A program made the position numbers and the translations under genes. Below are positions 1 through 64,000 of a stretch of 64,000 bases of DNA, piece by piece (the stretch's first letter is position 1; every line of letters starts with the position of its first letter). This stretch comes from Fidelibacterota bacterium. Its GTDB lineage: Bacteria > Fidelibacterota > UBA8477 > JABMPR01. The notes beneath the pieces were generated by a model that saw only the letters and a list, made by a program, of their open reading frames with translations, ran no database searches and was not told the DNA's origin. The stretch spans positions 17,731 through 81,730 of the forward strand of contig JABIFG010000118.1 in the NCBI GenBank assembly GCA_018650795.1, given 5' to 3'.

Positions 1-1
1 T

Positions 2-232
2 CGAGTTCAAATGGGTGGCCAAAGTGGTGTGATTGGTCATCTAAAGGTAGGTAATGACGTTTCCATCGCCACACGTGGCGGTGTGACCCATGATATCCCT
101 GACGGGACGATGGTTAGTGGTTTTCCCGCTCGCCTGCACAGAGATGAATTAAGAATTGAAGCAATATTGAAGAAATTACCAGAGTTGTACAAGACCGTTA
201 AAATGCTTGAAAAACAACTAAATAAAGACTAA
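2..232 (+). CDS. lpxD: UDP-3-O-acylglucosamine N-acyltransferase LpxD, C-terminal fragment (gene starts upstream of the window)
   Basis: Open frame runs off the 5' edge. The left-handed beta-helix tail and C-terminal helix (GFPARLHRDELRIEAILKKLPEL) are typical of LpxD. It sits immediately upstream of lpxC-fabZ and lpxA, the canonical lpxD-fabZ-lpxA order. Confidence 0.6.
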   Translation, partial: RVQMGGQSGVIGHLKVGNDVSIATRGGVTHDIPDGTMVSGFPARLHRDELRIEAILKKLPELYKTVKMLEKQLNKD

Positions 233-267
233 GTGAACGCTGACTGGTAATGAAGGAATAGGAATAG

Positions 268-1674
268 ATGCAGGATAGACGAGAAAATCAAAGAAGCATT
301 AAAAAAGCCGTGTCAATAGCAGGTATAGGGTTGCATACAGGCGTTAAAACTCGTATGACATTTAAACCTGCCGCTCAGAATACCGGTATTCGATTTTTAA
401 GAACGGATGTTCCCAATGCGAAACCCATTCCTGCGGATATTGACCACGTCGTTGATATATCGAGAGGGACTACTCTAGAGCATAATGGATCACGGATTCA
501 TACCACAGAACATGTATTAGCTGCTATTAGTGGTCTTGAAATTGACAATATTCTTATTGAATTGGATAATAAAGAACCACCAGTGATGGATGGATCTGCC
601 ATCCCTTTTGTGGACATCCTGCTTGATGCTGGATTTGAAGAACAGGAAGCAGCCAGGGAATATTTAGTACTTGATAAGACGATCACTTATTCTGATCCTG
701 ACAAGGGCGTCGATATTCATGCTCTCCCTTCAAATCAATTCCGTGTCACCTTCCTGATCGATTACAAGTTGCAATCGCTGGGAACTCAATACATGTCTTT
801 CTACTCGCTGGAACAGGATTTTGTGGAGCAGATTGCCCCTGCACGCACTTTCTGTTTCCTCCATGAGGTTGAAGAACTCAAAGCACAGGGTCTAATCAAA
901 GGTGGCTCCGCCGATACTGCATTGGTGATGATTGATAGGAAAATTGAAGAGTCAGAGCTAGACCGTTTACAAAAATTATTCAACATTGATGAAAAATTGA
1001 TCCAGAGTGAAAACGGAATCTTGAACGGCAAAGAATTACGCTCAAAGACTGAACCTGTTCGGCATAAGATTCTTGATTTGATTGGTGATCTCGCCCTCCT
1101 AGGAATGCCCATCCAGGGTCACATTACAGCTGCCAGAAGTGGTCATGCCAGTAATGTTGAATTGGTACGTCTCCTCAAGAAGGAATATGAAAAACAGATT
1201 CTTGCCAAACGTTTTCAAAGACGCCCCCGCGAGCGTCAAATTGTATTTGATACCGAAGCTATTATGCGGATTCTTCCCCATAGATATCCCTTCTTACTCA
1301 TAGATCGTATAATCGATTTTACACCGGGAGAAAAAATTACAGCCATCAAGAATGTCACCATGAATGAACCTTTCTTTCAGGGACATTTTCCCGGAAAGCC
1401 AGTAATGCCCGGGGTTTTAACTCTTGAGGCGATGGCACAGGCTGGAGGTGCTCTGCTCTTAAATGCCGGAGATGACCCAGAAAACAAACTGGTATTCTTT
1501 TCCGCGATTAATAATGTCAAATTCAGGAAGCTCATTGAACCTGGCGATCAAATTATATTTGAAATTGAATTATTAAAATTTCGACTCCGCTCAGCCAAAC
1601 TGAGGGGTATGGGATTTGTAGATGGTAAGCTGGTAGTTGAGGCGGATCTTATGGCCTCCATTGTAGATAGGTAA
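268..1674 (+). CDS. lpxC: Bifunctional UDP-3-O-acyl-GlcNAc deacetylase / 3-hydroxyacyl-ACP dehydratase (LpxC-FabZ fusion)
   Basis: The N-terminal half matches LpxC (HTGVKTRMTF, TTEHVLAAISGLEIDN, HKILDLIGDLALLG, HASN). The C-terminal about 150 aa is a FabZ hotdog domain (ILPHRYPFLLIDRI, FFQGHFPGKPVMPGVL). A single 468-aa ORF spans both. Confidence 0.85.
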   Translation: MQDRRENQRSIKKAVSIAGIGLHTGVKTRMTFKPAAQNTGIRFLRTDVPNAKPIPADIDHVVDISRGTTLEHNGSRIHTTEHVLAAISGLEIDNILIELDNKEPPVMDGSAIPFVDILLDAGFEEQEAAREYLVLDKTITYSDPDKGVDIHALPSNQFRVTFLIDYKLQSLGTQYMSFYSLEQDFVEQIAPARTFCFLHEVEELKAQGLIKGGSADTALVMIDRKIEESELDRLQKLFNIDEKLIQSENGILNGKELRSKTEPVRHKILDLIGDLALLGMPIQGHITAARSGHASNVELVRLLKKEYEKQILAKRFQRRPRERQIVFDTEAIMRILPHRYPFLLIDRIIDFTPGEKITAIKNVTMNEPFFQGHFPGKPVMPGVLTLEAMAQAGGALLLNAGDDPENKLVFFSAINNVKFRKLIEPGDQIIFEIELLKFRLRSAKLRGMGFVDGKLVVEADLMASIVDR

Positions 1675-1677
1675 ACT

Positions 1678-2460
1678 ATGAAATCTCGCATTCACCCAAC
1701 GGCTCTCATTAGTCCTGATAATGTAAAAATCGGGAAAAATGTTACCATTGGACCCTATGCGATTATCGAAGAAAATGTCACTATTGGTGATGGCTGTATC
1801 ATTAAAGCCCATGCACTGGTTGGCGCCCGGACTACTCTGGGCAAGAACTGTCGCTTATTCAATGGTGCCGTGGTTGGAGAGATTCCTCAAGACCTTAAGT
1901 ATGCTGACGAAGAAACTGAAACCATTTTAGGTGACAATGTAATCGTCCGTGAATATTGTACGATTCATCGTGGAACCACAGATCGTTGGAAAACCAGTAT
2001 TGGCAACAATGTTCTCATTATGGCCTATTGCCATATTGGTCATGATTGTGAAATTGGTGACAACGTCATTATTGCTAATTCCTGTAACATGGGTGGACAC
2101 GTTGAAGTCGGTGACTTTGTGATCATCGGTGGAGCTGTACCAATTCACCAGTTTGTAAAAATTGGGAAGCATGCTTTCATTGCAGGGGGCTTTAGAATTA
2201 CCAAGGATGTGCCTCCGTATATACGGGCATCCAATATTCCTCTGACCTATAATGGATTAAATTCTGTTGGTCTTCATCGACGTGGCTTCCCCAGTGAAAC
2301 CATCAATCATATCAAGCATGCCTACACCAGAATCTATCGCAGTCACATGAATGTTTCTCAGGCAGTGAAAGAGCTCAAGGCACAGACCGATATCGCAACT
2401 GAAGTTCAGGATATCCTGGATTTTATTGAAGAGAGTTCACGAGGAATTATTCGAGGCTAA
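1678..2460 (+). CDS. lpxA: Acyl-ACP--UDP-N-acetylglucosamine O-acyltransferase LpxA
   Basis: IHPTALISPDNVKIGKNVTIGPYAIIEENVTIGDGC hexapeptide repeats at the N-terminus, and an LpxA-type C-terminal helical domain. Follows fabZ. Confidence 0.85.
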   Translation: MKSRIHPTALISPDNVKIGKNVTIGPYAIIEENVTIGDGCIIKAHALVGARTTLGKNCRLFNGAVVGEIPQDLKYADEETETILGDNVIVREYCTIHRGTTDRWKTSIGNNVLIMAYCHIGHDCEIGDNVIIANSCNMGGHVEVGDFVIIGGAVPIHQFVKIGKHAFIAGGFRITKDVPPYIRASNIPLTYNGLNSVGLHRRGFPSETINHIKHAYTRIYRSHMNVSQAVKELKAQTDIATEVQDILDFIEESSRGIIRG

Positions 2461-2502
2461 TGGGCCTGAAGGATATCCTTCATTTTTTGTAATACTCGAC
2501 TT

Positions 2503-3192
2503 ATGTCATTTTCAGCTAGCAAGATTCTATTATTTATCACCCTTATCGCGTTGTTTAGTCTCCGTCTGAGTGCTGGAGATGATTTTCCTGTTTGGGACGA
2601 TACAAACTCATTTAAACAGGATCTTAAAAGTGCCACATTGGTAACAAATCTTCCCAATATCACTGAGGCAGATCACTTCTTTGGGGTGCATTTCTCTGGA
2701 TCTCAGATTCATACTAACTCCGGCTCATATCAACGGATACCGACAGCACGCCTGAGTCTTTACCCGAATCCAGGCTACAATTTGTGGGTGCAGTTCGCCC
2801 CTTGGCCAGGATCAAACCCAAATTTTTCAGTTGGAACTGGTCTTCAAGTTGAATTTAAAGGGGAAAATGTCCATCGCAGGCAAGCCATTGGACTTTCATG
2901 GAACTCTATTTTTGATGATGGCTATGTACAACGTGATGTTTCCATCCATGGGCTTTATGGATACGCATCGAAGAAGCTGAATCTTGGATTCATTGCCTTA
3001 ATTGATATGCACCATCTTGTTGTAGAAAATGGTAATGGAATTCCTGATTATGATGAAACAATACTGCTGGGTGTACCATATATTAGTTGGTTGATAGTGG
3101 ATCAATTGAGAGTATCACTTATGATACCTTACAACTCAAGTGGACCAGGAATTGTACTTGGAAGCGAGTTTATGATAGGAAAACGGAAATAA
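2503..3192 (+). CDS. Hypothetical secreted protein (signal peptide, beta-rich, aromatic-rich), embedded in the lipid A cluster
   Basis: N-terminal signal peptide MSFSASKILLFITLIALFSLRLSAG. No recognisable catalytic motif. Alternating hydrophobic/aromatic pattern suggests an outer-membrane or periplasmic beta protein. Confidence 0.4.
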   Translation: MSFSASKILLFITLIALFSLRLSAGDDFPVWDDTNSFKQDLKSATLVTNLPNITEADHFFGVHFSGSQIHTNSGSYQRIPTARLSLYPNPGYNLWVQFAPWPGSNPNFSVGTGLQVEFKGENVHRRQAIGLSWNSIFDDGYVQRDVSIHGLYGYASKKLNLGFIALIDMHHLVVENGNGIPDYDETILLGVPYISWLIVDQLRVSLMIPYNSSGPGIVLGSEFMIGKRK

Positions 3193-4341
3193 ATGGGCAG
3201 TAAAACCAAATTTATATCTGTACTTGGCGCAACTGGCAGCATCGGCGTCAATGCACTCAATGTGGTCCGTAGTTATCCCGATCTCTATCGTCTCAAATAT
3301 CTATCTGCTCATTCTCAGGCGGACCTACTGATTGAACAAGCCCTGGAATTTTCTCCCAGTGCTGTCTCAATTGGTGATGCTGACCAATACGATAAAGTCA
3401 AGAATGCCCTTCCTGGTGTGGAGGTACTTAAGGGTCGAGCAGGCTTGTTGGAACTCGCAGCCCGTGATGATGTTGATACCATGTTAAATGGTCTGGTGGG
3501 AAGTGCTGGTATGGAGCCCACGATTAAGAGTATTCAAGCTGGTGTTGATATTGCGCTTTCAAACAAGGAAAGCCTTGTGATGGCAGGTGATTTTATCAAT
3601 GGTCTGCTTAAAGAACATAAAGTCAATTTATATCCAGTTGATAGTGAGCATTCTGCCATATGGCAGTGTTTGACCGGAGAATCCTCACAGGATATAAAAC
3701 GTCTCATTGTTACAGGATCTGGTGGTCCGTTTCGCACGTTACCCGCAGAATCCTTCGACAATATTACAGTAGCTCAGGCCTTGAAACATCCCAATTGGGC
3801 TATGGGTCGCAAAATTACCATCGATTCTGCTACCATGATGAACAAAGGGCTTGAGGTTATTGAAGCACGCTGGCTTTTTCATCTGCCTGCTGAAAAGATT
3901 GATATTGTCGTACATCCCCAGAGCATTATCCATTCCATGGTTGAATTTCTGGATGGATCTGTGAAGGCGCAGTTGGGTATACCTGACATGAAAATTCCCA
4001 TTCAGTATGCTCTCAGCTATCCCCGCCACCTCAAACAGGATTGGGAACAACTTGATCTTGCAAAGATTGGCACCCTTACTTTTGAGGAACCTGATCTGAA
4101 AAAATTCAAATGCATTCAATTGGCCTTTGACGCACTGGAGCAGGGGGGCAGTGTCCCCGTGGTCTTGAATGTGGCCAATGAGGAAGCAGTCTACAGATTT
4201 CTGGATGGAGAAATCTCTTTTAACGCAATCCCAGAACTGATAATAAAAGCAATTGATGCCCACGATTTCCTTGAACACCCAAATCTAGATGATATTTTAG
4301 CTTTGGAGCAATGGACACAGGCATTTATGAAAAGGAGTTAA
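3193..4341 (+). CDS. dxr: 1-deoxy-D-xylulose 5-phosphate reductoisomerase
   Basis: ISVLGATGSIGVNALNVV NADPH-binding N-terminus, LSNKESLVMAG, and DSEHSAIWQC motifs characteristic of Dxr/IspC. Confidence 0.9.
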   Translation: MGSKTKFISVLGATGSIGVNALNVVRSYPDLYRLKYLSAHSQADLLIEQALEFSPSAVSIGDADQYDKVKNALPGVEVLKGRAGLLELAARDDVDTMLNGLVGSAGMEPTIKSIQAGVDIALSNKESLVMAGDFINGLLKEHKVNLYPVDSEHSAIWQCLTGESSQDIKRLIVTGSGGPFRTLPAESFDNITVAQALKHPNWAMGRKITIDSATMMNKGLEVIEARWLFHLPAEKIDIVVHPQSIIHSMVEFLDGSVKAQLGIPDMKIPIQYALSYPRHLKQDWEQLDLAKIGTLTFEEPDLKKFKCIQLAFDALEQGGSVPVVLNVANEEAVYRFLDGEISFNAIPELIIKAIDAHDFLEHPNLDDILALEQWTQAFMKRS

Positions 4342-4350
4342 AGAAGCTAA

Positions 4351-5550
4351 ATGGGTTTCTTCTCAGTTGATACATTAATAACAATAGCCGCAGCCATTTT
4401 TACGCTGGGTATCCTCATTTTAATACATGAACTTGGTCACTTTTTGGTAGCGCGAATGGTCGGTATCCGTGTGGAACGTTTTTCCATTGGAATGCCTCCT
4501 CGGTTCCTAAGCGTGCAAAACAAAGTGGATGGTTTGTGGATCAAACTTTTTATTCCCTGGTTTATTCAACGCATTGCCAATGCAACGACGGTTGAGTTTC
4601 GCATTCCCAGGAAAAATCCTAAGGCTGGTGATACTGAATATGCCCTGAGTTGGACCCCCTTCGGTGGCTATGTCAAGATGTCGGGGATGATTGACGAATC
4701 CATGGATGGTGAAATTACGGGAAAACCGTGGGAATTTACCAGTAAGAAGCGCTGGCAACAGTTATTGACCATCTCTGGTGGTGTCATTATGAATGCTCTG
4801 CTAGCTTTTGTCATTTTTACTGGCATCATTTATTCTACCGGAATGGAAGATCCCGTGGAGGGAACTTTTGTTGGTTCATTGGTAAGCACTGAAGCCAGAG
4901 AAGTTTTTCCTGCCGAAGAAGCTGGAATCATGGAAAATGATCAGATCGTCATGATCAATGGTCAATCCGTGACTGAGTGGGAAGAATTGACAGGGATTGT
5001 GCATGACCAACCTGGTAAGACCATTTCTGTTGAATGGTTGAGAAACGGCGTTCGCTATAGTGATTCAATCACAGTAGTTAAAGAGACTGTACCTACTGCT
5101 GAAGGTAACATTGATATCGGTATGATAGGCATCGGGCGAGTTACTGAACACACAGATCTTGGTTTTGTCGAATCAATTTCTTTTGGTGCCCGGAGCACCT
5201 ATATGTTTGGTACGCTCATGGCACGTGGATTCTGGTCCATGGTAACAGGTGCCACTTCCATGGATCAAGTGGGCGGACCCATTATGATCGCTAAAATGGC
5301 TGGAGATATGGCCCGCCGTGGATGGTTGGATGTCTTTTACTTTATGGCTATCATCAGCGTGAACCTGGCTTTCATAAATATTTTACCCATACCTGGTCTT
5401 GATGGAGGACATTTCCTCATCATCAGTATTGAAGGCATCATTCGTCGACCTTTGCCCTTAAATGTAAAATTGATTATTCAACAGGTTGGAATGTTATTCC
5501 TGCTTGGGCTGGTGTTGTTTATCACCATCCAGGACATCTCACGGTTATAG
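4351..5550 (+). CDS. rseP: RseP-family site-2 zinc metalloprotease (M50) with PDZ domain
   Basis: HELGHFLVAR HExxH motif in the first TM helix. A central PDZ-like region. NILPIPGLDGGH LDG motif near the C-terminus. Position after dxr as in proteobacterial dxr-...-rseP clusters. Confidence 0.8.
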   Translation: MGFFSVDTLITIAAAIFTLGILILIHELGHFLVARMVGIRVERFSIGMPPRFLSVQNKVDGLWIKLFIPWFIQRIANATTVEFRIPRKNPKAGDTEYALSWTPFGGYVKMSGMIDESMDGEITGKPWEFTSKKRWQQLLTISGGVIMNALLAFVIFTGIIYSTGMEDPVEGTFVGSLVSTEAREVFPAEEAGIMENDQIVMINGQSVTEWEELTGIVHDQPGKTISVEWLRNGVRYSDSITVVKETVPTAEGNIDIGMIGIGRVTEHTDLGFVESISFGARSTYMFGTLMARGFWSMVTGATSMDQVGGPIMIAKMAGDMARRGWLDVFYFMAIISVNLAFINILPIPGLDGGHFLIISIEGIIRRPLPLNVKLIIQQVGMLFLLGLVLFITIQDISRL

Positions 5551-5565
5551 ATATCCCGGCTGATT

Positions 5566-6510
5566 ATGGCAGCTCCCAAAAACAAGCCAACTTTTAAATT
5601 GGTATACTTTAGATATTTACTTGAATTCCTGCTTATGTTGGTATTCAACCTGATTCTATTTGTTTTACCCTGGACACTTACCTGGCGTCTCGGTCGAGGT
5701 TTTGGCTGGATCGCCTATAAGTTACTCACCAAGCGTAAATCCACTGTTGCACGTAATATTCGCAGGGCTTTTCCTGATCTGGGTGAATCTGAAATAGAAG
5801 CTCTGATCAGAGCTTGTTATCTACACTGGGGAGAAGGGTTTATTTCTACTCTGAAACTGTGGATGATCAGCCAACGCAAGGCGCGCTCTATAGTAGATGC
5901 ACCTGGTGTAGATGATTATGTCCTCGGTTCCATAGCGAGCCAAGAGCCTATCCTTTATTTTACAGGACACTTTGGGTCCTGGGAAATGGCTGGTCGTTAT
6001 GTAGGAGGTCTTGGTGATGGAGCAGCCTCCATTTATCGCATTCAAAAAAATCCGCTTGTTGATTGGTTTTTAACCAAGATCCGTGAATATCACCAATTGG
6101 AACTCGTAAACTCCTGGTCGGGTATACCGGCTTTTGAGGAGGCTTTAAAGCGAACCTACGGATTGGCTGTAGTGGGTGATCAGTACAAAGGCAGGAAGGG
6201 GATTCAAGTCGATTTTTTTGGTATCCCTTCCTCCACTCCACGGGGAGCCGCAATATTGACCTATCGGGCGAATCCTAAATTGGTTTTCCTGGCCTGCACC
6301 CAGCATCGTGGACGCTACAAAATTAAAATTGAAGAAATCGAATACGAACGTCCCCAGGAGATGACTGAAGCATGGGTGCACGACCTTACTCAGATGCTGA
6401 CCAGCAAACTGGAACAAGAAATTCGTAAGTATCCCGAACAATATTTCTGGTTTCACCGTAGGTGGAGAGATCTGGATCGCCGGGATAGAAAAGCCCAATC
6501 AGCTTCATGA
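5566..6510 (+). CDS. lpxL: Lipid A biosynthesis (Kdo2-lipid IVA) lauroyl/myristoyl acyltransferase, LpxL/HtrB family
   Basis: N-terminal TM anchor and the HFGSWE motif (YFTGHFGSWEMAG) typical of the LpxL/LpxM lysophospholipid-acyltransferase fold. Sits between rseP and msbA. Confidence 0.7.
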   Translation: MAAPKNKPTFKLVYFRYLLEFLLMLVFNLILFVLPWTLTWRLGRGFGWIAYKLLTKRKSTVARNIRRAFPDLGESEIEALIRACYLHWGEGFISTLKLWMISQRKARSIVDAPGVDDYVLGSIASQEPILYFTGHFGSWEMAGRYVGGLGDGAASIYRIQKNPLVDWFLTKIREYHQLELVNSWSGIPAFEEALKRTYGLAVVGDQYKGRKGIQVDFFGIPSSTPRGAAILTYRANPKLVFLACTQHRGRYKIKIEEIEYERPQEMTEAWVHDLTQMLTSKLEQEIRKYPEQYFWFHRRWRDLDRRDRKAQSAS

Positions 6511-7139
6511 ACATCATTAATCCCAGTCGTGGTGGTAACCCATTTTCTGCCGAACAAACCGCTGAAATTCAGAGGGTTTTAGGGCAGGGAAAGGTCATTG
6601 TATATCCCACTGACACGCTATATGGTCTGGGTGCTGATGCCACGTCATCTGTAGCTGTGGACATGCTCTATTCACTCAAATCTCGTGAAAATTCACCCAT
6701 ATCTGTCCTCCTGGCATCTACAGCACAACTATTTGAAATGGTCACTGACCTGAGCAAAAATGCACTCGAACTAATCGAAACTTTCATGCCCGGTGCTCTA
6801 ACAGTTATATGTAAGAGTAAATATGAATTCGCCCCACAATTGATCTCAGATAATGGCACCGTTGGATTCAGAGTTCCTGATCATAAGATTTCTTGCCTGC
6901 TACCAGAGCTGTTCGGTAAACCCATCACCACTACAAGTGTTAACCCTGCTGGGAAGAAACCAGCTTCATCAAAAGCAGACGTGGAAGCATATTACGATAA
7001 GCAAGTCGAACTCATGCTAGATATTGGACCTGTTCATCAATCAAAGGGGAGCACAGTTATCGATCTCACAACCTCGCCTTTCAAAATTCTCAGAGAGGGT
7101 GAAATCTCTCGCCAAGCACTACAGGATTTCCTAAACTAA
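6507..7139 (+). CDS. tsaC: L-threonylcarbamoyladenylate synthase (TsaC/YrdC/Sua5 family)
   Basis: VIVYPTDTLYGLGADATS motif and the size of YrdC-only proteins. Start overlaps the lpxL stop by 4 nt. Confidence 0.8.
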   Translation: MNIINPSRGGNPFSAEQTAEIQRVLGQGKVIVYPTDTLYGLGADATSSVAVDMLYSLKSRENSPISVLLASTAQLFEMVTDLSKNALELIETFMPGALTVICKSKYEFAPQLISDNGTVGFRVPDHKISCLLPELFGKPITTTSVNPAGKKPASSKADVEAYYDKQVELMLDIGPVHQSKGSTVIDLTTSPFKILREGEISRQALQDFLN

Positions 7140-7146
7140 CAGCCTT

Positions 7147-8976
7147 ATGTATTTACGCATACTCAAACTGATAAAGCCTTATTGGGCGCAAATAAGTGTC
7201 GGTATAGGATTTTCATTTATCAATGTGCTTTTCCACTCCTTGACATTGTGGTTATCCGCCTCATTCATCACCACCATTTTTGCAAATCCTGATGAACAAC
7301 TCACTACACCTGCAGAATCCCTGACAGGTAACATCGATCTTAACGAAAGATTAAAACAATTAACCAGTGAGTACTTCTTTTCAGGTACTCCTGTTGATGC
7401 TCTGGCTACACTTGCCCTGGTTATTCTATTCAGTTATTTCATTAAGTCGATTGCCTATTATGGCAACAAACTCTTCACTGGTTATGTTCAGGCTAAAGTT
7501 GTCCAGGATTTGAGACTTCGCTTATATCAGCACTTTTTAACTCAACCTTTAAGTTTCTTTCAGACACGTCGTAGTGGAGATCTTATTTCTCTCGCCATGA
7601 ATGATGTGTTGAAGGTGAATCAAGCGTTGGCTACCACCTTTCATCCCTTGGTTATTGAACCACTGTATATTGTCACCTATCTGAGCATCCTGTTTATTAT
7701 CAATTGGCAACTGACCCTGATTTCTATCCTTATCATTCCAATTACCTCATTATTTATTGCGGTAATCAGTAAAAGTATTCGACGCAAAGTGGTCCGCGTC
7801 CAGACTCAGTTGGGCGAAATCACTTCTCGTTTTACAGAGTTGATATCAGGTATTAGAATTATCAAAGCTTTTGTAAATGAAGATAATGAGAGCAAGCGTT
7901 TTGGAGGTGAAGCCCAGAAATTATTTAAGCTCATGTTCCGTCAGATCGGCTTGCAGAGTCTCTCCCTCCCGGTAACAGAAATGTTGGGCGTCAGTATGGC
8001 TGTAGTACTTTTATGGGTTGGTGGTGTTCAGGTGCTGGAACACGGAACCATCAGTAGTTCAGACTTCTTAAGGTTTATTGTTATTCTATTTGCGATCTAT
8101 CAGCCTATCCGGAATCTGGCCAAGGTGAACATCAGTATTCAGGCAGGTGTGGCAGCAGGTGGTCGGGTATTTAAGATTCTAGATATTGAACCTGCCATTC
8201 GCGATGAAAGCGACAGTAAAGATCTCGCAGCGTTTGAAAAAGAAATTCGTTTTGAATCAGTTACCTTTGTCTACGATAATTCGGACATGCAAGCCATCAA
8301 GAATCTGGATACGGTCATCCAGAAAGGGGAGGTTGTTGCCCTGGTCGGTCCATCCGGTGCCGGGAAAACAACTGTGGTGGATCTGATCCCTCGATTTCAT
8401 GATATCAATGCTGGTAGTATTAGTATTGATGGCAGCGATATTCGCAACCTGACTCGTGCCAGCATTCGACGACAAATTGGGATTGTCTCTCAGGAAACCA
8501 TTCTCTTTAACGATACGGTTTACAATAATATTGCCTACGGCATGCCTAGTAATGCTTCAGATGTTGAAGCAGCTGCCAGGCAAGCCAATGCCCATGATTT
8601 CATTCTTAACCTGGAAGAGGGATATGAAACTATGCTGGGAGAGCATGGCGCTCGCCTTTCGGGAGGTCAAAAACAGCGTATTGCCATTGCCCGCGCTCTG
8701 TTGAAAGATCCCTCAATTCTTATTCTGGACGAAGCAACTTCTGCTCTGGATACAGAATCTGAAAAAGCAGTTCAATCTGCCATTGAAACTTTGATGAAGG
8801 GACGGACTGTAATAGTCATTGCCCACCGTCTCTCTACGATTTTAAGTGCGGATAAGATTTTGGTCATGGATCAGGGTGAGATTGTGGAACAGGGCAATCA
8901 TGCAGGTTTGAGTAAAGCCGGGGGATTGTATGAGAAGTTATATCGCCTGCAGTTTGCAAAGGGTGAAACCGTCTAA
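7147..8976 (+). CDS. msbA: ABC transporter permease/ATPase, MsbA-like lipid A exporter
   Basis: Six-TM N-terminal domain followed by Walker A (GPSGAGKTT), signature LSGGQKQRIAIARAL and Walker B ILILDEATSALD. Context with lpxL. Confidence 0.8.
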   Translation: MYLRILKLIKPYWAQISVGIGFSFINVLFHSLTLWLSASFITTIFANPDEQLTTPAESLTGNIDLNERLKQLTSEYFFSGTPVDALATLALVILFSYFIKSIAYYGNKLFTGYVQAKVVQDLRLRLYQHFLTQPLSFFQTRRSGDLISLAMNDVLKVNQALATTFHPLVIEPLYIVTYLSILFIINWQLTLISILIIPITSLFIAVISKSIRRKVVRVQTQLGEITSRFTELISGIRIIKAFVNEDNESKRFGGEAQKLFKLMFRQIGLQSLSLPVTEMLGVSMAVVLLWVGGVQVLEHGTISSSDFLRFIVILFAIYQPIRNLAKVNISIQAGVAAGGRVFKILDIEPAIRDESDSKDLAAFEKEIRFESVTFVYDNSDMQAIKNLDTVIQKGEVVALVGPSGAGKTTVVDLIPRFHDINAGSISIDGSDIRNLTRASIRRQIGIVSQETILFNDTVYNNIAYGMPSNASDVEAAARQANAHDFILNLEEGYETMLGEHGARLSGGQKQRIAIARALLKDPSILILDEATSALDTESEKAVQSAIETLMKGRTVIVIAHRLSTILSADKILVMDQGEIVEQGNHAGLSKAGGLYEKLYRLQFAKGETV

Positions 8977-9464
8977 TCTTCTTTAAACTCTTCCACGTCC
9001 CTTCCCGGGTGACGAAAAGTCCATAAATCGTTCAAAAAATAATTCAAGATGGATGCAATGAAGATGGCGATCAAATTTGCCAGAAGGTAGTGAATACCTG
9101 CATAGTGGTGTAGCAAGAGCAGTATGATCCAATTGAGACCACCTGCAATCCAGCTAACTAGAGTAAACCTGATCAAGCCGGTTCGGATGGCCTGGAAGCC
9201 CTTCATCTCTCGATCTGTCCATGTAAATCTATGATTCCAGAAAAAATTGTTAAAAATAGCAATCTGAATGGCCATCAGGGATGCTATGGAGACGGGAACA
9301 TAGAGGTATTCCTTTGCGTAATATAGAATCGCGCTATTGACGACAATACCTGAAATACCTACAAAGGTGAAGGAAATAAACCGCTTGGGAAACTGTATTT
9401 GCATGGCTGAATTTAATAGTAACGTTAGGAATGGATAGACAAAAAGCTTGAGGATTGTGAGCAT
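8973..9464 (-). CDS. gtrA: GtrA-family polyprenyl-phosphate-sugar flippase-like membrane protein
   Basis: 163 aa, four TM helices, FVGISGIVVNSAILYYAKEY and NFFWNHRFTW typical of GtrA. Converges on msbA with a 4-nt overlap. Confidence 0.65.
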   Translation of the reverse strand: MLTILKLFVYPFLTLLLNSAMQIQFPKRFISFTFVGISGIVVNSAILYYAKEYLYVPVSIASLMAIQIAIFNNFFWNHRFTWTDREMKGFQAIRTGLIRFTLVSWIAGGLNWIILLLLHHYAGIHYLLANLIAIFIASILNYFLNDLWTFRHPGRDVEEFKED

Positions 9465-9484
9465 CCCGCCTAGCTTCTGAATCT

Positions 9485-10165
9485 ATGAATACAGTTAATA
9501 AATTATTGCTGCTCATCCTGCTTCTCGCAGGTACATCGGCTTTCTCTCAGACTTATACATATAAGGTTAAATATGGCTTAGTGCAGGCTGGCGTGGCTAC
9601 CCTCGTCCATAATGTGGAAGATAATGTACTGTACAGCCTCTTTGTGATTGAGTCTTCACCCTGGCTTTCGACCTTGTGGACACTTTCTGATTCTGTAATG
9701 ACCGAATATTTGATTGACCTGGGACGGCTTGTCAAACATACCAAAGCTATCCATGAAGGTTCGTATCATCGTAATTATGAGGTGACCTTCAGTGATAGCA
9801 ACCTGGCCGTTGTAAATGGGAAGGACAAAGCAGTCGATATTCAGGGACTAAGGGATATCCCCAGCCTCCTCTATGATTTGTCTCTAACCACGTTTCAGCA
9901 TGGTGACACTCTCCAATTCCGCATGTGGGATGGTCGGGGCTCAGGTGTATTAAAACTGCTAGTTGAGAAGATTGGTAAACCATCCCTGTTTAAACCCTTT
10001 GCAGAACCTGGTTGGCGTCTAACCCCACTTAACAGTACGCGAAAATCCAGAGCAAACCAGATTCAACTCTCAATGTTTTATTCAAAATCCTACCCACATA
10101 CCCCTTTAAAAATTGAGATTGACACTAAATATGGTAGCGTCCAAATGCACATTGAAGCACCTTGA
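9485..10165 (+). CDS. Hypothetical secreted protein (DUF3108-like)
   Basis: Signal peptide MNTVNKLLLLILLLAGTSAFSQ followed by TYTYKVKYGLVQAGVATL, reminiscent of DUF3108. No catalytic motifs. Confidence 0.4.
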   Translation: MNTVNKLLLLILLLAGTSAFSQTYTYKVKYGLVQAGVATLVHNVEDNVLYSLFVIESSPWLSTLWTLSDSVMTEYLIDLGRLVKHTKAIHEGSYHRNYEVTFSDSNLAVVNGKDKAVDIQGLRDIPSLLYDLSLTTFQHGDTLQFRMWDGRGSGVLKLLVEKIGKPSLFKPFAEPGWRLTPLNSTRKSRANQIQLSMFYSKSYPHTPLKIEIDTKYGSVQMHIEAP

Positions 10166-10244
10166 ATTTTTCGAAAATGATACCGACCTGAGATTTTACA
10201 TGTTATCTTGGTCTACAATTTTAATGCAATAGAAATCAAAACAA

Positions 10245-11594
10245 TTGGGATCAGTTATGCGACGTTTATTCCTGCTCTTGTTCTTGCCCATCCTCATTTT
10301 CCCCCAGGTATATATTCTGGAGGTTAAAGGAACCATTGATATGGGATTGGCATATTTCTTTGAACGCCAGATTCCCGCATTGAATGCAGCCGGTGGGGAT
10401 GCCATCCTGCTGGATATAGATACCTTTGGCGGCAGGGTAGATGCAGCCACCATGATGAAGAATGCCCTCTTGAATTCAAAAATAGAGACTTATGCTTTCA
10501 TCAATACGAAAGCCATCTCTGCAGGCTCGCTTATATCACTGGCATGTGATACCATCATTATGAGATCTGGAGCGACTATGGGGGCAACTACGGTCGTTGA
10601 TGGGCAAAGCCAGAAAGCAGGTGAGAAAGCTCAGTCCTATATGCGTGAAGAAATGGCCTCGACTGCAGAGTCCAAAGGGCGCAACCCTGACATTGCCATG
10701 GCCATGGTAGACGAATCACTGGATATTGATACACTGGTTAGTGCTGAAGGAGATACCTTATTTCTGGATGATATCGAAGGTGCTCATGAGGGCAAATTGC
10801 TTACGCTGAGAACCACTACCGCTTTGAAATATGGGATGGCTGACTATCAAATGGATTCGATTGACGAAGTCTTGGAATATTTTGATTTTTCAGATAAAGA
10901 GATCGTAAATGTCGTTCCAACCTGGTCAGAAGTAGTAGTTCGTTTTCTCACGGATCCTGTGGTCAGTTCGCTACTTATGACATTGGGATTCCTGGGACTC
11001 ATATTTGAGATACAGAGCCCGGGCTGGGGCATACCTGGAACCGTCGGTTTGCTTGCGCTCTTCCTGTTTTTCTCAACCTCATTTATTGCCGATCTCGCCA
11101 GTATGATGGAATTGTTGTTCCTGATTGGTGGAATTGTTCTCCTGGGTATCGAAGCTTTTGTGATTCCCGGGTTCGGAGTGGTGGGAATTCTAGGTATCAT
11201 CGTCATGGTTTACGCCATGTTTACGATGCTGCTGCCCATTGCGCCCACCTCGGGAGATATCAACGCAGCATTGTGGGGTTTGGTGATTGCCATCATTGGA
11301 GGCATCTTCGGGCTAGGTCTAATGATTAAACGCATGCTGAAAACCAGAGCCTGGCAGCGTATCAGCCTAAAGGAGGCAGAAACCCAAGCAGAAGGTTACA
11401 GCGGAAGCCTGGGATTAGAAGAAATGATAGGTAAGAGTGGTGTTGCGGTAACGTCTCTGCGTCCCTCCGGAACAGTGCTAATCGAGGGGCAACGACTTGA
11501 TGTTGTGACCCCTGGTACCTTTATTGATATAGATACAGAAATTACGATCATTCGGATAGATGGAAACCGGGTGGTTGTTGATAAAAAAGTTTAA
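10245..11594 (+). CDS. nfeD: NfeD-family membrane-bound ClpP-class serine protease
   Basis: N-terminal ClpP-like domain ([19 protein letters not shown]; [13 protein letters not shown]), a central polytopic TM region, and a C-terminal OB-fold beta domain. Immediately upstream of a flotillin gene. Confidence 0.75.
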
Positions 11595-11614
11595 TAAATA
11601 ACACAGGAGGAATT

Positions 11615-12589
11615 GTGGAAGCTATACCATTGATGTTCATTCTGATTGGCCTGGTAGCCTTTCTTGTTCTATTTACTTATTTCATTCCAATCGGATTGTG
11701 GATAAGCGCCGCGGCGGCACAAGTTTACGTTGGTCTTTTAACCCTGATCGGAATGAGACTTCGTCGGATTCCACCACCACTGATTATCAATTCATTGGTG
11801 AGTGCCCGAAAAGCTGGTTTGGATATGGACACCAATGTCCTGGAAGCCCATTATCTGGCTGGTGGAGACATAAATAAAGTTGTTCTAGCGCTCATTGCAG
11901 CAGATAAAGCTAATATTGATCTGGAATTTCAACGCGCTGCAGCTATTGATCTGGCTGGTCGTGATGTCCTCGATGCAGTAAAAATGAGTGTAAATCCCCG
12001 TGTGATTGAAACGCCCCGTGTTTCAGCCATCGCTAAGGATGGTATTCAGCTCTTTTCAGTAGCGAAGGTTACGGTTCGTGCCAATATCGATCGTCTTATT
12101 GGTGGAGCAGGAGAAGAAACGGTACTAGCTCGTGTAGGCGAGGGAATCGTTAGCTCAATTGGTTCCTCCGAATCACATAAGCAGGTACTGGAAAATCCTG
12201 ACATTATCTCTAAGAATGTACTGGCCAAAGGCCTGGATGCAGGCACAGCGTTTGAGATACTATCCATTGATATTGCTGATGTAGATGTCGGTAAAAACAT
12301 CGGTGCTACATTACAAATGGATCAGGCTGATGCAGACAAGAATATTGCTCAGGCTGTTGCTGAAAAACGTCGGGCCATGGCTGTTGCTGAAGAGCAGGAA
12401 ATGAAAGCCAAGACCCAGGAAATGAGGGCCAAGGTTGTGGAAGCTGAATCTGAGGTTCCACGTGCTATGGCTGAAGCCTTCCGCCAGGGTAATCTGGGTA
12501 TTCTGGACTACTATCGCATGGAAAACATTCAGGCTGATTCATCCATGAGACAGAATCTTTCTGGTCCAGACAAAACAGATAAGAAATAA
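11615..12589 (+). CDS. floA: Flotillin-like protein FloA (SPFH/band-7, YqfA/UPF0365 family)
   Basis: N-terminal TM hairpin, then [47 protein letters not shown], which matches the FloA family closely. Coiled-coil EA-rich tail. Paired with nfeD. Confidence 0.8.
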
Positions 12590-12601
12590 GGTAATATCCT
12601 G

Positions 12602-13099
12602 ATGGATTTGGACAATCTAGGTCCAATAGTTCTCTTTATCGTTTACATGGCTATCTCTGCCTGGTCTAAGCAAAAAAAAGCCAGGCAGAGAACCAGACCA
12701 ATGGAGAAGCCCAAGGTAAAATCATCGAGTCCTTTAACTAAACCTCTGCAAGAAGTGGGTGGGATACTGGACCAACTCAAAAAAGAGTTGTTCGAAATAG
12801 ATGAGGACCCTTTAGCCTTTCAACAATCAATGCCTGAAGATGAGGAGCCTGAGGAGGAAATTGAGATCCTAGTTTCCGAGCCTGTTCCAGAGGCATCATT
12901 TGTTGAGGGCTCAAAATCGCACAGTCATGATCATCCCCTGACTACTGTGGAAATGGTGGCAGAGAGTTCTGATTCCGGTCAATCTCTGGGGGAGGTTCTT
13001 GCACCCTACTCAAAGATAGAGCAGGGTATCATTTTACATGAGATTCTGGGAAAACCCCGGGCTCGTCAAGAAAACGATGAATGGTTCCATAGGAGCTAG
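12602..13099 (+). CDS. Hypothetical membrane-anchored acidic protein (third gene of the nfeD-floA operon)
   Basis: One N-terminal TM helix (IVLFIVYMAISAW), then a low-complexity acidic region (EDEEPEEEIEI). Stop is followed by a strong bidirectional terminator. Confidence 0.4.
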   Translation: MDLDNLGPIVLFIVYMAISAWSKQKKARQRTRPMEKPKVKSSSPLTKPLQEVGGILDQLKKELFEIDEDPLAFQQSMPEDEEPEEEIEILVSEPVPEASFVEGSKSHSHDHPLTTVEMVAESSDSGQSLGEVLAPYSKIEQGIILHEILGKPRARQENDEWFHRS

Positions 13100-13119
13100 G
13101 ATAATATAGATATAAAAAA

Positions 13120-13147
13120 AGGCTGAGTCTAACTCAGCCTTTTTTTA
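13120..13147. terminator. Bidirectional rho-independent terminator between convergent genes
   Basis: AGGCTGAGTCTAACTCAGCCT hairpin flanked by an A7 run on the left and a T7 run on the right. Confidence 0.6.
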
Positions 13148-13166
13148 TACCTATTATGCAAAAGAA

Positions 13167-14432
13167 TTATTCTGTCTTGGACTCGTCAGCCTTTTTTCCC
13201 TCTTCCACTTCAGGTGTCTCAGTGTTTGCCTCTTCTTCGGCTTCAGCTGCTTCGGCCTCTGCTCGTTCATCAGCATCTTTCCGTTTAATCAAATCCTGAT
13301 CATCTTTATGTTTTGTCAACACGATGAAGGAGGTAGAGAAGCCAGTTGCCAGAGTTGCCAATGCATAAGCTGGAACTGCTAGATGAGCCAGTAACGTAAA
13401 AAATCCAACTATAACTCCTGTGATGGTCTGGGTAAGTGATGCAGAGACTACTGCCGGAACTGCAGGTGCACAACCACCACAACCTCCTCCACCACAACCT
13501 GCTGCAATTGGTTCAAATAAGCTACTTAAACAATTAGGCATCAATAGGCAGGTTGAATCACAAGCAAAATTGGCAAATAGATTGGATGGTAGGAAACTGT
13601 AATTTCCGAACAAGTCCATACCAACCTGTTTGATGGCTACATAAGCATTTCCCATGATCATCTCATGTCCAAATACCATCTCAATGAATTTGAAAGCAGA
13701 TAGAATGAAAACGTAAAAAATTTGATATCCTATCATGGCGGCTATCACTGTGATTATGGTATAGGTGATCAGCCGAACTGGCTGATTCCACAACAGAGTA
13801 TAGGACCCGAACATAGATCCCATGGTGTCCTCTTCTGCACAGGCCACAATACTGGGGGACATAAATAGCCCTACACCGAAGGCCAGCGCAGAAAATGAAA
13901 GGAAAAGTGCTGTAGGTAGAAAAAGGACAAAGAGCAGACCGTAGAAAATGATATCAAGGACTGGCCATTGAGCGAACCAGCCAAAGAGGGCTGCCAAAAG
14001 AACAAAAAATCCTACGATGATGCCAATAGATATTGGTCCAAAAAATACTGGGAACCAATTTCTAAGAGCCCATTTCCAACCATCTCTGGATGAATAGAAC
14101 AAGTCACCCTTGTACTCTTTGACGGTAATTTTAGCCACGGATGTGAGACCAAGCCAGATAACGATAATAGAAAATGTGTATGAAAGTGCAACCAGGATAT
14201 GTCCTAATGTGCTAGTAGCCAGACAACGAATCGATGTTGGCATGAGATGAAAGTCATTCCAAATACTTCCAAAAGAGTAGCCTTCAACTAGGAGTGCGAG
14301 ATATGTCATGATCAGATAGACAGTGTATGAAGCCAGTAAGGCTTCTAACATAACTAATGTGCGTCGACCGAGGGCTAATCGTGGCGCACGAAACATATCC
14401 TTGAAATTGAAATACAATTGAGTTTCAAGCAT
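13167..14432 (-). CDS. Polytopic membrane protein with a Cys/Gly cluster and an acidic C-terminal tail, function unknown
   Basis: At least 8 predicted TM helices. CGGGGCGGC and CDSTC cysteine clusters. C-terminal DADERAEAEAAEAEEEANTETPEVEE tail. No identifiable family. Confidence 0.45.
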   Translation of the reverse strand: MLETQLYFNFKDMFRAPRLALGRRTLVMLEALLASYTVYLIMTYLALLVEGYSFGSIWNDFHLMPTSIRCLATSTLGHILVALSYTFSIIVIWLGLTSVAKITVKEYKGDLFYSSRDGWKWALRNWFPVFFGPISIGIIVGFFVLLAALFGWFAQWPVLDIIFYGLLFVLFLPTALFLSFSALAFGVGLFMSPSIVACAEEDTMGSMFGSYTLLWNQPVRLITYTIITVIAAMIGYQIFYVFILSAFKFIEMVFGHEMIMGNAYVAIKQVGMDLFGNYSFLPSNLFANFACDSTCLLMPNCLSSLFEPIAAGCGGGGCGGCAPAVPAVVSASLTQTITGVIVGFFTLLAHLAVPAYALATLATGFSTSFIVLTKHKDDQDLIKRKDADERAEAEAAEAEEEANTETPEVEEGKKADESKTE

Positions 14433-14471
14433 GGGTGATTCTCCGTATTGAAGTTTTAATTTTTATGAAAA

Positions 14472-15311
14472 TTACATTTCCTGTCTGACAAAGTCGACCC
14501 AGACAGGTAGGCTGGTCACATCTTGTATTTCCTTGGCATAGGTTTCGGCATCTTTTGATTCCTGAAAATTTCCTACGCGCAGACGATAATATATTTCGTC
14601 TCTATCCTTGAAGAATGCTCTTTGGATGTAACTGTCGATGCCATATTTATCCTGTAGATCACGGGACGCAGATTGTGCTTCGTCAAGCGAAGGCCAGGAT
14701 GAAACTTGGATAGTGTATGTTCGGGCAGCCAGTGGAATCAAATTCCCACGACTGGTTAGCGCAGGTTTTGATTTTGTGGTTTTTCTTCTTTTAACAGCAC
14801 TTTTGCGCGTTTTGGTAGTTTCACCAGGGGATTTCATCTTTGAGAGGTATCGTCGTTGGACGCCATCATCTGTGAGACTTACAGAAGGTGTATCTGCAAC
14901 CGTTGTATCCTCAGTTTGAGCTGCCTCAAAGAGATGATCAGGTAATTCACCTTCCACAACGGTATCGTCTTCACTCATAACTATATCATAATAATAGTTG
15001 GTCTGTTCAGTCTCCCCATCAATAGTGACTTCCAGAACCACATCGTAAGACCCGGCAAAATCCGGCAAAAATGAAACTAAATCAAGCGTATCAGAAGGCA
15101 GAAAGCCAAGCAATTTGCTGCTGTCGGGGAGTTGGGCAAAAATCCAGTTTACTTGCTGTCCTTCGACAGATTCTTCAACTTGGAGGGTAATATATTCACC
15201 CAGTTTGACCTCTTCGCGTCCAAATCGGCTATTCCACATGTCGCAGTTGACGATAATGCTTAGAACAATCAGAATCAATAAAGCGCGCTTAAATAGAACA
15301 TTATTAGTCAT
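14472..15311 (-). CDS. SPOR-domain (peptidoglycan-binding) lipoprotein
   Basis: Lipoprotein signal (LSIIVNC), an acidic linker and a basic stretch, then a C-terminal YTIQVSSWPSLDEAQSASRDLQDKYG...YRLRVGNFQSKDAETYAKEI segment matching the SPOR fold pattern. Confidence 0.5.
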   Translation of the reverse strand: MTNNVLFKRALLILIVLSIIVNCDMWNSRFGREEVKLGEYITLQVEESVEGQQVNWIFAQLPDSSKLLGFLPSDTLDLVSFLPDFAGSYDVVLEVTIDGETEQTNYYYDIVMSEDDTVVEGELPDHLFEAAQTEDTTVADTPSVSLTDDGVQRRYLSKMKSPGETTKTRKSAVKRRKTTKSKPALTSRGNLIPLAARTYTIQVSSWPSLDEAQSASRDLQDKYGIDSYIQRAFFKDRDEIYYRLRVGNFQESKDAETYAKEIQDVTSLPVWVDFVRQEM

Positions 15312-15337
15312 TTCTGCCTCCTGATACAGGCTAATAA

Positions 15338-15766
15338 TTAGAGATTAGAGGCGATAATTTCAGCCTCACTGAAGAAAAATGCAATCTCTTTCTCAGCATT
15401 CTCATCTGAGTCAGATCCATGAACAGCATTTCTGCCCTTATTCTCTGCATACATTTTACGAATTGTGCCATCAGCAGCATCGGCTGGATCGGTCGCACCA
15501 ATGGCGTCTCTCCAGGCCTGAACTGCGTTATCTTTTTCCAGTGCCATAACAAATGTTGGACCAGAGGACATGAAGTCAACCAGCTCACCATAGAAGGGGC
15601 GTTCTCTGTGTACAGCATAAAATGATTCAGCTTGCGCCCGCGTAATCAAAGTCAGACGACCCCCTTTAATCTCAAATCCAGCCTGTAGTGTAGCATCGAT
15701 GACTTTTCCAAGCTTGCCCGATGCAACTGCATCAGGTTTTATCATTGCGAATGTTTTGTTACCCAA
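15338..15766 (-). CDS. ndk: Nucleoside diphosphate kinase
   Basis: KTFAMIKPDAV, NAVHGSDS and the active-site His region. 142 aa. Confidence 0.9.
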   Translation of the reverse strand: MGNKTFAMIKPDAVASGKLGKVIDATLQAGFEIKGGRLTLITRAQAESFYAVHRERPFYGELVDFMSSGPTFVMALEKDNAVQAWRDAIGATDPADAADGTIRKMYAENKGRNAVHGSDSDENAEKEIAFFFSEAEIIASNL

Positions 15767-15823
15767 AATCTTTACTCCTATTTCATTATATGTGTCTTGC
15801 TGAGCCTGTCGAAGTATGACCCA

Positions 15824-16696
15824 TTATTTGTTTAAAATTTCTTCCATGAGTTCACCAATTCCGGCAGGGCTTTCAGAAACAGCAATACCTGCGGCTTTAA
15901 GTGCTGCGATTTTATCCGATGCAGTTCCTTTGCCTCCAGAAATGATTGCGCCTGCATGACCCATACGACGTCCCGGAGGAGCCGTAGTACCAGCAATAAA
16001 TGCCACAATTGGTTTGGTGAAGTTTTTTTGTGCCCATTCGGCAGCTTCTTCTTCAGCTGTTCCACCGATTTCACCAATCATAACCACAGCATCCGTACCT
16101 TCATCCCTGTTAAAAAGATCAAGGAGGTCGATAAAGTTTGAGCCAATGATAGGATCACCACCGATACCGATACAGGTTGACTGTCCGATACCACGTGAGC
16201 TCAACTGATGAACGGCTTCATAGGTCAGAGTTCCACTTCTTGAAATGACTCCCACCTTACCCTGCTGATGGATAAAACCGGGCATAATACCAATCTTACC
16301 AGCTCCAGGTGAAATAACACCCGGGCAGTTTGGACCAACCATGCGCGTTTTCTTGCCAGCCATATATTCATGAACCTTAACCATGTCTGCTGTCGGGATG
16401 CCTTCAGTGATACAAATGACCAGATCCAAGTCTGCATCGACAGCTTCCATGATGGCATCAGCCGCAAATGGAGGGGGGACAAAGATGACGGAGGTGTTGG
16501 CTTGAGTTATGTTCTTGGCCTCTTGAACCGTATTGAAAATCGGTACACCAGCCTCAGTCTTTTGTCCACCTTTGCCCGGTGTGACACCGGCTACAACCTG
16601 GGTACCGTATTCTAACATCTGGGTAGTGTGGAAGGATCCTTCACTTCCTGTAATACCCTGAACAACAAGTTTTGTATCATTATTTACCAGAATCAT
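15824..16696 (-). CDS. sucD: Succinyl-CoA synthetase alpha subunit
   Basis: CoA-binding N-terminus (VQGITGSEG) and the phosphohistidine loop MGHAGAII. Confidence 0.9.
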
Positions 16697-16700
16697 GCGA

Positions 16701-17864
16701 TCACTCCTTGATGGCTGCAGTAACTTTTTCTGCAGCTTCAGCCAGACTTGTGGCTACAATAAAATCAATATCCGAACTAGCCAGAAGTTTGGCTCCTTCT
16801 TCTGCATTGGTACCAGCCAGTCTCACCACGATAGGTACATCCACCTTCACCTTTTCAAGTGCTAAAATGATACCCATTGCCACGCGATCACATCTGACAA
16901 TTCCACCAAAAATGTTTATCAATACAGCTTTAACATTGGAATCACTCATAATGATACGGAATCCATTCGAAACCGTGTCCGGGTTGGCAACACCACCAAC
17001 ATCGAGGAAATTGGCAGGCTCACCGCCGTATAATTTGATTATATCCATGGTACCCATGGCCAGGCCTGCGCCATTGACCATGCAGCCTACATTTCCATCT
17101 AATTTGATGTAATTGAGATTGTAGCTGCTCGCTTCAACTTCTGAAGGCTCTTCTTCGCTAAGATCCCGATACTCGAGTATATCTGAGTGTCTATATAGTG
17201 CATTATCGTCAAAATTCATTTTGGCATCCAGGGCCATGACATCACCACTACCGGTCACAACAAGAGGGTTGATTTCCACGAGTGATGCATCTGAGGCATT
17301 GAACGCATCCCAGAGAGCAAACATGAATTTGACTGCTTCTCTTACCTGGACACCCTCTAGACCCAAAGCATAAGCAAGCTTCCGAGCCTGGAAAGCCTGG
17401 AGACCAATACCTGGTTCTATCCATTCCTTGATGATTTTTTCTGGGGCTTCAGAGGCGACTTTTTCAATTTCCATACCACCTTCGATGGAAACCATAAAGA
17501 CGAACTGTCCCGTTTGACGATCCAGTACAATACCCATATACAGTTCTTTGGCTATATCGATGCCTTCTTCGACCAGCAAACGACCCACAGTTTTCCCGGC
17601 AGGACCTGTCTGATGGGTCACCAGTGTTTTACCTAAAATTTCGTTGGCGTACAGTGTGACTTCGTCAAGGTTTTTGGCAATTTTCACACCACCGGCCTTA
17701 CCGCGTCCCCCTGCATGAATCTGGGCTTTGACTACAAAGATATTTGAGTCAAGAGATTTGGCTACGCTTAAAGCCTCTTCTGCAGAAAAGGCGACACCAC
17801 CGTTGGGTACGGGGACATTGTATTTCCGAAAGATCTCTTTCGCCTGATACTCATGAATATTCAT
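16701..17864 (-). CDS. sucC: Succinyl-CoA synthetase beta subunit (ATP-grasp)
   Basis: [21 protein letters not shown]-terminus, [10 protein letters not shown], and the C-terminal ligase-CoA domain. 4-nt spacing to sucD. Confidence 0.9.
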
Positions 17865-17925
17865 GTATTACTTCCTCTTATTTGTCAGTGATCTCAAATT
17901 CATTGAGATCGTCATTATAAAATAA

Positions 17926-18891
17926 TCAATGCGTGATAATGGTTCCGTTTTGTCCTGAGGTATCTTTTTTGATACTCTCTATGCTGGTGATAATAACCTG
18001 CTTGCCGCCACCTTCCAGGAATTGGATGCTGGCTTCAATTTTTGGTCCCATATTACCAGGGGGGAAATGCCCTTGAGCCAGATATTGTTTCGCTTCAGCC
18101 AGAGTGAGATTTGCCAGAAGCTGTTCATTCTCTTGGCCAAAATTCAAGGCGACTCGTTCAATATTGGTAAAAATATACAATAACTCTGCACCAATCTGTG
18201 TCCCCAGAAGGGCAGAGGCTTTGTCCTTATCTATGACCGCATCCAGACCTTCAAGATTACCATCAATATCTCTAAAAGCCGGTACTCCACCACCGCCCAC
18301 TGCGATGACGATATGACCCAACTCAATGAGTTGACTAACAACAGATGAGTTGATGATATTGATGGGCTGGGGAGAGGGGACTACCCTGCGCCACTGGCCA
18401 TCGCTAATTGGCTTAATGTTCCAACCAAATTGTTCAGCTTTTTCGTGAGCCTCAGCTTCAGGAAGCGCAGTACCAATATACTTGGTAGGATCTTCAATGG
18501 ATGGGTCGGCTTTGTCAACCAATACCTGGGAGATCAGAGTAACGACTTTACGTTTGATCCCTTCCTCCCTGAGGCGGTTGAGCAGGGATTGTTCTATCAT
18601 GTAACCCATCCCACCTTCGGTATCAGCAACATTAATACCCAGAGGCAAATAAGGGAGTGAATCGGCCAACTGTTCAGTGCGTAATGCGGCATTGCCAACT
18701 TGAGGTCCATTACCGTGTGTGATTACCGGAATGATGTCTTGTTTTAAGAGATCAATAATGGCATCCAGACTTTTTCTAGTACGTTTAAACTGGGTAGTGA
18801 TCGAGTCCACTTCTCCCGGGGGAGAGATGGCATTACCACCTAAGGCTACGACTGCTTTTCGCAATAGTTTCTCCTTCAAAATTAAAAGCAA
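17926..18891 (-). CDS. arcC: Carbamate kinase
   Basis: Amino-acid-kinase fold: VVALGGNA, ITHGNGPQVG, and the C-terminal GGGVP motif. About 320 aa, typical of ArcC. Confidence 0.75.
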   Translation of the reverse strand: MLLILKEKLLRKAVVALGGNAISPPGEVDSITTQFKRTRKSLDAIIDLLKQDIIPVITHGNGPQVGNAALRTEQLADSLPYLPLGINVADTEGGMGYMIEQSLLNRLREEGIKRKVVTLISQVLVDKADPSIEDPTKYIGTALPEAEAHEKAEQFGWNIKPISDGQWRRVVPSPQPINIINSSVVSQLIELGHIVIAVGGGGVPAFRDIDGNLEGLDAVIDKDKASALLGTQIGAELLYIFTNIERVALNFGQENEQLLANLTLAEAKQYLAQGHFPPGNMGPKIEASIQFLEGGGKQVIITSIESIKKDTSGQNGTIITH

Positions 18892-18994
18892 AGTAATGTA
18901 TTTGCTGTATTATGAAACTCAACCCAAATCAAGCGATTCAGGCGATTTTGTTAGTTTAAAGGAGAACTAATATTGCTTGATAATATTGACGTAC

Positions 18995-19720
18995 TCAGTC
19001 CTGAATGGCATCCTCGGTTTCATCCTCAAACATGTAGTCAGGAATACCCCGATTAACCTTATAGTTTTTGAATTGAATACTGATGGAACCATCGAGCCAC
19101 TCATTGGTCATCTGAGCTTCAAAATCCCGCATATCAGTAGGCTTTTTCCCAAGACGTTGGATGTTCTGGAAATCAGGAGGGAGAGTCATATTGATAACAG
19201 TCGATTTTGGTAAATAAATCCCATCAACTTCGTCATATTCAGAAGTGAGTCGGAAAAATTCTCTGGAGTCATGCACAACCCAGGCTTCTGTGATATTTCC
19301 AGTCTTCTGTTCCACAAAGAAACTGATTTTGCCGGCTTGATTCATAAAAGTGTCTTCCAGAGCAACCTCATAGACGGCTTTCCCATTCACCAGTGAGTCA
19401 TTTAATACCTGGAGAGAGAGAGAGTCCCTTAGGAATGTAAAAAACGGCTGAATACCCTGTTTGGGGATAATTGCAAATCCCTTAACCTCTACTTTACTTT
19501 TATCAGGGGACTTGTATAAATAATGAATTTTGCGAGAAGGCATGCGAAATCCCGGGATGTCCAAAGCAAGCTTGATATCGACTTCATAGTCTTCAATACG
19601 TTCCCAGTTACCCAACATGAGATCCTGTAATTCCTGTGAGTCCGGATATTCCTGAGTCCACGATCCTATGGCCAGAGCGTAAAGAATTATAAAAACAATG
19701 GATCTATGTATGTGATTCAT
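18995..19720 (-). CDS. Secreted accessory protein of an ABC-2 exporter (function unknown)
   Basis: Signal peptide. Co-oriented with, and 4-nt overlapping, the ABC-2 permease. Confidence 0.4.
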   Translation of the reverse strand: MNHIHRSIVFIILYALAIGSWTQEYPDSQELQDLMLGNWERIEDYEVDIKLALDIPGFRMPSRKIHYLYKSPDKSKVEVKGFAIIPKQGIQPFFTFLRDSLSLQVLNDSLVNGKAVYEVALEDTFMNQAGKISFFVEQKTGNITEAWVVHDSREFFRLTSEYDEVDGIYLPKSTVINMTLPPDFQNIQRLGKKPTDMRDFEAQMTNEWLDGSISIQFKNYKVNRGIPDYMFEDETEDAIQD

Positions 19721-20559
19721 GAAAGGATATCCTTTCTACGGAAGATGATGAGAGCAATACCGAGATACATCACAATATTGGATACGATAAGACCCAGACC
19801 TCGGAATAAATCGTCCCAGGGAATCGGATCGAAAAAAGCCTGCTCCCAGTTTGAAAAATAGGTGGTAAAGAGATAGGGTTGGATGCTTTTGAACACATCC
19901 AACGGGAGTGTTGATACCATGAGAATAAAAATGAACAAGGCCATGGTCCCAATGACTGGCCCTACTGCATTTCTGACCATGGTAGAAAAGAAAATGGCGA
20001 TGGAGCTCACCAGTACCATATTCATAAATGAGAAGAAGTAGGCGATGAAAAATCGGATTAACGCATCTCCTGATTCAAGAATGAGCACACCGTTATGAAA
20101 AACTAACATGTCACCCCCGCCATGCCATAACAGTCCTAGCCCCAGTGTTAACAATCCGAAGTAAAAGACAAAGATGAAGGTATAAATTGTAGTCGCCAGA
20201 ACTTTGGATGTGAAAATACTCAAGCGCGAAATAGGTCGAGTCGCGTAAACCCTGAAGGTCCCATTGGCATGTTCGCCGGCAAAAATATCGCCACCCACCA
20301 GTGCCAGCAAAAAAGGAATATGAATCCAGAAGAAATTCATTATAAAATAGGCTGCCGTAAAACCATTGGTTGGAGAGCCTTCAATAAAAAACATTGCTGA
20401 GACAGAGCTTTCGATTTCAGCCTCAATGTGGCTTGTGCCCATGCCGTAGCCCCACAGGATGAGCGGGACAATTCCAGTAAACAGAATGATACCTATATAA
20501 GAGCGCACCAACGAGAAAATCTTGTAGAGTTCATTTTGAGTGAGTTTTAAGAGTATCAT
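19717..20559 (-). CDS. ABC-2 type transporter permease
   Basis: Six-TM permease directly downstream of the ABC ATPase, with 4-nt overlaps. Confidence 0.6.
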   Translation of the reverse strand: MILLKLTQNELYKIFSLVRSYIGIILFTGIVPLILWGYGMGTSHIEAEIESSVSAMFFIEGSPTNGFTAAYFIMNFFWIHIPFLLALVGGDIFAGEHANGTFRVYATRPISRLSIFTSKVLATTIYTFIFVFYFGLLTLGLGLLWHGGGDMLVFHNGVLILESGDALIRFFIAYFFSFMNMVLVSSIAIFFSTMVRNAVGPVIGTMALFIFILMVSTLPLDVFKSIQPYLFTTYFSNWEQAFFDPIPWDDLFRGLGLIVSNIVMYLGIALIIFRRKDILS

Positions 20560-21518
20560 TTCCCCTCCATGAGTGAGAGAAAGTAGTTCTCCAGTCGATT
20601 TCGCTGAGAAACCGAGAAAATGTTAATCTTAGCACCGGACATGAGCCGAATGAGTTCAGGAATTTTATTGTAGTGAATCTCAATACTGATGGCATTAGCC
20701 AGTGGAGTGATCTGAGTAACCAGATCATTTTTCTCAAGAAAGTCAAGCGTAGCCTTCGAATCCTCTACCTCCAGTTCAATCGTCACATTATCTATTTCTC
20801 GGAAGATGTTTTGCATCGAGCCCTGGGCAGCCAGTTTGCCATTAAAAATGAGAGCAATGTCCGAGCAGATCAGTTCAACCTCATGAAGTAGGTGAGAGGA
20901 CAGAAAAATGGTTACATTCTGTTCAGCGGCAATTTTCAGAATAAAATCGCGAATTTCATGCATACCCTGGGGGTCCAGACCTGTAGTGGGCTCATCTAGA
21001 ACCAGGAGCTTAGGGTTAGGCAGTAAAGACTGGGCCAGGCCTAGACGTTGTTTCATGCCCTGAGAGAAGGTTTTTACCTTATCCTTACGACGTTCATACA
21101 AACCCAGAAGATCTAATAATCTATTGATGTGTTCGTCGCTGTCATGTCCTGTAATTCGCCCAAGCAGCTTCATGTTCTGATAAGCACTGAGATTTTTATA
21201 GAAATCAGCACGATCCACTAGAGCACTCATATCTTTCCGTACTCCGTGGCCGGAAAGACTGGAATTTCCCAGGATATCAAAGTGTCCTTTGTCAGCAGCA
21301 ATGAGTCCCGCAAACACCCTGATTAAGGTGGATTTTCCCGCCCCATTTGGTCCTAGAAATCCAAAAATGGATCCTCGAGGTACTGAGATACTCACATCAT
21401 CCAGTGCCTGGATCGTTTTGAATCGTTTGGATATCCCATGGCAGGCCAGTGCTGGAGTGCCAATATCGCTGAGAGTAGGGTCGCCTGATGGGGGTGTGGT
21501 CAATTCAGTTTCAGTCAT
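20556..21518 (-). CDS. ABC transporter ATP-binding protein
   Basis: Walker A GPNGAGKST, signature FSQGMKQRLGLAQ, Walker B LLVLDEPTTGLD. Confidence 0.8.
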   Translation of the reverse strand: MTETELTTPPSGDPTLSDIGTPALACHGISKRFKTIQALDDVSISVPRGSIFGFLGPNGAGKSTLIRVFAGLIAADKGHFDILGNSSLSGHGVRKDMSALVDRADFYKNLSAYQNMKLLGRITGHDSDEHINRLLDLLGLYERRKDKVKTFSQGMKQRLGLAQSLLPNPKLLVLDEPTTGLDPQGMHEIRDFILKIAAEQNVTIFLSSHLLHEVELICSDIALIFNGKLAAQGSMQNIFREIDNVTIELEVEDSKATLDFLEKNDLVTQITPLANAISIEIHYNKIPELIRLMSGAKINIFSVSQRNRLENYFLSLMEGK

Positions 21519-21585
21519 AATACTGTCGCTTGTTTTTGAGGATTATTAGACATGTAAAAATCTACCTGCCACGTGAAGCATTAGT

Positions 21586-21616
21586 ACAAAAAAAGCTCCG
21601 AATTACGGAGCTTTTT
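21586..21616 (-). terminator. Rho-independent terminator downstream of rpmB
   Basis: On the minus strand, AAAGCTCCGTAATTCGGAGCTTT hairpin followed by a T-run. Confidence 0.5.
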
Positions 21617-21641
21617 AAATTTTTTCTAGATATTGGAAAAA

Positions 21642-21839
21642 TCAGGCAGCTTTTACAACTTTCCCTGACTTGATACAGCTCGTGCAAACTTTTTTATGAG
21701 TGCTTTGTCCATCTACAGAAACACGTACACGTTGCAGGTTAGGTAACCACCGGCGCCGAGATTTTTTGTGTGAGTGACTCACATTGTTGCCCGTAACCGG
21801 ACCTTTTCCACATATATCACATCGTTTTGCCATTTTCAT
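21642..21839 (-). CDS. rpmB: 50S ribosomal protein L28
   Basis: MAKRCDICGKGPVTGNNVSHSHKKSRRRWLPNLQ is a near-canonical L28 N-terminus. Confidence 0.85.
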   Translation of the reverse strand: MKMAKRCDICGKGPVTGNNVSHSHKKSRRRWLPNLQRVRVSVDGQSTHKKVCTSCIKSGKVVKAA

Positions 21840-22121
21840 ACTCCCATTCTAAAGCGCGCAAATATAGACGGACATGCCCCCGTGTCAAAGAATATTTCAA
21901 TCTTAGTTAATGCGCTTACTGAATGTAGGAGTTTGTCCGATCTGAGAATCAAACGTAGTCTACCCGGACTTGTGATTGTCTCTGTGGATGTAGCTCATCA
22001 ACAAATGCCAGAGGGGGGTTTTAATTGCCCTGTGCTTAAGGTGTACCGTTCAGGTATTATCATCAAAATTACATATCCCAGATCACACGAATACTACTCT
22101 CGCCAAGACCATCCTCGGAAA

Positions 22122-23303
22122 ATGAAGCGCTTCAAGCTACATTGGGCGAAACCCGACAGGAGGAGCTCTTACTTGTTAATCAATAATACTCGAGAATTAG
22201 TCAATTTCATTCACGATCTAGGGACACCTCCCTACGTGGCACTGGATACAGAGTTTCTATCTGAAAAAACTTATTATCCCCAACTCTGCCTGATCCAGAT
22301 TGCTCATGGCCAGCACGCCGCAGTCATAGACACACTTGGCGGTATAGATCTTGAGCCTCTTATTCAATTTCTCAGAAACCCAAGCATTGTGAAAGTGTTT
22401 CATGCCGCAGAACAAGATTTGGTCATCTTGTGGAATGATTTCAAACTGGCTCTAACACCTGTATTTGACACTCAGGTGGCAGGGATGGTGTGCGGATTTG
22501 GAGATCAAGTCTCCTATGCTCAGCTGGTCAAAACCTTTGTGAAAACCAGGATAGATAAAAGTTCTCAAATTGTTGATTGGTCAAAACGACCCCTGCGGGA
22601 TCGACATCTTGAATATGCCCTGGCTGATGTTACTCACCTCTGTCCAGTCTATGAACGCTTACAGAGTCAAATTAATAACCAGGGACGGGTAAGCTGGGTA
22701 GCTGAAGAAATGCAGGAGCTATCTGATATTAAACGCTTTGATTTCAAGCCTGAAGTCCAGGCTAGGAAATTAAAATTGAGAAATATGACTCCACGAAGAA
22801 TGGCAGTACTCTACGCACTTGTGACCTGGCGTGAAGAGAAGGCAAAAATCCAGAATATTCCGCGCGGCTGGGTGGTTAAGGACCTGGCAATACGTGATAT
22901 GGTCTCCAACCCTCCTGAGAATCTGGAGGATTTAAACCGTGTACGCGGGATTGGAGGCACGGCACAGGGTAAGTCTGGAAGGGACATCCTGAGATGTATT
23001 CAACTGGCCAGGGAATTGCCCTTATCGGAGTGCCCACCTGTTCCGGATACATCCCGCGATGCAGAAATAAATGGGAATGCCATTGTACTCTTGCGAGCCT
23101 TGCTCACCCATGTCTGCGAAAAAAATAATGTAGCACCCAAATTGATTGCCTCAAAATCAGATCTGGAGCAAATGACGTTGGGGAATGAAACACGATTATC
23201 AAAGGGCTGGCGGTGGGATCTATTTGGTGAATTGGCTGCTCAGCTCTTGAAGGGAAAAATTTCACTCACACTAGCACAGGGTAAAATTGGAATCATCAAA
23301 TAG
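22122..23303 (+). CDS. rnd: Ribonuclease D (DEDDy 3'-5' exonuclease plus HRDC domain)
   Basis: YVALDTEFLSEKTYYPQLCLIQIA, HAAEQDL and YALADVTHL exonuclease motifs, and a C-terminal HRDC-like region. Start placed at ATG 22122; the tracked ORF from 21774 overlaps rpmB and is an artefactual extension. Confidence 0.75.
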   Translation: MKRFKLHWAKPDRRSSYLLINNTRELVNFIHDLGTPPYVALDTEFLSEKTYYPQLCLIQIAHGQHAAVIDTLGGIDLEPLIQFLRNPSIVKVFHAAEQDLVILWNDFKLALTPVFDTQVAGMVCGFGDQVSYAQLVKTFVKTRIDKSSQIVDWSKRPLRDRHLEYALADVTHLCPVYERLQSQINNQGRVSWVAEEMQELSDIKRFDFKPEVQARKLKLRNMTPRRMAVLYALVTWREEKAKIQNIPRGWVVKDLAIRDMVSNPPENLEDLNRVRGIGGTAQGKSGRDILRCIQLARELPLSECPPVPDTSRDAEINGNAIVLLRALLTHVCEKNNVAPKLIASKSDLEQMTLGNETRLSKGWRWDLFGELAAQLLKGKISLTLAQGKIGIIK

Positions 23304-23322
23304 GAAAAAATAACTTTATCCA

Positions 23323-24027
23323 TTGATAATGAGTAATATCGCACCCATTAATAGAGTAACCCGATCCAAAGCAGAAGCCAAAGCCAGCTACGACAAAATG
23401 AGTGGTTGGTACGATTTACTGGCTGGTCTCTCCGAAAAAAAATATAAAGATATGGGTTTGAAGATGTTAGAAACACAGCCAGGGGAGATAGTCCTGGAAG
23501 TTGGTTTTGGGACCGGTCAATGTTTGTTGAAATTGAGACAAGCCGTGGGGGAGCATGGGCACGTATACGGTATTGACCTTTCAGAGGGTATGTTAAATGT
23601 GGCTCAATCCAGAATCATCAACGCCGGCTTGGGAGAAGACATCGAGTTAAGCTGTGGTAATGCCATCCGGCTACCCTATGCAGACAACCGCTTTCATGCG
23701 ATCTATTCAAGTTTCACTCTAGAATTATTCGACACACCGGAAATTCCGATTGTTCTAAACGAATGTCAACGTGTGTTGAAGCCTGGTGGTCGAATGTGTA
23801 TCGTAGCTATGTCTAAAAAACCAGCCGGTAGTTTGATGGTCAAACTTTATGAGTGGGTGCAGCAACGTTATACCAAATATGTGGATTGTCGACCGATCTA
23901 TGTTGAACAAGAGATCAGGGATACTGGATTTCTGATTGAAAGCGTGACCGAAATGTCGATGTTTGGCTTACCCGTGGATGTCGTTTTGGCAAAGAAACAC
24001 TATTCAATGGAAGCAGAGGAGGAATGA
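23323..24027 (+). CDS. Class I SAM-dependent methyltransferase (Methyltransf_11/UbiE-like)
   Basis: LEVGFGTGQ SAM motif I, GIDLSEGML, and LKPGGRMCIV post-II motif. Confidence 0.7.
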   Translation: MIMSNIAPINRVTRSKAEAKASYDKMSGWYDLLAGLSEKKYKDMGLKMLETQPGEIVLEVGFGTGQCLLKLRQAVGEHGHVYGIDLSEGMLNVAQSRIINAGLGEDIELSCGNAIRLPYADNRFHAIYSSFTLELFDTPEIPIVLNECQRVLKPGGRMCIVAMSKKPAGSLMVKLYEWVQQRYTKYVDCRPIYVEQEIRDTGFLIESVTEMSMFGLPVDVVLAKKHYSMEAEEE

Positions 24028-24104
24028 TGGCTAGAGCAAATGGTAATGTGACAGGCAGAGGAGCAGTAGGGGCTTTTTTAAAGGTTGGAACCTGATCTGA
24101 ATCC

Positions 24105-24875
24105 TTGTTGAGAGTTCTCAACCAGGGTTTTGATAATAGCAAAGAGTCTGAGGAACAAGCCGCAGCGCCACTGGCTGGTGGTATCATGCAGCATGGTTAT
24201 CAATGCGGCATGATCTGGGGGGCGGCACTGGCTGCTGGAACCGAAGCCTACAGGCTTTTTGGTCCGGGACCTGAAGCAGAAACCAAATCTTTGATAGCAG
24301 CTCAAAAACTCATGGAGTTGTTCAGAGCCCAGAATGAACATATGAACTGTCTTGAAATCACCGACATTGATAAAACCGCTTCTACTCTAAAAATGGTGAC
24401 CTTCTTTCTTTTGAAGGGCGGTACGATTGGATGCTTTCGCATGGCAGCAAAATATGCCCCTGAAGCCTACAAGGAGATTGAATCAACACTTGCTGAAGAA
24501 GAAGTCGATGTACCCAAACAGCCAGTGAGTTGTGCTTCCCTTTTGGCCAAGAAGATGGGGCTCTCTGACGAGCATCAGGTTATGACTGCTGGATTAGCAG
24601 GTGGCATCGGGCTTAGCGGAGGTGCCTGCGGGGCACTGGGAGCCGCTATCTGGCTTAAAGGAATGCTGAGTAATATTGAAGCCGGAGAGAAACTTGATTT
24701 TAATAATCCCGCTGCCCTTGAAGCTATGGAGAGATTTTTAAAAGTTAGTGACTTTGAGTTCGAGTGCTCAGATATCGTGGGTAGGGAATTTGAAAGTGTT
24801 GCAGATCATGCTGATTACATTCAGTGTGGAGGTTGTTCTGAAATACTTGATGAGTTGGCCAGGGGATACGCATAA
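24105..24875 (+). CDS. Putative redox-active protein, C_GCAxxG_C_C-like family
   Basis: GYQCGMIWGAALAAG and SGGACGALGAAIWL glycine-rich Cys motifs, plus a C-terminal CGGC. Resembles the C_GCAxxG_C_C family, but the assignment is from memory only. Confidence 0.35.
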   Translation: MLRVLNQGFDNSKESEEQAAAPLAGGIMQHGYQCGMIWGAALAAGTEAYRLFGPGPEAETKSLIAAQKLMELFRAQNEHMNCLEITDIDKTASTLKMVTFFLLKGGTIGCFRMAAKYAPEAYKEIESTLAEEEVDVPKQPVSCASLLAKKMGLSDEHQVMTAGLAGGIGLSGGACGALGAAIWLKGMLSNIEAGEKLDFNNPAALEAMERFLKVSDFEFECSDIVGREFESVADHADYIQCGGCSEILDELARGYA

Positions 24876-24891
24876 ATGAATAAGTGCTTAT

Positions 24892-25098
24892 ATGACTATT
24901 AACATCGGGCATCAAAATTTAATCCTGATCTTGATTGGCCTATTCTTCATATTGATTGCGCTCATTACATTCCTTCTGCGGAGGAAGAAAAAGAAAAAGC
25001 TTCAGGAAAGTATTCCTGGCGTGGAAGAAATGGCTAAAACTACCTTTTTTTGGGCTAATTATCATAGAGGCAAGCTAGGGGAGGATGATTCCCAATGA
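24892..25098 (+). CDS. Small single-TM protein with a poly-Lys juxtamembrane stretch
   Basis: LILILIGLFFILIALITFLL then RRKKKKK. No homolog recognised; could be spurious. Confidence 0.3.
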   Translation: MTINIGHQNLILILIGLFFILIALITFLLRRKKKKKLQESIPGVEEMAKTTFFWANYHRGKLGEDDSQ

Positions 25099-25281
25099 AC
25101 GCCTCAGAAGAAATGAATATATGAGAAGTTGGCTCGATTAGATCGTTAACTTACTCCGTTTGGAGCGTTATTTTATTTGTAGTACTTCACTCATACATGC
25201 TTAGAATTAAGACCAATGAGAGATAATAACCCTCAACTGAGTGTAACTTTTGATTGAAAGATGACGGACGATGGCAAATAA

Positions 25282-26364
25282 ATGAGTCTTGAAGATTATG
25301 GTTGGGATGAGTCCTGGGCTGAAAAGTTAGCTCTAGCAGACGAAAAGCGCGGTATTCCGGCTCGTGTCATTTCTGGGCACCGTAGTGAGTACAAGGTTCA
25401 TACCGGGGAGATTGACATTTCCGCAAAAGCAGCCGGAAGACTCTATCATGCACCTTTTAAACAAACCGAGTTACCTGCCGTAGGGGATTGGGTCGTTGTG
25501 GACGAAACCGACGTAAGCGGCAAGGCTACAATTCGACGTGTTTTAGCGCGAAAATCCACATTCTCAAGAAAGGTGTCCGGGAAAAACAGCAATGAACAGG
25601 TAATGGCTACTAACCTGGACACGGTCTGGATCGTCTCCACTTTCGGTACAGATTTTAATCCTGCCCGGCTTGAAAGATATGTAGCACTTGTAGTTGAAAG
25701 TGGAGCCGACCCAGTAATCATCCTGGCCAAAGCAGATCTGGCTGAATCGACTGAACAAACCATAGAATCGCTTCAAGAACGAATCCCAGATGTGCCTATT
25801 TACGGTACCAGCACAAAGGCTCAAATCGGTATGGATGATCTGCGCAAATATATTGCTCCCGGACAAACCATTGCACTTTTGGGTTCATCCGGAGTGGGGA
25901 AGTCTACTCTCATTAATCATTTTGTAGGGCATGAGCTATTGCATACTGCCTCGGTTCGTGAAAAGGATGGCAAGGGTAGACATACTACCACTCATCGTGA
26001 GTTAATATTTCTACCAACTGGTGGCTTGTTGATCGATACACCGGGGATGCGTGAGCTCCAACTCTGGCGGCGGGACGACAATCTTGATAAAAGTTTTTCG
26101 GATATTGATGATATTGCTGTGGGGTGCAGATTTTCAGACTGTTCCCATGAGAAAGAACCTGGGTGCGCTGTGATTGCCGCCGTTGAAAGTGGCGATCTTT
26201 CAGAGGATAGAATGAATAATTATATGAAATTGAAAAAAGAGCTCACGTATCTTGATAGGAAGACTGATGTGCAGGCTGAACAAGCCGAAAGAAAGAAGTG
26301 GAAGGCCATCAGCAAAGAGCAGCGGCGCTTGACGCAGCAGCATAAGGGAAACAAAAAACGGTAA
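25282..26364 (+). CDS. rsgA: Ribosome small-subunit-dependent GTPase A
   Basis: OB domain, circularly permuted GTPase (LLGSSGVGKSTLIN), and the C-terminal zinc knuckle CRFSDCSHEKEPGCAV. Confidence 0.85.
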   Translation: MSLEDYGWDESWAEKLALADEKRGIPARVISGHRSEYKVHTGEIDISAKAAGRLYHAPFKQTELPAVGDWVVVDETDVSGKATIRRVLARKSTFSRKVSGKNSNEQVMATNLDTVWIVSTFGTDFNPARLERYVALVVESGADPVIILAKADLAESTEQTIESLQERIPDVPIYGTSTKAQIGMDDLRKYIAPGQTIALLGSSGVGKSTLINHFVGHELLHTASVREKDGKGRHTTTHRELIFLPTGGLLIDTPGMRELQLWRRDDNLDKSFSDIDDIAVGCRFSDCSHEKEPGCAVIAAVESGDLSEDRMNNYMKLKKELTYLDRKTDVQAEQAERKKWKAISKEQRRLTQQHKGNKKR

Positions 26365-26419
26365 TCTTAAATCGACCTTTCATCCTCCAACCACCGGGGT
26401 AAACCCATGACTCTAACAA

Positions 26420-27847
26420 ATGAGTAGAATTCAACCCAAAATTTCCGTTCTTAGTAAAGAACAAATCTTAAAAATACATCAGGACTCCCTTAAAGTGCTG
26501 TCCCACACGGGGATACGAGTTGATTCAGAACGAGCAAGAGCATTATTCTCACAAGCTCTTGGTGGAATAATTGATGGTAGTCTTGTTCGGATACCCTCTG
26601 AATTGGTAGAACAAGCTCTCCAATCCGCACCAGAAAATATTGATATGTATAATAGAGGGGGAACCCTGGCTTTTTCTTTGGGAGGAAAACAGGAGCTGGG
26701 AACAATCTACGGGATCGGTGTGACCAACTCCTGGTATCAGAATCCCGACAACGACTCTGCCACACCTTTTACTCGGAAATATGTTGAGCTCGCCACATCG
26801 CTTGGCAATACGCTTACCCAATTTGATCTTGTTTCGACTCCGGGCGTGATCCAAAATGACGATTCCCAGGTAGGTGAGGTGCTAGCTACCCTGGAAATGA
26901 TGGCCAATACGACCAAACCCTTGAGCATATTGATATCGGATCCAGAACAGTTTGATATGTCCCTCAACATGTTGGAACACCTCCACGGTGATCTCTCAGA
27001 GAAGCCATTTCTGCTGCCATACTTTAACCCTATAACACCCCTAGTGCTGAATAAGGACACCACGGATAAGATATTTTCCACCATTGATCGTGGCTTACCT
27101 TTTATTTTTTCCAGCTATGGGATGTCAGGGGCAACAGCGCCTATCAGTGCAGAGGGAACCCTGGTTTTACTCAATGCCGAACTCTTGGCTGGATTAGTAT
27201 TCTCACAACTTATCAAACCTGGTACACCTGTCATTTTGGGATGTCTGCCGTCAGTATTTGAAATGCAATCAATGATTTCTGCCTATACTTCACAGACCAT
27301 GCTGGTAAATCTGGCTTGTGCTGAGATGCTGGATTACTACCAAATACCTCACGCTGGAACTTCAGGAAGTGGTACAGGCTGGGGATCAGATTTACCTGCC
27401 AGTGGTACGTTGTGGATGAATCATCTCACCAGTTCGATAGGCAAGGTGGGTCTTGCCCCATTTGTAGGTGGTAATTTCGATTCACAGGCATTTTCACCCA
27501 CTACTGTGGTCTACGCCAACGAAGTAATTCGGCAAATCAGGCAATTTGGCGAGGGGTTTCTGATGGATGATACAACAAAGATATTTGAGGATATCGATTC
27601 CGTGGGTCCAGGTGGCAGCTTTCTCATATCGGAAGCCACCCTGGCCCAATACCGCGAAGTGCATGAGCAGCATAGCCACATTTGGCCAGGTTATTCCCTG
27701 AACCAATGGCAATCTGAAGGTTCTCCAGATGCATCTAATGTGTTAAGGAAGCAAACCATGGATATGCTGGCTAAGCTCAAAGTTCCCGAAGACCATGATT
27801 CTATACTTCACCGGGGGGAAACATTCATCAAGGGACTTATGCAGTAA
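26420..27847 (+). CDS. MttB-superfamily (trimethylamine/glycine betaine:corrinoid) methyltransferase homolog, non-pyrrolysine type
   Basis: N-terminus LSKEQILKIHQDSLKVLSHTGIRVD matches the MttB family start. About 475 aa, TIM-barrel size. No in-frame amber codon. Confidence 0.65.
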   Translation: MSRIQPKISVLSKEQILKIHQDSLKVLSHTGIRVDSERARALFSQALGGIIDGSLVRIPSELVEQALQSAPENIDMYNRGGTLAFSLGGKQELGTIYGIGVTNSWYQNPDNDSATPFTRKYVELATSLGNTLTQFDLVSTPGVIQNDDSQVGEVLATLEMMANTTKPLSILISDPEQFDMSLNMLEHLHGDLSEKPFLLPYFNPITPLVLNKDTTDKIFSTIDRGLPFIFSSYGMSGATAPISAEGTLVLLNAELLAGLVFSQLIKPGTPVILGCLPSVFEMQSMISAYTSQTMLVNLACAEMLDYYQIPHAGTSGSGTGWGSDLPASGTLWMNHLTSSIGKVGLAPFVGGNFDSQAFSPTTVVYANEVIRQIRQFGEGFLMDDTTKIFEDIDSVGPGGSFLISEATLAQYREVHEQHSHIWPGYSLNQWQSEGSPDASNVLRKQTMDMLAKLKVPEDHDSILHRGETFIKGLMQ

Positions 27848-27920
27848 GTTTCTGAGATCACTCGCAAAAAAGTTCAAATATATTTGTTGTCAGCGACCCT
27901 GCTGAATAACATGTTCTGAG

Positions 27921-28973
27921 ATGTTAAAGATTGGCCCCATAGAATTAAAGTCGAAAGCCCTGCTGGCCCCCATGGCCGGTGTCACAGGTCATCCATTTCG
28001 GGTGCTCTGTAAAGAGCAAGGTGCCGGTCTGGTCTATACTGAATTTGTTTCAGCTAATGGCATTATTCGTGAGAATAAGAAAACTCTAGATATGATGAAA
28101 TTCACAGAATCTGAGCGCCCTATTGGTGTTCAGATATTTGGTGAATCCCCAGAAGTATTGGCCCGGAGTGCCAAATATATTGAAGATATGGTTAAGCCGG
28201 ATTTGATAGATTTGAATTTCGGTTGTCCCGTTCCAAAAGTTACCAAAAGGGGAGCAGGATCGGCCATACTCAAAGACTTACCACTTATGGACGATGTTGC
28301 CAGAGCTGTTGTAGAAGCCGTTTCAATACCAGTGACGGCCAAGATTCGCTCAGGTTGGAATAACGGCTGTATTGTGGCTCCAGTTGCTGCAGCTGCCCTG
28401 GAAGAAGCTGGCATTATGGCTCTGACACTCCATCCGCGTACAACCAAACAACTGTATACCGGTGAAGCGGATTGGAGTTTGATTACCGAAACCCGCAAAG
28501 CTATAAGTATCCCCCTGATTGGCAATGGTGACATCAAAAGTGCGAGGGATGCCAAGCGTATGATGGATGAAACAGGTTGCGATGGTGTCATGATTGGTCG
28601 GAGAGCCCTCGGAAACCCCTGGATTTTCAAAGAGATTAATGAGTATCTAAACACAGGTGAATTACCCAGTGCTGTTAGACTCATTGACCGCGTGAAATTG
28701 TGTCACCGCCATTTATACCTGGAATCTGTTGCGATGGGTGACTACCGTGCGACCAATTATATCAAAAAGCATCTTAGTTGGTATCTGAAGGGCTTCCCAG
28801 GTGCCTCAGAATACCGGAAGCGTCTATATAGGCATATGGAATTTGCCAGAATGGAAGGCGAAATTTCAAAAATTATTACTGAGTTGGAAAAGGATCCGGA
28901 GCTGGCAAATTTTACCTATCGCGAAGATGGACCCCTTTTTCCCAATGTTCCAGGTAGCAAAGATAATTACTAA
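27921..28973 (+). CDS. dusB: tRNA-dihydrouridine synthase
   Basis: LAPMAGVTGHPFR, DLNFGCP, and the catalytic Cys region. FMN-binding TIM barrel plus C-terminal helical domain. Confidence 0.85.
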   Translation: MLKIGPIELKSKALLAPMAGVTGHPFRVLCKEQGAGLVYTEFVSANGIIRENKKTLDMMKFTESERPIGVQIFGESPEVLARSAKYIEDMVKPDLIDLNFGCPVPKVTKRGAGSAILKDLPLMDDVARAVVEAVSIPVTAKIRSGWNNGCIVAPVAAAALEEAGIMALTLHPRTTKQLYTGEADWSLITETRKAISIPLIGNGDIKSARDAKRMMDETGCDGVMIGRRALGNPWIFKEINEYLNTGELPSAVRLIDRVKLCHRHLYLESVAMGDYRATNYIKKHLSWYLKGFPGASEYRKRLYRHMEFARMEGEISKIITELEKDPELANFTYREDGPLFPNVPGSKDNY

Positions 28974-29147
28974 ATAGTTGTTTTATAAATGGCTGGTGCC
29001 GAAAAAGCCTAACATTCTCTATATATATTAATGAATAGGATTATAATATTTGCATTACAAACCAGCCTTCGTTGGCTGGAAATTTGCATTGATTCGCCTT
29101 GAAGAATTTATTTTAAAACCAGCTATAAACGCATATAAGGAGATAAA

Positions 29148-30500
29148 ATGAGCGACAAAATTAAAGTACTGATCATGGGCGCTGCAGGCCGCGATTTTCA
29201 TAATTTTAATGTCTATTTCCGGGAAAATGACGACTATGATGTAGTTGCTTTCACAGCTACCCAGATCCCTGATATTGATGGAAGAAAATACCCTGCTGAA
29301 TTGGCAGGCAGTCTTTATCCAAATGGTATTCCCATACATGATGAAGAAGAACTTGAAGATTTGATCTACGACTTGGATGTTGATGAAGTCGTTTTTTCTT
29401 ATAGTGATTTACCTTATGAATATGTCATGTCTAAGGCTGCCATCGTGAATTATGCCGGAGCTGATTTCCGCCTCATGGGTGCCAAATCAACTATGATTCC
29501 CAGCACTAAGCCTGTGATAGCAATTTGTGCAGCCCGTACAGGATGTGGCAAGAGCCAAACCACCCGTGCTGTCTGTGATCATCTGACTGCACAGGGTAAA
29601 AAAGTAGTCGCTATCCGTCACCCCATGCCATATGGTGATCTTGTAAAACAGAAAGTGCAGCGTTTTGCTGAGCTAGCTGATCTTAAAAAGCATGATTGCA
29701 CCATCGAGGAGATGGAAGAATATGAACCACACATCATGAACAACACCGTTGTCTATGCTGGTGTAGATTATGAAGCCATTCTTCGGGAAGCTGAAAAAGA
29801 AGCTGATATTATCATCTGGGATGGCGGCAACAATGATATGCCATTCTACATGCCTGATATCATGATCACTGTTGTGGATCCACATAGAGCTGGTCATGAA
29901 TTGACCTACTATCCAGGTGAAACCAACCTGCTCATGGCGGATGTGATTGTTATTAATAAAATCGATACCGCCGATATTGATGATATATCCACCGTGCGTG
30001 AGAATATCCGTATTGTTAACCCTGAAGCCATCGTGGTCGATGCGGCATCACCAGTTTCGGTTGATGACGAAGATGTGATTTATGGCAAAAATGTATTGGT
30101 CGTTGAAGATGGCCCAACGCTGACCCATGGTGAAATGATGTATGGTGCTGGTGTAGTAGCAGCTGAAAAATATGGAGCCGAAAGCCTGGTTGACCCAAGA
30201 CCCTGGACTGTTGGCAAACTTTCTGAAACCTTTGATAAGTATCCAGATATTGGTCAGATTTTGCCTGCCATGGGATATGGTGAGGAGCAGATGAAAGATC
30301 TCGAAACCACCATCAATCAGACAGAATGTGAAGCCGTGGTCATTGGAACTCCCATTGACTTGCGACGCATCATCAATATCGAGAAACCCTCTGTCCGTGT
30401 GACCTATAAGTTACAGGAGATCGGTATGCCTACCCTGGCTTCCATCCTGAATTCAGAAGTTCTCAAGGAAATGGAAGAGGCTGTCAAAAAGAGTCTCTAA
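29148..30500 (+). CDS. P-loop protein of the COG2403 family (predicted GTPase / cyclic 2,3-diphosphoglycerate synthetase-like)
   Basis: Rossmann-like N-terminus KVLIMGAAGRDF and internal P-loop ICAARTGCGKSQTT. 450 aa. The family assignment is from memory of COG2403 architecture and is not certain. Confidence 0.4.
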   Translation: MSDKIKVLIMGAAGRDFHNFNVYFRENDDYDVVAFTATQIPDIDGRKYPAELAGSLYPNGIPIHDEEELEDLIYDLDVDEVVFSYSDLPYEYVMSKAAIVNYAGADFRLMGAKSTMIPSTKPVIAICAARTGCGKSQTTRAVCDHLTAQGKKVVAIRHPMPYGDLVKQKVQRFAELADLKKHDCTIEEMEEYEPHIMNNTVVYAGVDYEAILREAEKEADIIIWDGGNNDMPFYMPDIMITVVDPHRAGHELTYYPGETNLLMADVIVINKIDTADIDDISTVRENIRIVNPEAIVVDAASPVSVDDEDVIYGKNVLVVEDGPTLTHGEMMYGAGVVAAEKYGAESLVDPRPWTVGKLSETFDKYPDIGQILPAMGYGEEQMKDLETTINQTECEAVVIGTPIDLRRIINIEKPSVRVTYKLQEIGMPTLASILNSEVLKEMEEAVKKSL

Positions 30501-30533
30501 CGACTGGCTACAAGCCACATGTTAGATTGAAGA

Positions 30534-30569
30534 GGTCCTGTCTGCATGCATTCGGGACCTTTTTGTTTT
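30534..30569 (+). terminator. Rho-independent terminator after the COG2403 gene
   Basis: AGGTCC...GGACCT stem followed by TTTTTGTTTT. Confidence 0.45.
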
Positions 30570-30601
30570 AAACAGAGTGGTCAGTAATAGATTATGCGCG
30601 T

Positions 30602-30916
30602 ATGAGCCGTAAGAAATCAAATAGAATCAGTGTCGGCGAAGGCTGGACCTTTAATGCTGCAGATGAGCGTTCAACCAGCAGGCGAGTGAGTGGCAATAAG
30701 ATTGTACGACTACGCATGGAGAGGCGGAAGGGGAAAGCCACTACGATATTGTATGATATGGAGGGAGTCCCTGACATGAAAGTACTAGCCAGAGCCTTAA
30801 AAAATCTGGTAAGTGCCGGCGGGACGACAAAAAATGAGAAAATTGAAATCCAGGGTGAACATCGTGACCGTTTTCGTGTATACTTGAGCGATGAAGGTTA
30901 TGAAGTGAAAGGATAA
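30602..30916 (+). CDS. yciH: Translation initiation factor SUI1/YciH family
   Basis: RVRLERRKGK-type motif (IVRLRMERRKGKATTIL) and VQGDHRD-like IQGEHRDR, 104 aa; classic YciH. Confidence 0.8.
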   Translation: MSRKKSNRISVGEGWTFNAADERSTSRRVSGNKIVRLRMERRKGKATTILYDMEGVPDMKVLARALKNLVSAGGTTKNEKIEIQGEHRDRFRVYLSDEGYEVKG

Positions 30917-31215
30917 TGATGACTCTTTTATTTACCATTCTTGTTATAGGCAGCGCCATGCTCATCATGAGTATCGCTCTGATAGTCACCGGAGAAAATA
31001 AAGTTCACAGTTCTTGCGCCGCTACTCATGAGCTCGATGGGGAAGGTGAGTCTTGTGCTTTTTGCCCGAATGATGAAGATGAGGATCAACTGACGACCCT
31101 GTCAAAAGCGGGCTATCCTGGTCGCAAGGATATTGTCTCTCAAGAAGCCTTCAAAGGTAAATCTGATCGTAACATTGTCGTAGAGCGTTTGAAATACAAT
31201 AGCGGTCGCGATTAA
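30916..31215 (+). CDS. Small membrane protein with a Cys cluster (DUF539/NqrM-like architecture)
   Basis: One TM helix (LLFTILVIGSAMLIMSIALIV), then SSCAATHELDGEGESCAFCP. The architecture recalls NqrM-type maturation peptides, but no nqr genes are nearby. Confidence 0.35.
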   Translation: MMTLLFTILVIGSAMLIMSIALIVTGENKVHSSCAATHELDGEGESCAFCPNDEDEDQLTTLSKAGYPGRKDIVSQEAFKGKSDRNIVVERLKYNSGRD

Positions 31216-31237
31216 GATCTACCTACTTGCCTCACCT

Positions 31238-31265
31238 GGGATAATCCTGATATCCCGTCTTTTTT
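31238..31265 (+). terminator. Putative rho-independent terminator
   Basis: GGGATA-N7-TATCCC hairpin followed by GTCTTTTTT. Confidence 0.35.
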
Positions 31266-31354
31266 ACACCTATAAAAACAATACAGTCGATATACGATTT
31301 CGTATTCCTATCTTCTCGCCTGAAGTCAATCCAGAGCAGTAGAGGAATCGTTGT

Positions 31355-32869
31355 ATGTCCGATGAGATCACTTTAAAAGAAAGTTATTTACGCATCCCCC
31401 TCAGTGCCTGGAAAATTATTCTCGGATTTACAGCCTTTCGTTTGTTCCTCGCCATCATCCTGCCTTTGACTCCTCAGGAAGCTTATTATTGGAGTTGGAG
31501 CAGGGATCTTGCTTTATCCTATTTTGATCATCCCCCTCTAGCAAGTTACAGTATCTGGATGACGACCCTGGTTTTTGGCCAAACTATTTTTGGGATAAAA
31601 TTAGCGGCGGTGCTCTGGTATCTGGCAATGAATGTTATCTGGGCATCAATGATCCAGGAAATGTTTGACAATTCACGGCAGACTTTCTGGACCTTGTTGG
31701 CCCTCAATGCTTCCATTGTATTCGAGCTGTATGGGTTTGTCATTACACCAGATACACCCCTCCTGTTCACCTGGACAGCCACAATTTATGCACTCTGGAA
31801 GCTTGTTCAGACCGAGAATCACAAATGGTGGTATGTAGCTGGTCTATTTATGGGATTGGCATGGTTGGGCAAATATTCAGGGATTATGCTGGTACCCTCT
31901 GTGCTTCTTTTTACTATCGTCTCAAAAAATCAACGCAAGTGGCTACTTACTCCACATCCTTACCTTGGTGTGGTTCTAGCGATCCTTGTGTTTTCACCAG
32001 TGCTCATCTGGAATGCCCAACATGATTGGATGTCATTTGCATTTCAGGGATCCCAAAGGGCTTCAGGGATGGGTCACTGGAAGGTGAAACATTTTGGAGA
32101 ACTATTGGGCTCGCAGTTTTTTATTTTATCTCCCTATTTGTTCGTGCTCATTTTCGCGACATTAATTCGGTATGGACGCAAGCTTTTCTCAGGTCTGGAG
32201 GACAAAATATTACTTCTCCTCAGCAGTGGTCTGGTCACATCGGTCTTCTTTGTTGCAGTAAGTTTTCGCAGTTTAGTTAAAATGAATTGGCTGGCTCCAG
32301 CTTACTGGTCTCTAGTCATTCTAGGGATATATCATCTCTTCCAATCACCTCATCGATTTAACCGTATGAGAGCAGGTATTTTCTCATCACTTATATTTCT
32401 GGGGATCGGTATCTCTGTTGTGGCTATTCCAAATGTACCCCTGGGAGAAGGAAATACCTGGAGTGGTTGGAAACAAGCAGCCCACGATGTGAATGCCTTT
32501 CAGGATTCACTAAGAAATGCGGGTGAATCTACCTTCATATTTAGTACTAATTATAAAGCAAGCTCGCTCCTGAAATTTTATTTACCAGGTCAACCAAGGA
32601 CCTATGCCCAGGATATTATTGGCAAACCAGCTCTTCAATTCGACATCTGGCCCAGGGGAGAAGATTTGAAGGGGAGAACCGGATTACTTGTGGTTGATAA
32701 TCGTCGTGAATATCGCTTCAAATCAAAAAAGATAACATCTTACTTCAGTGATGTGAAAAAGCTGAAGACTATCCGGATTGAAAACTTTGGGAAGTTGGTT
32801 CGGAAAATCGATATTTATCAATGCTCTGACTATAAAGGCACAGAAATAGGAAACAACTATGATCAATAA
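31355..32869 (+). CDS. GT-C fold membrane glycosyltransferase, ArnT/PMT-like (GT83/GT39 family)
   Basis: EAYYWSWSRDLALSYFDHPP is the hallmark first periplasmic loop of ArnT/PMT-type polyprenyl-phosphate-sugar-dependent transferases. At least 10 TM helices, then a soluble C-terminal domain. Confidence 0.65.
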   Translation: MSDEITLKESYLRIPLSAWKIILGFTAFRLFLAIILPLTPQEAYYWSWSRDLALSYFDHPPLASYSIWMTTLVFGQTIFGIKLAAVLWYLAMNVIWASMIQEMFDNSRQTFWTLLALNASIVFELYGFVITPDTPLLFTWTATIYALWKLVQTENHKWWYVAGLFMGLAWLGKYSGIMLVPSVLLFTIVSKNQRKWLLTPHPYLGVVLAILVFSPVLIWNAQHDWMSFAFQGSQRASGMGHWKVKHFGELLGSQFFILSPYLFVLIFATLIRYGRKLFSGLEDKILLLLSSGLVTSVFFVAVSFRSLVKMNWLAPAYWSLVILGIYHLFQSPHRFNRMRAGIFSSLIFLGIGISVVAIPNVPLGEGNTWSGWKQAAHDVNAFQDSLRNAGESTFIFSTNYKASSLLKFYLPGQPRTYAQDIIGKPALQFDIWPRGEDLKGRTGLLVVDNRREYRFKSKKITSYFSDVKKLKTIRIENFGKLVRKIDIYQCSDYKGTEIGNNYDQ

Positions 32870-34775
32870 GCCCTACGGTTCCTGGAAGTCTCCCATATCT
32901 GGTAAGTCACTGGTACAGAGTAGCTTACGGCTAGGTCAAATTCAAATTGATGACGAGAGTATCTATTGGAGTGAAGGACGGCCCGCCGAGAAAGGGCGCA
33001 CTGCTCTCATGACTTGGACCGACAACAAAATACATGAGATAACCTCAGACGATAGCGATGTCCGTACTCGTGCCCATGAGTATGGTGGAGGAGCTTTTCT
33101 CTGTGTGAAGGAGCATTACTTTTATATCAATAATTCTGATCAACAAATATATGAAGTTCATGAAAATGGTGAGCCCAGACAGGTAACCAACCATCCTGAA
33201 TATCGCTTTGCGGATATGATTCTGGATCAAAAGCGCGGTTCGCTATATGTGGTTGGTGAGAATCATGCGGACTCCCAAAATATTAAAAACTGTCTCTTAA
33301 GAATCACCCTGGATGGAGGGGGATTACAGATCATTGCTGAAGGACATGATTTCTTCTCCAACCCTCAGCTTAGTCCCGATGGCAGTCAACTTTTATTTTT
33401 AGCATGGGATCATCCCAACATGCCCTGGGATGGCACCCAACTCCAACTGGCTGATTTGGATTTTGATGGGAATATTGCACGAATTCAGGAGCTTGCTGGA
33501 GGAATGGACGAATCCATTTTTCAACCCCAATGGGATCCCGATGGAAGCATCTATTTCATCTCAGATCGCAATGGCTGGTGGAACATTTATCGTTATTACC
33601 ATTCTCAGATTACCTGCATCCTGGAGAGTGAAGCAGAATTTGGACTACCTCAATGGGTTTTCGGGATGAGTAAATATGCGGTGCTCAATACAGGTGATCT
33701 GGTTGCCGCTTATAGCGATCTGTCTGGGTCACACTTATTGAGAATCGATGTCCAAGAGGGCACATCAATAGAGATTAAAACCCATTATACACATATTGAT
33801 CAAGTTAAAGGATCAAAAAACCATATCGCCTTTATTGGTCATACAGACTCACAGCCAGGTGAAGTGGTGACCATGGATCTGGATGAAAAAACCTCGCACA
33901 CGATACGTAAGGCGGCAGAGATTGATATTAATGAATCGTATATCTCCAAAGCACAACACGTCAGTTTTGAATCTGCTCCTGACGAATTGACCCATGCCTG
34001 GTTTTATCCACCTCGAAACCCTGATTATGAGGCACGCTCCGGAGATTTGCCTCCGCTCATCGTGCTAAGTCATGGGGGACCCACCGGCAATAGCTCAGGC
34101 GCATTTAGTTTGGCTATTCAATACTGGACAAGTCGTGGCTTTGCCATTGTAGATGTGAACTATAGTGGTTCCACAGGCTATGGACGACAATATCGTGAAC
34201 GATTAAAAGGGAATTGGGGTGTTCGGGATGTCCACGACTGTGCTACAGCTGCCAAATATCTGGTAGGTGAAGGCTTGGTTGACAAGGAAAGACTGATCAT
34301 TAAGGGTGGCAGTGCTGGGGGCTATACCACCCTGGCAGCTCTAACCTTTTTGGATGTTTTTAAAGCAGGAGCCAGCTACTATGGCGTTGGAGATTTGACT
34401 TTGCTCGCCCGCGATACCCATAAATTTGAGAGTCGTTATCTGGATAGTATGATTGGACCTTATCCAGAGGAAAAGCAGCTGTATATAGACCGTTCGCCTT
34501 TGAATTTCGCGGATCAGTTGGACTGTCCTGTCATCTTTATGCAGGGTTTAGATGATTCTGTTGTCCCACCTGACCAGGCGAAGAGCATGGTTGCAGCCCT
34601 CAAGAATAATGGAATTCCTGTCGCTTATCTGCCCTTCGAAGGTGAGTCGCATGGATTTAGACAAGCGACGACAGTCGTCAAAGCCATTGAGAGTGAATAC
34701 TATTTTTATACTCGGATATTTGGAATCGATCCTGTTGAGTCAGTTGAACCCATAGAAATTTTCAATTTGGGCTAG
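32859..34775 (+). CDS. S9-family serine peptidase (prolyl oligopeptidase / acylaminoacyl-peptidase type) with N-terminal beta-propeller
   Basis: C-terminal alpha/beta hydrolase with nucleophile GGSAGGYTT, later Asp and His (GESHGF). N-terminal propeller repeats (SPDGS, DPDGS). Confidence 0.8.
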   Translation: MINKPYGSWKSPISGKSLVQSSLRLGQIQIDDESIYWSEGRPAEKGRTALMTWTDNKIHEITSDDSDVRTRAHEYGGGAFLCVKEHYFYINNSDQQIYEVHENGEPRQVTNHPEYRFADMILDQKRGSLYVVGENHADSQNIKNCLLRITLDGGGLQIIAEGHDFFSNPQLSPDGSQLLFLAWDHPNMPWDGTQLQLADLDFDGNIARIQELAGGMDESIFQPQWDPDGSIYFISDRNGWWNIYRYYHSQITCILESEAEFGLPQWVFGMSKYAVLNTGDLVAAYSDLSGSHLLRIDVQEGTSIEIKTHYTHIDQVKGSKNHIAFIGHTDSQPGEVVTMDLDEKTSHTIRKAAEIDINESYISKAQHVSFESAPDELTHAWFYPPRNPDYEARSGDLPPLIVLSHGGPTGNSSGAFSLAIQYWTSRGFAIVDVNYSGSTGYGRQYRERLKGNWGVRDVHDCATAAKYLVGEGLVDKERLIIKGGSAGGYTTLAALTFLDVFKAGASYYGVGDLTLLARDTHKFESRYLDSMIGPYPEEKQLYIDRSPLNFADQLDCPVIFMQGLDDSVVPPDQAKSMVAALKNNGIPVAYLPFEGESHGFRQATTVVKAIESEYYFYTRIFGIDPVESVEPIEIFNLG

Positions 34776-35145
34776 CATCCAAATAGAGTATCATATTGTA
34801 ATTATGAGCATTTTAGGAATAAAAAAAACTGCAACAATGTGACGTTTTTGAACCGTGTATATTCACGGTGGGCACCGCCCTTAAAGATCAGACTTCCTTG
34901 ATCCCTGGGGGGAGGGAAAGGCCTGCCTTAGCAGCAAGGAGATAAGTTCCCGTTGATTAAGTCTCGTTCAAAAAATGCCGAGCATCATTGCAGTCAAAAA
35001 TTTTAAAGAGCACCCTGATATTCCCCCCAATGCACCAAATTTAGCTCCAGAGCAGGTCATGTCCTAGACCAAAAGAAATGGATGCGAATAAAGGTATTAT
35101 AGACCTTTTAATTAAGCTGAAAAGCATGGAGTATTGAGCCAGAAG

Positions 35146-36408
35146 TTAGACGTTTCTCAGAACATCCTCCCCCTCAGATTTTGCCACAATGACAGCTCCC
35201 ATTGTGTCGCTGGTAACATTTACTACTGTGCGAAACATATCAAGCGGTCGATCAACTGCCAACATGGTTCCAACAATGATAGCAGCTTGCGGATGATCAC
35301 CCAGTCCCACTGCATCCAGAACAATAAATATCATGACCAATCCTGCGGAGGGTATTGCTGCCGCACCTACTGATGCTAGAAATGCTGTGATGACAATGAG
35401 CAGTTGTTGGGCTAAGGTAAGATCGAATCCAAGAGCTTGTGAAATAAAGAGGACTCCGGCACATTCATATAGCGCAGTACCGTCCATATTGATTGTGGCA
35501 CCCAAGGGAAGTACGAAACTGGTCACTTTGTTTGAAACGCCAGCACGATTCTCTATACAGTCCATGGTTACTGGTAGTGTAGCCCCAGATGAACTGGTGG
35601 AAAAGGCGGTTGCCATGGCTGAAGCAATGGCCTTAAAATGTTTTAAAGGATTAATCCTGGTAAAGAGAAAGAAAACTATGGGCAGTACAATAAATATGTG
35701 AATGGTGAGACCTGAGGCTATGGTCACCATATACCAGCCAACCGCCTTGAAAAGTGCAAAACCAGTGCTGGATACCGCCTTGGCAATCAAGCCAAACACA
35801 CCAATAGGTAGAAAAAGGATAACGCCCTGGGTCATTTTCATCATGACCTTGAAAAAGGTATCGAAAAGATCCCGTACTATTTTGTACTGGGTATCTGGAA
35901 GTGCAGTAATTGCCATTCCCAGAACAATCGAGAAAAAGATGACGGACAAAACATCACCTTGTGCGGCAGCCTGGATAGGATTGGTAGGAATCATGCGAAT
36001 CAGTATGTTACCCAGACTTCCTGGTTGGCTCAGACTGGATGGATCAAAGTTTTTACCTCCAGCATTAATATCCACACCTACACCAGGTTGAATAATATTG
36101 GTTAGCGTCAGACCAACAAGGATTGCCAGCATGGAGGTGAGGAAGTAATAGCCAAAGGTTTTTGCTCCAAGACGACCCAGGCTCTTATTCTCACCGATGC
36201 CCGCTACACCAGAAGTAATGGAAAAGAATATCAGTGGTACGATGACCATTTTTAGAAGTCGCATAAACATATCACCCAGTGGAGCCACATTCATTGCCTT
36301 CTCACCCAAAAGCAATGCATAGACAATTCCTGCACCCATAGCGATAAACACTTTCCAATACAATTCCAAGTTCCAGAACTTCATGAATGCTTGACGTAGC
36401 AGTGACAT
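35146..36408 (-). CDS. Dicarboxylate/amino acid:cation symporter (DAACS/SLC1 family)
   Basis: Eight-TM/two-hairpin architecture with the conserved SSSGATLP-like motif (SSSSGATLPVTMD) and NMDGTALYE. Confidence 0.8.
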   Translation of the reverse strand: MSLLRQAFMKFWNLELYWKVFIAMGAGIVYALLLGEKAMNVAPLGDMFMRLLKMVIVPLIFFSITSGVAGIGENKSLGRLGAKTFGYYFLTSMLAILVGLTLTNIIQPGVGVDINAGGKNFDPSSLSQPGSLGNILIRMIPTNPIQAAAQGDVLSVIFFSIVLGMAITALPDTQYKIVRDLFDTFFKVMMKMTQGVILFLPIGVFGLIAKAVSSTGFALFKAVGWYMVTIASGLTIHIFIVLPIVFFLFTRINPLKHFKAIASAMATAFSTSSSGATLPVTMDCIENRAGVSNKVTSFVLPLGATINMDGTALYECAGVLFISQALGFDLTLAQQLLIVITAFLASVGAAAIPSAGLVMIFIVLDAVGLGDHPQAAIIVGTMLAVDRPLDMFRTVVNVTSDTMGAVIVAKSEGEDVLRNV

Positions 36409-36591
36409 AGATTTGACCTCAAGATTTAATTACTGTTGAAATGAACGTGGCACAATATAGAATCGCAGTGGTTGAATGCACCCCGCAATTTGAATCTGAA
36501 TTTATGTATTAGTTTTGGACAGAAAGGGTTTGACTAAATGCAGGATTTGATTTAGTTCGTGCTGGGGAAAGAAAAGGAATAGGCCAAAGAA

Positions 36592-37785
36592 GTGTTTTTT
36601 ATAATAGTCGTATTTGTAATGACCATCCTGTATGGATATGTAGGCGCCAGAGTGATTGCTCCGTTTGATATCTCAGGTGTGAGTCTGGTTGTATATTGGA
36701 CCGTAATTGTTCTGTTGGCAATAACCCCTATAGCAGGGATGATTCTTAGATCCAGAGGGCTGGAGAATCTGTTTATTGACAGTTTTCTGTGGCTTGGATT
36801 TATCGGTATGGGATTGTTTTCACTGGCCTTCATAGCATTTATCGTTCGAGATCTGGGGTGGGTGACTGGCACACTTTCATTCAATATCTTAAAAACGATC
36901 ACCAGTAGTAGCCCCAGCAGTATTCAATTGGATCCTGGGCGTAGACAATTTCTGCTCATGTCTATGAATCTGGGGATCGTAGGCGTTACATCCCTATTGG
37001 GTGGTATTGGATTGTTTCAAGCTCGCAGAAAAGCCTCTATCATTACCCAAAACATTGCCATTGAAAAGTTACCCTCAGAATTTGAAGGATTGACAATTGC
37101 CCAGATATCAGACTTGCATGTTGGGCCGACTATCAAAGCAGACTATGCCAGGACAGTTGTTGATCAGGTCAATGCACTTCAACCAGACCTCATATTTTTC
37201 ACTGGCGATATGGTTGATGGATCAGTAGATCGCCTGTCAGAGGACGTTGAGCCACTACGTTATTTAAAATCAAAATATGGTACTTATTTTGTCACCGGCA
37301 ACCACGAATATTACTCAGGTGCAGAACAATGGGTGGACAAGGTCCATGAACTGGGTATGATTCATCTCGAAAATGAGCATCGTATTTTGAAAAAGGGTAA
37401 GGCCTCTCTGGCCATTGCCGGAGTGACTGATCTCATGGCTCACCATACTATTAAATCTCACAAAACTGACCCTCACAAGGCTATGAGAGGGATTCCTGAT
37501 GATATGCCGAGCATTATGCTGGCCCACCAGCCGGGAACGGTTGAATTGACCCAGGGCTTATCTATTGATCTTTTAGTCAGCGGGCATACTCATGGAGGTC
37601 AGTTTATGCCCTTCAATCTTGCTGTAGCGAAAGCCCATAAGTATTATGCAGGACTGTATAATCATGGGACAATGCAAGTTTATGTAAATCGTGGAACAGG
37701 GTATTGGGGTCCACCCCTGCGCCTTGGAATACCGTCTGAAATCACACTGTTCAAACTTTCCTCAGTAGAGATTGATATTTCCTAA
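36592..37785 (+). CDS. Membrane-anchored calcineurin-like metallophosphoesterase
   Basis: Four N-terminal TM helices, then DLHVG, GDMVDGS, GNHEY and GHTHGGQ phosphoesterase motifs. Confidence 0.7.
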   Translation: MFFIIVVFVMTILYGYVGARVIAPFDISGVSLVVYWTVIVLLAITPIAGMILRSRGLENLFIDSFLWLGFIGMGLFSLAFIAFIVRDLGWVTGTLSFNILKTITSSSPSSIQLDPGRRQFLLMSMNLGIVGVTSLLGGIGLFQARRKASIITQNIAIEKLPSEFEGLTIAQISDLHVGPTIKADYARTVVDQVNALQPDLIFFTGDMVDGSVDRLSEDVEPLRYLKSKYGTYFVTGNHEYYSGAEQWVDKVHELGMIHLENEHRILKKGKASLAIAGVTDLMAHHTIKSHKTDPHKAMRGIPDDMPSIMLAHQPGTVELTQGLSIDLLVSGHTHGGQFMPFNLAVAKAHKYYAGLYNHGTMQVYVNRGTGYWGPPLRLGIPSEITLFKLSSVEIDIS

Positions 37786-37865
37786 AGACCGCTGAGACGC
37801 GATAAATTAAAAAGAGCACCCCAATTTCTGGGATGCTCTTGACCTTCTACAGGGAGGAAGAAGAA

Positions 37866-38390
37866 TTAATTGCGAAAGTGACGTCGACCCTGGTGATATT
37901 CACCTCGGCCATCACCTCTAGCATCGCCTCTACCATGAAAATTTCGGCCACCCATTCGACCCATCTTACTTTGGAATATATCGAATTGTTCAGCCGTCAA
38001 GACCTTACGTACATCCATGTGATGGTCTGCACGAGCTTTATCAATCGCTACACGTGCTGCACCAACTTTGTCAATCTGGGCATAAATTTTCTTTTTATTA
38101 GGCTCATCAGCTCGCTTGAGCTTTCTTAGTTCCAATTGAGCACTCTGTTGTTTAGCCCTTAATTTGATCAAAATCTCCTCTTTATCAAATCTCAGACTTT
38201 GCATTTGGTCTTCCTGCTCAGCTGTCAAATTCAACTCTTGAATCATCAAGCCCTGACCCGTGCCCTGTCCACTCTTACCTGCTCCTCTTTGTCCAAAGGA
38301 TGGTAATGCTATTGCCAGCATCAGAAAAGGGAGGACCACTCGTTTTGTCATTTTGTTCATGTTATTATTCCTTTCAATTAATTTTTTCAA
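37866..38390 (-). CDS. Spy/CpxP-family periplasmic protein (LTXXQ motifs)
   Basis: Signal peptide, two LTxxQ motifs (LTAEQEDQM, LTAEQFDIF), and an RGD/RGDG-rich basic tail. The true start is probably the internal Met (MNKMTKR, near 38360). Confidence 0.55.
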   Translation of the reverse strand: MKKLIERNNNMNKMTKRVVLPFLMLAIALPSFGQRGAGKSGQGTGQGLMIQELNLTAEQEDQMQSLRFDKEEILIKLRAKQQSAQLELRKLKRADEPNKKKIYAQIDKVGAARVAIDKARADHHMDVRKVLTAEQFDIFQSKMGRMGGRNFHGRGDARGDGRGEYHQGRRHFRN

Positions 38391-38512
38391 ATCTCTGTGG
38401 TTTTAGACCAGCACATTCCAAGAAGGTTAAGATGGTGATAATTATCTAAGGGAGTTCCCCTCCACAGGTTATTTTCAATTGTTCATTCATCTTATTGAGA
38501 AAGGAGTGAACC

Positions 38513-39661
38513 ATGCTATTAGACGATGGGAAGATTTATCTAGATTACAACGCAACTACACCCATAGATCCAATGGTTCAGGAAGCGATGGAGCCCTTTT
38601 ATCGTTCACATTTCGGGAATCCTTCCTCCAATCATAGTCTGGGCAGGTATAATCGACAGGCCATTGATTTTGCCAGAGAACAAGTGGCAAGTCTGCTGGG
38701 AACCCAGCCTGAAGAAGTAATATTTACTTCAGGAGGTTCAGAATCCAATAATATGGCACTCAAGGGCATCGCCTCCCGGGCAGCCGTCAAAGGTCAGCAC
38801 ATTATTGTATCCAAAGTTGAGCATCCCGCTATCCTGAACGTGGTTCAGTATCTGCAACATCAAGGCTTCAGAATCAGTTTTCTACCAGTTGACAGCCAGG
38901 GAGTTGTTCAACCTGATGACCTGGACGAGATTATTACTTCGAAAACTATCCTGGTTTCTGTGATGCATGCAAATAATGAGATTGGCAGTATACAACCCAT
39001 AGATGAGCTGACTGAGATTGCCCATCGTGCTGGTGCCACGTTTCACACGGATGCAGCTCAGTCTGTAGGTAAAATTCCTGTTGATGTGAATGATTTAGGC
39101 TGTGATCTATTGAGTGTGGCTGGCCATAAACTGTATGCTCCCAAAGGTGTGGGAGTGCTCTACAAAAAGACGGGCATCGATCTTGAACCTCTACTCCATG
39201 GTGCTGATCATGAAAACGGGATGCGGGCTGGAACTGAAAATGTAGCCCAAATTGTTGGTTTGGGGATGGCTGCGGAAATCGCCAGCCAGAAACTAGAGTC
39301 GGAAATGTTACGACTGAAGAATTTACGTGATCGTTTACAGGCGAGTTTGAAACAGGCATTTCCCGAAATACGGATCAACGCCGTAAGTACACCAAGACTA
39401 CCAAATACTCTGAGTGTCAGTTTCGCTCAACTGAATGCTCTGGATATTCTGGCCAATCTTGAAGAAGTCATGATTTCAGCAGGTGCCGCCTGTCACAGTG
39501 GCGACGGGAAAGGCTCTGGTGTCCTCGAAGCTATGCACATTCCCTTGAACTATCAGCTCGGGACGATTAGAATTTCTCTGGGTCGTTTCTGTGATGAATC
39601 AATTGTGCAGCAAGCGTCAGCTATTCTGATCCAACGAATTACACGGCTTTTGGAAAGTTAA
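38513..39661 (+). CDS. Cysteine desulfurase (NifS/IscS, class V aminotransferase)
   Basis: YLDYNATTPIDP, the PLP Lys in SVAGHKLYAPKGVGVLY, and an active-site Cys loop SAGAACHSG. Confidence 0.85.
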   Translation: MLLDDGKIYLDYNATTPIDPMVQEAMEPFYRSHFGNPSSNHSLGRYNRQAIDFAREQVASLLGTQPEEVIFTSGGSESNNMALKGIASRAAVKGQHIIVSKVEHPAILNVVQYLQHQGFRISFLPVDSQGVVQPDDLDEIITSKTILVSVMHANNEIGSIQPIDELTEIAHRAGATFHTDAAQSVGKIPVDVNDLGCDLLSVAGHKLYAPKGVGVLYKKTGIDLEPLLHGADHENGMRAGTENVAQIVGLGMAAEIASQKLESEMLRLKNLRDRLQASLKQAFPEIRINAVSTPRLPNTLSVSFAQLNALDILANLEEVMISAGAACHSGDGKGSGVLEAMHIPLNYQLGTIRISLGRFCDESIVQQASAILIQRITRLLES

Positions 39662-39703
39662 TATATTTCATCTTAACCATTTCAGGTAATCGAAGTCAAA
39701 GCC

Positions 39704-40522
39704 ATGACAAGTTTATCTATAGATGAAGGAATTGATATGATCAAAAAGTGGAATATAACAGGACTATTAGCGCTGTCGCTCATAATGAATGCCTGCAGCA
39801 GCAATGTGTATCTCAGTGAAGTAGCAAGCACAGATTTTAGAACAGATGGTCTGCGGTCTGAGTGGGACGGTAGATTTCAGATACCCGATGGTGAGAGCTT
39901 TGCTCTAGGTGTGAGTCATGATAAAAATTATCTATACATCGCAATAAGTAGTATTGATATGGGTTTTCAGCGTCAGTTAGCCATGGGAGGACTCACGTTG
40001 TGGCTCGATGCAAAAGGGGGCAAACGTCAGAATTTTGGAATAAATTTTGAGGGTATGATGCCAAGAGGGCAACGACCTGATGTGTATCAACGTGGTCAAT
40101 ATCGGGATTCAGGCTCTCAGGGGGGAGACTCAAGATTGGGTCTCTCAAAATTGTTTGAAGGTGAATTATCAATAATTGTGGTTGATACGAAAGTAGGCAA
40201 AAGTCTAGGGCCGGCAGATCTACTAGCCACAGCAAACTCCTATGATGAAACACTCTTTATTGAATATCAGATTCCTCTGGCTCTATTGGGTGATGGATTT
40301 GATATGCAAAAGAAACTTGGCCTTGGTATTGAGTCCAAATCAGAGCGACCTACCATGGGAGGCGGGCACCCTGGTGGAATGAGTGGTGGGGGTAAGGGAG
40401 GCGGATCAGGTGGAAGGGGCGGAGGCCAAAGGGGTGGAGGTCAACGTCCTGGTGGTCAACCTGGTTCAGGTATGGAACAAAATAATATTGATGTCTGGGT
40501 GAAAATCCAACTTGCTCCTTAG
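39704..40522 (+). CDS. Hypothetical lipoprotein with a Gly-rich low-complexity tail
   Basis: Lipobox LIMNAC. C-terminal GGGHPGGMSGGGKGGGSGGRGGGQRGGGQRPGGQPGSG. Confidence 0.4.
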   Translation: MTSLSIDEGIDMIKKWNITGLLALSLIMNACSSNVYLSEVASTDFRTDGLRSEWDGRFQIPDGESFALGVSHDKNYLYIAISSIDMGFQRQLAMGGLTLWLDAKGGKRQNFGINFEGMMPRGQRPDVYQRGQYRDSGSQGGDSRLGLSKLFEGELSIIVVDTKVGKSLGPADLLATANSYDETLFIEYQIPLALLGDGFDMQKKLGLGIESKSERPTMGGGHPGGMSGGGKGGGSGGRGGGQRGGGQRPGGQPGSGMEQNNIDVWVKIQLAP

Positions 40523-40546
40523 CAAAATAATCACACCATTATTTTC

Positions 40547-40577
40547 AAAACTCCGTCTAAATGATGGAGTTTTTTTT
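40547..40577 (+). terminator. Rho-independent terminator
   Basis: AAAACTCC-N11-GGAGTTTT hairpin followed by a T-run. Confidence 0.5.
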
Positions 40578-40620
40578 AGAAACAAATATTTGCATGTTGA
40601 TAACTCAGGTTTATTCTTGC

Positions 40621-40639
40621 TGTGATAAAAATTATCACA
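40621..40639. promoter_or_regulatory. Perfect palindrome TGTGATA-N5-TATCACA immediately upstream of pckA (candidate operator)
   Basis: 7-bp arms and a 5-bp AT spacer, 16 bp upstream of the pckA ATG. CRP/FNR-like half-sites but with non-canonical spacing. Confidence 0.35.
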
Positions 40640-40654
40640 AAACCTGGGGATATT

Positions 40655-42295
40655 ATGAAACGTCAATTACGCGATGAAATGAAAAAATCTCAATATGCAG
40701 GGACCTTAGCTAGTGAACATGGACTGGAAAATCATGGCTTAAAACATTTGAACGATGTTTTTTGGAATTTATCCACATCTGAACTCTATGAAGAGATTCT
40801 GGATCGTGAGGAAGGCAAGATTGCCCATAATGGTCCACTTCTGGTCTACACTGGTGAGCATACTGCCCGTGCCGCTCATGATAAATTTGTAGTCCGTGAA
40901 TCTTCTACCAAGCATGATATCTGGTGGGGTAAGCATAACAAACCTTATACAAAAAAGAAATTCGCCAATCTGTCTAACCGTCTCAAAGGTTACCTCCAGG
41001 GCAAGGATGTATTTGTTCAGGACTGCTATGTTGGAGCCGATGAAAATTATGGCATGCCCATCCGTGTGATCACTCAGTATGCCTGGCACAGTCTATTTGC
41101 CCGAAACATGTTTGTGGTGGAACGAGATGATGAAAAGCTGAAGGAACATGTTCCCGAATTCACATTGATATCTGCTCCTGATTTTAAAGCAGATCCAGAA
41201 TATGATGATCTACATAGTGAAACTTTTATTATTCTCAATTTTGAGGAGAGATTGGCCATTATTGGTGGTTCCAAGTATGGTGGTGAAATCAAAAAATCAT
41301 TCTTCACTATCATGAATTACCTCCTGCCCAAACGAGATGTGCTGACCATGCATTGTTCAGCTAATGTGGGTCAAACTGGGGATGTCGCTATTTTCTTTGG
41401 TTTATCAGGAACTGGAAAAACCACACTTTCTGCAGATGTGAATCGCGGACTCATTGGTGATGATGAACATGGCTGGAGCGATGACGGTGTCTTCAATTTT
41501 GAAGGTGGTTGCTATGCAAAAGTTATCAACCTCAACCCGGAGGCTGAACCACAAATTTATGCTGTGACCCAGATGTTTGGTACAATTCTCGAAAACGTGG
41601 TCTTTGAAGGTCGTTTTCGACATCTTGATCTTGATGATGACATGTATACTGAAAATACCCGTGCATCTTATCCACTTGAATTTATCAGCAACGCAGTCCC
41701 TGGTGCCAGGGGTGACAATCCCAAAAATATTTTCATGCTCACCTGTGATGTATCAGGCGTTTTACCTCCAATTTCCAGATTAAGCGCTGATCAGGCCATG
41801 TACCACTTCATTTCTGGTTACACATCAAAAGTGGGGGGTACAGAAATAGGTTTGGGAGCAGATCCCATTAGTACCTTTAGCGCCTGCTTTGGTGCACCCT
41901 TCATGGTGCATCATCCTTATGTATATGCTCAGCTGCTCAAGGATCGCATGTTGAAGCACAATGTGAATTGCTGGTTGATCAATACGGGATGGACAGGTGG
42001 ACCATTTGGGATTGGAAAACGGATCAGTATTCAACATACTCGGGCACTCTTAAATGCTGCTCTGGTGGGTGATCTGGATAAAGTTAAATTCAGACAAGAT
42101 CCAGTCTTCAGATTCGAAATTCCCGAGAGCTGTCCTGAGGTACCTTCAGAAATTCTGGACCCGATTTCAACCTGGGCCGATAAAGATGATTATGTCAGAC
42201 GTTATCGAAATCTGGCAGAAGAATTTGTCAAAAACTTTAAGCAATTCGAGGATGGGGTCACTTCCGAAGTGATTGCCGCAGGTCCAAAAATATAA
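40655..42295 (+). CDS. pckA: Phosphoenolpyruvate carboxykinase (ATP)
   Basis: Kinase-1a GLSGTGKTTLS, IGGSKYGGEIKK and NTGWTGG motifs. Start placed at ATG 40655 (MKRQL) rather than the upstream GTG of the tracked ORF. Confidence 0.9.
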   Translation: MKRQLRDEMKKSQYAGTLASEHGLENHGLKHLNDVFWNLSTSELYEEILDREEGKIAHNGPLLVYTGEHTARAAHDKFVVRESSTKHDIWWGKHNKPYTKKKFANLSNRLKGYLQGKDVFVQDCYVGADENYGMPIRVITQYAWHSLFARNMFVVERDDEKLKEHVPEFTLISAPDFKADPEYDDLHSETFIILNFEERLAIIGGSKYGGEIKKSFFTIMNYLLPKRDVLTMHCSANVGQTGDVAIFFGLSGTGKTTLSADVNRGLIGDDEHGWSDDGVFNFEGGCYAKVINLNPEAEPQIYAVTQMFGTILENVVFEGRFRHLDLDDDMYTENTRASYPLEFISNAVPGARGDNPKNIFMLTCDVSGVLPPISRLSADQAMYHFISGYTSKVGGTEIGLGADPISTFSACFGAPFMVHHPYVYAQLLKDRMLKHNVNCWLINTGWTGGPFGIGKRISIQHTRALLNAALVGDLDKVKFRQDPVFRFEIPESCPEVPSEILDPISTWADKDDYVRRYRNLAEEFVKNFKQFEDGVTSEVIAAGPKI

Positions 42296-42332
42296 TAATA
42301 TTTGTAATATTGAACTGAAATATTATCTGAGC

Positions 42333-43196
42333 TCAAGCCCTTGATGTAAATGGAAAAACGGGTGCTGAAAGTGGGAATGATCCCTTTACAAAGGTATTGT
42401 TTCCCAAAAGTACTCGGGTTTGAACACCCCTGATCCCCAGCTTGTCCGTGTGGAAGTGAAAATTAATCTGTTTATCTGTTTCTGAGCTTATGTAGGGATA
42501 TATCTCTTCAAATGTTGGGATGGTCCTGCCCAGGATATCATAAATATTCACCACTTCATCGTTTCTGTCAAAGAACACCAGACAATCCAGCTCAGGAATC
42601 TCATAGACTTTATTACGGAGCGTGTATAAAGCATGAAACATGAGTAATTTTGGACTGAAGATGCTGAACTTGTCAGAGATACGCACTCTACTTTCTGCAT
42701 ATCCATAAATCTTATCCAAATCCTGTTGATCAGAAGGATTGAGCCTAACTAGCCCACTTTTTATCGGTACCCCATTGATTTGACAAAATTCCTGGCTTTC
42801 ATCCAGGGCAGAAAATCCACAACGGAGATAGTAGGGTATAGCCTCCTCGTCCGCGAAGAGGAAGACACCCTCATGCTGATCCCTGAATCGTTCCAGCCCC
42901 AGAACCGTCAATTTTCTACTCAAACCTTGTCTGCGCCAATCCAGATGTGTTCCAACACCGGATATTTGCACAAGCTTAGTTGTTCGACCCCCTATGGTGG
43001 CGTCAAGCAAATAAATGCAGACACTGGCGATGACTTGACCGTCTCTGAAATAGGAAAAAGGGGTGTAGGCTTTGTCCCAATAACCTCGCGCTTCCCATTC
43101 TGTGAAATCAAGACCATGAATATCAAGGATAAATGTCTTGAAGGCCTTCCTGGCGTCAAGATCTTCCCAGTATTCAGTTTTTAATTCAATATCCAT
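42333..43196 (-). CDS. GNAT-fold acetyltransferase-like protein with a C-terminal extension
   Basis: QISGVGTHLDWRRQGLSRKL resembles the GNAT acetyl-CoA-binding Q/RxxGxG/A motif; the remainder is unassigned. Confidence 0.4.
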   Translation of the reverse strand: MDIELKTEYWEDLDARKAFKTFILDIHGLDFTEWEARGYWDKAYTPFSYFRDGQVIASVCIYLLDATIGGRTTKLVQISGVGTHLDWRRQGLSRKLTVLGLERFRDQHEGVFLFADEEAIPYYLRCGFSALDESQEFCQINGVPIKSGLVRLNPSDQQDLDKIYGYAESRVRISDKFSIFSPKLLMFHALYTLRNKVYEIPELDCLVFFDRNDEVVNIYDILGRTIPTFEEIYPYISSETDKQINFHFHTDKLGIRGVQTRVLLGNNTFVKGSFPLSAPVFPFTSRA

Positions 43197-43202
43197 AGAA
43201 GG

Positions 43203-43571
43203 TTAGCGTGAGAATAGCCATAAAATACGATCGTATGAAAGCGCGTAGTGCAGAATCACGCCACTTCCCATGATCCACCATAATTTTGTATACCCCAGGT
43301 AAAAGAGTATCAGACAGGCCAGTCCGAAAAATGAGAGTTCCAGTACAAATCGTAACACACCAGCAATAACAATCGGTGCATTCCCAGATCGACTTGGGTC
43401 TTCCGGGACGTTGAAAATGCCCCAGGTTGCAGCAAAAATAAGGGGGACAATCAGAACAAGTACATAACGCCAGGTTGTATCTGAAAGCTTCCAACCCCAC
43501 AGACCAAAGGCTATCAGGGCTGATACCTCCAGGAAAAATCTAAATGCTAAATTTAAGGGGTGAGATCCCAT
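43203..43571 (-). CDS. Small four-TM membrane protein (DUF2568/YrdB-like)
   Basis: 122 aa, four hydrophobic helices, no other motif. Confidence 0.35.
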   Translation of the reverse strand: MGSHPLNLAFRFFLEVSALIAFGLWGWKLSDTTWRYVLVLIVPLIFAATWGIFNVPEDPSRSGNAPIVIAGVLRFVLELSFFGLACLILFYLGYTKLWWIMGSGVILHYALSYDRILWLFSR

Positions 43572-43591
43572 CTGCAGGTGGCCTTCGAAGA

Positions 43592-46500
43592 CTACTTGGA
43601 GTCAAGAAATTTCAGAACTGAAGCCATGACCTTGTCCCTATTGGTTTTCGAGAGAATACTCTCAAAAGGGAATCCAAATACTACGATATTGGTTTCTCCA
43701 GTTGCGGCAATGGCTGCACTGGTGTTATTCTCAGCATAACGTAATATGGTATGTGCCTCTGGAGTTGCTGGTTCAATTGCATCAGGAGATTCCACCTTAT
43801 AGAGTGAGGGATGGTAACGAGTGTTGAACTCCAGGTCCTGAACAGTTTCCATCTGGAATATATCTTGGGTAACTACACTAAGTTTCCCCGTCTTGACGGC
43901 ATGATCAGTCCGAAATTTATACTTGAGGATATCCTCGCCAAATTGCATATCAAGGGAGTCATTCTCATTGTCAAATAGATCAAATCCAACATAGGCACCG
44001 CTGAGAAACAGGTTCCCTCCAGATTGGGTATAAGCACTGATTTTCTCCTGAAATGATTTTGGAAAACCCCGGAAATCCCTTGGGCTGAAATCCTTTGGAC
44101 CGGAAACCTCTTTTTCCTCACCAAATATCAAATCCAACAAAGTATATTTGTTTATATCCAGTTGCCCGCTCCAGATAGCCTCATCACTTGATGAAACAAA
44201 AGAATAGCCGGCCTCACGTAATGACTTTCCATGAAAATGGGGAAAATCAAAGCTGTTTCCAGGTATGAGGGTGGTTTCCATATCCCCGTAACTCGCACCA
44301 TGTCCTGGTTCATCATCATCTAGCCAGGGTGAAGCGGCCAGGAGATCATATTGGGAGCCGATATAGTTTATATCAAAGCCATCAGCGACACCTTCATCCC
44401 AGAGATCAACAAAGCCGAGATATTTGTCAGTTTCAATGGTACTGGCTGCAGAAATACGATCAAAAGCATTCACAATCAGCACAGGTGCTTTGTCTCCGCC
44501 CATATTACATACCGAAAGAATCTCGGAGGGAAAACTTTCACCCCCAGCATTGAGGGCAGTCACTTTGTAACTGTAAATGATGCCTTCTTCCAGGTTAGTG
44601 ATATCTAGATGGGGAGCATCTACGACGATACCATTGTCGAATCCTTCATCTTCAACCCTTGTGTATACCATATACTTTTCAGGGGTGGCTGTACTCTCCA
44701 ATGGATCTTCCACCGCTTGCCACTGAAGATTCAGTTCACCGGTTTCCGCAAAGGTCGCCTGAAAATGTGATACAGGCAGGGGTTGGATTACATACTCAAG
44801 ATTCCACTGGGTGGAAATGTATCTGACCATGGCTTTATAGATAGATCGACTTGCATCAAATTTGAATCGTGGATCATTGGCGAATTTCATATCCAAAAAG
44901 TTGTGATGGGAGAGGAGCTCCAGCAATACTGAGGGTACGTTGGGTCTATAAGCCTCACTATATCCCCGATCCCAGAGCATTCTACGGGTCCAGGTTGGAT
45001 CATATTTGGCGCGTATGTCATTCACAATCTGAGTTTGGAGAATATCAGCCAGATCCCGATTGGTCATGCGTGACATCGAATCTGGAAAAATTTCGGTCTC
45101 CTCAGAGTCCTCGGTACTATATATAGAAAGCGTGCCGACAACCGTATCATTGCGTGTAAATCCAGCATCTGTATGAAAGGCAAAGGAAAGATCTATGGGA
45201 ATTTTTAATCCGGGAGCCTGACGGTCAAGATTGGGTCCAAAGGGAGCTCCCCGGAGATAATTGACCCACTCAGCCCGGCATTGATAATCATCTTTATAAT
45301 CACTTTCATCTGCATTCAAATTATAAACCAGGGTATCCGGCATTCCAGCATATTGAAGATAGTAACGCGCTGCCTCTGTAAATCGGGGTCGTCCACTGAC
45401 CTGACCTTCTCGAGCAATATTACCAATTCCACCACCAAATCGAATCGCATCAGCGCTAACATATCGCCCCGATTCAGTACTCTTATTGGTTAATTCTACC
45501 CGATGGATATCTGCATTTAGTGCCTGATTGAAGTCAAAGGTGCCCAGATAGATCCAGGTTTTACCACCGATCTGCTGATTTACTAAAAATTCAGTTTGTC
45601 CACCAGTATGGAATACGGTGTAATGAGCATCCGTCACATTGCTATCAGCAGCACTATAGGTGATATAGACAGCATATTTGCCTGCTTCTGGAAGACTGGG
45701 TATCCATCTTATTTTGGCACTGCCGCTAGTGTCTGCCTTGATGTTTCGAGACGTTCCCATAAAAAAGGGATTATCTCCAGAGGCATATGGAGGGGTTCCA
45801 ATGGCGAATCCAGACTCAGCTGATGTTTCCCATTTGTGTAATTTGGAATCATACTCCTGGTAGCCTTGCTTTACATCAGGAGTATTGTTATCAATGATCA
45901 CTTCGTTAGTCTGTAGATCACGCTCCCGAGGCATAAAGACTTGAGCACCAGCATTTTCCAACATGGGAACCAAATAATTGAGAGTAAAGGACATGGGCAG
46001 GAGGTCTTCAACAGTTTGAAAAACTCGAGCTCTTTGCCATTCCCAGCGCTGGAGCTTTTGCTCATAATACCAACCGTGGCTATGCCACAAGGCTATATTG
46101 CGGTTATAGAGGCCGGCAGATGGTTGCCATTTATGGCTCAGGTTACGAACCAGGGGGAGGGATCTGATCTCGGGAGCAGGCATACGACTTTGGTCATAGC
46201 TGCGTTTACTGCCACGGAAATAGTTAGGAACGAGAGCTTCAATTTCATGATCAACAGAGTAAATCTTTAAATTGTAATCTTTGAATTTTCTACCCAGAGA
46301 TGCTTTCAGACTTAAATGGATGTCTTTGACCAGCTTTTCACGGACGGGGATGTTGGCAAAATTCCGACTAAAATGAACCTCAATTTGCTTTGAGTCAGAA
46401 TTTATAATGATTGTGTCAATTCTGGTGTATTTATCCAGCCTCAGATGCGAATCCTCTTTTGTACTGGAGTCAAGAAACTGTTCCACACTCTGGTGAGCTT

Positions 46501-46633
46501 TCCTAGTCACACGATCCATATTTGAATAATCATAACGGGTTTTTCCAGGCTTACTGGATGTGCAGGTAATTAGAAATGATACAAACAGTAGCGTGAGAAA
46601 CTTTTGTGAAATAGACATAATTGAGCGCTCCAT
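43592..46633 (-). CDS. Large lipoprotein with a split MurNAc-L-Ala amidase-like (Amidase_3-like) fold, an FN3 domain and a C-terminal class-I glutamine-amidotransferase-like domain
   Basis: Lipobox FLITC. LENAGAQVFMPRERD, AFHTDAG and VLLELLSHHN mirror the G..V.LTR.D / H.DA / LVE.GF.SN motifs of Amidase_3. YTRVEDEGFDNG...YSYKVTALNAGGES has an FN3 pattern. The C-terminus is ThuA/GATase1-like (VVFGFPFESI). All assignments are motif-level only. Confidence 0.45.
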   Translation of the reverse strand: MERSIMSISQKFLTLLFVSFLITCTSSKPGKTRYDYSNMDRVTRKAHQSVEQFLDSSTKEDSHLRLDKYTRIDTIIINSDSKQIEVHFSRNFANIPVREKLVKDIHLSLKASLGRKFKDYNLKIYSVDHEIEALVPNYFRGSKRSYDQSRMPAPEIRSLPLVRNLSHKWQPSAGLYNRNIALWHSHGWYYEQKLQRWEWQRARVFQTVEDLLPMSFTLNYLVPMLENAGAQVFMPRERDLQTNEVIIDNNTPDVKQGYQEYDSKLHKWETSAESGFAIGTPPYASGDNPFFMGTSRNIKADTSGSAKIRWIPSLPEAGKYAVYITYSAADSNVTDAHYTVFHTGGQTEFLVNQQIGGKTWIYLGTFDFNQALNADIHRVELTNKSTESGRYVSADAIRFGGGIGNIAREGQVSGRPRFTEAARYYLQYAGMPDTLVYNLNADESDYKDDYQCRAEWVNYLRGAPFGPNLDRQAPGLKIPIDLSFAFHTDAGFTRNDTVVGTLSIYSTEDSEETEIFPDSMSRMTNRDLADILQTQIVNDIRAKYDPTWTRRMLWDRGYSEAYRPNVPSVLLELLSHHNFLDMKFANDPRFKFDASRSIYKAMVRYISTQWNLEYVIQPLPVSHFQATFAETGELNLQWQAVEDPLESTATPEKYMVYTRVEDEGFDNGIVVDAPHLDITNLEEGIIYSYKVTALNAGGESFPSEILSVCNMGGDKAPVLIVNAFDRISAASTIETDKYLGFVDLWDEGVADGFDINYIGSQYDLLAASPWLDDDEPGHGASYGDMETTLIPGNSFDFPHFHGKSLREAGYSFVSSSDEAIWSGQLDINKYTLLDLIFGEEKEVSGPKDFSPRDFRGFPKSFQEKISAYTQSGGNLFLSGAYVGFDLFDNENDSLDMQFGEDILKYKFRTDHAVKTGKLSVVTQDIFQMETVQDLEFNTRYHPSLYKVESPDAIEPATPEAHTILRYAENNTSAAIAATGETNIVVFGFPFESILSKTNRDKVMASVLKFLDSK

Positions 46634-46680
46634 TTAGTGCAGGGATAACATAAAAAATATGCTGAGCTTAACAATGAGTC

Positions 46681-47418
46681 TTAGTTAGAGGCGGCTCTAG
46701 AAAATAATACATACCCCAATGTGACACCCAAACGATATCCTGACCAATCTGGACTGACTTGCTTATTGTTGACACGCAGAATCGCATCTGAATTATCCTT
46801 TAAGTGGAATGGTTTTGAAAAAGTCAAATGATAGCCACCATCAATGGATATTGATAATCTCTGTACCTTGTATGCAAGTGATATCATTGGGTCGAGACCA
46901 AGGCCCATTGCCACTAACTCATTTTGAGTTACTTCACTTTCATCAAGAAGAATGATCTCATCCAGCATGTCGAGGGTGCTCCACAGAAAGCTTATAGGCA
47001 TGTTGAAGGTAGAGCTAAAACATTTGGAGGCCATTATTGTCCAGGTATTGGAAAGTCCAAATCCATTACAGGTAAGAATCTGATCCGAGCTAATCTCTCC
47101 AGAATAATCTGCGTAGTGAATACGGCCACCGGTCTCCATATGCATCCAGGAAAGCCCCCCTGTGTATCCTTGACTGAATCTGTGGAGGACTTCAACCCTT
47201 GAAAAATAGAAATCTGGGAAATTAGAAGTGATTTTAACAGGGACAGACATGCCTTTCAACTCTGCAATCACCTCTGTTTGTAGATTGTGCAAACCGGGCA
47301 TGTTATAATGACCCTGACCCCCTTGGATACGGAATTCAAGATTTGCAGAATGGGCGCTGGACATTAAGCAGAAGCAGCAAAACAGAATATTTCTCAGGAC
47401 ATTCCTATGATCAATCAT
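46681..47418 (-). CDS. Hypothetical secreted protein (possible outer-membrane beta-barrel)
   Basis: Signal peptide ILFCCFCLMSSAHSA. Alternating beta pattern. No motif recognised. Confidence 0.35.
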   Translation of the reverse strand: MIDHRNVLRNILFCCFCLMSSAHSANLEFRIQGGQGHYNMPGLHNLQTEVIAELKGMSVPVKITSNFPDFYFSRVEVLHRFSQGYTGGLSWMHMETGGRIHYADYSGEISSDQILTCNGFGLSNTWTIMASKCFSSTFNMPISFLWSTLDMLDEIILLDESEVTQNELVAMGLGLDPMISLAYKVQRLSISIDGGYHLTFSKPFHLKDNSDAILRVNNKQVSPDWSGYRLGVTLGYVLFSRAASN

Positions 47419-49315
47419 TTAAAGCCTCAATGGGCAGTACATATCCCGATGTGAATATTTTATCGTCCCAGAGTTTATAGGCACCTGAACTAATAGAAAT
47501 ATCGTGAATGGCTATTCCCGATATGGGATCATATATCATATATCGATCGCTACTCAGGAATTTGCCACCAACATAGCCTGTGGTGGGATCATAATTAGGT
47601 CTTCGAAGTTTTTCAGATGTTAGAACCTGATTTACAATGCCCATATCGGCGGCACTATAAACGGTCATTGTCTGGTCATCTGCTACAATAAATTGATTGC
47701 CATCGCCAACAAAAATACTCTCGATCCACTGACCTAAATCTGCTCGCCCTGCTAGATGATTAGAGCTCACAACATAGAGCGAGTCATAGGCAATTAAATA
47801 TTGACCATTTGCAGATATTTTGGCAGAAGTTGAATAAGCATAATTTGGATTAATTACTTGAATGGGGTCATTCATTTGGATGACCACAACGCCCATACCC
47901 CAATTCACATTGTCACTATCTCGGTAGCTCGGAAAGGTAATCCAGTTGTTATTTGAGACGGAGATATCATCCATTGCCCGACCATTATATCCCAGGAGTG
48001 AGCTGGTGGTCCAGGTTTGCAGAATGCTCAAGGATAGGGGGTCCACGCTTTGGAGATAACCGACATCATTCGAATAACTCATTATGTAGGCCAATTGTCC
48101 GTCTGGAGAGATCCCAAATTGGCGATAACTGGCTTCTGACATTATGTTAAGTGAATCTAAAATTGAATAGGACTCAGCATCGTGACGATAAAGTGTCTGG
48201 CCATAGAGTCGGTAAAACGATAATTGGCTCTCACTGAATTGTAAGCTTCCGGGATGGGGGAAGGTCTCACCCAGAAAGGCGTCAATATTGCTATGCAAGT
48301 TATCCGACCAGATCGAATTGTTTTTCAGGCCAACTTCCAGAATGTACTCAATCGGGTCTCCAAACCAGGCATCGATATCAAGATAGCTTGTATCATTAAT
48401 GTTATCAGTAGTATAGATGGAATTATCATCCACCTGGATGCTATAATGAGCAAAATTTTGTGGATAATGACAAGGGGACCATTGCAAGTGTATTTCGTTA
48501 TAGTTTGTGTCGTTGGAAAGATAAAAAGTGGGTGCCGACTCTTCATAGAACATGAATTCACCTAGAGCTGATCCCAGTTCAGAAATAATATTCACTCGAT
48601 AATAGGCTGGTCCGCCCAGGTATGTCGTGTCCACTATACTCGTTTGATTGATATCAAATGTAGAAGTAAGATGGCGTTCATCAATAAACCCACCAGAAGT
48701 AGGGTGGCCTTTGTCAATATTGTATCTGACAAACCCATTTCTATTAAATTTTTCCCAGTTGATAACCATATCACCAGATTCAGTCGAAATGTTAAGCATA
48801 GCCAATGAGATGGGGGGTCGATTATCAATGATAAGCGTGTATTCACGTTCAAACATGAGATATTCCAGACCGGCAATATCTGCCAGACTATTTGAACCTG
48901 AGCTTGAAAAGCCTTTAATGATTAAACTAAGTGTATCTGAAACGTAATTATTTGTATAGAATGAATAGGAGCCGGTAGGTTGACTAAAACTATAAATTGT
49001 CACATTCTCTAGCAGAAGTTCTCCTTCATAAAAATTTCGCCCCAAAAGGTCGAGATTATAGGCAAGAGTGGCCTGGCCCCAAACGGTAATGGTGTCTGGG
49101 GATCCATTCAAGTCAATATAAAGAACGGGTTCGGGTATCGTTTTGTCCTGAAAATTGCTTCCTGTCGGAGAGTATTTACACTGGATGAGTAAAAAACTGA
49201 TGACAATCAGGACAAAAATAGGTTGAAGAATTCTTGAATTCATTTGCTGGAGAGTGACTTTGACATTGGGAAAGCGAGAGGATTTCGCTGTTTTTTCACA
49301 CAAAATATTTTTCAA
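47411..49315 (-). CDS. Hypothetical Asn/Ser/Tyr-rich lipoprotein with Ig/FN3-like and beta-propeller-like segments
   Basis: Likely lipobox LLIQC after an internal Met. AT-rich. No recognisable catalytic motif. Confidence 0.4.
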   Translation of the reverse strand: MKNILCEKTAKSSRFPNVKVTLQQMNSRILQPIFVLIVISFLLIQCKYSPTGSNFQDKTIPEPVLYIDLNGSPDTITVWGQATLAYNLDLLGRNFYEGELLLENVTIYSFSQPTGSYSFYTNNYVSDTLSLIIKGFSSSGSNSLADIAGLEYLMFEREYTLIIDNRPPISLAMLNISTESGDMVINWEKFNRNGFVRYNIDKGHPTSGGFIDERHLTSTFDINQTSIVDTTYLGGPAYYRVNIISELGSALGEFMFYEESAPTFYLSNDTNYNEIHLQWSPCHYPQNFAHYSIQVDDNSIYTTDNINDTSYLDIDAWFGDPIEYILEVGLKNNSIWSDNLHSNIDAFLGETFPHPGSLQFSESQLSFYRLYGQTLYRHDAESYSILDSLNIMSEASYRQFGISPDGQLAYIMSYSNDVGYLQSVDPLSLSILQTWTTSSLLGYNGRAMDDISVSNNNWITFPSYRDSDNVNWGMGVVVIQMNDPIQVINPNYAYSTSAKISANGQYLIAYDSLYVVSSNHLAGRADLGQWIESIFVGDGNQFIVADDQTMTVYSAADMGIVNQVLTSEKLRRPNYDPTTGYVGGKFLSSDRYMIYDPISGIAIHDISISSGAYKLWDDKIFTSGYVLPIEALND

Positions 49316-49434
49316 TAATTAAACAAATCCCCACTTTAAAAATAATTGTTACTTGTGTTAGATAATATTGTATAGAATTCCGATATTCAAAGAATTAGAA
49401 TAGAAACCAGGGAATTTTGTACATGACAACCTTC

Positions 49435-50151
49435 TTAGCCGCTTTTAATCCGAAATAAAATGGTCTGGCCAAAAGAAATTAAGGCAGCCATGAGTAAGCG
49501 AAACTTTTTGATTGAAACCTCCCCGGTTTGTCTTTCTTGATGGGGGATTAATGTTTCATAAATGCTACATTTTTTCAAATTTACCATACCTGAGATGATC
49601 AGGTTTGGCGCGAAGGTATCTGAGGGAATATTTAACAAAAATTTACTCACTGCAGAAACTCGCATCAACCTGAAAGGGGAGTTTACATCCCAAACGCCCC
49701 TAGCATAAAATAGTCGAATCACTGATCTTGAAATGAAGCTCACTACCCTGCGAGATAAGGCTTGAGACCGTTGGGACCTGCGCCCCAATAAAAAATCATA
49801 CTCCCCCCGATTTGCCCATAACTCGTTGAAATGTTTAGCTGACATCTCGCCATCAGAATCTGTTTGGAAAATCCAAGTGCTATGGAGGGCTTGGGTGTAT
49901 CCTTTAAGCAAGGTAGGTCCATGGCCACAATTTGGTGAGGCATGAATTTCCAACGATTTCATGTCCCTTGCTAATACATTCAGGATTTCAAGGGAATTGT
50001 CCGTAGAACCATCATTGTAAGCATGGATTCGATAGTTAAGACCGAGTTCCCCAAGAGTAGCGTCCCACTCCTTAAGCACCTCGGAGATAATTTCAGCCTC
50101 GTTGTACACGGGGACAATCAGAGCGAGTGTTTCAGCTTGGTTTTCCGTCAT
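49435..50151 (-). CDS. GT2 glycosyltransferase, polyprenyl-phosphate sugar synthase type (DPM1/GtrB-like, soluble)
   Basis: LIVPVYNEAEII, YNDGSTDNS and the DxD (TDSDGE) region. 238 aa without a C-terminal TM, like DPM1. Confidence 0.7.
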   Translation of the reverse strand: MTENQAETLALIVPVYNEAEIISEVLKEWDATLGELGLNYRIHAYNDGSTDNSLEILNVLARDMKSLEIHASPNCGHGPTLLKGYTQALHSTWIFQTDSDGEMSAKHFNELWANRGEYDFLLGRRSQRSQALSRRVVSFISRSVIRLFYARGVWDVNSPFRLMRVSAVSKFLLNIPSDTFAPNLIISGMVNLKKCSIYETLIPHQERQTGEVSIKKFRLLMAALISFGQTILFRIKSG

Positions 50152-51287
50152 TTGGTTTGGCTACTGATTTTATCGTATGTACTGAGAGCGGCCGCGATGG
50201 TCTGATCCATATCATAATATTTGTAATCTCCCAAACGACCACCAACGCAAAGATTCTCATGTTGAATGAGTTCTGCCTGGTACTTCTCAAGCAATGCTTT
50301 GTTTTGTGCTCCACCCAGCGGATAGGAAGGGTCATCTCCCTTGTCAGCGTGCGAAAACTCCTTAATTGTCAAGGTCTGACTATCAGGGTACACTTTCTCG
50401 GGGTGCAGATGCCGTGGTTCATGAATCCTGGTATAGGGAATCTGTTCTTCGGCATAATTCATCACAGAAGTTCCCTGGAAATCGCTTACCTCTCTGATTT
50501 TCTCCTCAAATGACAATCCACGCCATTCCAATCGTCCATATTTATATCCAAATAGCTTATCGATGGGACCGCTATAGATGATCTTTGCATCCTCGGCCAG
50601 TTCATCCCTGATTTCAAAAAAGTCAGTTTTCAGTTCAACCTGGATTCTGGGATTGGCCAGGAGCTTGTCAAATATTGGGGAGTAACCATGGATTGGAATA
50701 CCCTGCCAGGAGTCGAAAAAGTAGCTTTCATCATAATTGGTCCTAAACGGCAGGCGTTTTAGAATGGAGGCAGGGAGCTGTTTAGGGTCACAGCCCCATT
50801 GTTTGGCTGTATATCCCTTAATGAAGGCCTCATAAAGAGGATAGCCCATCATACTGATAGCTTTTTCTTCAAAATTGGAGGGCTGGTCAATACCCGATTT
50901 ATGTGCTTCCGTCTCAATAAAAGCAGTGACCTCAAAGGGTTTCAGGTTTAATCCGTAAAAGCTATTAATGGTTTCCAGATTGATGGGCATCTGGTAAACC
51001 TTATTCTTAAAGGTGGTGAGAACCTGATGACGATAGCCATTGAATTCAGTAAACCTATTGATGTATTTCCAGACCTCTGTATCACTAGTGTGGAATATAT
51101 GGGTGCCATAAAGATGATAGTGTATACCAGTTTCCGAATGGTCAACAGAATGGCAGTTTCCACCAGTATGATCTCGTTTTTCTATCACCAGGACGGGTTC
51201 ACCAAGATCATTTGCAATACGCTCAGCTATGACAGCACCAAAAATTCCGCTACCTACTATGACATATTTATAAGTTTGTGGGCTCAT
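50148..51287 (-). CDS. glf: UDP-galactopyranose mutase
   Basis: YKYVIVGSGIFGAV FAD motif and GGNCHS, with Glf-typical length and internal conserved Tyr/Arg region. Confidence 0.85.
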   Translation of the reverse strand: MSPQTYKYVIVGSGIFGAVIAERIANDLGEPVLVIEKRDHTGGNCHSVDHSETGIHYHLYGTHIFHTSDTEVWKYINRFTEFNGYRHQVLTTFKNKVYQMPINLETINSFYGLNLKPFEVTAFIETEAHKSGIDQPSNFEEKAISMMGYPLYEAFIKGYTAKQWGCDPKQLPASILKRLPFRTNYDESYFFDSWQGIPIHGYSPIFDKLLANPRIQVELKTDFFEIRDELAEDAKIIYSGPIDKLFGYKYGRLEWRGLSFEEKIREVSDFQGTSVMNYAEEQIPYTRIHEPRHLHPEKVYPDSQTLTIKEFSHADKGDDPSYPLGGAQNKALLEKYQAELIQHENLCVGGRLGDYKYYDMDQTIAAALSTYDKISSQTK

Positions 51288-51288
51288 A

Positions 51289-52794
51289 CTACTGAAGATT
51301 TCTTACATATATTTGGAAGTATGAGCGATTGCCAAGCAGGTGATAGTCCTCTGAAACGAACTCGTATAACCGGTTTTTTTCAATATTACCCTCTTTGCTG
51401 TTCCAGATAAAAACCGCTGGAGGTGCCTTCTCCAAATCCGCCAGTAATCGCGACATCAGTTCGCTGACTTTTTTATTCTTCTTCTCTTTCAGAGGAAGAT
51501 TGTAGAATATTCCAGATGCTGCCCTTCTTTGACTGTAATAATAAACTCCCGATTCAGAGCCCCAGTAATAGATCGACTCATCCGGATTCGTCATGGCCTT
51601 GATTTCGAGGCCCATTTCCCAGGCATCGATAAATTGATCACCGTATTTCTCATGAGATAATTCAACTGGACTAAGTTTGAAGAATTCAACCTGATGATTG
51701 ATCATGGTCCCAAGAGCAACTGATATCAATGCACTTCCCAGGAGCAAACGCCAAACCCGATTTACTTTTAGTTCTTTAAAAATGTTGATGATCAGTAGAC
51801 TGGAATTGATGGTTAACATTGGAAAAAGGGTCTGATTATAGTGTGGATAATTACGACCGATACTTCCTATTTCAAATAGAACCCCAAGCGTCATTAAAAT
51901 GAAGAAGTAGTGAGGTGTTTGCATCTTTTTAGATCGTGAGCCGATAAAGAGCCAGGCGTAACCCAATAAAACGAGAATCCATATCCCATACAGGGATTGC
52001 GAGAATAAATAGGTGGGTCGAGAGAAAAATCCCCAAATATTCATAAGGAAATTTCCAGAATATTGACCGTTGTACACGATGAGTATATCCCAGTACTCTT
52101 GAAATCGACCGAGTAGTAGAGCATAAGCAAACATGGAGCACCACAGCAGTGGTACGGGGTACAAGATGGCCAGGCTCTGTTGGAAATATGTCTTTATATT
52201 GCGGTTCTCCTGGGATTGGTAAATCTGGAGCAGAATGTAGAATAGCATAGGTACGAGAACAAAGACTGCAACAGGTTTGAACATAGTTGCTATTCCCATA
52301 GCCCAACCCGCCAGGTGTAAATGCTTGAACCGGGGCATAGGTGTCTGCACCAGCGCCCATATGGCAACCAGCGTGAATAGATTTAAGAATATTTCTGTGT
52401 TGGGTTGGTTGGCCTGTAAATAGGCAGAATTTGAAGAGAGGACCCAAAATGACACACCTATCAGACCAGATTGCCAGCCTGAGATTTTGTCAAGAATTAA
52501 GTAAATCAAGAGGGTTGAGAGGATAGTTACGATAACCCATAAAAAAGTTAGTGATTGTTGTCCATAACCCCAGATGAGCTCAGACATTGCGAAAGTGATA
52601 TGAATACCTGGTGGTTTGTGATCCCACAGTTCTGTATATAGATGCTCTCCGGAAAGCAGAGCGTGGCCAATATATCCATAAGAAGTGAGATCTCTTTCCA
52701 GTGGTTCTTCCATTGAGTGCATTGCAGAGGCAAAAATAAATATAATGGCGAAAATAAAGATGAGCGCTGAGATAATATTTTTGGATTTAGTCAT
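51289..52794 (-). CDS. GT-C fold membrane glycosyltransferase (ArnT/PMT-like), 12+ TM
   Basis: LERDLTSYGYIGHALLSGEHLYTELWDHKPPG first-loop motif. Polytopic. 2-nt gap to glf. Confidence 0.6.
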   Translation of the reverse strand: MTKSKNIISALIFIFAIIFIFASAMHSMEEPLERDLTSYGYIGHALLSGEHLYTELWDHKPPGIHITFAMSELIWGYGQQSLTFLWVIVTILSTLLIYLILDKISGWQSGLIGVSFWVLSSNSAYLQANQPNTEIFLNLFTLVAIWALVQTPMPRFKHLHLAGWAMGIATMFKPVAVFVLVPMLFYILLQIYQSQENRNIKTYFQQSLAILYPVPLLWCSMFAYALLLGRFQEYWDILIVYNGQYSGNFLMNIWGFFSRPTYLFSQSLYGIWILVLLGYAWLFIGSRSKKMQTPHYFFILMTLGVLFEIGSIGRNYPHYNQTLFPMLTINSSLLIINIFKELKVNRVWRLLLGSALISVALGTMINHQVEFFKLSPVELSHEKYGDQFIDAWEMGLEIKAMTNPDESIYYWGSESGVYYYSQRRAASGIFYNLPLKEKKNKKVSELMSRLLADLEKAPPAVFIWNSKEGNIEKNRLYEFVSEDYHLLGNRSYFQIYVRNLQ

Positions 52795-52913
52795 ATTATG
52801 GATTTTTCAATTCTTAAATTTTGAAATAATTAACCTAAGTGTATATTCAACTCACAAAGGTGAATAGATTGCTAAAAACTTAATCGTGAAATTCTTTCCT
52901 TCCAAGTGATGAG

Positions 52914-54289
52914 ATGATGAAAGTAGTATTGGTAAGACCAAATTATGACAGCCACATAATAACGCCACCACTAGCGTTGGGCTACCTGTCGTCCTATTTG
53001 AAAAAAATGGAATGGATGTAAAAATATTTGATGGTTTACGTGACAATGTTAGTAATGCTGAACTTTTAGAATCAATCGTCGCCGAGACTCCAACCGTCGT
53101 TGGGATTACCTGTCTTACTGCATTTTATAAAGAGACCATCGAATTATCACAAATGCTCAAGGAAACGGGGCTGCGGGTTATTATCGGTGGTGTCCATCCA
53201 ACATTTCTTCCTCAGGAAACACTTGCTGAATCAGGGTGTGATTATGTCGTATTAGGTGAAGGAGAGATTGCTCTACTTAAGCTTCTTCAAAATAATTTTC
53301 AAAGTGATAGTATCGCAGGCGTTTATTCAATCAAAGATTTTGAGGACAGCAAGCCTGTAATTAAAAAAGGGAAAAAGATTGAGAATTTAGACGACATTCC
53401 ATTCCCAGATTGGGAGCAACTCAATCCCAATTTATATCCTAAAGCACCCCATGGGGCAATTGTCAAAAATTTTCCAGTCGCTCCAGTTATAACAACTCGT
53501 GGTTGTCCATATGAATGCACATTTTGTGCAAGTCCTAGCTTTTATGATCGCAAAATCCGGTTTAGATCACCAGAGAATGTTATCCAGGAAATTAAATATC
53601 TTGTTGATCAATTTGGGATTAGAGAAATCCACTTCGAAGATGATAATCTGACAATCAGACGTGGGCATATCGATAAAATCTGCGAACTTATTATCACAAC
53701 GGGAATCGAAATTAGTTGGGCGTGTCCTAATGGAATTAGAGCCGATAAAGTCGATGCAGACCTAATATCCAAGATGAAGGAAAGTGGTTGTTATTATTTT
53801 GCCTACGGAGTGGAATCAGCGGATCAACAGATTCTTTCTAATATTAAGAAACAGGTGAAAATTGAAACCATAGAGAAATCAATTGACCTTGCTTCCAAAG
53901 CGGGTATCTCATGTCAGGGATTTTTTATTTTTGGTCTGCCAGGGGAGACTGAGGAAACTCTCAATAAAAGTATTCACTTCGCGAAAAGGTCAAAGTTGGC
54001 AAGAGCTCAATTTCTGATCTTAGACGTATTGCCAGGTTCAGAATTGTGGGATACGCTCAAAGGTAAATTTGTCCCCAATTGGGATAAGAAAAGCTATAAG
54101 GAACCGGAGTGGTTGCCTGGAGAGCTGACCGATAAGCTGCTTATGAACGCTCAATCAAAAGCGTTCAGAGAATTTTATTTTAAATCTCCCCTGAGATTCC
54201 TGAAACTGGCACTTTCAATTAAACCCAGTCAAATAAGATTCTTAATTCACCGACTTCTAGATTATCGTATTTTTAATAAAACTGATTAA
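52914..54289 (+). CDS. B12-binding radical SAM protein; N-terminal 33 codons are in a different frame because of an A7 homopolymer (53001-53007)
   Basis: Tracked ORF 53012-54289 carries the CxxxCxxC motif (TTRGCPYECTFCAS) and cobalamin-binding domain. Frame 52914-53021 encodes MMKVVLVRPNYDSHIITPPLALGYLSSYLKK, the canonical start of the B12-binding domain. One extra A would fuse the frames (..YLKKNGMDVKIFDG..). Confidence 0.7.
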
Positions 54290-54483
54290 TTATTCTTGCC
54301 GCTAATACAGAAGTACGCCCCATCAAGCCATCCAAATTTCAGGAAGAATTAAATCAAATAATCCTCTCTACGTCCTCAGCGCACTTTGCGGTTAGGCAGT
54401 TTCGAGAAATTCATTTAATTGGTTGAAAAAAAGCTGAGAGTTGTATAAAACAAAAAATCCCACCAAAAGGCAGGATTTAATTG

Positions 54484-54558
54484 CGGGACCGACCGGGATC
54501 GAACCGGCGACCTCCGGCTTGACAGGCCGGCGTTCTAACCAAGCTGAACTACGATCCC
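54484..54558 (-). tRNA. tRNA-Asp (GTC)
   Basis: Reverse complement GGGATCGTAGTTCAGCTTGGTTAGAACGCCGGCCTGTCAAGCCGGAGGTCGCCGGTTCGATCCCGGTCGGTCCCG folds as a cloverleaf with anticodon loop CUGUCAA, a T-loop GGTTCGATCC, a 7-bp acceptor stem and discriminator G. CCA is not encoded. Confidence 0.85.
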
Positions 54559-54644
54559 AAAATATCAAAAAATTTATGCGGAACTCCGCTTTCACACTTC
54601 TACCAGGCTGCCTGTCACGGCGAAGCTCGGAGAGCGAAGACGGA

Positions 54645-54660
54645 AACTACGATCCCAAAA
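54645..54660. repeat. 16-bp direct duplicate (AACTACGATCCCAAAA) of the tRNA-Asp 5' end plus flank; first copy at 54547-54562
   Basis: Exact 16-mer repeated 98 bp apart. The second copy has no tRNA body. Confidence 0.6.
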
Positions 54661-54672
54661 ATTTCAAACGGC

Positions 54673-54903
54673 TTAGTCTTTTTTCCTGTATAATATTGCG
54701 ACTGGAATGATTACCAGATAGCCAATGAGTAAAACAACCGGTGAGACTGACAGTGCTTGCACACTGTTTAATTCACCTGTACCCATCAAAACATATCCAA
54801 GAATTATGACAATAAGCCCTGCTATGAAAAGAAAATAATTTATTCGCGTAAATGGTAACTCAGAGAGCCAGTGTTTGGTGCCTTTGTTTCCTTCACTTAT
54901 CAT
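54673..54903 (-). CDS. Small two-TM membrane protein (DUF3098-like)
   Basis: 76 aa, two hydrophobic helices; pattern typical of a small Bacteroidota-conserved membrane protein. Confidence 0.4.
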   Translation of the reverse strand: MISEGNKGTKHWLSELPFTRINYFLFIAGLIVIILGYVLMGTGELNSVQALSVSPVVLLIGYLVIIPVAILYRKKD

Positions 54904-55026
54904 AGCGCGGCGAATATAGACGGTGACAAATAGGTGCGCAAATAAAAATCATTTATTTGTTTAAATATTTACACTCGTTGACATGCCAAATGACCCCTTC
55001 TATATTGATAGACTTCAGAAAGGAAT

Positions 55027-56055
55027 TTGTGTTTGAATAGGATCCTGCGCTACGCTCTCATATCTGTTATGTTTCTTTGCCTGGCAGGTATTACCAGCCT
55101 TTATATCATTTTTGATTCCAGACCAGGGAAGATGGGTGAAGAACTATCGCATATTGTTATTCGTGAGGGCAGTTCATTAAGCTCAATTGCTCAGCAGCTT
55201 TATGAGGCTGACATTATTTCTTCACCCGAATCATTCAAAGTAGCTGCGCGCTTACTTAATCGAACCCGGGCTATCTATCCAGGTGCCTATTCCATTCAAA
55301 AAGGTCTTACTAATACTGAGGCTATTGAAGCACTTGCTCACGCAAAAGCCATCGAAATAACCGTAACCATTCCTGAAGGGTTACGCTCTGATGAAATTGT
55401 CGGACTCCTCAGCCGAAAATTAAATCTGGACTCGCTTAAAATGAATGGCCTTCTCACAGATTCTACTTTGCTCCTTATGGCTGGGGACGGATTCACACAT
55501 CTAGAGGGAACACTGTTCCCGGAGACTTATCGATTTCTGGAAAATAGTGATGAATTTATGGTGTTGGCAAAAATGGTTGGGCAATTTAAAGAAAGTATTC
55601 GACCCAGGATGCTCGAAGATGCCAAAACTATGGGATTTAATCTCCAGCGTCTCATCACCTTTGCCTCACTGGTTGAAAAGGAAACTGCTCGAGAAGATGA
55701 ACGCAGATTGGTCTCCTCGGTCTATCATAATCGAATTAAGCAAGACATGTTGCTTGGTTGCGACCCAACTGTAATATACATGCTCGTGCGCAGGGGAGAA
55801 TGGAATGGCAATCTTCAACGCAAACATTTTTCAATCAATGATCCTTACAATAGCTACTTGAAGCGAGGGCTTCCGCCCGGTCCTATTGCAAATCCAGGTC
55901 TGGCCAGCATCCAAGCTGCCCTGAATCCAGAAACAACTGATTATCTATATTTTGTTGGAAAAAATGATGGCACTGGTGCTCACGATTTTTCTAGAACCCT
56001 CCGCGAGCACAATAATAAAGTGAATCGCTATCAACGCCGGAGATCCTCTCGATGA
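55027..56055 (+). CDS. mltG: Endolytic murein transglycosylase MltG (YceG-like)
   Basis: N-terminal TM anchor, LEGTLFPETYRF (the EGYLFPDTY family motif), and LVEKE catalytic region. Confidence 0.8.
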   Translation: MCLNRILRYALISVMFLCLAGITSLYIIFDSRPGKMGEELSHIVIREGSSLSSIAQQLYEADIISSPESFKVAARLLNRTRAIYPGAYSIQKGLTNTEAIEALAHAKAIEITVTIPEGLRSDEIVGLLSRKLNLDSLKMNGLLTDSTLLLMAGDGFTHLEGTLFPETYRFLENSDEFMVLAKMVGQFKESIRPRMLEDAKTMGFNLQRLITFASLVEKETAREDERRLVSSVYHNRIKQDMLLGCDPTVIYMLVRRGEWNGNLQRKHFSINDPYNSYLKRGLPPGPIANPGLASIQAALNPETTDYLYFVGKNDGTGAHDFSRTLREHNNKVNRYQRRRSSR

Positions 56056-58280
56056 ATAATGTCCTGGCTGGACTAAATCCTCAACAGCAAGCTGCAGTTA
56101 AAGCCCTTGAAGGACCAGTACTTATTTTTGCCGGTGCTGGTAGTGGAAAAACCCGTGTTCTGACCCATCGGATAGCAAATATGATTTATAGTGGAACGGC
56201 CCAGCCCCATGAAATTCTATCTGTTACCTTTACAAATAAAGCTGCTGGAGAAATGCGGGACCGCATAAAGCGTATACTTGGTGAAGATCGCTCTCATATC
56301 AATATGGGTACGTTCCACTCAATCTGTGCCAGAATTCTCAGGCGTGAAGCCCTCTACATTGGATATGAGCAGAGCTTTAGCATTTACGATGACGAAGACG
56401 GTCAGAAAGTGGTCAAAAAAATCCTAAAGGATCTGCAAATCTCAACTGATGTCATCAAACCCAATTCAGTGTTCTACAATATTAAACAATTCAAGTCACA
56501 AATGATTTTTCCAGCGGAGGCAGCTGATTTAGCGCTATCAACCTTTGATGATACCGTTGCTAAAATTTATGCGATTTATCAGTCCGAACTTAAAAATAGC
56601 AGTGCCATGGATTTTGATGACCTCCTCCTGAAGCCGCTCGAGTTATTTGAAAAGAATCCCCATATCCTGAAAAAATACCAGGATCAGTTTAAATATATAA
56701 TGGTTGATGAGTATCAGGATACCAACAAAGCACAATTTTTATTCGTAGAAGCGCTCAGTCACGAGCATAAAAATTTATGTGTTGTTGGCGATGACGACCA
56801 ATCCATTTATGGCTGGCGTGGTGCTGATATCGGAAACATCCTGGATTTTCAACAACATTTCCCTGGAGCAAAGATATTTAAGCTTGAACAGAATTACCGC
56901 TCGACTAAAACAATCCTTTCAGCTGCTTCAGCTGTAGTTTCTCTGAATGAAAAACGGGCCGCCAAGGAACTCTTTACTGAAAGTGGCGATGGTGATATCA
57001 TCAAAGTTCTGGAAGGACGAAATGAGCTGGACGAAGGACGTCTCATTGTGGATGAGATTCAATCAGTATGCCGTCGCAATAAGCATGGTTTCCAGGATGT
57101 AGCGTTGCTCTATCGCACCAATGCCCAATCCCGTCCACTTGAAGATGTACTACGACGGAACGGTATACCATACCAGATCATCGGTGGTACCAAATTTTAC
57201 GACCGCTTGGAAGTAAAAGATATTCTCGGATACTTTCGACTTATTGTGAATCCCCTGGATAATGTCAGTTTCATGAGGATTATCAATAAACCAACCCGGG
57301 GGATCGGCAAGACCAGCCAGGATGCTATCAATTCATTCGCAGTTGATCAGGGCATCTCCCTTTTTAGTGCTGCAACTCGGGCTCAGGAATATGGATTGCC
57401 TGCACGAGCCTTTAATCGGGTGATTGAGTTTGTCCAACTGATCGGAAAATATTCCAGCTTGCTCAATGAATTGAATCTGGAAGAGTGGGCGCGGGTTTTT
57501 GTTGATGAACTTGGATTTGTTAATCAGTATAAAACTGAAGGGACAGCAGAGAGTGAGGTTCGTGTAGACAATATCTACGAATTGCTCTCAGCAATCTCTG
57601 AATACGCTCAGAGGGTTGAAGAACCAAATTTGACTGGCTACATGGAAGAAGTTGCCTTACTTACTGATATTGATAAGTTTAACCAGGATAAACAGCAGGT
57701 CACTCTGATGACTCTGCATAGCGCAAAAGGCTTGGAATTTCCTGTCGTATTCTTAACTGGTATGGAGGATGGACTATTCCCTTTACAGCGCTCGATCGAC
57801 GATAATGAAGCCCTTGAAGAAGAACGAAGACTTTTTTATGTTGGCTTGACACGAGCCATGGAACGTGCATATTTAAGTGGTGCTCAAATGAGACAACGAT
57901 ATGGAGAGACGATGTACAGTCGCCCCTCACGTTTTCTCGAAGAAATACCAGCTCATTTATTGGACTATTCAACGAGAAGTATCAGTGATTTATCCCGAGA
58001 GGGTTATCGCAAAAAACCTGGAGTAAAAGTGACCCGTACTAAACCAACCAAGCCTGCGCCAAAACAGACGACTGGGATGCGACGTGCGCTGGGGACCCTC
58101 AATCAGCATGAGCCCGGGGTCTATGTGGCAGGTATGCAAGTCGGTCATAAAATCTTTGGGAAGGGAAAAATTCTTACCGTTGAAGGAGCTGGTCCAGAAG
58201 CTAAAGTCACGGTGATGTTCCAGGGCAATGTGAAAAAGAAGTTGATCGCCAAGTTTGCCAATCTTGATGTTACGGATTAA
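56052..58280 (+). CDS. uvrD: ATP-dependent DNA helicase UvrD/PcrA (SF1)
   Basis: LNPQQQAAV, Walker A AGAGSGKTRVL, DEYQDTN and later SF1 motifs. 742 aa. Confidence 0.85.
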   Translation: MNNVLAGLNPQQQAAVKALEGPVLIFAGAGSGKTRVLTHRIANMIYSGTAQPHEILSVTFTNKAAGEMRDRIKRILGEDRSHINMGTFHSICARILRREALYIGYEQSFSIYDDEDGQKVVKKILKDLQISTDVIKPNSVFYNIKQFKSQMIFPAEAADLALSTFDDTVAKIYAIYQSELKNSSAMDFDDLLLKPLELFEKNPHILKKYQDQFKYIMVDEYQDTNKAQFLFVEALSHEHKNLCVVGDDDQSIYGWRGADIGNILDFQQHFPGAKIFKLEQNYRSTKTILSAASAVVSLNEKRAAKELFTESGDGDIIKVLEGRNELDEGRLIVDEIQSVCRRNKHGFQDVALLYRTNAQSRPLEDVLRRNGIPYQIIGGTKFYDRLEVKDILGYFRLIVNPLDNVSFMRIINKPTRGIGKTSQDAINSFAVDQGISLFSAATRAQEYGLPARAFNRVIEFVQLIGKYSSLLNELNLEEWARVFVDELGFVNQYKTEGTAESEVRVDNIYELLSAISEYAQRVEEPNLTGYMEEVALLTDIDKFNQDKQQVTLMTLHSAKGLEFPVVFLTGMEDGLFPLQRSIDDNEALEEERRLFYVGLTRAMERAYLSGAQMRQRYGETMYSRPSRFLEEIPAHLLDYSTRSISDLSREGYRKKPGVKVTRTKPTKPAPKQTTGMRRALGTLNQHEPGVYVAGMQVGHKIFGKGKILTVEGAGPEAKVTVMFQGNVKKKLIAKFANLDVTD

Positions 58281-58410
58281 TGCCTGACTTTCTGTTCTTT
58301 CTGAAATAATCAAAACTCCTACATATTGTAAAATCCGGGGATTTCACACTCCCCACGAACTCACATAAATTAATTCCTAAATCTAAATGAGACTTATTTG
58401 CACTTGTGTA

Positions 58411-58429
58411 AATGAGATTCATTCTTATC
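58411..58429. promoter_or_regulatory. Candidate Fur box in the fur/feoAB promoter
   Basis: AATGAGATTCATTCTTATC resembles the Fur consensus GATAATGATAATCATTATC. A direct repeat AAATGAGA lies 25 bp upstream. About 25 bp upstream of the fur RBS (AGGAG) and ATG. Confidence 0.45.
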
Positions 58430-58453
58430 TTTGCAATGAGAGGAGCACAGATT

Positions 58454-58894
58454 ATGTCTGTATCGGAAAACCAGGAATTAAAGCAAGTTCTCAGAGAGCA
58501 TGAACTCAAAGCCACGAATCAACGGATTGCTCTGCTGAAATTGTTGGATGCAACTCGTGAGCATTTTGATGCTGAAGAAATTTACCTCGAGTTACTCAAG
58601 AAACAAAAAAATGTGAGTCGAGCAACTGTGTATCGCTCCCTTGAAGCCCTGGTTGAGCAGGACTTGGTCACCAGACTTGATTTTGGCGATGGACGTATGC
58701 GCTTTGAACGGAGCAAGGGTGATGATGAACACCATGATCATCTAATATGTGAAGAGTGTGGCAAAGTAATTGAGTTCTTCAATTTGGAAATGGAAGCCCA
58801 GCAGTTGGCTACTTGTGAAGAACACGATTTTACACCCTCCGTACATACCATGCACATTTTTGGAACCTGTTCTGATTGTAAGAAAAATAAATAG
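58454..58894 (+). CDS. fur: Fur-family ferric uptake transcriptional regulator
   Basis: Winged-helix N-terminus (RATVYRSLEAL), HHDHLICEECGKVIEF metal sites, and a C-terminal CxxC. Start taken at ATG 58454, which is preceded by AGGAG. Confidence 0.8.
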   Translation: MSVSENQELKQVLREHELKATNQRIALLKLLDATREHFDAEEIYLELLKKQKNVSRATVYRSLEALVEQDLVTRLDFGDGRMRFERSKGDDEHHDHLICEECGKVIEFFNLEMEAQQLATCEEHDFTPSVHTMHIFGTCSDCKKNK

Positions 58895-58944
58895 ATGCTG
58901 ATTAATCTCAAAGCGGTAAGCGCTTAGCCGGCTGAAAGACCCCC

Positions 58945-59226
58945 ATGTTTAACTTTAAAAGACCCAGACACAAACTCAATAAAGCTAATGAAAATGATTT
59001 ACGCTTGAGCGACCTAAAACCTGGCGAAAAGGGGCGTATTATTGAAATCGGTGGTAGTGAGAATTTTCGTCATCGCCTGATAGAAATGGGAATCACACGT
59101 GATGCTGAAATATGCGTTGATAAATACGCGCCGCTGCGTGATCCCATGGAACTCATCGTGAAGGGATATCATTTGTCACTACGGGGCATGGATGCTCAAA
59201 AGATTGCTGTGGAGCGTTTAGCTTAA
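58945..59226 (+). CDS. feoA: Ferrous iron transport protein A
   Basis: LSDLKPGEKGRIIEI SH3-like FeoA signature, 93 aa. 2 nt upstream of feoB. Confidence 0.8.
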   Translation: MFNFKRPRHKLNKANENDLRLSDLKPGEKGRIIEIGGSENFRHRLIEMGITRDAEICVDKYAPLRDPMELIVKGYHLSLRGMDAQKIAVERLA

Positions 59227-59227
59227 A

Positions 59228-61501
59228 ATGAATTTTGACATTGCAGTAGCCGGAAATCCCAACTGCGGTAAAACCACCATTTTTAATGCATTGACTGGAG
59301 CAAAACAGCGAGTCGGAAATTGGCCTGGTGTTACTGTTGAGAAAAAATCAGGACATTACAATTACTCCGACCTCAAATTTGATGTTATTGATCTCCCTGG
59401 AACATATTCCCTGGCTGCTTTCTCTGCTGAGGAAACTGTGGTTCGCCAATATCTGGAAAACGATGAAGCCGATGTAGTTGTAAATATTATTGATGCCTCA
59501 AACCTCGAGCGAAACCTCTTTCTCACCACTCAATTAATTGAATTGGGTAAGCCCCTCGTCATTGTGCTAAATATGATGGATATGGCTCAAGAAAAAGGTT
59601 TGCAGATTGATGCTGATACGCTGGCCACCCTATTAGGAGCACCAGTAGTACCTGTAATTGGACGAACAGGTGAAGGAATAGATCTTCTCAAGGAGAAAAT
59701 TTTTCGTGTAAGCACAGAGGTTTCCAACAAAGCTCGATTAATCGATATCGCCTATCCCCGAGATATTGAAGTAGAAATTGAAAATCTCAGTCAGCTCATT
59801 AGAAAGAATGACATCACGGATAAACACACTAGATGGACCGCCATCAAGTTGTTGGAATCGGATAAGCAAACTCGAGATGAAGTTAGAGCGCATAGCAATG
59901 AGCTTGATATTCTAAATCAAGCCAAAGTCTCCATAGACCGGATTGAGGGATTATTCAAGGACACAGGTCGAGCAGTCCTTTCCCACGCTAGGTATGGATT
60001 TATTCAGGGAGCCCTGCGCGAATGCGTTGTTGAAACTGTTGTAGATTCGGTGGACCATAGTCGCCAGATCGACAGAATACTTACCAATCGCTGGTTGGGT
60101 TTACCCATTTTCGGCCTCTTCATGTGGCTCATGTTCAAACTGACCTACGATCTTGGCTCCATTCCTATGGACTGGATCGATACTGGACTCGTGGCCCTCA
60201 TGAATTTCATTTCCGGCTTACTGCCTGACAGTATGTTTGCCAGCTTATTGGTAGACGGCGTCATTGGTGGTGTTGGAGCCATAGCGGTTTTCTTACCAAA
60301 TATTTTTATACTCTTCTTTATAATCGCAGTGCTGGAGGACACAGGGTATATGGCTCGTGTAGCCTTTATCATGGATCGGATTATGCATAATATTGGGCTT
60401 CATGGCAAAGCCTTTATCCCCATGATCATGGGGTTTGGCTGCAATGTACCTGCGATTATGGGTACCCGCATATTAGAGTCACGTCGTGATCGGATACTCA
60501 CCGTCCTGATCAATCCTTTCATGAGTTGTTCTGCGCGACTTCCAGTTTATGTCCTCGTAGCAGGTGCCTTTTTCCCCGATAATGCAGCTACTGTAATATT
60601 TTCAATGTATATATTGGGTATCGTTGTAGCCATAGCTAGTGGAAAACTTTTCAGCCAAACTATTCTGAAGGGGATGTCCAAACCGTTTGTCCTGGAGTTG
60701 CCACCTTATCAACGTCCTACTTTACGGTCACTAAGCTTGCATACCTGGGAGCGTGGTTATCTTTTTATTCAGAAGATGGGAACCGTCATTCTGGTTGGAT
60801 CTGTCATCATTTGGGTTTTGGGCTACTTCCCAACCGATGTTGAAGTGGACAGGAACTACAGCAGTGAAAAAAATATTTTAGTATCTCACTATGATTCTCA
60901 ATTAGTAGACCTGGAATCAAAATTAAATATGTCCATTGAAAAAGATCGCCTGGAATACCATTCTGAGATGGTCGAGTACGAATCCAGCGCAAGCTATCTA
61001 GAACTTTATCAACAGTTTCAAATATTGAAGGAAGCATTGGCCAGTGAACGGTCCAGGGAGTTGTACAGCCTCCGTCAGCAGGAGATAGGTGATATCACTG
61101 AGCAAAAATGGATCGGACGTGTCGGAAAAGTTTTCGAACCTATCGTGAGACCTCTGGGATTTACTTGGCGGGAAAGTGTGGCATTAATTACGGGTTTTGT
61201 CGCTAAAGAAATTGTGGTTTCTACCTACGGAGTCTTGTTTGGTGTTGGTGAGGATGTCGATGAAGGAAGTCAGGGTGTAATCAGTGGGTTAAGGTCTTCT
61301 GGTATGACTCCTCTTGTAGCCTTAAGCTTCCTTGTCTTTACGCTTCTCTACACACCTTGTTTGGCCACTGTGGCCGCTATTAAGCGCGAAACAGGCACCT
61401 GGGCTTACACCTTCTTTTCCATCGGATATTCTCTGGCCCTGGCCTATACGCTGGCCTTTTTGGTTGCATACTTTGGAGGAAAATTTAATTGGCTCAGTTA
61501 G
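59228..61501 (+). CDS. feoB: Ferrous iron transport protein B
   Basis: N-terminal G-protein domain (AGNPNCGKTT, DLPG), a GDI-like domain, and a gate-containing polytopic membrane domain. 757 aa. Confidence 0.9.
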   Translation: MNFDIAVAGNPNCGKTTIFNALTGAKQRVGNWPGVTVEKKSGHYNYSDLKFDVIDLPGTYSLAAFSAEETVVRQYLENDEADVVVNIIDASNLERNLFLTTQLIELGKPLVIVLNMMDMAQEKGLQIDADTLATLLGAPVVPVIGRTGEGIDLLKEKIFRVSTEVSNKARLIDIAYPRDIEVEIENLSQLIRKNDITDKHTRWTAIKLLESDKQTRDEVRAHSNELDILNQAKVSIDRIEGLFKDTGRAVLSHARYGFIQGALRECVVETVVDSVDHSRQIDRILTNRWLGLPIFGLFMWLMFKLTYDLGSIPMDWIDTGLVALMNFISGLLPDSMFASLLVDGVIGGVGAIAVFLPNIFILFFIIAVLEDTGYMARVAFIMDRIMHNIGLHGKAFIPMIMGFGCNVPAIMGTRILESRRDRILTVLINPFMSCSARLPVYVLVAGAFFPDNAATVIFSMYILGIVVAIASGKLFSQTILKGMSKPFVLELPPYQRPTLRSLSLHTWERGYLFIQKMGTVILVGSVIIWVLGYFPTDVEVDRNYSSEKNILVSHYDSQLVDLESKLNMSIEKDRLEYHSEMVEYESSASYLELYQQFQILKEALASERSRELYSLRQQEIGDITEQKWIGRVGKVFEPIVRPLGFTWRESVALITGFVAKEIVVSTYGVLFGVGEDVDEGSQGVISGLRSSGMTPLVALSFLVFTLLYTPCLATVAAIKRETGTWAYTFFSIGYSLALAYTLAFLVAYFGGKFNWLS

Positions 61502-61680
61502 TTGATATCCTGCTAGTGACAATAAGTGTTGTCATAGCAATCTGGTATACTGCAAAATATTTCTTTAATCTGGGAAAAACACCCAAAAGTGGATCGATTA
61601 GCTGCTCAGGCTGCAATTCTTCCTGCCATACTGATATACCCGACAATCCATCACTGGCATTACTTAAAAAATTCAATTAA
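61489..61680 (+). CDS. FeoB-associated Cys-rich membrane peptide
   Basis: One TM helix then SISCSGCNSSC cysteine cluster. Start overlaps the feoB stop by 13 nt, so translational coupling is likely. Confidence 0.55.
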   Translation: MAQLVDILLVTISVVIAIWYTAKYFFNLGKTPKSGSISCSGCNSSCHTDIPDNPSLALLKKFN

Positions 61681-61691
61681 AACTATACTGA

Positions 61692-62750
61692 TCAGTATTT
61701 TTTTTCACCTAGACCCAGATAGTCATCTATCTGATGGGCAACTTCTTTGATCAATTTCGTGCGTTCTCGATGCTCCAGAAAAGCACTTTTGAACCCGCTG
61801 ATGATGAAGTCCTTAAAATCCAGCATATTGAAATTAAAGGTTTCATGAGCCAACATATATTCATCAACCAGTGTGACCCCACTAATGAGCCTGTTATCAG
61901 TATTCAGACTTAACCTCAACCCATAGTCGTGGTAAAACTTCAGGGGATGATTACTTACTTTGCCAATGCTGCCAGTTTGAGAATTGGAAGTCAGACACAC
62001 TTCGAGACAAATGCGGTGATCATTGATATAATTCATCAGATCACCATCCTCCCTTAACCGGGTTCCGTGTCCAATACGATTTGCTCCACAATAGTGGATG
62101 GCCTGGTGAATGGATTGGGGTCCGTAGGCTTCACCAGCATGGAGCGTCACATTGACATTATTATTTCGAATGAGGTAGAAGGCTTCCAGATGATCCTTAG
62201 CAGGAAAGTTTTCTTCTGCCCCAGCCAGATCATACCCAACCACACCTCTGTACTTATAAGCAATTGCCAGTTCAGCAAGTTCAATGGAGGATTCGATGGA
62301 GAAATTGCGGATTCCACAAATAATGACACCGGTACTTATGTTGAATTCACGTTCAGCTTCACGAAGTCCCTTGATAACTGCATCCAGGGACTCCATGGGG
62401 GTCATACCTTTATCTTTATGCAGAATCGGGGAGTAACGGACTTCAAGATGGCGAACATTTTCGGCTGCCGCATCTTCAGCCAGCTCAAAAGCTACTCGTT
62501 GCAGGGCTTCTGGGGTTTGCAGTACAGCTAGAGTGAACTGGAATTTCTCAATGTATTCTTCCAGACTTTTAACCCGCTTTTGGACTACAACTACTTTTTT
62601 TAGACCATCCACATCCTTGGCGGGCAATTCTATCTTGTCCTTTTGGGCAATATCCAGCATGGTCTCCAAACGTAAGGAGCCATCGAGGTGACAATGGAGC
62701 TCAGGCTTAGGCAGTTCTAACAAAAAATCTCTACGAACTGGTTTCATCAA
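61692..62750 (-). CDS. add: Adenosine deaminase
   Basis: ELHCHLDGSLR, HAGE and SLNTDN metal/catalytic motifs. Confidence 0.85.
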   Translation of the reverse strand: MMKPVRRDFLLELPKPELHCHLDGSLRLETMLDIAQKDKIELPAKDVDGLKKVVVVQKRVKSLEEYIEKFQFTLAVLQTPEALQRVAFELAEDAAAENVRHLEVRYSPILHKDKGMTPMESLDAVIKGLREAEREFNISTGVIICGIRNFSIESSIELAELAIAYKYRGVVGYDLAGAEENFPAKDHLEAFYLIRNNNVNVTLHAGEAYGPQSIHQAIHYCGANRIGHGTRLREDGDLMNYINDHRICLEVCLTSNSQTGSIGKVSNHPLKFYHDYGLRLSLNTDNRLISGVTLVDEYMLAHETFNFNMLDFKDFIISGFKSAFLEHRERTKLIKEVAHQIDDYLGLGEKKY

Positions 62751-64000
62751 TTCTCTCCGACTTCAGTTCTATCGGTTTTTAATGTGGTAATGAACCAGAT
62801 GGCAATGGCAATAATCAAAATGGGTCCTAACCAGTTAAAACCATCATAGGTGGGCCACCAGTCCTTATTTGCTGTGAGGAAAATAGGCAGGGCTACCAGG
62901 ATACCCATAATAGCTTCGCCTGTAATCATACCAGCTGCCAGGAGCAAACCCTTCTTCTTTGTAGAATCAGTTGCACCCATTTTGTCTCCAAAATGAGCTA
63001 ACATTCCACCAATGAAGATAGGAGTTGTCAGGGAAATGGGCAGGTATATACCTACGGCCACGGCCAGGATTGGAATCCTGAAATCAGATCCATTTCGTTC
63101 TTGTCTAACATCCAGAGCAATAATGATCACGCCAATAATGGCACCCATGATCACCATATTCCAGGGTAAATTTCCCTGAAAAACCCCTTCCGCCACGGCT
63201 TTCATCAGGGTCGCCTGAGGTGCTGATAAGGTGGGTGAACCAATCGTGTATGCGGTGTGTAAAATATCGAGAACGACTCCCAGAACTATGGCCGCACTTA
63301 ACACACCAATGACTTGCATAACTTGCTGTTTCCAGGGTGTTGCTCCAACGATGTGTCCTGTTTTTAAATCTTGGAGATTATCACCACCTATTGCAGCTGC
63401 ATTACAAACCACAGCCCCTACCATAATAGCAGCTGCTGCCCCTTGTAGAGAGCCGGCTCCCAGAATGGCGAGAAGCAGGAGAGAGGCGAACAAGACGGTA
63501 GCCACAGTGACGCCGGAGATTGGGTTGTTTGAAGAACCAACCACACCGGCCATATAGGCAGCTACTGCCGAGAAAAAGAATCCAAAAACCATCATAATGA
63601 CAGTGATTAAAATAGCGAGTTGCGGTGTCGGTAGGATATCATTGTATATCATAAAGACTGGAATCATGAGCACGAGCAGGGCAATCCCCACATACTTGAT
63701 AGGAATGTCATTTTCCTCACGCTTCAGAACTTCACCGTTCTTGACAGAACTATAAGCCTTCAGACTTGCCTGAATTCCCACCATGAGAGGCTTGAACAAT
63801 TTGATCAATGACCAGATTCCACCCACAACCATGGCTCCTACGCCAAGGTAGCGTATTTTTGTATCCCAGATAGTATTCGCTGCATCCATTGCATCACCCT
63901 CAAACCCATAAATGGCAGTGTAAATAGGAATGGCTACGAACCAGGATATGACTCCACCGGCAAAAACCAGAATACTGATATTACGACCCACGATATATCC
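62747..64000 (-). CDS. OPT-family oligopeptide transporter-like membrane protein, truncated at the window edge (N-terminus beyond 64000)
   Basis: Polytopic Gly/Ala-rich helices. Open frame continues to the window end. 4-nt overlap with add. Family assignment is tentative. Confidence 0.45.
   Translation of the reverse strand, partial: GYIVGRNISILVFAGGVISWFVAIPIYTAIYGFEGDAMDAANTIWDTKIRYLGVGAMVVGGIWSLIKLFKPLMVGIQASLKAYSSVKNGEVLKREENDIPIKYVGIALLVLMIPVFMIYNDILPTPQLAILITVIMMVFGFFFSAVAAYMAGVVGSSNNPISGVTVATVLFASLLLLAILGAGSLQGAAAAIMVGAVVCNAAAIGGDNLQDLKTGHIVGATPWKQQVMQVIGVLSAAIVLGVVLDILHTAYTIGSPTLSAPQATLMKAVAEGVFQGNLPWNMVIMGAIIGVIIIALDVRQERNGSDFRIPILAVAVGIYLPISLTTPIFIGGMLAHFGDKMGATDSTKKKGLLLAAGMITGEAIMGILVALPIFLTANKDWWPTYDGFNWLGPILIIAIAIWFITTLKTDRTEVGEN

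Follow-up and report, generated by a model that had tools for sequence, protein, structure and literature searches.

A probable operon for lipid-linked galactofuranose transfer in a marine Marinimicrobia genome

Can galactofuranose (Galf) be loaded onto a lipid carrier and added to glycans outside the cytoplasm? This question is raised by three adjacent genes of a marine Marinimicrobia genome, in which a UDP-galactopyranose mutase gene (glf) is placed between the genes of a polytopic GT-C glycosyltransferase and of a small GT2 glycosyltransferase. Mammals lack Galf; in bacteria, fungi and parasites it recurs as an antigen and serves as a drug-target sugar. To our knowledge, all bacterial Galf transferases known are cytoplasmic and work directly from UDP-Galf.

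Organisation of the locus

The window, i.e. the whole 64-kb stretch of DNA that was analysed, contains the following features:

51289..52794, minus strand: operon gene 1, polytopic glycosyltransferase of GT-C fold, PMT_2/ArnT-like, 501 aa, proposed periplasmic transferase using a lipid-linked sugar
50148..51287, minus strand: operon gene 2, Glf, UDP-galactopyranose mutase, 379 aa, proposed supplier of UDP-Galf
49435..50151, minus strand: operon gene 3, GT2 of the polyprenyl-phosphate glycosyltransferase class without transmembrane (TM) segment, 238 aa, proposed undecaprenyl-phosphate galactofuranose synthase
52795..53011, no strand: divergent intergenic region of 217 bp, bordered by the operon and by a B12-binding radical SAM gene, promoter presumed from position only
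8973..9464, minus strand: small membrane protein of the GtrA family, 163 aa (PF04138, 1.7e-24), candidate flippase, unlinked, about 40 kb away
31355-32869: second PMT_2 gene (PMT_2, 4.2e-34), about 18 kb from the operon, unlinked

The trio occupies positions 49435-52794 on the minus strand, and all three open reading frames were recovered as the co-directional genes given in the preliminary description. The gene listed first there, that of the GT2, is the last to be transcribed, the order being GT-C, Glf, GT2. Likewise, the spacing of 2-4 nt had to be corrected: the GT-C and Glf genes are separated by a 1-nt gap (TAG-t-ATG), and the stop codon of glf overlaps with the start codon of the GT2 gene by 4 nt (ATGA). 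When the 217-bp intergenic region was scanned for the sigma-70 consensus, sites were no more numerous than in shuffled sequences.

No flippase gene is present inside the operon. The GtrA gene and the second GT-C gene, which had been counted as parts of the same system, are real by their Pfam matches; their linkage to the operon is not, given the distances involved. Of the parts of a Gtr-type three-component system, GT2 and GT-C occur together here, but the sole GtrA of the window lies 40 kb away. The two GT-C proteins of the window are no more than remote relatives of each other (30% over 88 aa, E 0.001). Apart from the operon and the second PMT_2 gene, no further glycosyltransferases are encoded in the window, so that Glf has no other local client.

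Families and folds of the three proteins

By family, the 379-aa protein is a UDP-galactopyranose mutase (UGM). It exceeded the cutoff of the NCBIfam UGM equivalog TIGR00031 (330.3 bits versus 303.75, residues 6-373 of 379), matched Pfam GLF (1.8e-70) and NAD_binding_8 (1.8e-17), and carries the FAD-binding Rossmann motif (GxGxxG) as VGSGIFG at residues 11-17. Full-length alignments were obtained with solved UGMs, the best at 2.4e-118; the best solved matches (2.4e-118 to 1e-93) are presumably the enzymes of Mycobacterium, Corynebacterium, E. coli and Klebsiella. Also among the structure matches was C. jejuni 4mo2 (9.4e-94), which we take to be a mutase with altered specificity. That UDP-Galp is the substrate, as against UDP-GalNAc or UDP-Arap, is a prediction from sequence.

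The 238-aa GT2 belongs to the polyprenyl-phosphate glycosyltransferase class; sugar transfer to polyprenyl phosphate is inferred from its fold and partners only. It matched Pfam Glycos_transf_2 (42.8 bits versus a cutoff of 23.3), and its best NCBIfam matches were ArnC, PgfS and PpgS (the latter weak, 1.6e-4), each far under its own cutoff. An assignment as ArnC proper was rejected, as the equivalog NF007986 gave 47.3 bits where 529 are required, and the protein is ArnC-like only. When a GT2 profile of 236 positions was compared with the PDB, full-length matches were obtained only for ArnC (1.8e-23, positions 5-218), GtrB (5.5e-19, 4-223) and DPMS (6.5e-12, 5-213). Other GT-A enzymes aligned only at about 1-120, the N-terminal nucleotide-binding half, and the acceptor-side half (about 120-218) was matched exclusively by Pren-P glycosyltransferases, with the region of the R-x-x-G-E-x-S motif in common with ArnC. 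The AlphaFold (AF2) model (pLDDT 92.2) has a GT-A fold, and its top 25 Foldseek matches are all ArnC, GtrB or DPMS (TMq 0.62-0.79), with ArnC best (2e-15). Profile and fold hence agree with the earlier view of a non-processive enzyme of the polyprenyl-phosphate type. In the family alignment D98-x-D100, D155/N157/P159 and G210 are invariant; the DxD motif (D98-S-D100 within FQxDSDxE) has the form DxDxE, as against DxDxQ in lactococcal and GtrB-type enzymes (PMC10821137). No TM segment was predicted in the GT2, which ends with a single helix (216-237) and has neither the C-terminal TM hairpin known from GtrB and ArnC nor the TM domain of archaeal DPMS. It resembles the TM-less DPM1/PpgS type, while many relatives instead carry a fused polytopic domain.

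For the 501-aa GT-C protein, Pfam PMT_2 was matched (5.9e-12, 46.5 bits versus a cutoff of 26.1), and neither an NCBIfam match nor a PDB match by sequence was obtained. Its AF2 model (pLDDT 94.8, pTM 0.94) conforms to the GT-C fold, in which a polytopic N-terminal module is joined to a periplasmic C-terminal domain. Foldseek placed ArnT (5f15) first at 4.6e-9, followed by STT3/PglB/AglB, DPY19, ALG12, Pmt4 and AftD; Emb and AftB were also among the matches. The top 44 are all GT-C enzymes and all use lipid-linked donors, in line with the ArnT/PMT type assigned before, in the neighborhood of CAZy GT83/GT39. Among 46 homologues the first-loop motif E30-P-L-E33-R34-D35 ... W57-D58-H59-K60-P61-P62 is conserved, with E30, E33, R34, D35 and W57 to P62 at least 90% conserved or invariant, and N129/Q130/P131/N132/E134 are likewise conserved. 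The first loop thereby carries conserved acidic residues; its periplasmic location is inferred from the positive-inside N-terminus (MTKSK).

Conservation and fusion of the genes

The trio is kept in nine distinct Marinimicrobia-type contigs (L001-L004, L006-L010), with GT-C identities down to 52%. Synteny inside Marinimicrobia alone proves little, since the entire region is syntenic there (MltG, UvrD, trio, Golvesin_C protein, GNAT, PEPCK). This would suit an explanation in which the three genes are neighbors through lineage-specific synteny alone, without a common function. Such a reading is strongly disfavoured and retains next to no weight, as linkages of the Glf-GT2-polytopic type and to GtrA are seen again in unrelated phyla, within otherwise different neighborhoods and also as fusions.

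The GT2 family is sharply conserved, at about 50% identity across phyla, and is marked by the motifs PVYNE, NSGHGPTIL, FQxDSDxE, DVNSPYRLMR and RQTGEVSIKK; at E<=1e-30 it extends over at least 591 species genomes and 767 clusters. In 30 of the 68 loci that could be tested, namely those with enough upstream DNA, Glf is encoded directly upstream of the family member, in many phyla and with gaps of 2-67 nt. GtrA was found within two genes of the GT2 in 23 of 78 loci, and a polytopic partner, either fused or no more than two genes away, in 52 of 78. Those partners with a Pfam match belong to PMT_2 and GT87, GT-C families that use polyprenyl-P-sugar donors. Complete GtrA-Glf-GT2-polytopic cassettes are present in other phyla (L012, L013, L016, L070, L072). 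In addition, the GT2 is fused to at least five TM helices in 55 of the 150 best cluster representatives, GtrA-GT2 fusions were detected (P0307, L051), and one GT2-Glf fusion (P0328) is encoded as a single ORF on contig L086. Bacteria in culture that carry the cassette include Polaribacter sp. Hel1_85 and Bdellovibrio sp. HCB290.

Around half of the GT2 family loci lack a Glf within 7 kb, as far as local DNA is concerned, and still keep GtrA or GT-C partners; examples come from Akkermansia, many Kiritimatiellae and Pseudotenacibaculum. No alignment column separated Glf-adjacent from non-adjacent members, and such pairs are up to 93.5% identical. Distant GT-C relatives (<=36% identity) are unlinked to Glf or GT2. 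The linkage of the trio is far beyond chance, because the trio is kept in the nine Marinimicrobia-type contigs and the Glf-GT2 pair across phyla. Conservation of Glf without these partners had been named as an outcome that would make the linkage coincidental; the opposite was seen, with Glf upstream of the GT2 at many loci, GtrA or GT-C adjacent and fusions tying all four components together.

A proposed pathway and its alternatives

We consider it probable that the operon provides both halves, cytoplasmic and periplasmic, of a Gtr/Arn-type pathway, in which undecaprenyl-phosphate-galactofuranose is made and Galf is transferred in the periplasm, probably as alpha-Galf, with donor sugar, acceptor and flippase being inferred. 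Glf would convert UDP-alpha-D-Galp to UDP-alpha-D-Galf, and the TM-less GT2, translationally coupled to Glf, would place the Galf residue on undecaprenyl phosphate at the inner membrane face. As GT2 enzymes invert, the product is predicted to be Und-P-beta-D-Galf. A GtrA-type flippase would carry the lipid-sugar across the membrane; 8973-9464 is the candidate here, its partnership in this genome being an inference. Finally, the ArnT-like GT-C protein would pass Galf on to an acceptor in the periplasm, which might be LPS, a different surface glycan or a protein. As GT-C enzymes are inverting, too, the final product would carry alpha-D-Galf; both this anomeric outcome and the acceptor are inferred. 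The observed families and folds, operon structure, conserved linkage and fusions support the three-component logic with polyprenyl-P-Galf suggested in the preliminary description; Galf as the lipid-borne sugar is inferred from gene linkage and one fusion, without biochemistry. The lack of any column that sets Glf-adjacent family members apart also speaks for this reading; against it stand the loci without a nearby Glf, the missing TM hairpin of the GT2, the absence of a flippase gene from the operon and the unlinked distant relatives of the GT-C protein. The earlier mention of a few actinobacterial and eukaryotic examples of such a donor could not be substantiated: no description of a lipid-linked Galf donor was found in the searched literature, so that Und-P-Galf chemistry has no precedent to lean on, and no published account of the Glf-GT2 gene pairing was found.

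The GT2 might instead charge undecaprenyl phosphate with an ordinary pyranose (Galp, Glc, GlcNAc) like GtrB, while Glf serves otherwise, e.g. as the source of UDP-Galf for a cytoplasmic Galf transferase that is encoded elsewhere and acts on the same glycan. The GtrB-type enzymes characterised so far all use pyranose donors, as far as we know, and the loci that keep GtrA or GT-C partners without an adjacent Glf fit with this. We nevertheless regard a pyranose donor as unlikely: Glf directly precedes the GT2 in many phyla, the two genes overlap here and are fused elsewhere, the window holds no other glycosyltransferase able to use UDP-Galf, and the minimal GtrA-Glf-GT2-polytopic cassettes (L012, L013, L016, L072) give Glf no other client. 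In loci for O-antigen and capsule, glf and the gene of the cytoplasmic Galf transferase that it serves commonly lie side by side. This arrangement, of which there is a lactococcal example (PMC10821137), and the lack of a TM segment would be compatible with a GT2 that is a conventional cytoplasmic galactofuranosyltransferase acting on an Und-PP-linked or other acceptor (cf. WbbI, GlfT1), with the GT-C protein working independently on another donor. We judge this quite unlikely, as the acceptor-side half of the GT2 is matched only by Pren-P glycosyltransferases, and an unrelated GT2/GT-C pair makes little sense in view of the covalent fusions to GT-C-like domains in many clusters and the frequent adjacency or fusion of GtrA.

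The pathway could also run as proposed with a mutase of different or broader substrate, UDP-GalNAc as in the Campylobacter UNGM or UDP-L-Arap, which would place GalNAcf or Araf on the lipid. Glf homologues with altered specificity are known, and 4mo2 is matched; this variant appears very improbable, given that the UGM equivalog cutoff is passed and the best matches are bona fide UGMs.

Several known systems resemble the proposed Und-P-Galf pathway in part. The GtrA/GtrB/Gtr(type) systems of Shigella and Salmonella phages glucosylate O-antigen. As in these, the GT2 would load the sugar of a UDP-sugar onto undecaprenyl phosphate, GtrA would flip it and a polytopic transferase would add it in the periplasm; structures of GtrB rank high among the matches of the GT2, by sequence as well as by fold, and GtrA accompanies the family in other phyla. 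In contrast to them, the proposed donor is a furanose from an operon-encoded mutase, the GT2 lacks the two C-terminal TM helices of GtrB, the partner is of the PMT_2/ArnT type and not one of the serotype-specific Gtr proteins, and the operon has no GtrA. ArnC and ArnT, together with ArnE/F, modify lipid A with L-Ara4N. They are the best matches of the GT2 (by sequence and structure) and of the GT-C protein (by structure), respectively, but the GT2 remains far under the ArnC cutoff and Ara4N synthesis genes are absent here.

Mycobacterial PpgS (Rv3631)/Rv3779 form a polyprenyl-P-GalNAc system, in which PpgS, like the GT2 described here, is a small TM-less GT2 that loads polyprenyl phosphate for a GT-C partner, and Emb/Aft are GT-C enzymes using a lipid-linked furanose, decaprenyl-P-arabinofuranose (DPA). 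The sugars differ, however, and DPA arises by epimerising a ribose precursor, not via a GT2. In mycobacteria, GlfT1 and GlfT2 attach Galf in the cytoplasm, with UDP-Galf as the donor. These enzymes, WbbI and lactococcal WpsC/WpsF likewise consume the Glf product and are often encoded beside glf, but are cytoplasmic and build Und-PP-linked glycans, mostly with beta-Galf, whereas the GT2 described here is by structure a member of the Pren-P acceptor class and has ties to flippases and GT-C proteins. A three-component extracytoplasmic addition of pentofuranose was described for Citrobacter youngae O1/O2, where a lipid-linked furanose is flipped and a GT-C enzyme then uses it to attach alpha-linked furanose as side chains once polymerisation has taken place (Kelly et al., PNAS 2024, PMC11127046). 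The same way round the stereochemical limits of direct transferases would be taken here. The C. youngae donor derives from PRPP via a polyprenyl-phosphoribose synthase and a phosphatase, with a MATE flippase, while a GtrB-class GT2 would here use a UDP-hexofuranose with GtrA-type flippases; Galf and Glf are not mentioned in that account (PMC11127046).

Beyond this genome, we lean slightly towards Und-P-beta-D-galactofuranose being a real, undescribed lipid-linked donor, with the family of TM-less GT2 proteins of about 235 aa as its dedicated synthase across phyla (Bacteroidota, Bdellovibrionota, PVC group, Cyanobacteriota/Melainabacteria, Saccharibacteria, Bacillota and Marinimicrobia) and diverse GT-C partners that use Und-P-Galf for extracytoplasmic alpha-Galf addition, possibly polymerisation in multi-GT-C loci. 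If true, this donor would constitute a second, extracytoplasmic route to Galf and would add a hexose to the three-component furanose pathways recently described for pentoses, standing beside the DPA and Und-P-Ribf pathways as their hexofuranose counterpart. The origin of alpha-Galf linkages would become predictable, and Glf beside the GT2 family would be a simple genomic marker by which glycans carrying Galf could be sought, both in lineages not yet cultured and in bacteria of the gut and the sea, e.g. Akkermansia-related strains, Polaribacter and Bdellovibrio.

The GT-C, Glf and GT2 proteins of the operon

In the preliminary description, three minus-strand genes were assigned to a lipid-linked, periplasmic glycosylation system that may use galactofuranose (Galf). 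All three ORFs were recovered exactly where they had been placed, and Pfam and NCBIfam scans backed the family proposed for each:

51289-52794, minus strand: polytopic GT-C, 501 aa (PMT_2, 46.5 bits, cutoff 26.1)
50148-51287, minus strand: UDP-galactopyranose mutase Glf, 379 aa (GLF, 1.8e-70; TIGR00031 equivalog, 330.3 bits, cutoff 303.75)
49435-50151, minus strand: GT2, 238 aa (Glycos_transf_2, 42.8 bits, cutoff 23.3)

The operon is transcribed from GT-C via Glf to GT2. Direct reading of the junctions revealed that a single base separates the TAG stop of the GT-C gene from the ATG of the Glf gene, and that the Glf stop and the GT2 start overlap as ATGA. A scan for promoter and terminator consensus sites between 49000 and 53300 yielded no more sites than shuffled sequences; its lack of information is unsurprising for an FCB-type organism.

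Solved UDP-galactopyranose mutases matched Glf over its entire length (best E 2.4e-118). For GT2, the best NCBIfam matches were ArnC, PgfS and PpgS, all of them weak, and an identification as ArnC itself was rejected (47 bits, cutoff 529). When a profile built from 31 diverse GT2 homologues (A1) was run against the PDB sequences, near-full-length matches were obtained only for ArnC (1.8e-23), GtrB (5.5e-19) and an archaeal dolichyl-phosphate mannose synthase (6.5e-12), the remaining GT-A enzymes aligning only in the N-terminal nucleotide-binding half. AlphaFold yielded a confident model of GT2 (pLDDT 92.2); its 25 top Foldseek matches in the PDB were all ArnC, GtrB or DPMS (E 2e-15 to 1e-11, TM 0.62-0.79), and the score fell off before the first other GT-A enzyme. 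GtrB and ArnC possess a transmembrane hairpin, whereas GT2 lacks any transmembrane helix and finishes in a single long helix at 216-237; in this it is closer to the TM-less DPM1/PpgS type than to GtrB or ArnC.

For the GT-C protein, a confident model (pLDDT 94.8) matched ArnT best (4.6e-9); the next matches were oligosaccharyltransferases, DPY19, ALG12, Pmt4 and AftD, and every one of these enzymes uses lipid-linked donors. Only this fold search was informative, as the GT-C profile gave no true match among the PDB sequences. In 46 GT-C homologues a motif E-P-L-E-R-D ... W-D-H-K-P-P, which may correspond to the ArnT/PMT-type signature, is conserved in the first loop past TM1. Marinimicrobia-type contigs keep the trio down to 52% GT-C identity, which might reflect lineage synteny alone; GT2 proved to be the informative gene. 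Linkage of this GT-C subfamily to Glf-GT2 is restricted to the lineage, and homologues at 36% identity or less (loci L005, L087, L088 and L089) showed no linkage to Glf or GT2, indicating that the GT-C partner is lineage-specific and that conservation centres on the GT2-Glf pair. In one of these loci (L087 2497-7770) the distant relative (33% identity) directly follows kdsB-like, pyrG and kdsA-like genes, a faint hint that the GT-C family acts on LPS core or lipid A.

Surroundings of the operon

The trio is flanked by housekeeping genes (MltG, UvrD, tRNA-Asp and PEPCK). A protein match without any mismatch assigns the organism to Candidatus Marinimicrobia. Apart from the trio and a second PMT_2 gene, no glycosyltransferases were found by Pfam among all ORFs of the window of at least 150 aa. 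Further features are:

26420-27847, plus strand: MTTB-family (trimethylamine methyltransferase-like) protein, 475 aa, one uninterrupted ORF
31355-32869: second PMT_2 GT-C, 504 aa (PMT_2, 4.2e-34)
43592-46633, minus strand: predicted lipoprotein, 1013 aa (Golvesin_C, fn3 and a weak Amidase_3 match)
46681-49315, minus strand: proteins of 634 aa (lipoprotein-like N-terminus) and 245 aa (signal peptide), without Pfam match
54483-54558, minus strand: tRNA-Asp (GTC)

The GtrA gene (8973-9464; PF04138, 1.7e-24) and the second PMT_2 gene, both previously cited in connection with the trio, do exist, but lie distant from it. The operon GT-C and the second PMT_2 protein are only remotely related, and no cognate Pren-P GT2 was detected near the second gene, the end of which overlaps an S9 prolyl-oligopeptidase-family gene (region 31355-34775). 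Its product may draw on the putative lipid-linked donor of the operon, or may be a true ArnT/PMT analogue. The gene for the 163-aa GtrA overlaps by 4 nt the 3' end of a convergent gene for an MsbA-like ABC exporter (7147-8976), and belongs to a lipid A/envelope cluster (268-9464) that further encodes an LpxC-FabZ fusion (268-1674), LpxA (1678-2460), Dxr, an RseP-like M50 protease, an LpxL-type acyltransferase (5566-6510) and Sua5/YrdC. The LpxC-FabZ fusion fits an FCB-group genome. That GtrA has MsbA and LpxL as neighbours is a hint that the flippase has a role connected with LPS.

The Golvesin_C/fn3 lipoprotein (~1000 aa) is usually encoded downstream of the trio and is syntenic in most Marinimicrobia relatives (62-86% identity), its synteny being confined to this group. 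The genes for the 634-aa and 245-aa proteins lie between GT2 and the Golvesin_C gene and are missing there in all related Marinimicrobia contigs (L001-L009), and thus look like a local insertion. All three proteins were considered as glycosylation acceptors, and gene context gave no evidence either way.

A divergent gene for a B12-binding radical SAM protein (53012-54289, plus strand) was left out of the system, since its recurrence was about that expected by chance for an abundant family. Homologues near the cassette were seen in one Marinimicrobia relative (L004 4176-5489, 70% identity) and in two unrelated lineages (L018 ~11950-12850 and L076 ~3580-4800, 31-36%), and the best NCBIfam matches (HpnJ, BchE and P-methyltransferases) were all far under their cutoffs. 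The co-occurrence is probably due to chance; a sugar-modifying enzyme could be encoded instead. An 89-aa ORF (54441-54710, plus strand) reads across the tRNA-Asp gene and was dismissed as spurious. The MTTB-family protein may be of the non-pyrrolysine type, whose characterised members have glycine betaine or another quaternary amine as substrate; this would fit a marine heterotroph.

Spread, linkage and fusions of the GT2 family

The GT2 family is tightly conserved (~50% identity between phyla), with the near-invariant motifs PVYNE, YNDGSKDNT, NSGHGPTIL, FQxDSDxE, DVNSPYRLMR, TFAPNVIISG and RQTGEVSIKK. When one genome was scanned for each species, relatives appeared in at least 591 species. 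At E<=1e-30, an exhaustive profile search yielded 767 clusters (50% identity). A search of a phage collection for serotype-converting elements gave one weak 34% match on an unannotated faecal phage contig; a plasmid collection gave none.

Neighbourhoods were counted for the 80 best GT2 loci, those of Glf only for the 68 with enough upstream DNA. In 30 of the 68, Glf immediately precedes GT2 on the same strand (gaps of 2-67 nt), and in 39 it falls within 7 kb. A GtrA-like gene was found within two genes of GT2 in 23/78 loci, and a polytopic protein (at least 5 TM and 340 aa) was fused to GT2 or encoded within two genes of it in 52/78. A minimal cassette of GtrA, Glf, GT2 and a polytopic protein recurs (L012, L013, L016, L070 and L072). 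Glf-linked loci occur in Marinimicrobia, Cloacimonadota, Bacteroidota (Polaribacter), Ignavibacteriales, Gammaproteobacteria, Bdellovibrio, delta-proteobacterial lineages, SAR324, Verrucomicrobia, Lentisphaerae, Kiritimatiellae, Planctomycetes, Cyanobacteriota, Saccharibacteria, Bacilli and WOR-1. Cultured carriers of the GT2 family include Polaribacter sp. Hel1_85 (L071), Bdellovibrio sp. HCB290 and HCB274 (L029 and L041) and Pseudotenacibaculum. Pfam matches among the polytopic partners were PMT_2, GT87, PMT and Mannosyl_trans4, the characterised members of which use polyprenyl-P-sugar donors; the majority of partners had no Pfam match. Such diversity is expected of acceptor-specific GT-C enzymes with one common donor.

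Sixty of the 150 best cluster representatives of the family reach 560 aa or more; in 55 of these the N-terminal GT2 domain is followed by 5 or more predicted TM segments. An HMM of the window's own GT-C family matched 17 long representatives, and a Pfam scan of 61 proteins (59 of the long representatives and two others) detected PMT_2 in 11 and GT87 in 5. GtrA-GT2 fusions were found in one representative (P0307) and at locus L051, and one representative is a GT2-Glf fusion:

L086 6001-7995: GT2-Glf fusion P0328, 664 aa (GT2 at 8-234, complete Glf at 290-655), single called ORF on a 23-kb contig

Even though it spans one ORF, this lone fusion could in principle be an artefact of assembly or gene calling. 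The contig also encodes a methyltransferase and, 3-6 kb downstream of the fusion and in the opposite orientation, two PMT_2 proteins. By adjacency or fusion, GT2 is thus tied to mutase, flippase and periplasmic transferase alike, and the GT2-GT-C fusions of other lineages predict a complex of the two proteins. In Glf/GT2/GT-C cassettes from unrelated organisms, a class I SAM methyltransferase of ~225 aa (Methyltransf_23/31) was met more than once: its gene separates Glf from GT2 in L020 (6319-6990) and lies two genes past the GT2-Glf fusion in L086 (10156-10845). The enzyme might O-methylate a Galf residue.

Whether the family uses one donor or several had to be weighed, about half of the GT2 loci having no nearby Glf. 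Glf-adjacent and non-adjacent GT2s were interleaved in a neighbour-joining tree, with 93.5% identity in the closest mixed pair (L026/L027) and 74.8% in another (L071/L056), and no alignment column divided the two groups, the top frequency difference being 0.49 at a variable position. Judged from sequence alone, this interleaving would fit a family with one donor, provided that the genomes whose GT2 locus lacks Glf encode it at another site. A fosmid from an Akkermansia-like gut bacterium carries Glf (PMC3861447), showing only that some members of that group possess it; no description of a Glf-GT2 system was found in the literature searched for Akkermansia Glf. Flavobacterial loci are otherwise syntenic (NeuB, NeuC-like epimerase, GT2, GT-C and further GTs): Glf is directly upstream of GT2 in Polaribacter (L071 5813-6952), and a CMP-sugar cytidylyltransferase (CTP_transf_3) takes its place in Pseudotenacibaculum (L044 6303-7001), the GT2s being 70% identical.

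A putative route for galactofuranose transfer

Building on the observed families, folds, operon structure, linkage and fusions, we propose that Glf would produce UDP-alpha-D-Galf, which GT2, coupled to Glf, would load onto undecaprenyl phosphate (Und-P) at the cytoplasmic face. UDP-Galf is the minor species at equilibrium, so it makes sense for Glf to be closely coupled to the enzyme that uses its product. The lipid-sugar would cross the membrane via a GtrA-type flippase, the GtrA gene of the window being unlinked to the operon, and the ArnT-like GT-C would transfer Galf to a periplasmic acceptor. GT2 enzymes invert, as do, to our knowledge, all GT-C enzymes, so that Und-P-beta-D-Galf is expected as the intermediate and alpha-D-Galf as the product. 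Sugar identity and anomeric outcome are inferred without biochemical evidence, as are the flippase and the acceptor. The flavobacterial cassette sits within a nonulosonic-acid and glycosyltransferase polysaccharide locus and that of Bdellovibrio adjoins a Wzy_C gene, so that the acceptors there are probably surface polysaccharides. Two or three polytopic genes follow GT2 in L025, L029, L043 and L076, which leaves extracytoplasmic polymerisation possible besides side-chain addition.

The proposed system would work like the Gtr, Arn and Csd three-component systems and conceptually resembles the DPA-dependent and Und-P-Ribf-dependent furanose pathways. The inversion argument is the one made for alpha-pentofuranoses in the three-component systems of Citrobacter, in a 2024 paper that does not mention Galf (PMC11127046). 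No mention of Und-P-Galf, polyprenyl-P-Galf or a Glf-linked GtrB-type system was found in the full texts searched; coverage of subscription journals was incomplete, so an earlier description is not excluded. The operon of the window appears to be one ordinary-looking member of an apparently large, unrecognised and readily testable pathway.

What the first reader, a model, noticed from the sequence alone, without database searches (positions are those of the whole stretch)
52914..53021. B12-binding radical SAM gene interrupted by a -1 frameshift at an A7 tract
The conserved N-terminus of the cobalamin-binding domain (MKVVLVRPNYDSHIITPPLALGYLSSYLKK) is encoded in a different frame (52914-53021) from the body of the gene (53012-54289). 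The two frames are joined only if the A7 run at 53001-53007 were A8. This could be a homopolymer sequencing error, a pseudogenising mutation, or a slippage-prone phase-variable site. The gene lies next to the glycosylation operon and tRNA-Asp, so an intact product could methylate or otherwise modify a glycan or lipid.
Basis: seen in the sequence. Interest (0 to 1): 0.55.

Follow-up and report, generated by a model that had tools for sequence, protein, structure and literature searches.

The report
Polymorphic A-tract frameshift in radical-SAM gene
A vitamin-B12-type radical SAM enzyme gene in an uncultured marine bacterium (Marinimicrobia, Saanich Inlet) is broken here by the loss of one A from an eight-A run; other assemblies of the same clonal population carry the intact eight-A version, so this is a real on/off length variant rather than a sequencing slip, but it is an ordinary kind of mutation.

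Summary
ORF 52914-53021 encodes the conserved N-terminus of a B12-binding-domain radical SAM enzyme. The body, 53012-54289, lies in the -1 frame. An A7 run (53001-53007) sits at the junction, and adding one A gives a 458-aa protein.

That protein exists. Other assemblies of the same Saanich Inlet Marinimicrobia population carry A8 and the intact gene (about 111 contigs). The 425-aa A7 form was called on 22 contigs.

An A8 contig is identical to the A7 window over about 61 kb except at this tract. Across about 250 kb of aligned near-identical loci there are 2 SNPs and 12 indels, and all the indels lie in the first 110 nt of this gene. Thirty-one other homopolymers never vary. One contig ends exactly at the seventh A, which is the branch point expected if both alleles are in that sample. 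The data are Illumina.

So the A7 allele is a genuine slippage-generated null allele segregating in a clonal population. It removes strand β1 and helix α1 of the cofactor domain. I found no sign of programmed recoding. Reversible, adaptive phase variation is possible but unproven. The enzyme's substrate is unknown; its gene neighbours suggest glycan modification.

The parts
52914..53021 (+). 5' fragment of the radical SAM gene: codons 1-31 of the true protein (β1, the conserved loop and α1 of the B12-binding Rossmann-like domain), then 4 out-of-frame codons (MEWM) and TAA
53001..53007 (+). A7 homopolymer, the site of the 1-nt deletion. It is A8 in the intact allele (codons K30-K31-N32 = AAA AAA AAT). 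It is the only position that differs between the A7 and A8 contigs over about 61 kb
53012..54289 (+). Body of the gene in the -1 frame (425-aa ORF from an internal Met34). It holds the rest of the B12-binding domain and the radical SAM core with the CxxxCxxC motif (C198, C202, C205 of the 458-aa protein)
53020..53024 (+). Second short A-run (A5). It is A6 in one further assembly (L082, JGI 3300025478) that also has A7. There the body returns to the first frame but behind an in-frame TAA
52795..52913 (.). 119-bp divergent intergenic region between the radical SAM gene and the PMT_2 gene; presumed promoters (inferred, not tested)
51289..52794 (-). GT-C type membrane glycosyltransferase (Pfam PMT_2), transcribed divergently from the radical SAM gene
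50148..51287 (-). UDP-galactopyranose mutase (Pfam GLF)
49435..50151 (-). Small family-2 glycosyltransferase (about 238 aa). The same type is a recurrent neighbour of homologues of the radical SAM gene in other phyla (22 of 81 loci)
54483..54558 (-). tRNA-Asp (GTC), downstream neighbour; several contigs break here

Best explanation
The window carries a genuine loss-of-function allele of a class-B (B12-binding-domain) radical SAM gene. Replication slippage removed one A from an A8 run that encodes Lys30-Lys31-Asn32. The intact A8 allele is the majority form in the same, otherwise clonal, Marinimicrobia population of Saanich Inlet, and the A7 allele coexists with it (about 17-25% of assemblies). 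In the A7 allele translation from the true start ends after 35 codons. Anything made from the internal Met34 lacks strand β1, the invariant loop and helix α1 of the cofactor-binding domain and should be inactive. Shown: the anatomy, the existence and frequency of both alleles, the absence of linked differences, and the site-specificity of the variation. Inferred: slippage as the mutational mechanism, inactivity of the truncated product, and coexistence of both alleles within single samples.
For: The A8 repair equals real proteins: P0121 (457 aa) on 93 contigs, P0123 (458 aa) on 14, P0001 on 1 and P0124 on 3. The 425-aa A7 product P0122 is on 22 contigs and the 378-aa product on 1. The index lists the A7 product in 55 blocks and the A8 products in 125+36. 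DNA: among the fetched loci, 11 independent contigs have A8 and 5 have A7. The A8 contig ERZ27237584:k141_18888 is identical to the window at 1-18976, 19148-40500 and 42917-64000 except for the tract. Over 249,683 aligned bases there are 2 SNPs and 12 indels; 11 indels are at 53001-53007 and 1 is at 53020-53024. Thirty-one other homopolymer tracts, including intergenic A7 runs with 16 and 9 observations and a T8 with 8, never vary (Fisher p about 3e-10). Contig L086 (Aug 2011, 200 m) ends exactly on the seventh A, the last base shared by both alleles, as expected at an unresolved de Bruijn branch. Reads are Illumina HiSeq 2000/2500, and both alleles occur in the JGI, ENA and NCBI assemblies. 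The lost N-terminus is invariant in the family and forms β1 (3-8) and α1 (20-31) in a confident model (pLDDT 91.6). It is the only gene in the 64-kb window that the homopolymer scan found to be interrupted in this way.
Against: No reads were inspected, so coexistence within a sample rests on contig break points. Many assemblies are re-assemblies of overlapping samples, so contig counts overstate independence. With no linked SNPs, one mutational origin cannot be told from recurrent switching. Only a few observations exist for other 8-nt tracts (13 in all), so a tract-length effect alone is not excluded. Inactivity of the truncated product is inferred from conservation and a model, not measured.
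Confidence: 0.82

Rival explanations
1. Technical artefact: all cells carry A8, and A7 is a homopolymer error of sequencing or assembly.
For: Homopolymers are the classic site of indel errors. One assembly (L082) shows an additional odd A5->A6 change 13 nt away. The contig counts include re-assemblies of the same reads.
Against: The reads are Illumina 2x150. SPAdes-style contig names report coverage of about 12-19x; at the low homopolymer indel rate I assume for Illumina (my knowledge), a consensus at that depth should not flip. A7 is recovered in the JGI, ENA (k141 and NODE contigs) and NCBI MAG assemblies. No length differences appear at 31 other tracts in the same loci, and all indels cluster in this one gene.
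Confidence: 0.07
2. Programmed recoding: the A7 gene is normally expressed as full-length protein by -1 ribosomal frameshifting or by transcriptional slippage on the A-run.
For: A -1 slip of tRNA-Lys on AAA AAA, or insertion of one A by RNA polymerase, would yield exactly the A8 protein (and sequence reading). A low-level leak of this kind is plausible on any A7 run (general knowledge).
Against: The majority allele is simply in frame, as are 78 of 80 homologous loci. No stimulatory RNA structure lies downstream (z = 0.03). The zero-frame context G AAA AAA is not a canonical X XXY YYZ heptamer and no Shine-Dalgarno-like stimulator lies upstream. To my knowledge, A7 is shorter than the runs (9 or more) known to give efficient transcriptional slippage.
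Confidence: 0.03
3. The 425-aa ORF from Met34 is the functional gene and the upstream segment is dispensable.
For: The 425-aa ORF is annotated as a radical SAM protein in NCBI MAGs and still scores for both Pfam domains. Its ATG overlaps the upstream stop (ATGGATGTAA), which could allow re-initiation.
Against: Nearly all of the 120 listed homologues cover 98-100% of the full-length protein, and the lowest three 93-95%. Residues 1-33 contain 7 invariant and 11 near-invariant positions and form the first strand and helix of the Rossmann-like domain.
Confidence: 0.03

Closest known systems
Simple-sequence-repeat contingency loci in surface-glycan genes of Campylobacter jejuni, Haemophilus influenzae and Neisseria (homopolymer ON/OFF switches; reviewed in PMC11868660, PMC8437040)
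   Same: A homopolymer inside the 5' part of an ORF whose length sets the reading frame. Both lengths are present in one population. The gene sits beside glycosylation genes.
   Different: The tract is a short poly-A (7/8) that codon usage alone predicts, not a long poly-G/C. Switching rate and reversibility are unknown. The host is a free-living marine bacterium. No evidence shows that the tract is maintained by selection.
Salmonella/Shigella gtrABC O-antigen glucosylation operons (GtrA flippase, GtrB family-2 transferase, GT-C transferase; my knowledge)
   Same: The window has the same three kinds of component: a small GT2 (49435-50151), a GT-C/PMT_2 (51289-52794) and a GtrA-like gene elsewhere (about 8973-9464). 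In enterobacteria such operons are switched on and off and alter phage sensitivity.
   Different: Here the variable gene is an adjacent radical SAM enzyme, not the transferases. The gtr switch is epigenetic (Dam/OxyR), not a repeat. No functional link between the radical SAM gene and the transferases has been shown.
Class-B radical SAM enzymes with solved structures: AprD4 (6fd2), TsrM (6wte), MgmA (9ccb), OxsB (5ul2), CysS (9n1b), TokK (7kdx)
   Same: Same two-domain fold: N-terminal Rossmann-like B12-type domain plus radical SAM barrel (Foldseek TM 0.66-0.76). CxxxCxxC motif present. AprD4 acts on a sugar.
   Different: Only 18-21% identity. All NCBIfam equivalog scores are far below cut-off. 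The substrate and reaction are unknown, as is whether cobalamin is really bound (AprD4's B12-like domain does not bind cobalamin, as I recall it).
dnaX-type programmed -1 frameshifting on A AAA AAG, and transcriptional slippage on A9+ runs (my knowledge)
   Same: A Lys-codon A-run at the junction of two frames; a -1 slip would give the correct protein.
   Different: No stimulators, no conservation of the split, and the in-frame allele is the common one.

Membership tests
Class-B (B12-binding-domain) radical SAM enzymes | Radical SAM core with a CxxxCxxC cluster motif | tested here: met
   Pfam PF04055 E = 1.4e-25. C198, C202 and C205 are invariant in 47 homologues.
Class-B (B12-binding-domain) radical SAM enzymes | N-terminal Rossmann-like B12-binding domain | tested here: met
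   PF02310 at 77 bits, above the 32.1 cut-off, for the repaired protein. The model shows a β-α-β domain. Top structural matches are AprD4, TsrM, MgmA, OxsB, CysS and TokK.
Class-B (B12-binding-domain) radical SAM enzymes | Actual cobalamin binding and use | not testable with these tools
   Needs biochemistry.
Named equivalogs (BchE, HpnJ, Sden_1168 P-methyltransferase, ladderane-type lipid rSAM, AprD4 family) | Score at or above the NCBIfam curated cut-off | tested here: not met
   Best scores 178 vs 481 (BchE), 170 vs 575, 162 vs 578, 152 vs 360 and 99 vs 500. This is an uncharacterised subfamily.
SSR-mediated phase-variable (contingency) locus | Repeat tract within the ORF whose length change switches the reading frame | tested here: met
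   A8 gives the 458-aa ORF; A7 gives a stop after 35 codons.
SSR-mediated phase-variable (contingency) locus | Tract-length variants coexisting in one otherwise identical population | tested here: met
   11 A8 and 5 A7 contigs with 0 linked differences over about 61 kb. A contig ends at the branch point. This is shown at the level of assemblies, not reads.
SSR-mediated phase-variable (contingency) locus | High and reversible switching rate (100-10,000 times the basal rate; PMC11868660) | not testable with these tools
   Needs read-level time series or culture.
SSR-mediated phase-variable (contingency) locus | Tract is unusual or maintained beyond chance | tested here: not met
   AAA makes up 65% of Lys codons and AAA-AAA is the commonest Lys-Lys encoding. 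Homologues at 74-75% identity have no Lys-Lys here.
Programmed -1 ribosomal frameshift site | Slippery heptamer in phase, a downstream or upstream stimulator, and a split conserved in orthologues | tested here: not met
   G AAA AAA in the zero frame. Downstream fold z = 0.03. Orthologues and the majority allele are single ORFs.

The most novel reading that the evidence does not exclude
The A8/A7 tract is a working contingency switch in a free-living, uncultured marine bacterium. Cells flip a B12-dependent radical SAM enzyme that decorates a surface glycan on and off. The two states would be held at intermediate frequency by fluctuating selection such as phage attack or cobalamin supply. This would explain why it is the only variable site in about 61 kb of an otherwise clonal population sampled over at least three years.
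Probability: 0.25. Interest if true: 0.6.

Novelty: new member of a known kind. Interest (0 to 1): 0.35.

Why it matters
For annotation, the 425-aa 'radical SAM protein' entries in several public Marinimicrobia MAGs are truncated products of a frameshifted allele, and the true gene encodes 457/458 aa. For biology, this is a clean, checkable case of a natural on/off polymorphism in an abundant oxygen-minimum-zone bacterium. It is the only difference seen over about 61 kb between the A7 window and an A8 contig. Public DNA, RNA and protein time series exist for this site (PMC5663217), so allele frequency could be followed through depth and season. If the frequency tracks phage, oxygen or cobalamin, it would extend contingency-locus behaviour to free-living marine plankton. 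If not, it is simply a segregating null allele of an accessory gene.

Tried and rejected
1. Two scans of metagenome contigs found nothing, one with a variable-gap pattern across both A-runs and one with the exact left flank. That collection evidently does not hold these contigs, so copies were obtained through exact-protein look-ups instead.

2. I tried dN/dS against the apparently divergent contig L091. The gene is identical there. L091 turned out to match the window exactly up to 56015 and to diverge only beyond that. It is therefore neither an independent strain at this locus nor evidence for the ancestral state.

3. I searched for a frameshift-stimulating RNA structure and found none. The promoter and terminator scan was uninformative.

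4. I scanned the whole window for other homopolymer-interrupted genes. The two flags were false alarms; the one at 11583 is the adjacent NfeD and FloA genes.

5. Literature searches for frameshifts in Saanich Inlet Marinimicrobia, for homopolymer or repeat-based phase variation in marine and free-living bacteria and for this radical SAM subfamily in glycan methylation found nothing specific.

6. The supplements of Lin et al. 2021 do not map the JABGVX/JABHYZ MAGs to samples, so the dates and depths of the A7 samples remain unknown.

7. Sequence search of the PDB gave only distant core matches.

Full report
**Observation**

ORF 52914-53021 (+) reads MMKVVLVRPNYDSHIITPPLALGYLSSYLKKMEWM*. ORF 53012-54289 (+) encodes 425 aa. 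The second frame is the first minus one. Exactly seven A (53001-53007, flanked by G and T) lie at the junction. Adding one A gives a continuous 458-aa ORF reading ...SSYLKKNGMDVKIFDG....

With the N-terminus restored:
- The Pfam B12-binding match lengthens from profile positions 36-120 (61 bits) to 12-120 (77 bits), and the Radical_SAM match is unchanged.
- In an alignment of 47 homologues (60-75% identical, many phyla), the segment lost by the frameshift contains invariant L6, R8, P9, T17, P18, P19, G23 and eleven near-invariant positions.
- Upstream-frame similarity stops at K31 and downstream-frame similarity starts at N32, so the lesion can only be in the A-run.

**The intact allele exists**

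The best database hit to the repaired protein is a 458-aa protein that differs from it by a single residue, T to K (P0001). Its contig (L081, an ENA assembly of the Aug 2012, 150 m sample) matches window 52251-54536 with one substitution and one gap: A8 instead of A7.

Exact-sequence look-ups gave these counts:

| Product | Allele | Contigs |
|---|---|---|
| 457 aa (P0121) | A8, intact | 93 |
| 458 aa (P0123) | A8, intact | 14 |
| 458 aa (P0001) and 457 aa (P0124) | A8, intact | 1 and 3 |
| 425 aa (P0122) | A7, truncated | 22 |
| 378 aa (P0002) | A7 + A6 | 1 |

The truncated product includes at least four NCBI MAG proteins. The index lists the products in 125+36 blocks (A8) against 55 blocks (A7). 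Source names identify the organism as Candidatus Marinimicrobia (Neomarinimicrobiota) from Saanich Inlet.

**The tract is the only thing that varies**

I fetched 26 near-identical loci from the JGI, ENA, NCBI and Logan collections.
- Eleven independent contigs carry A8 and five carry A7. One of those five (L082) also has A6 instead of A5 at 53020-53024.
- Three loci from one A8 contig (ERZ27237584:k141_18888) cover window 1-18976, 19148-40500 and 42917-64000. They are identical to the A7 window apart from the tract.
- Over 249,683 aligned bases there are 2 singleton SNPs and 12 indels. Eleven indels are in the A-run and one is in the A5 run 13 nt downstream.
- Thirty-one other homopolymers (A/T of 7 or more, G/C of 6 or more) show no length difference in any locus. 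They include intergenic A7 runs seen 16 and 9 times and a T8 seen 8 times (Fisher p about 3e-10).
- Contig L086 (Aug 2011, 200 m; 69.7 kb) ends with exactly seven A. That is the last base common to both alleles, which is where a de Bruijn assembler stops at an unresolved branch. A second contig, from JGI 3300072015, ends within a base of the same place.

The metagenomes are Illumina HiSeq 2000/2500, 2x150. Each source holds both alleles.

Dated samples with A8 span Sep 2009 to Sep 2012 at 120-200 m. I could not date the A7 samples.

**Interpretation**

Generic homopolymer noise would not hit one tract in 5 of 16 contigs and none of the other 31 tracts. It would also not flip a consensus at the 12-19x coverage written in the SPAdes-style contig names.

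I therefore read A7 as a real allele, made by slippage in an A8 run. It coexists with the intact allele in a strikingly clonal population. Intactness is the ancestral state because the family is otherwise encoded as one ORF: 78 of 80 loci from other genomes are uninterrupted.

The consequence is loss of function.
- A confident model (pLDDT 91.6) places β1 at residues 3-8, the invariant loop at 9-19, α1 at 20-31 and β2 at 35-40.
- A product started at Met34 would therefore lack the first strand and helix of the Rossmann-like domain.
- None of the 120 listed homologues covers less than 93% of the repaired protein, and nearly all cover 98-100%.

**Rival readings**

- *Programmed recoding.* A -1 slip or an inserted A in the mRNA would give the right protein, but programmed recoding is not supported. 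The common allele is in frame, there is no downstream structure (z = 0.03), the heptamer is not in canonical phase, and A7 is short for efficient transcriptional slippage (my knowledge). A low-level leak cannot be excluded.
- *True phase variation.* Fast, reversible, selected switching is possible but unproven. The tract is what codon usage predicts for Lys-Lys-Asn (AAA makes up 65% of Lys codons). It is not conserved in homologues at 74-75% identity. Without linked SNPs, one origin cannot be told from many.
  - Points in its favour: the allele reaches about 17-25% while no substitution in about 61 kb has risen above singleton level, and neutral intergenic A7 runs are invariant. This hints at selection or recurrent mutation.
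  - The extra A5->A6 change in L082 does not restore the ORF because an in-frame TAA remains. It looks like either further decay of an off allele or an assembly oddity.

**Function**

- The protein is a class-B radical SAM enzyme by domain content, motif and fold. The top structural matches are AprD4, TsrM, MgmA, OxsB, CysS and TokK at TM 0.66-0.76.
- It falls far below every NCBIfam equivalog cut-off, so its subfamily is uncharacterised.
- In the window it is transcribed divergently from a GT-C/PMT_2 transferase, UDP-galactopyranose mutase and a small GT2.
- In 80 homologous loci from other phyla the recurrent neighbours are further paralogues, a 350-aa radical SAM protein (23 loci), the same small GT2 (22 loci), sugar-nucleotide dehydratases, GT4, DegT aminotransferases and GLF.
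- Modification of a sugar or a lipid-linked glycan is therefore the best guess. It is an inference from context only.

**Verdict**

It is an ordinary kind of event, a homopolymer frameshift. What lifts it slightly above routine is the population evidence that the site is polymorphic and is the only variable position in a large clonal stretch. I score it as a new member of a known kind, with modest interest.

Noticed in passing
window 53020-53024; L082 about 9870: One assembly (JGI 3300025478, Ga0209576_1000036) has A7 plus A6 in the second small A-run. This puts the gene body back in the first frame but behind an in-frame TAA, and the gene caller then reports only 378 aa. It is either a second mutation in the off allele or an assembly oddity.
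   Followed up: partly
L086 position 1 (= window 53007); JGI 3300072015 contig (no DNA): Two long contigs terminate at or within one base of the last A of the tract. This is the signature of an unresolved A7/A8 branch in those samples.
   Followed up: partly
window 1-64000 versus L081-L106: Extreme clonality: assemblies from samples dated 2009-2012, and from several pipelines, are identical to the window over tens of kb. There are only 3 singleton SNPs (17478, 48707, 53700) in all the near-identical loci compared.
   Followed up: partly
L091/L085, junction at window 56016: Contig ERZ27245994:k141_25506 is 100% identical to the window up to 56015, then about 18% divergent from the start of the UvrD gene onward. 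It is either a chimeric assembly of two Marinimicrobia or a recombination break. L104 shows a similar step at 15824 (96% then 83%).
   Followed up: partly
L054 6070-6100; L018 about 7150: A 53%-identical homologue in another MAG (MFD03899.bin.3.172) is frameshifted at the homologous codon, about 30 (FLKEEWH* versus RKNGIDVRLIDG in the next frame), but not at a long homopolymer. Another homologue (L018) is frameshifted at residue 386. Two of 80 loci gives a base rate for broken copies in MAG contigs.
   Followed up: partly
L001-L080: Homologues of this radical SAM gene commonly occur as tandem paralogues (169 members in 81 loci), together with a 350-aa radical SAM protein without a B12 domain (23 loci). 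This suggests a multi-enzyme pathway of unknown product.
   Followed up: partly
window about 8973-9464 (-) and 31355-32869 (+): A GtrA-like gene (PF04138) and a second PMT_2 GT-C transferase lie elsewhere in the window. Together with the small GT2 at 49435-50151, these are the parts of a gtr-like three-component glycosylation system.
   Followed up: no
window 46681-49315 (-) and 43592-46633 (-): Two proteins downstream of the GT2 in the same minus-strand gene string (245 and 634 aa) have no Pfam match. The next gene encodes a 1008-1013-aa protein with Golvesin_C, fn3 and a weak amidase_3 match.
   Followed up: no
window 11583-11588: An A6 run where a +1 change would fuse two long ORFs. On inspection these are the adjacent NfeD and FloA genes, so it is not a frameshift.
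   Followed up: yes
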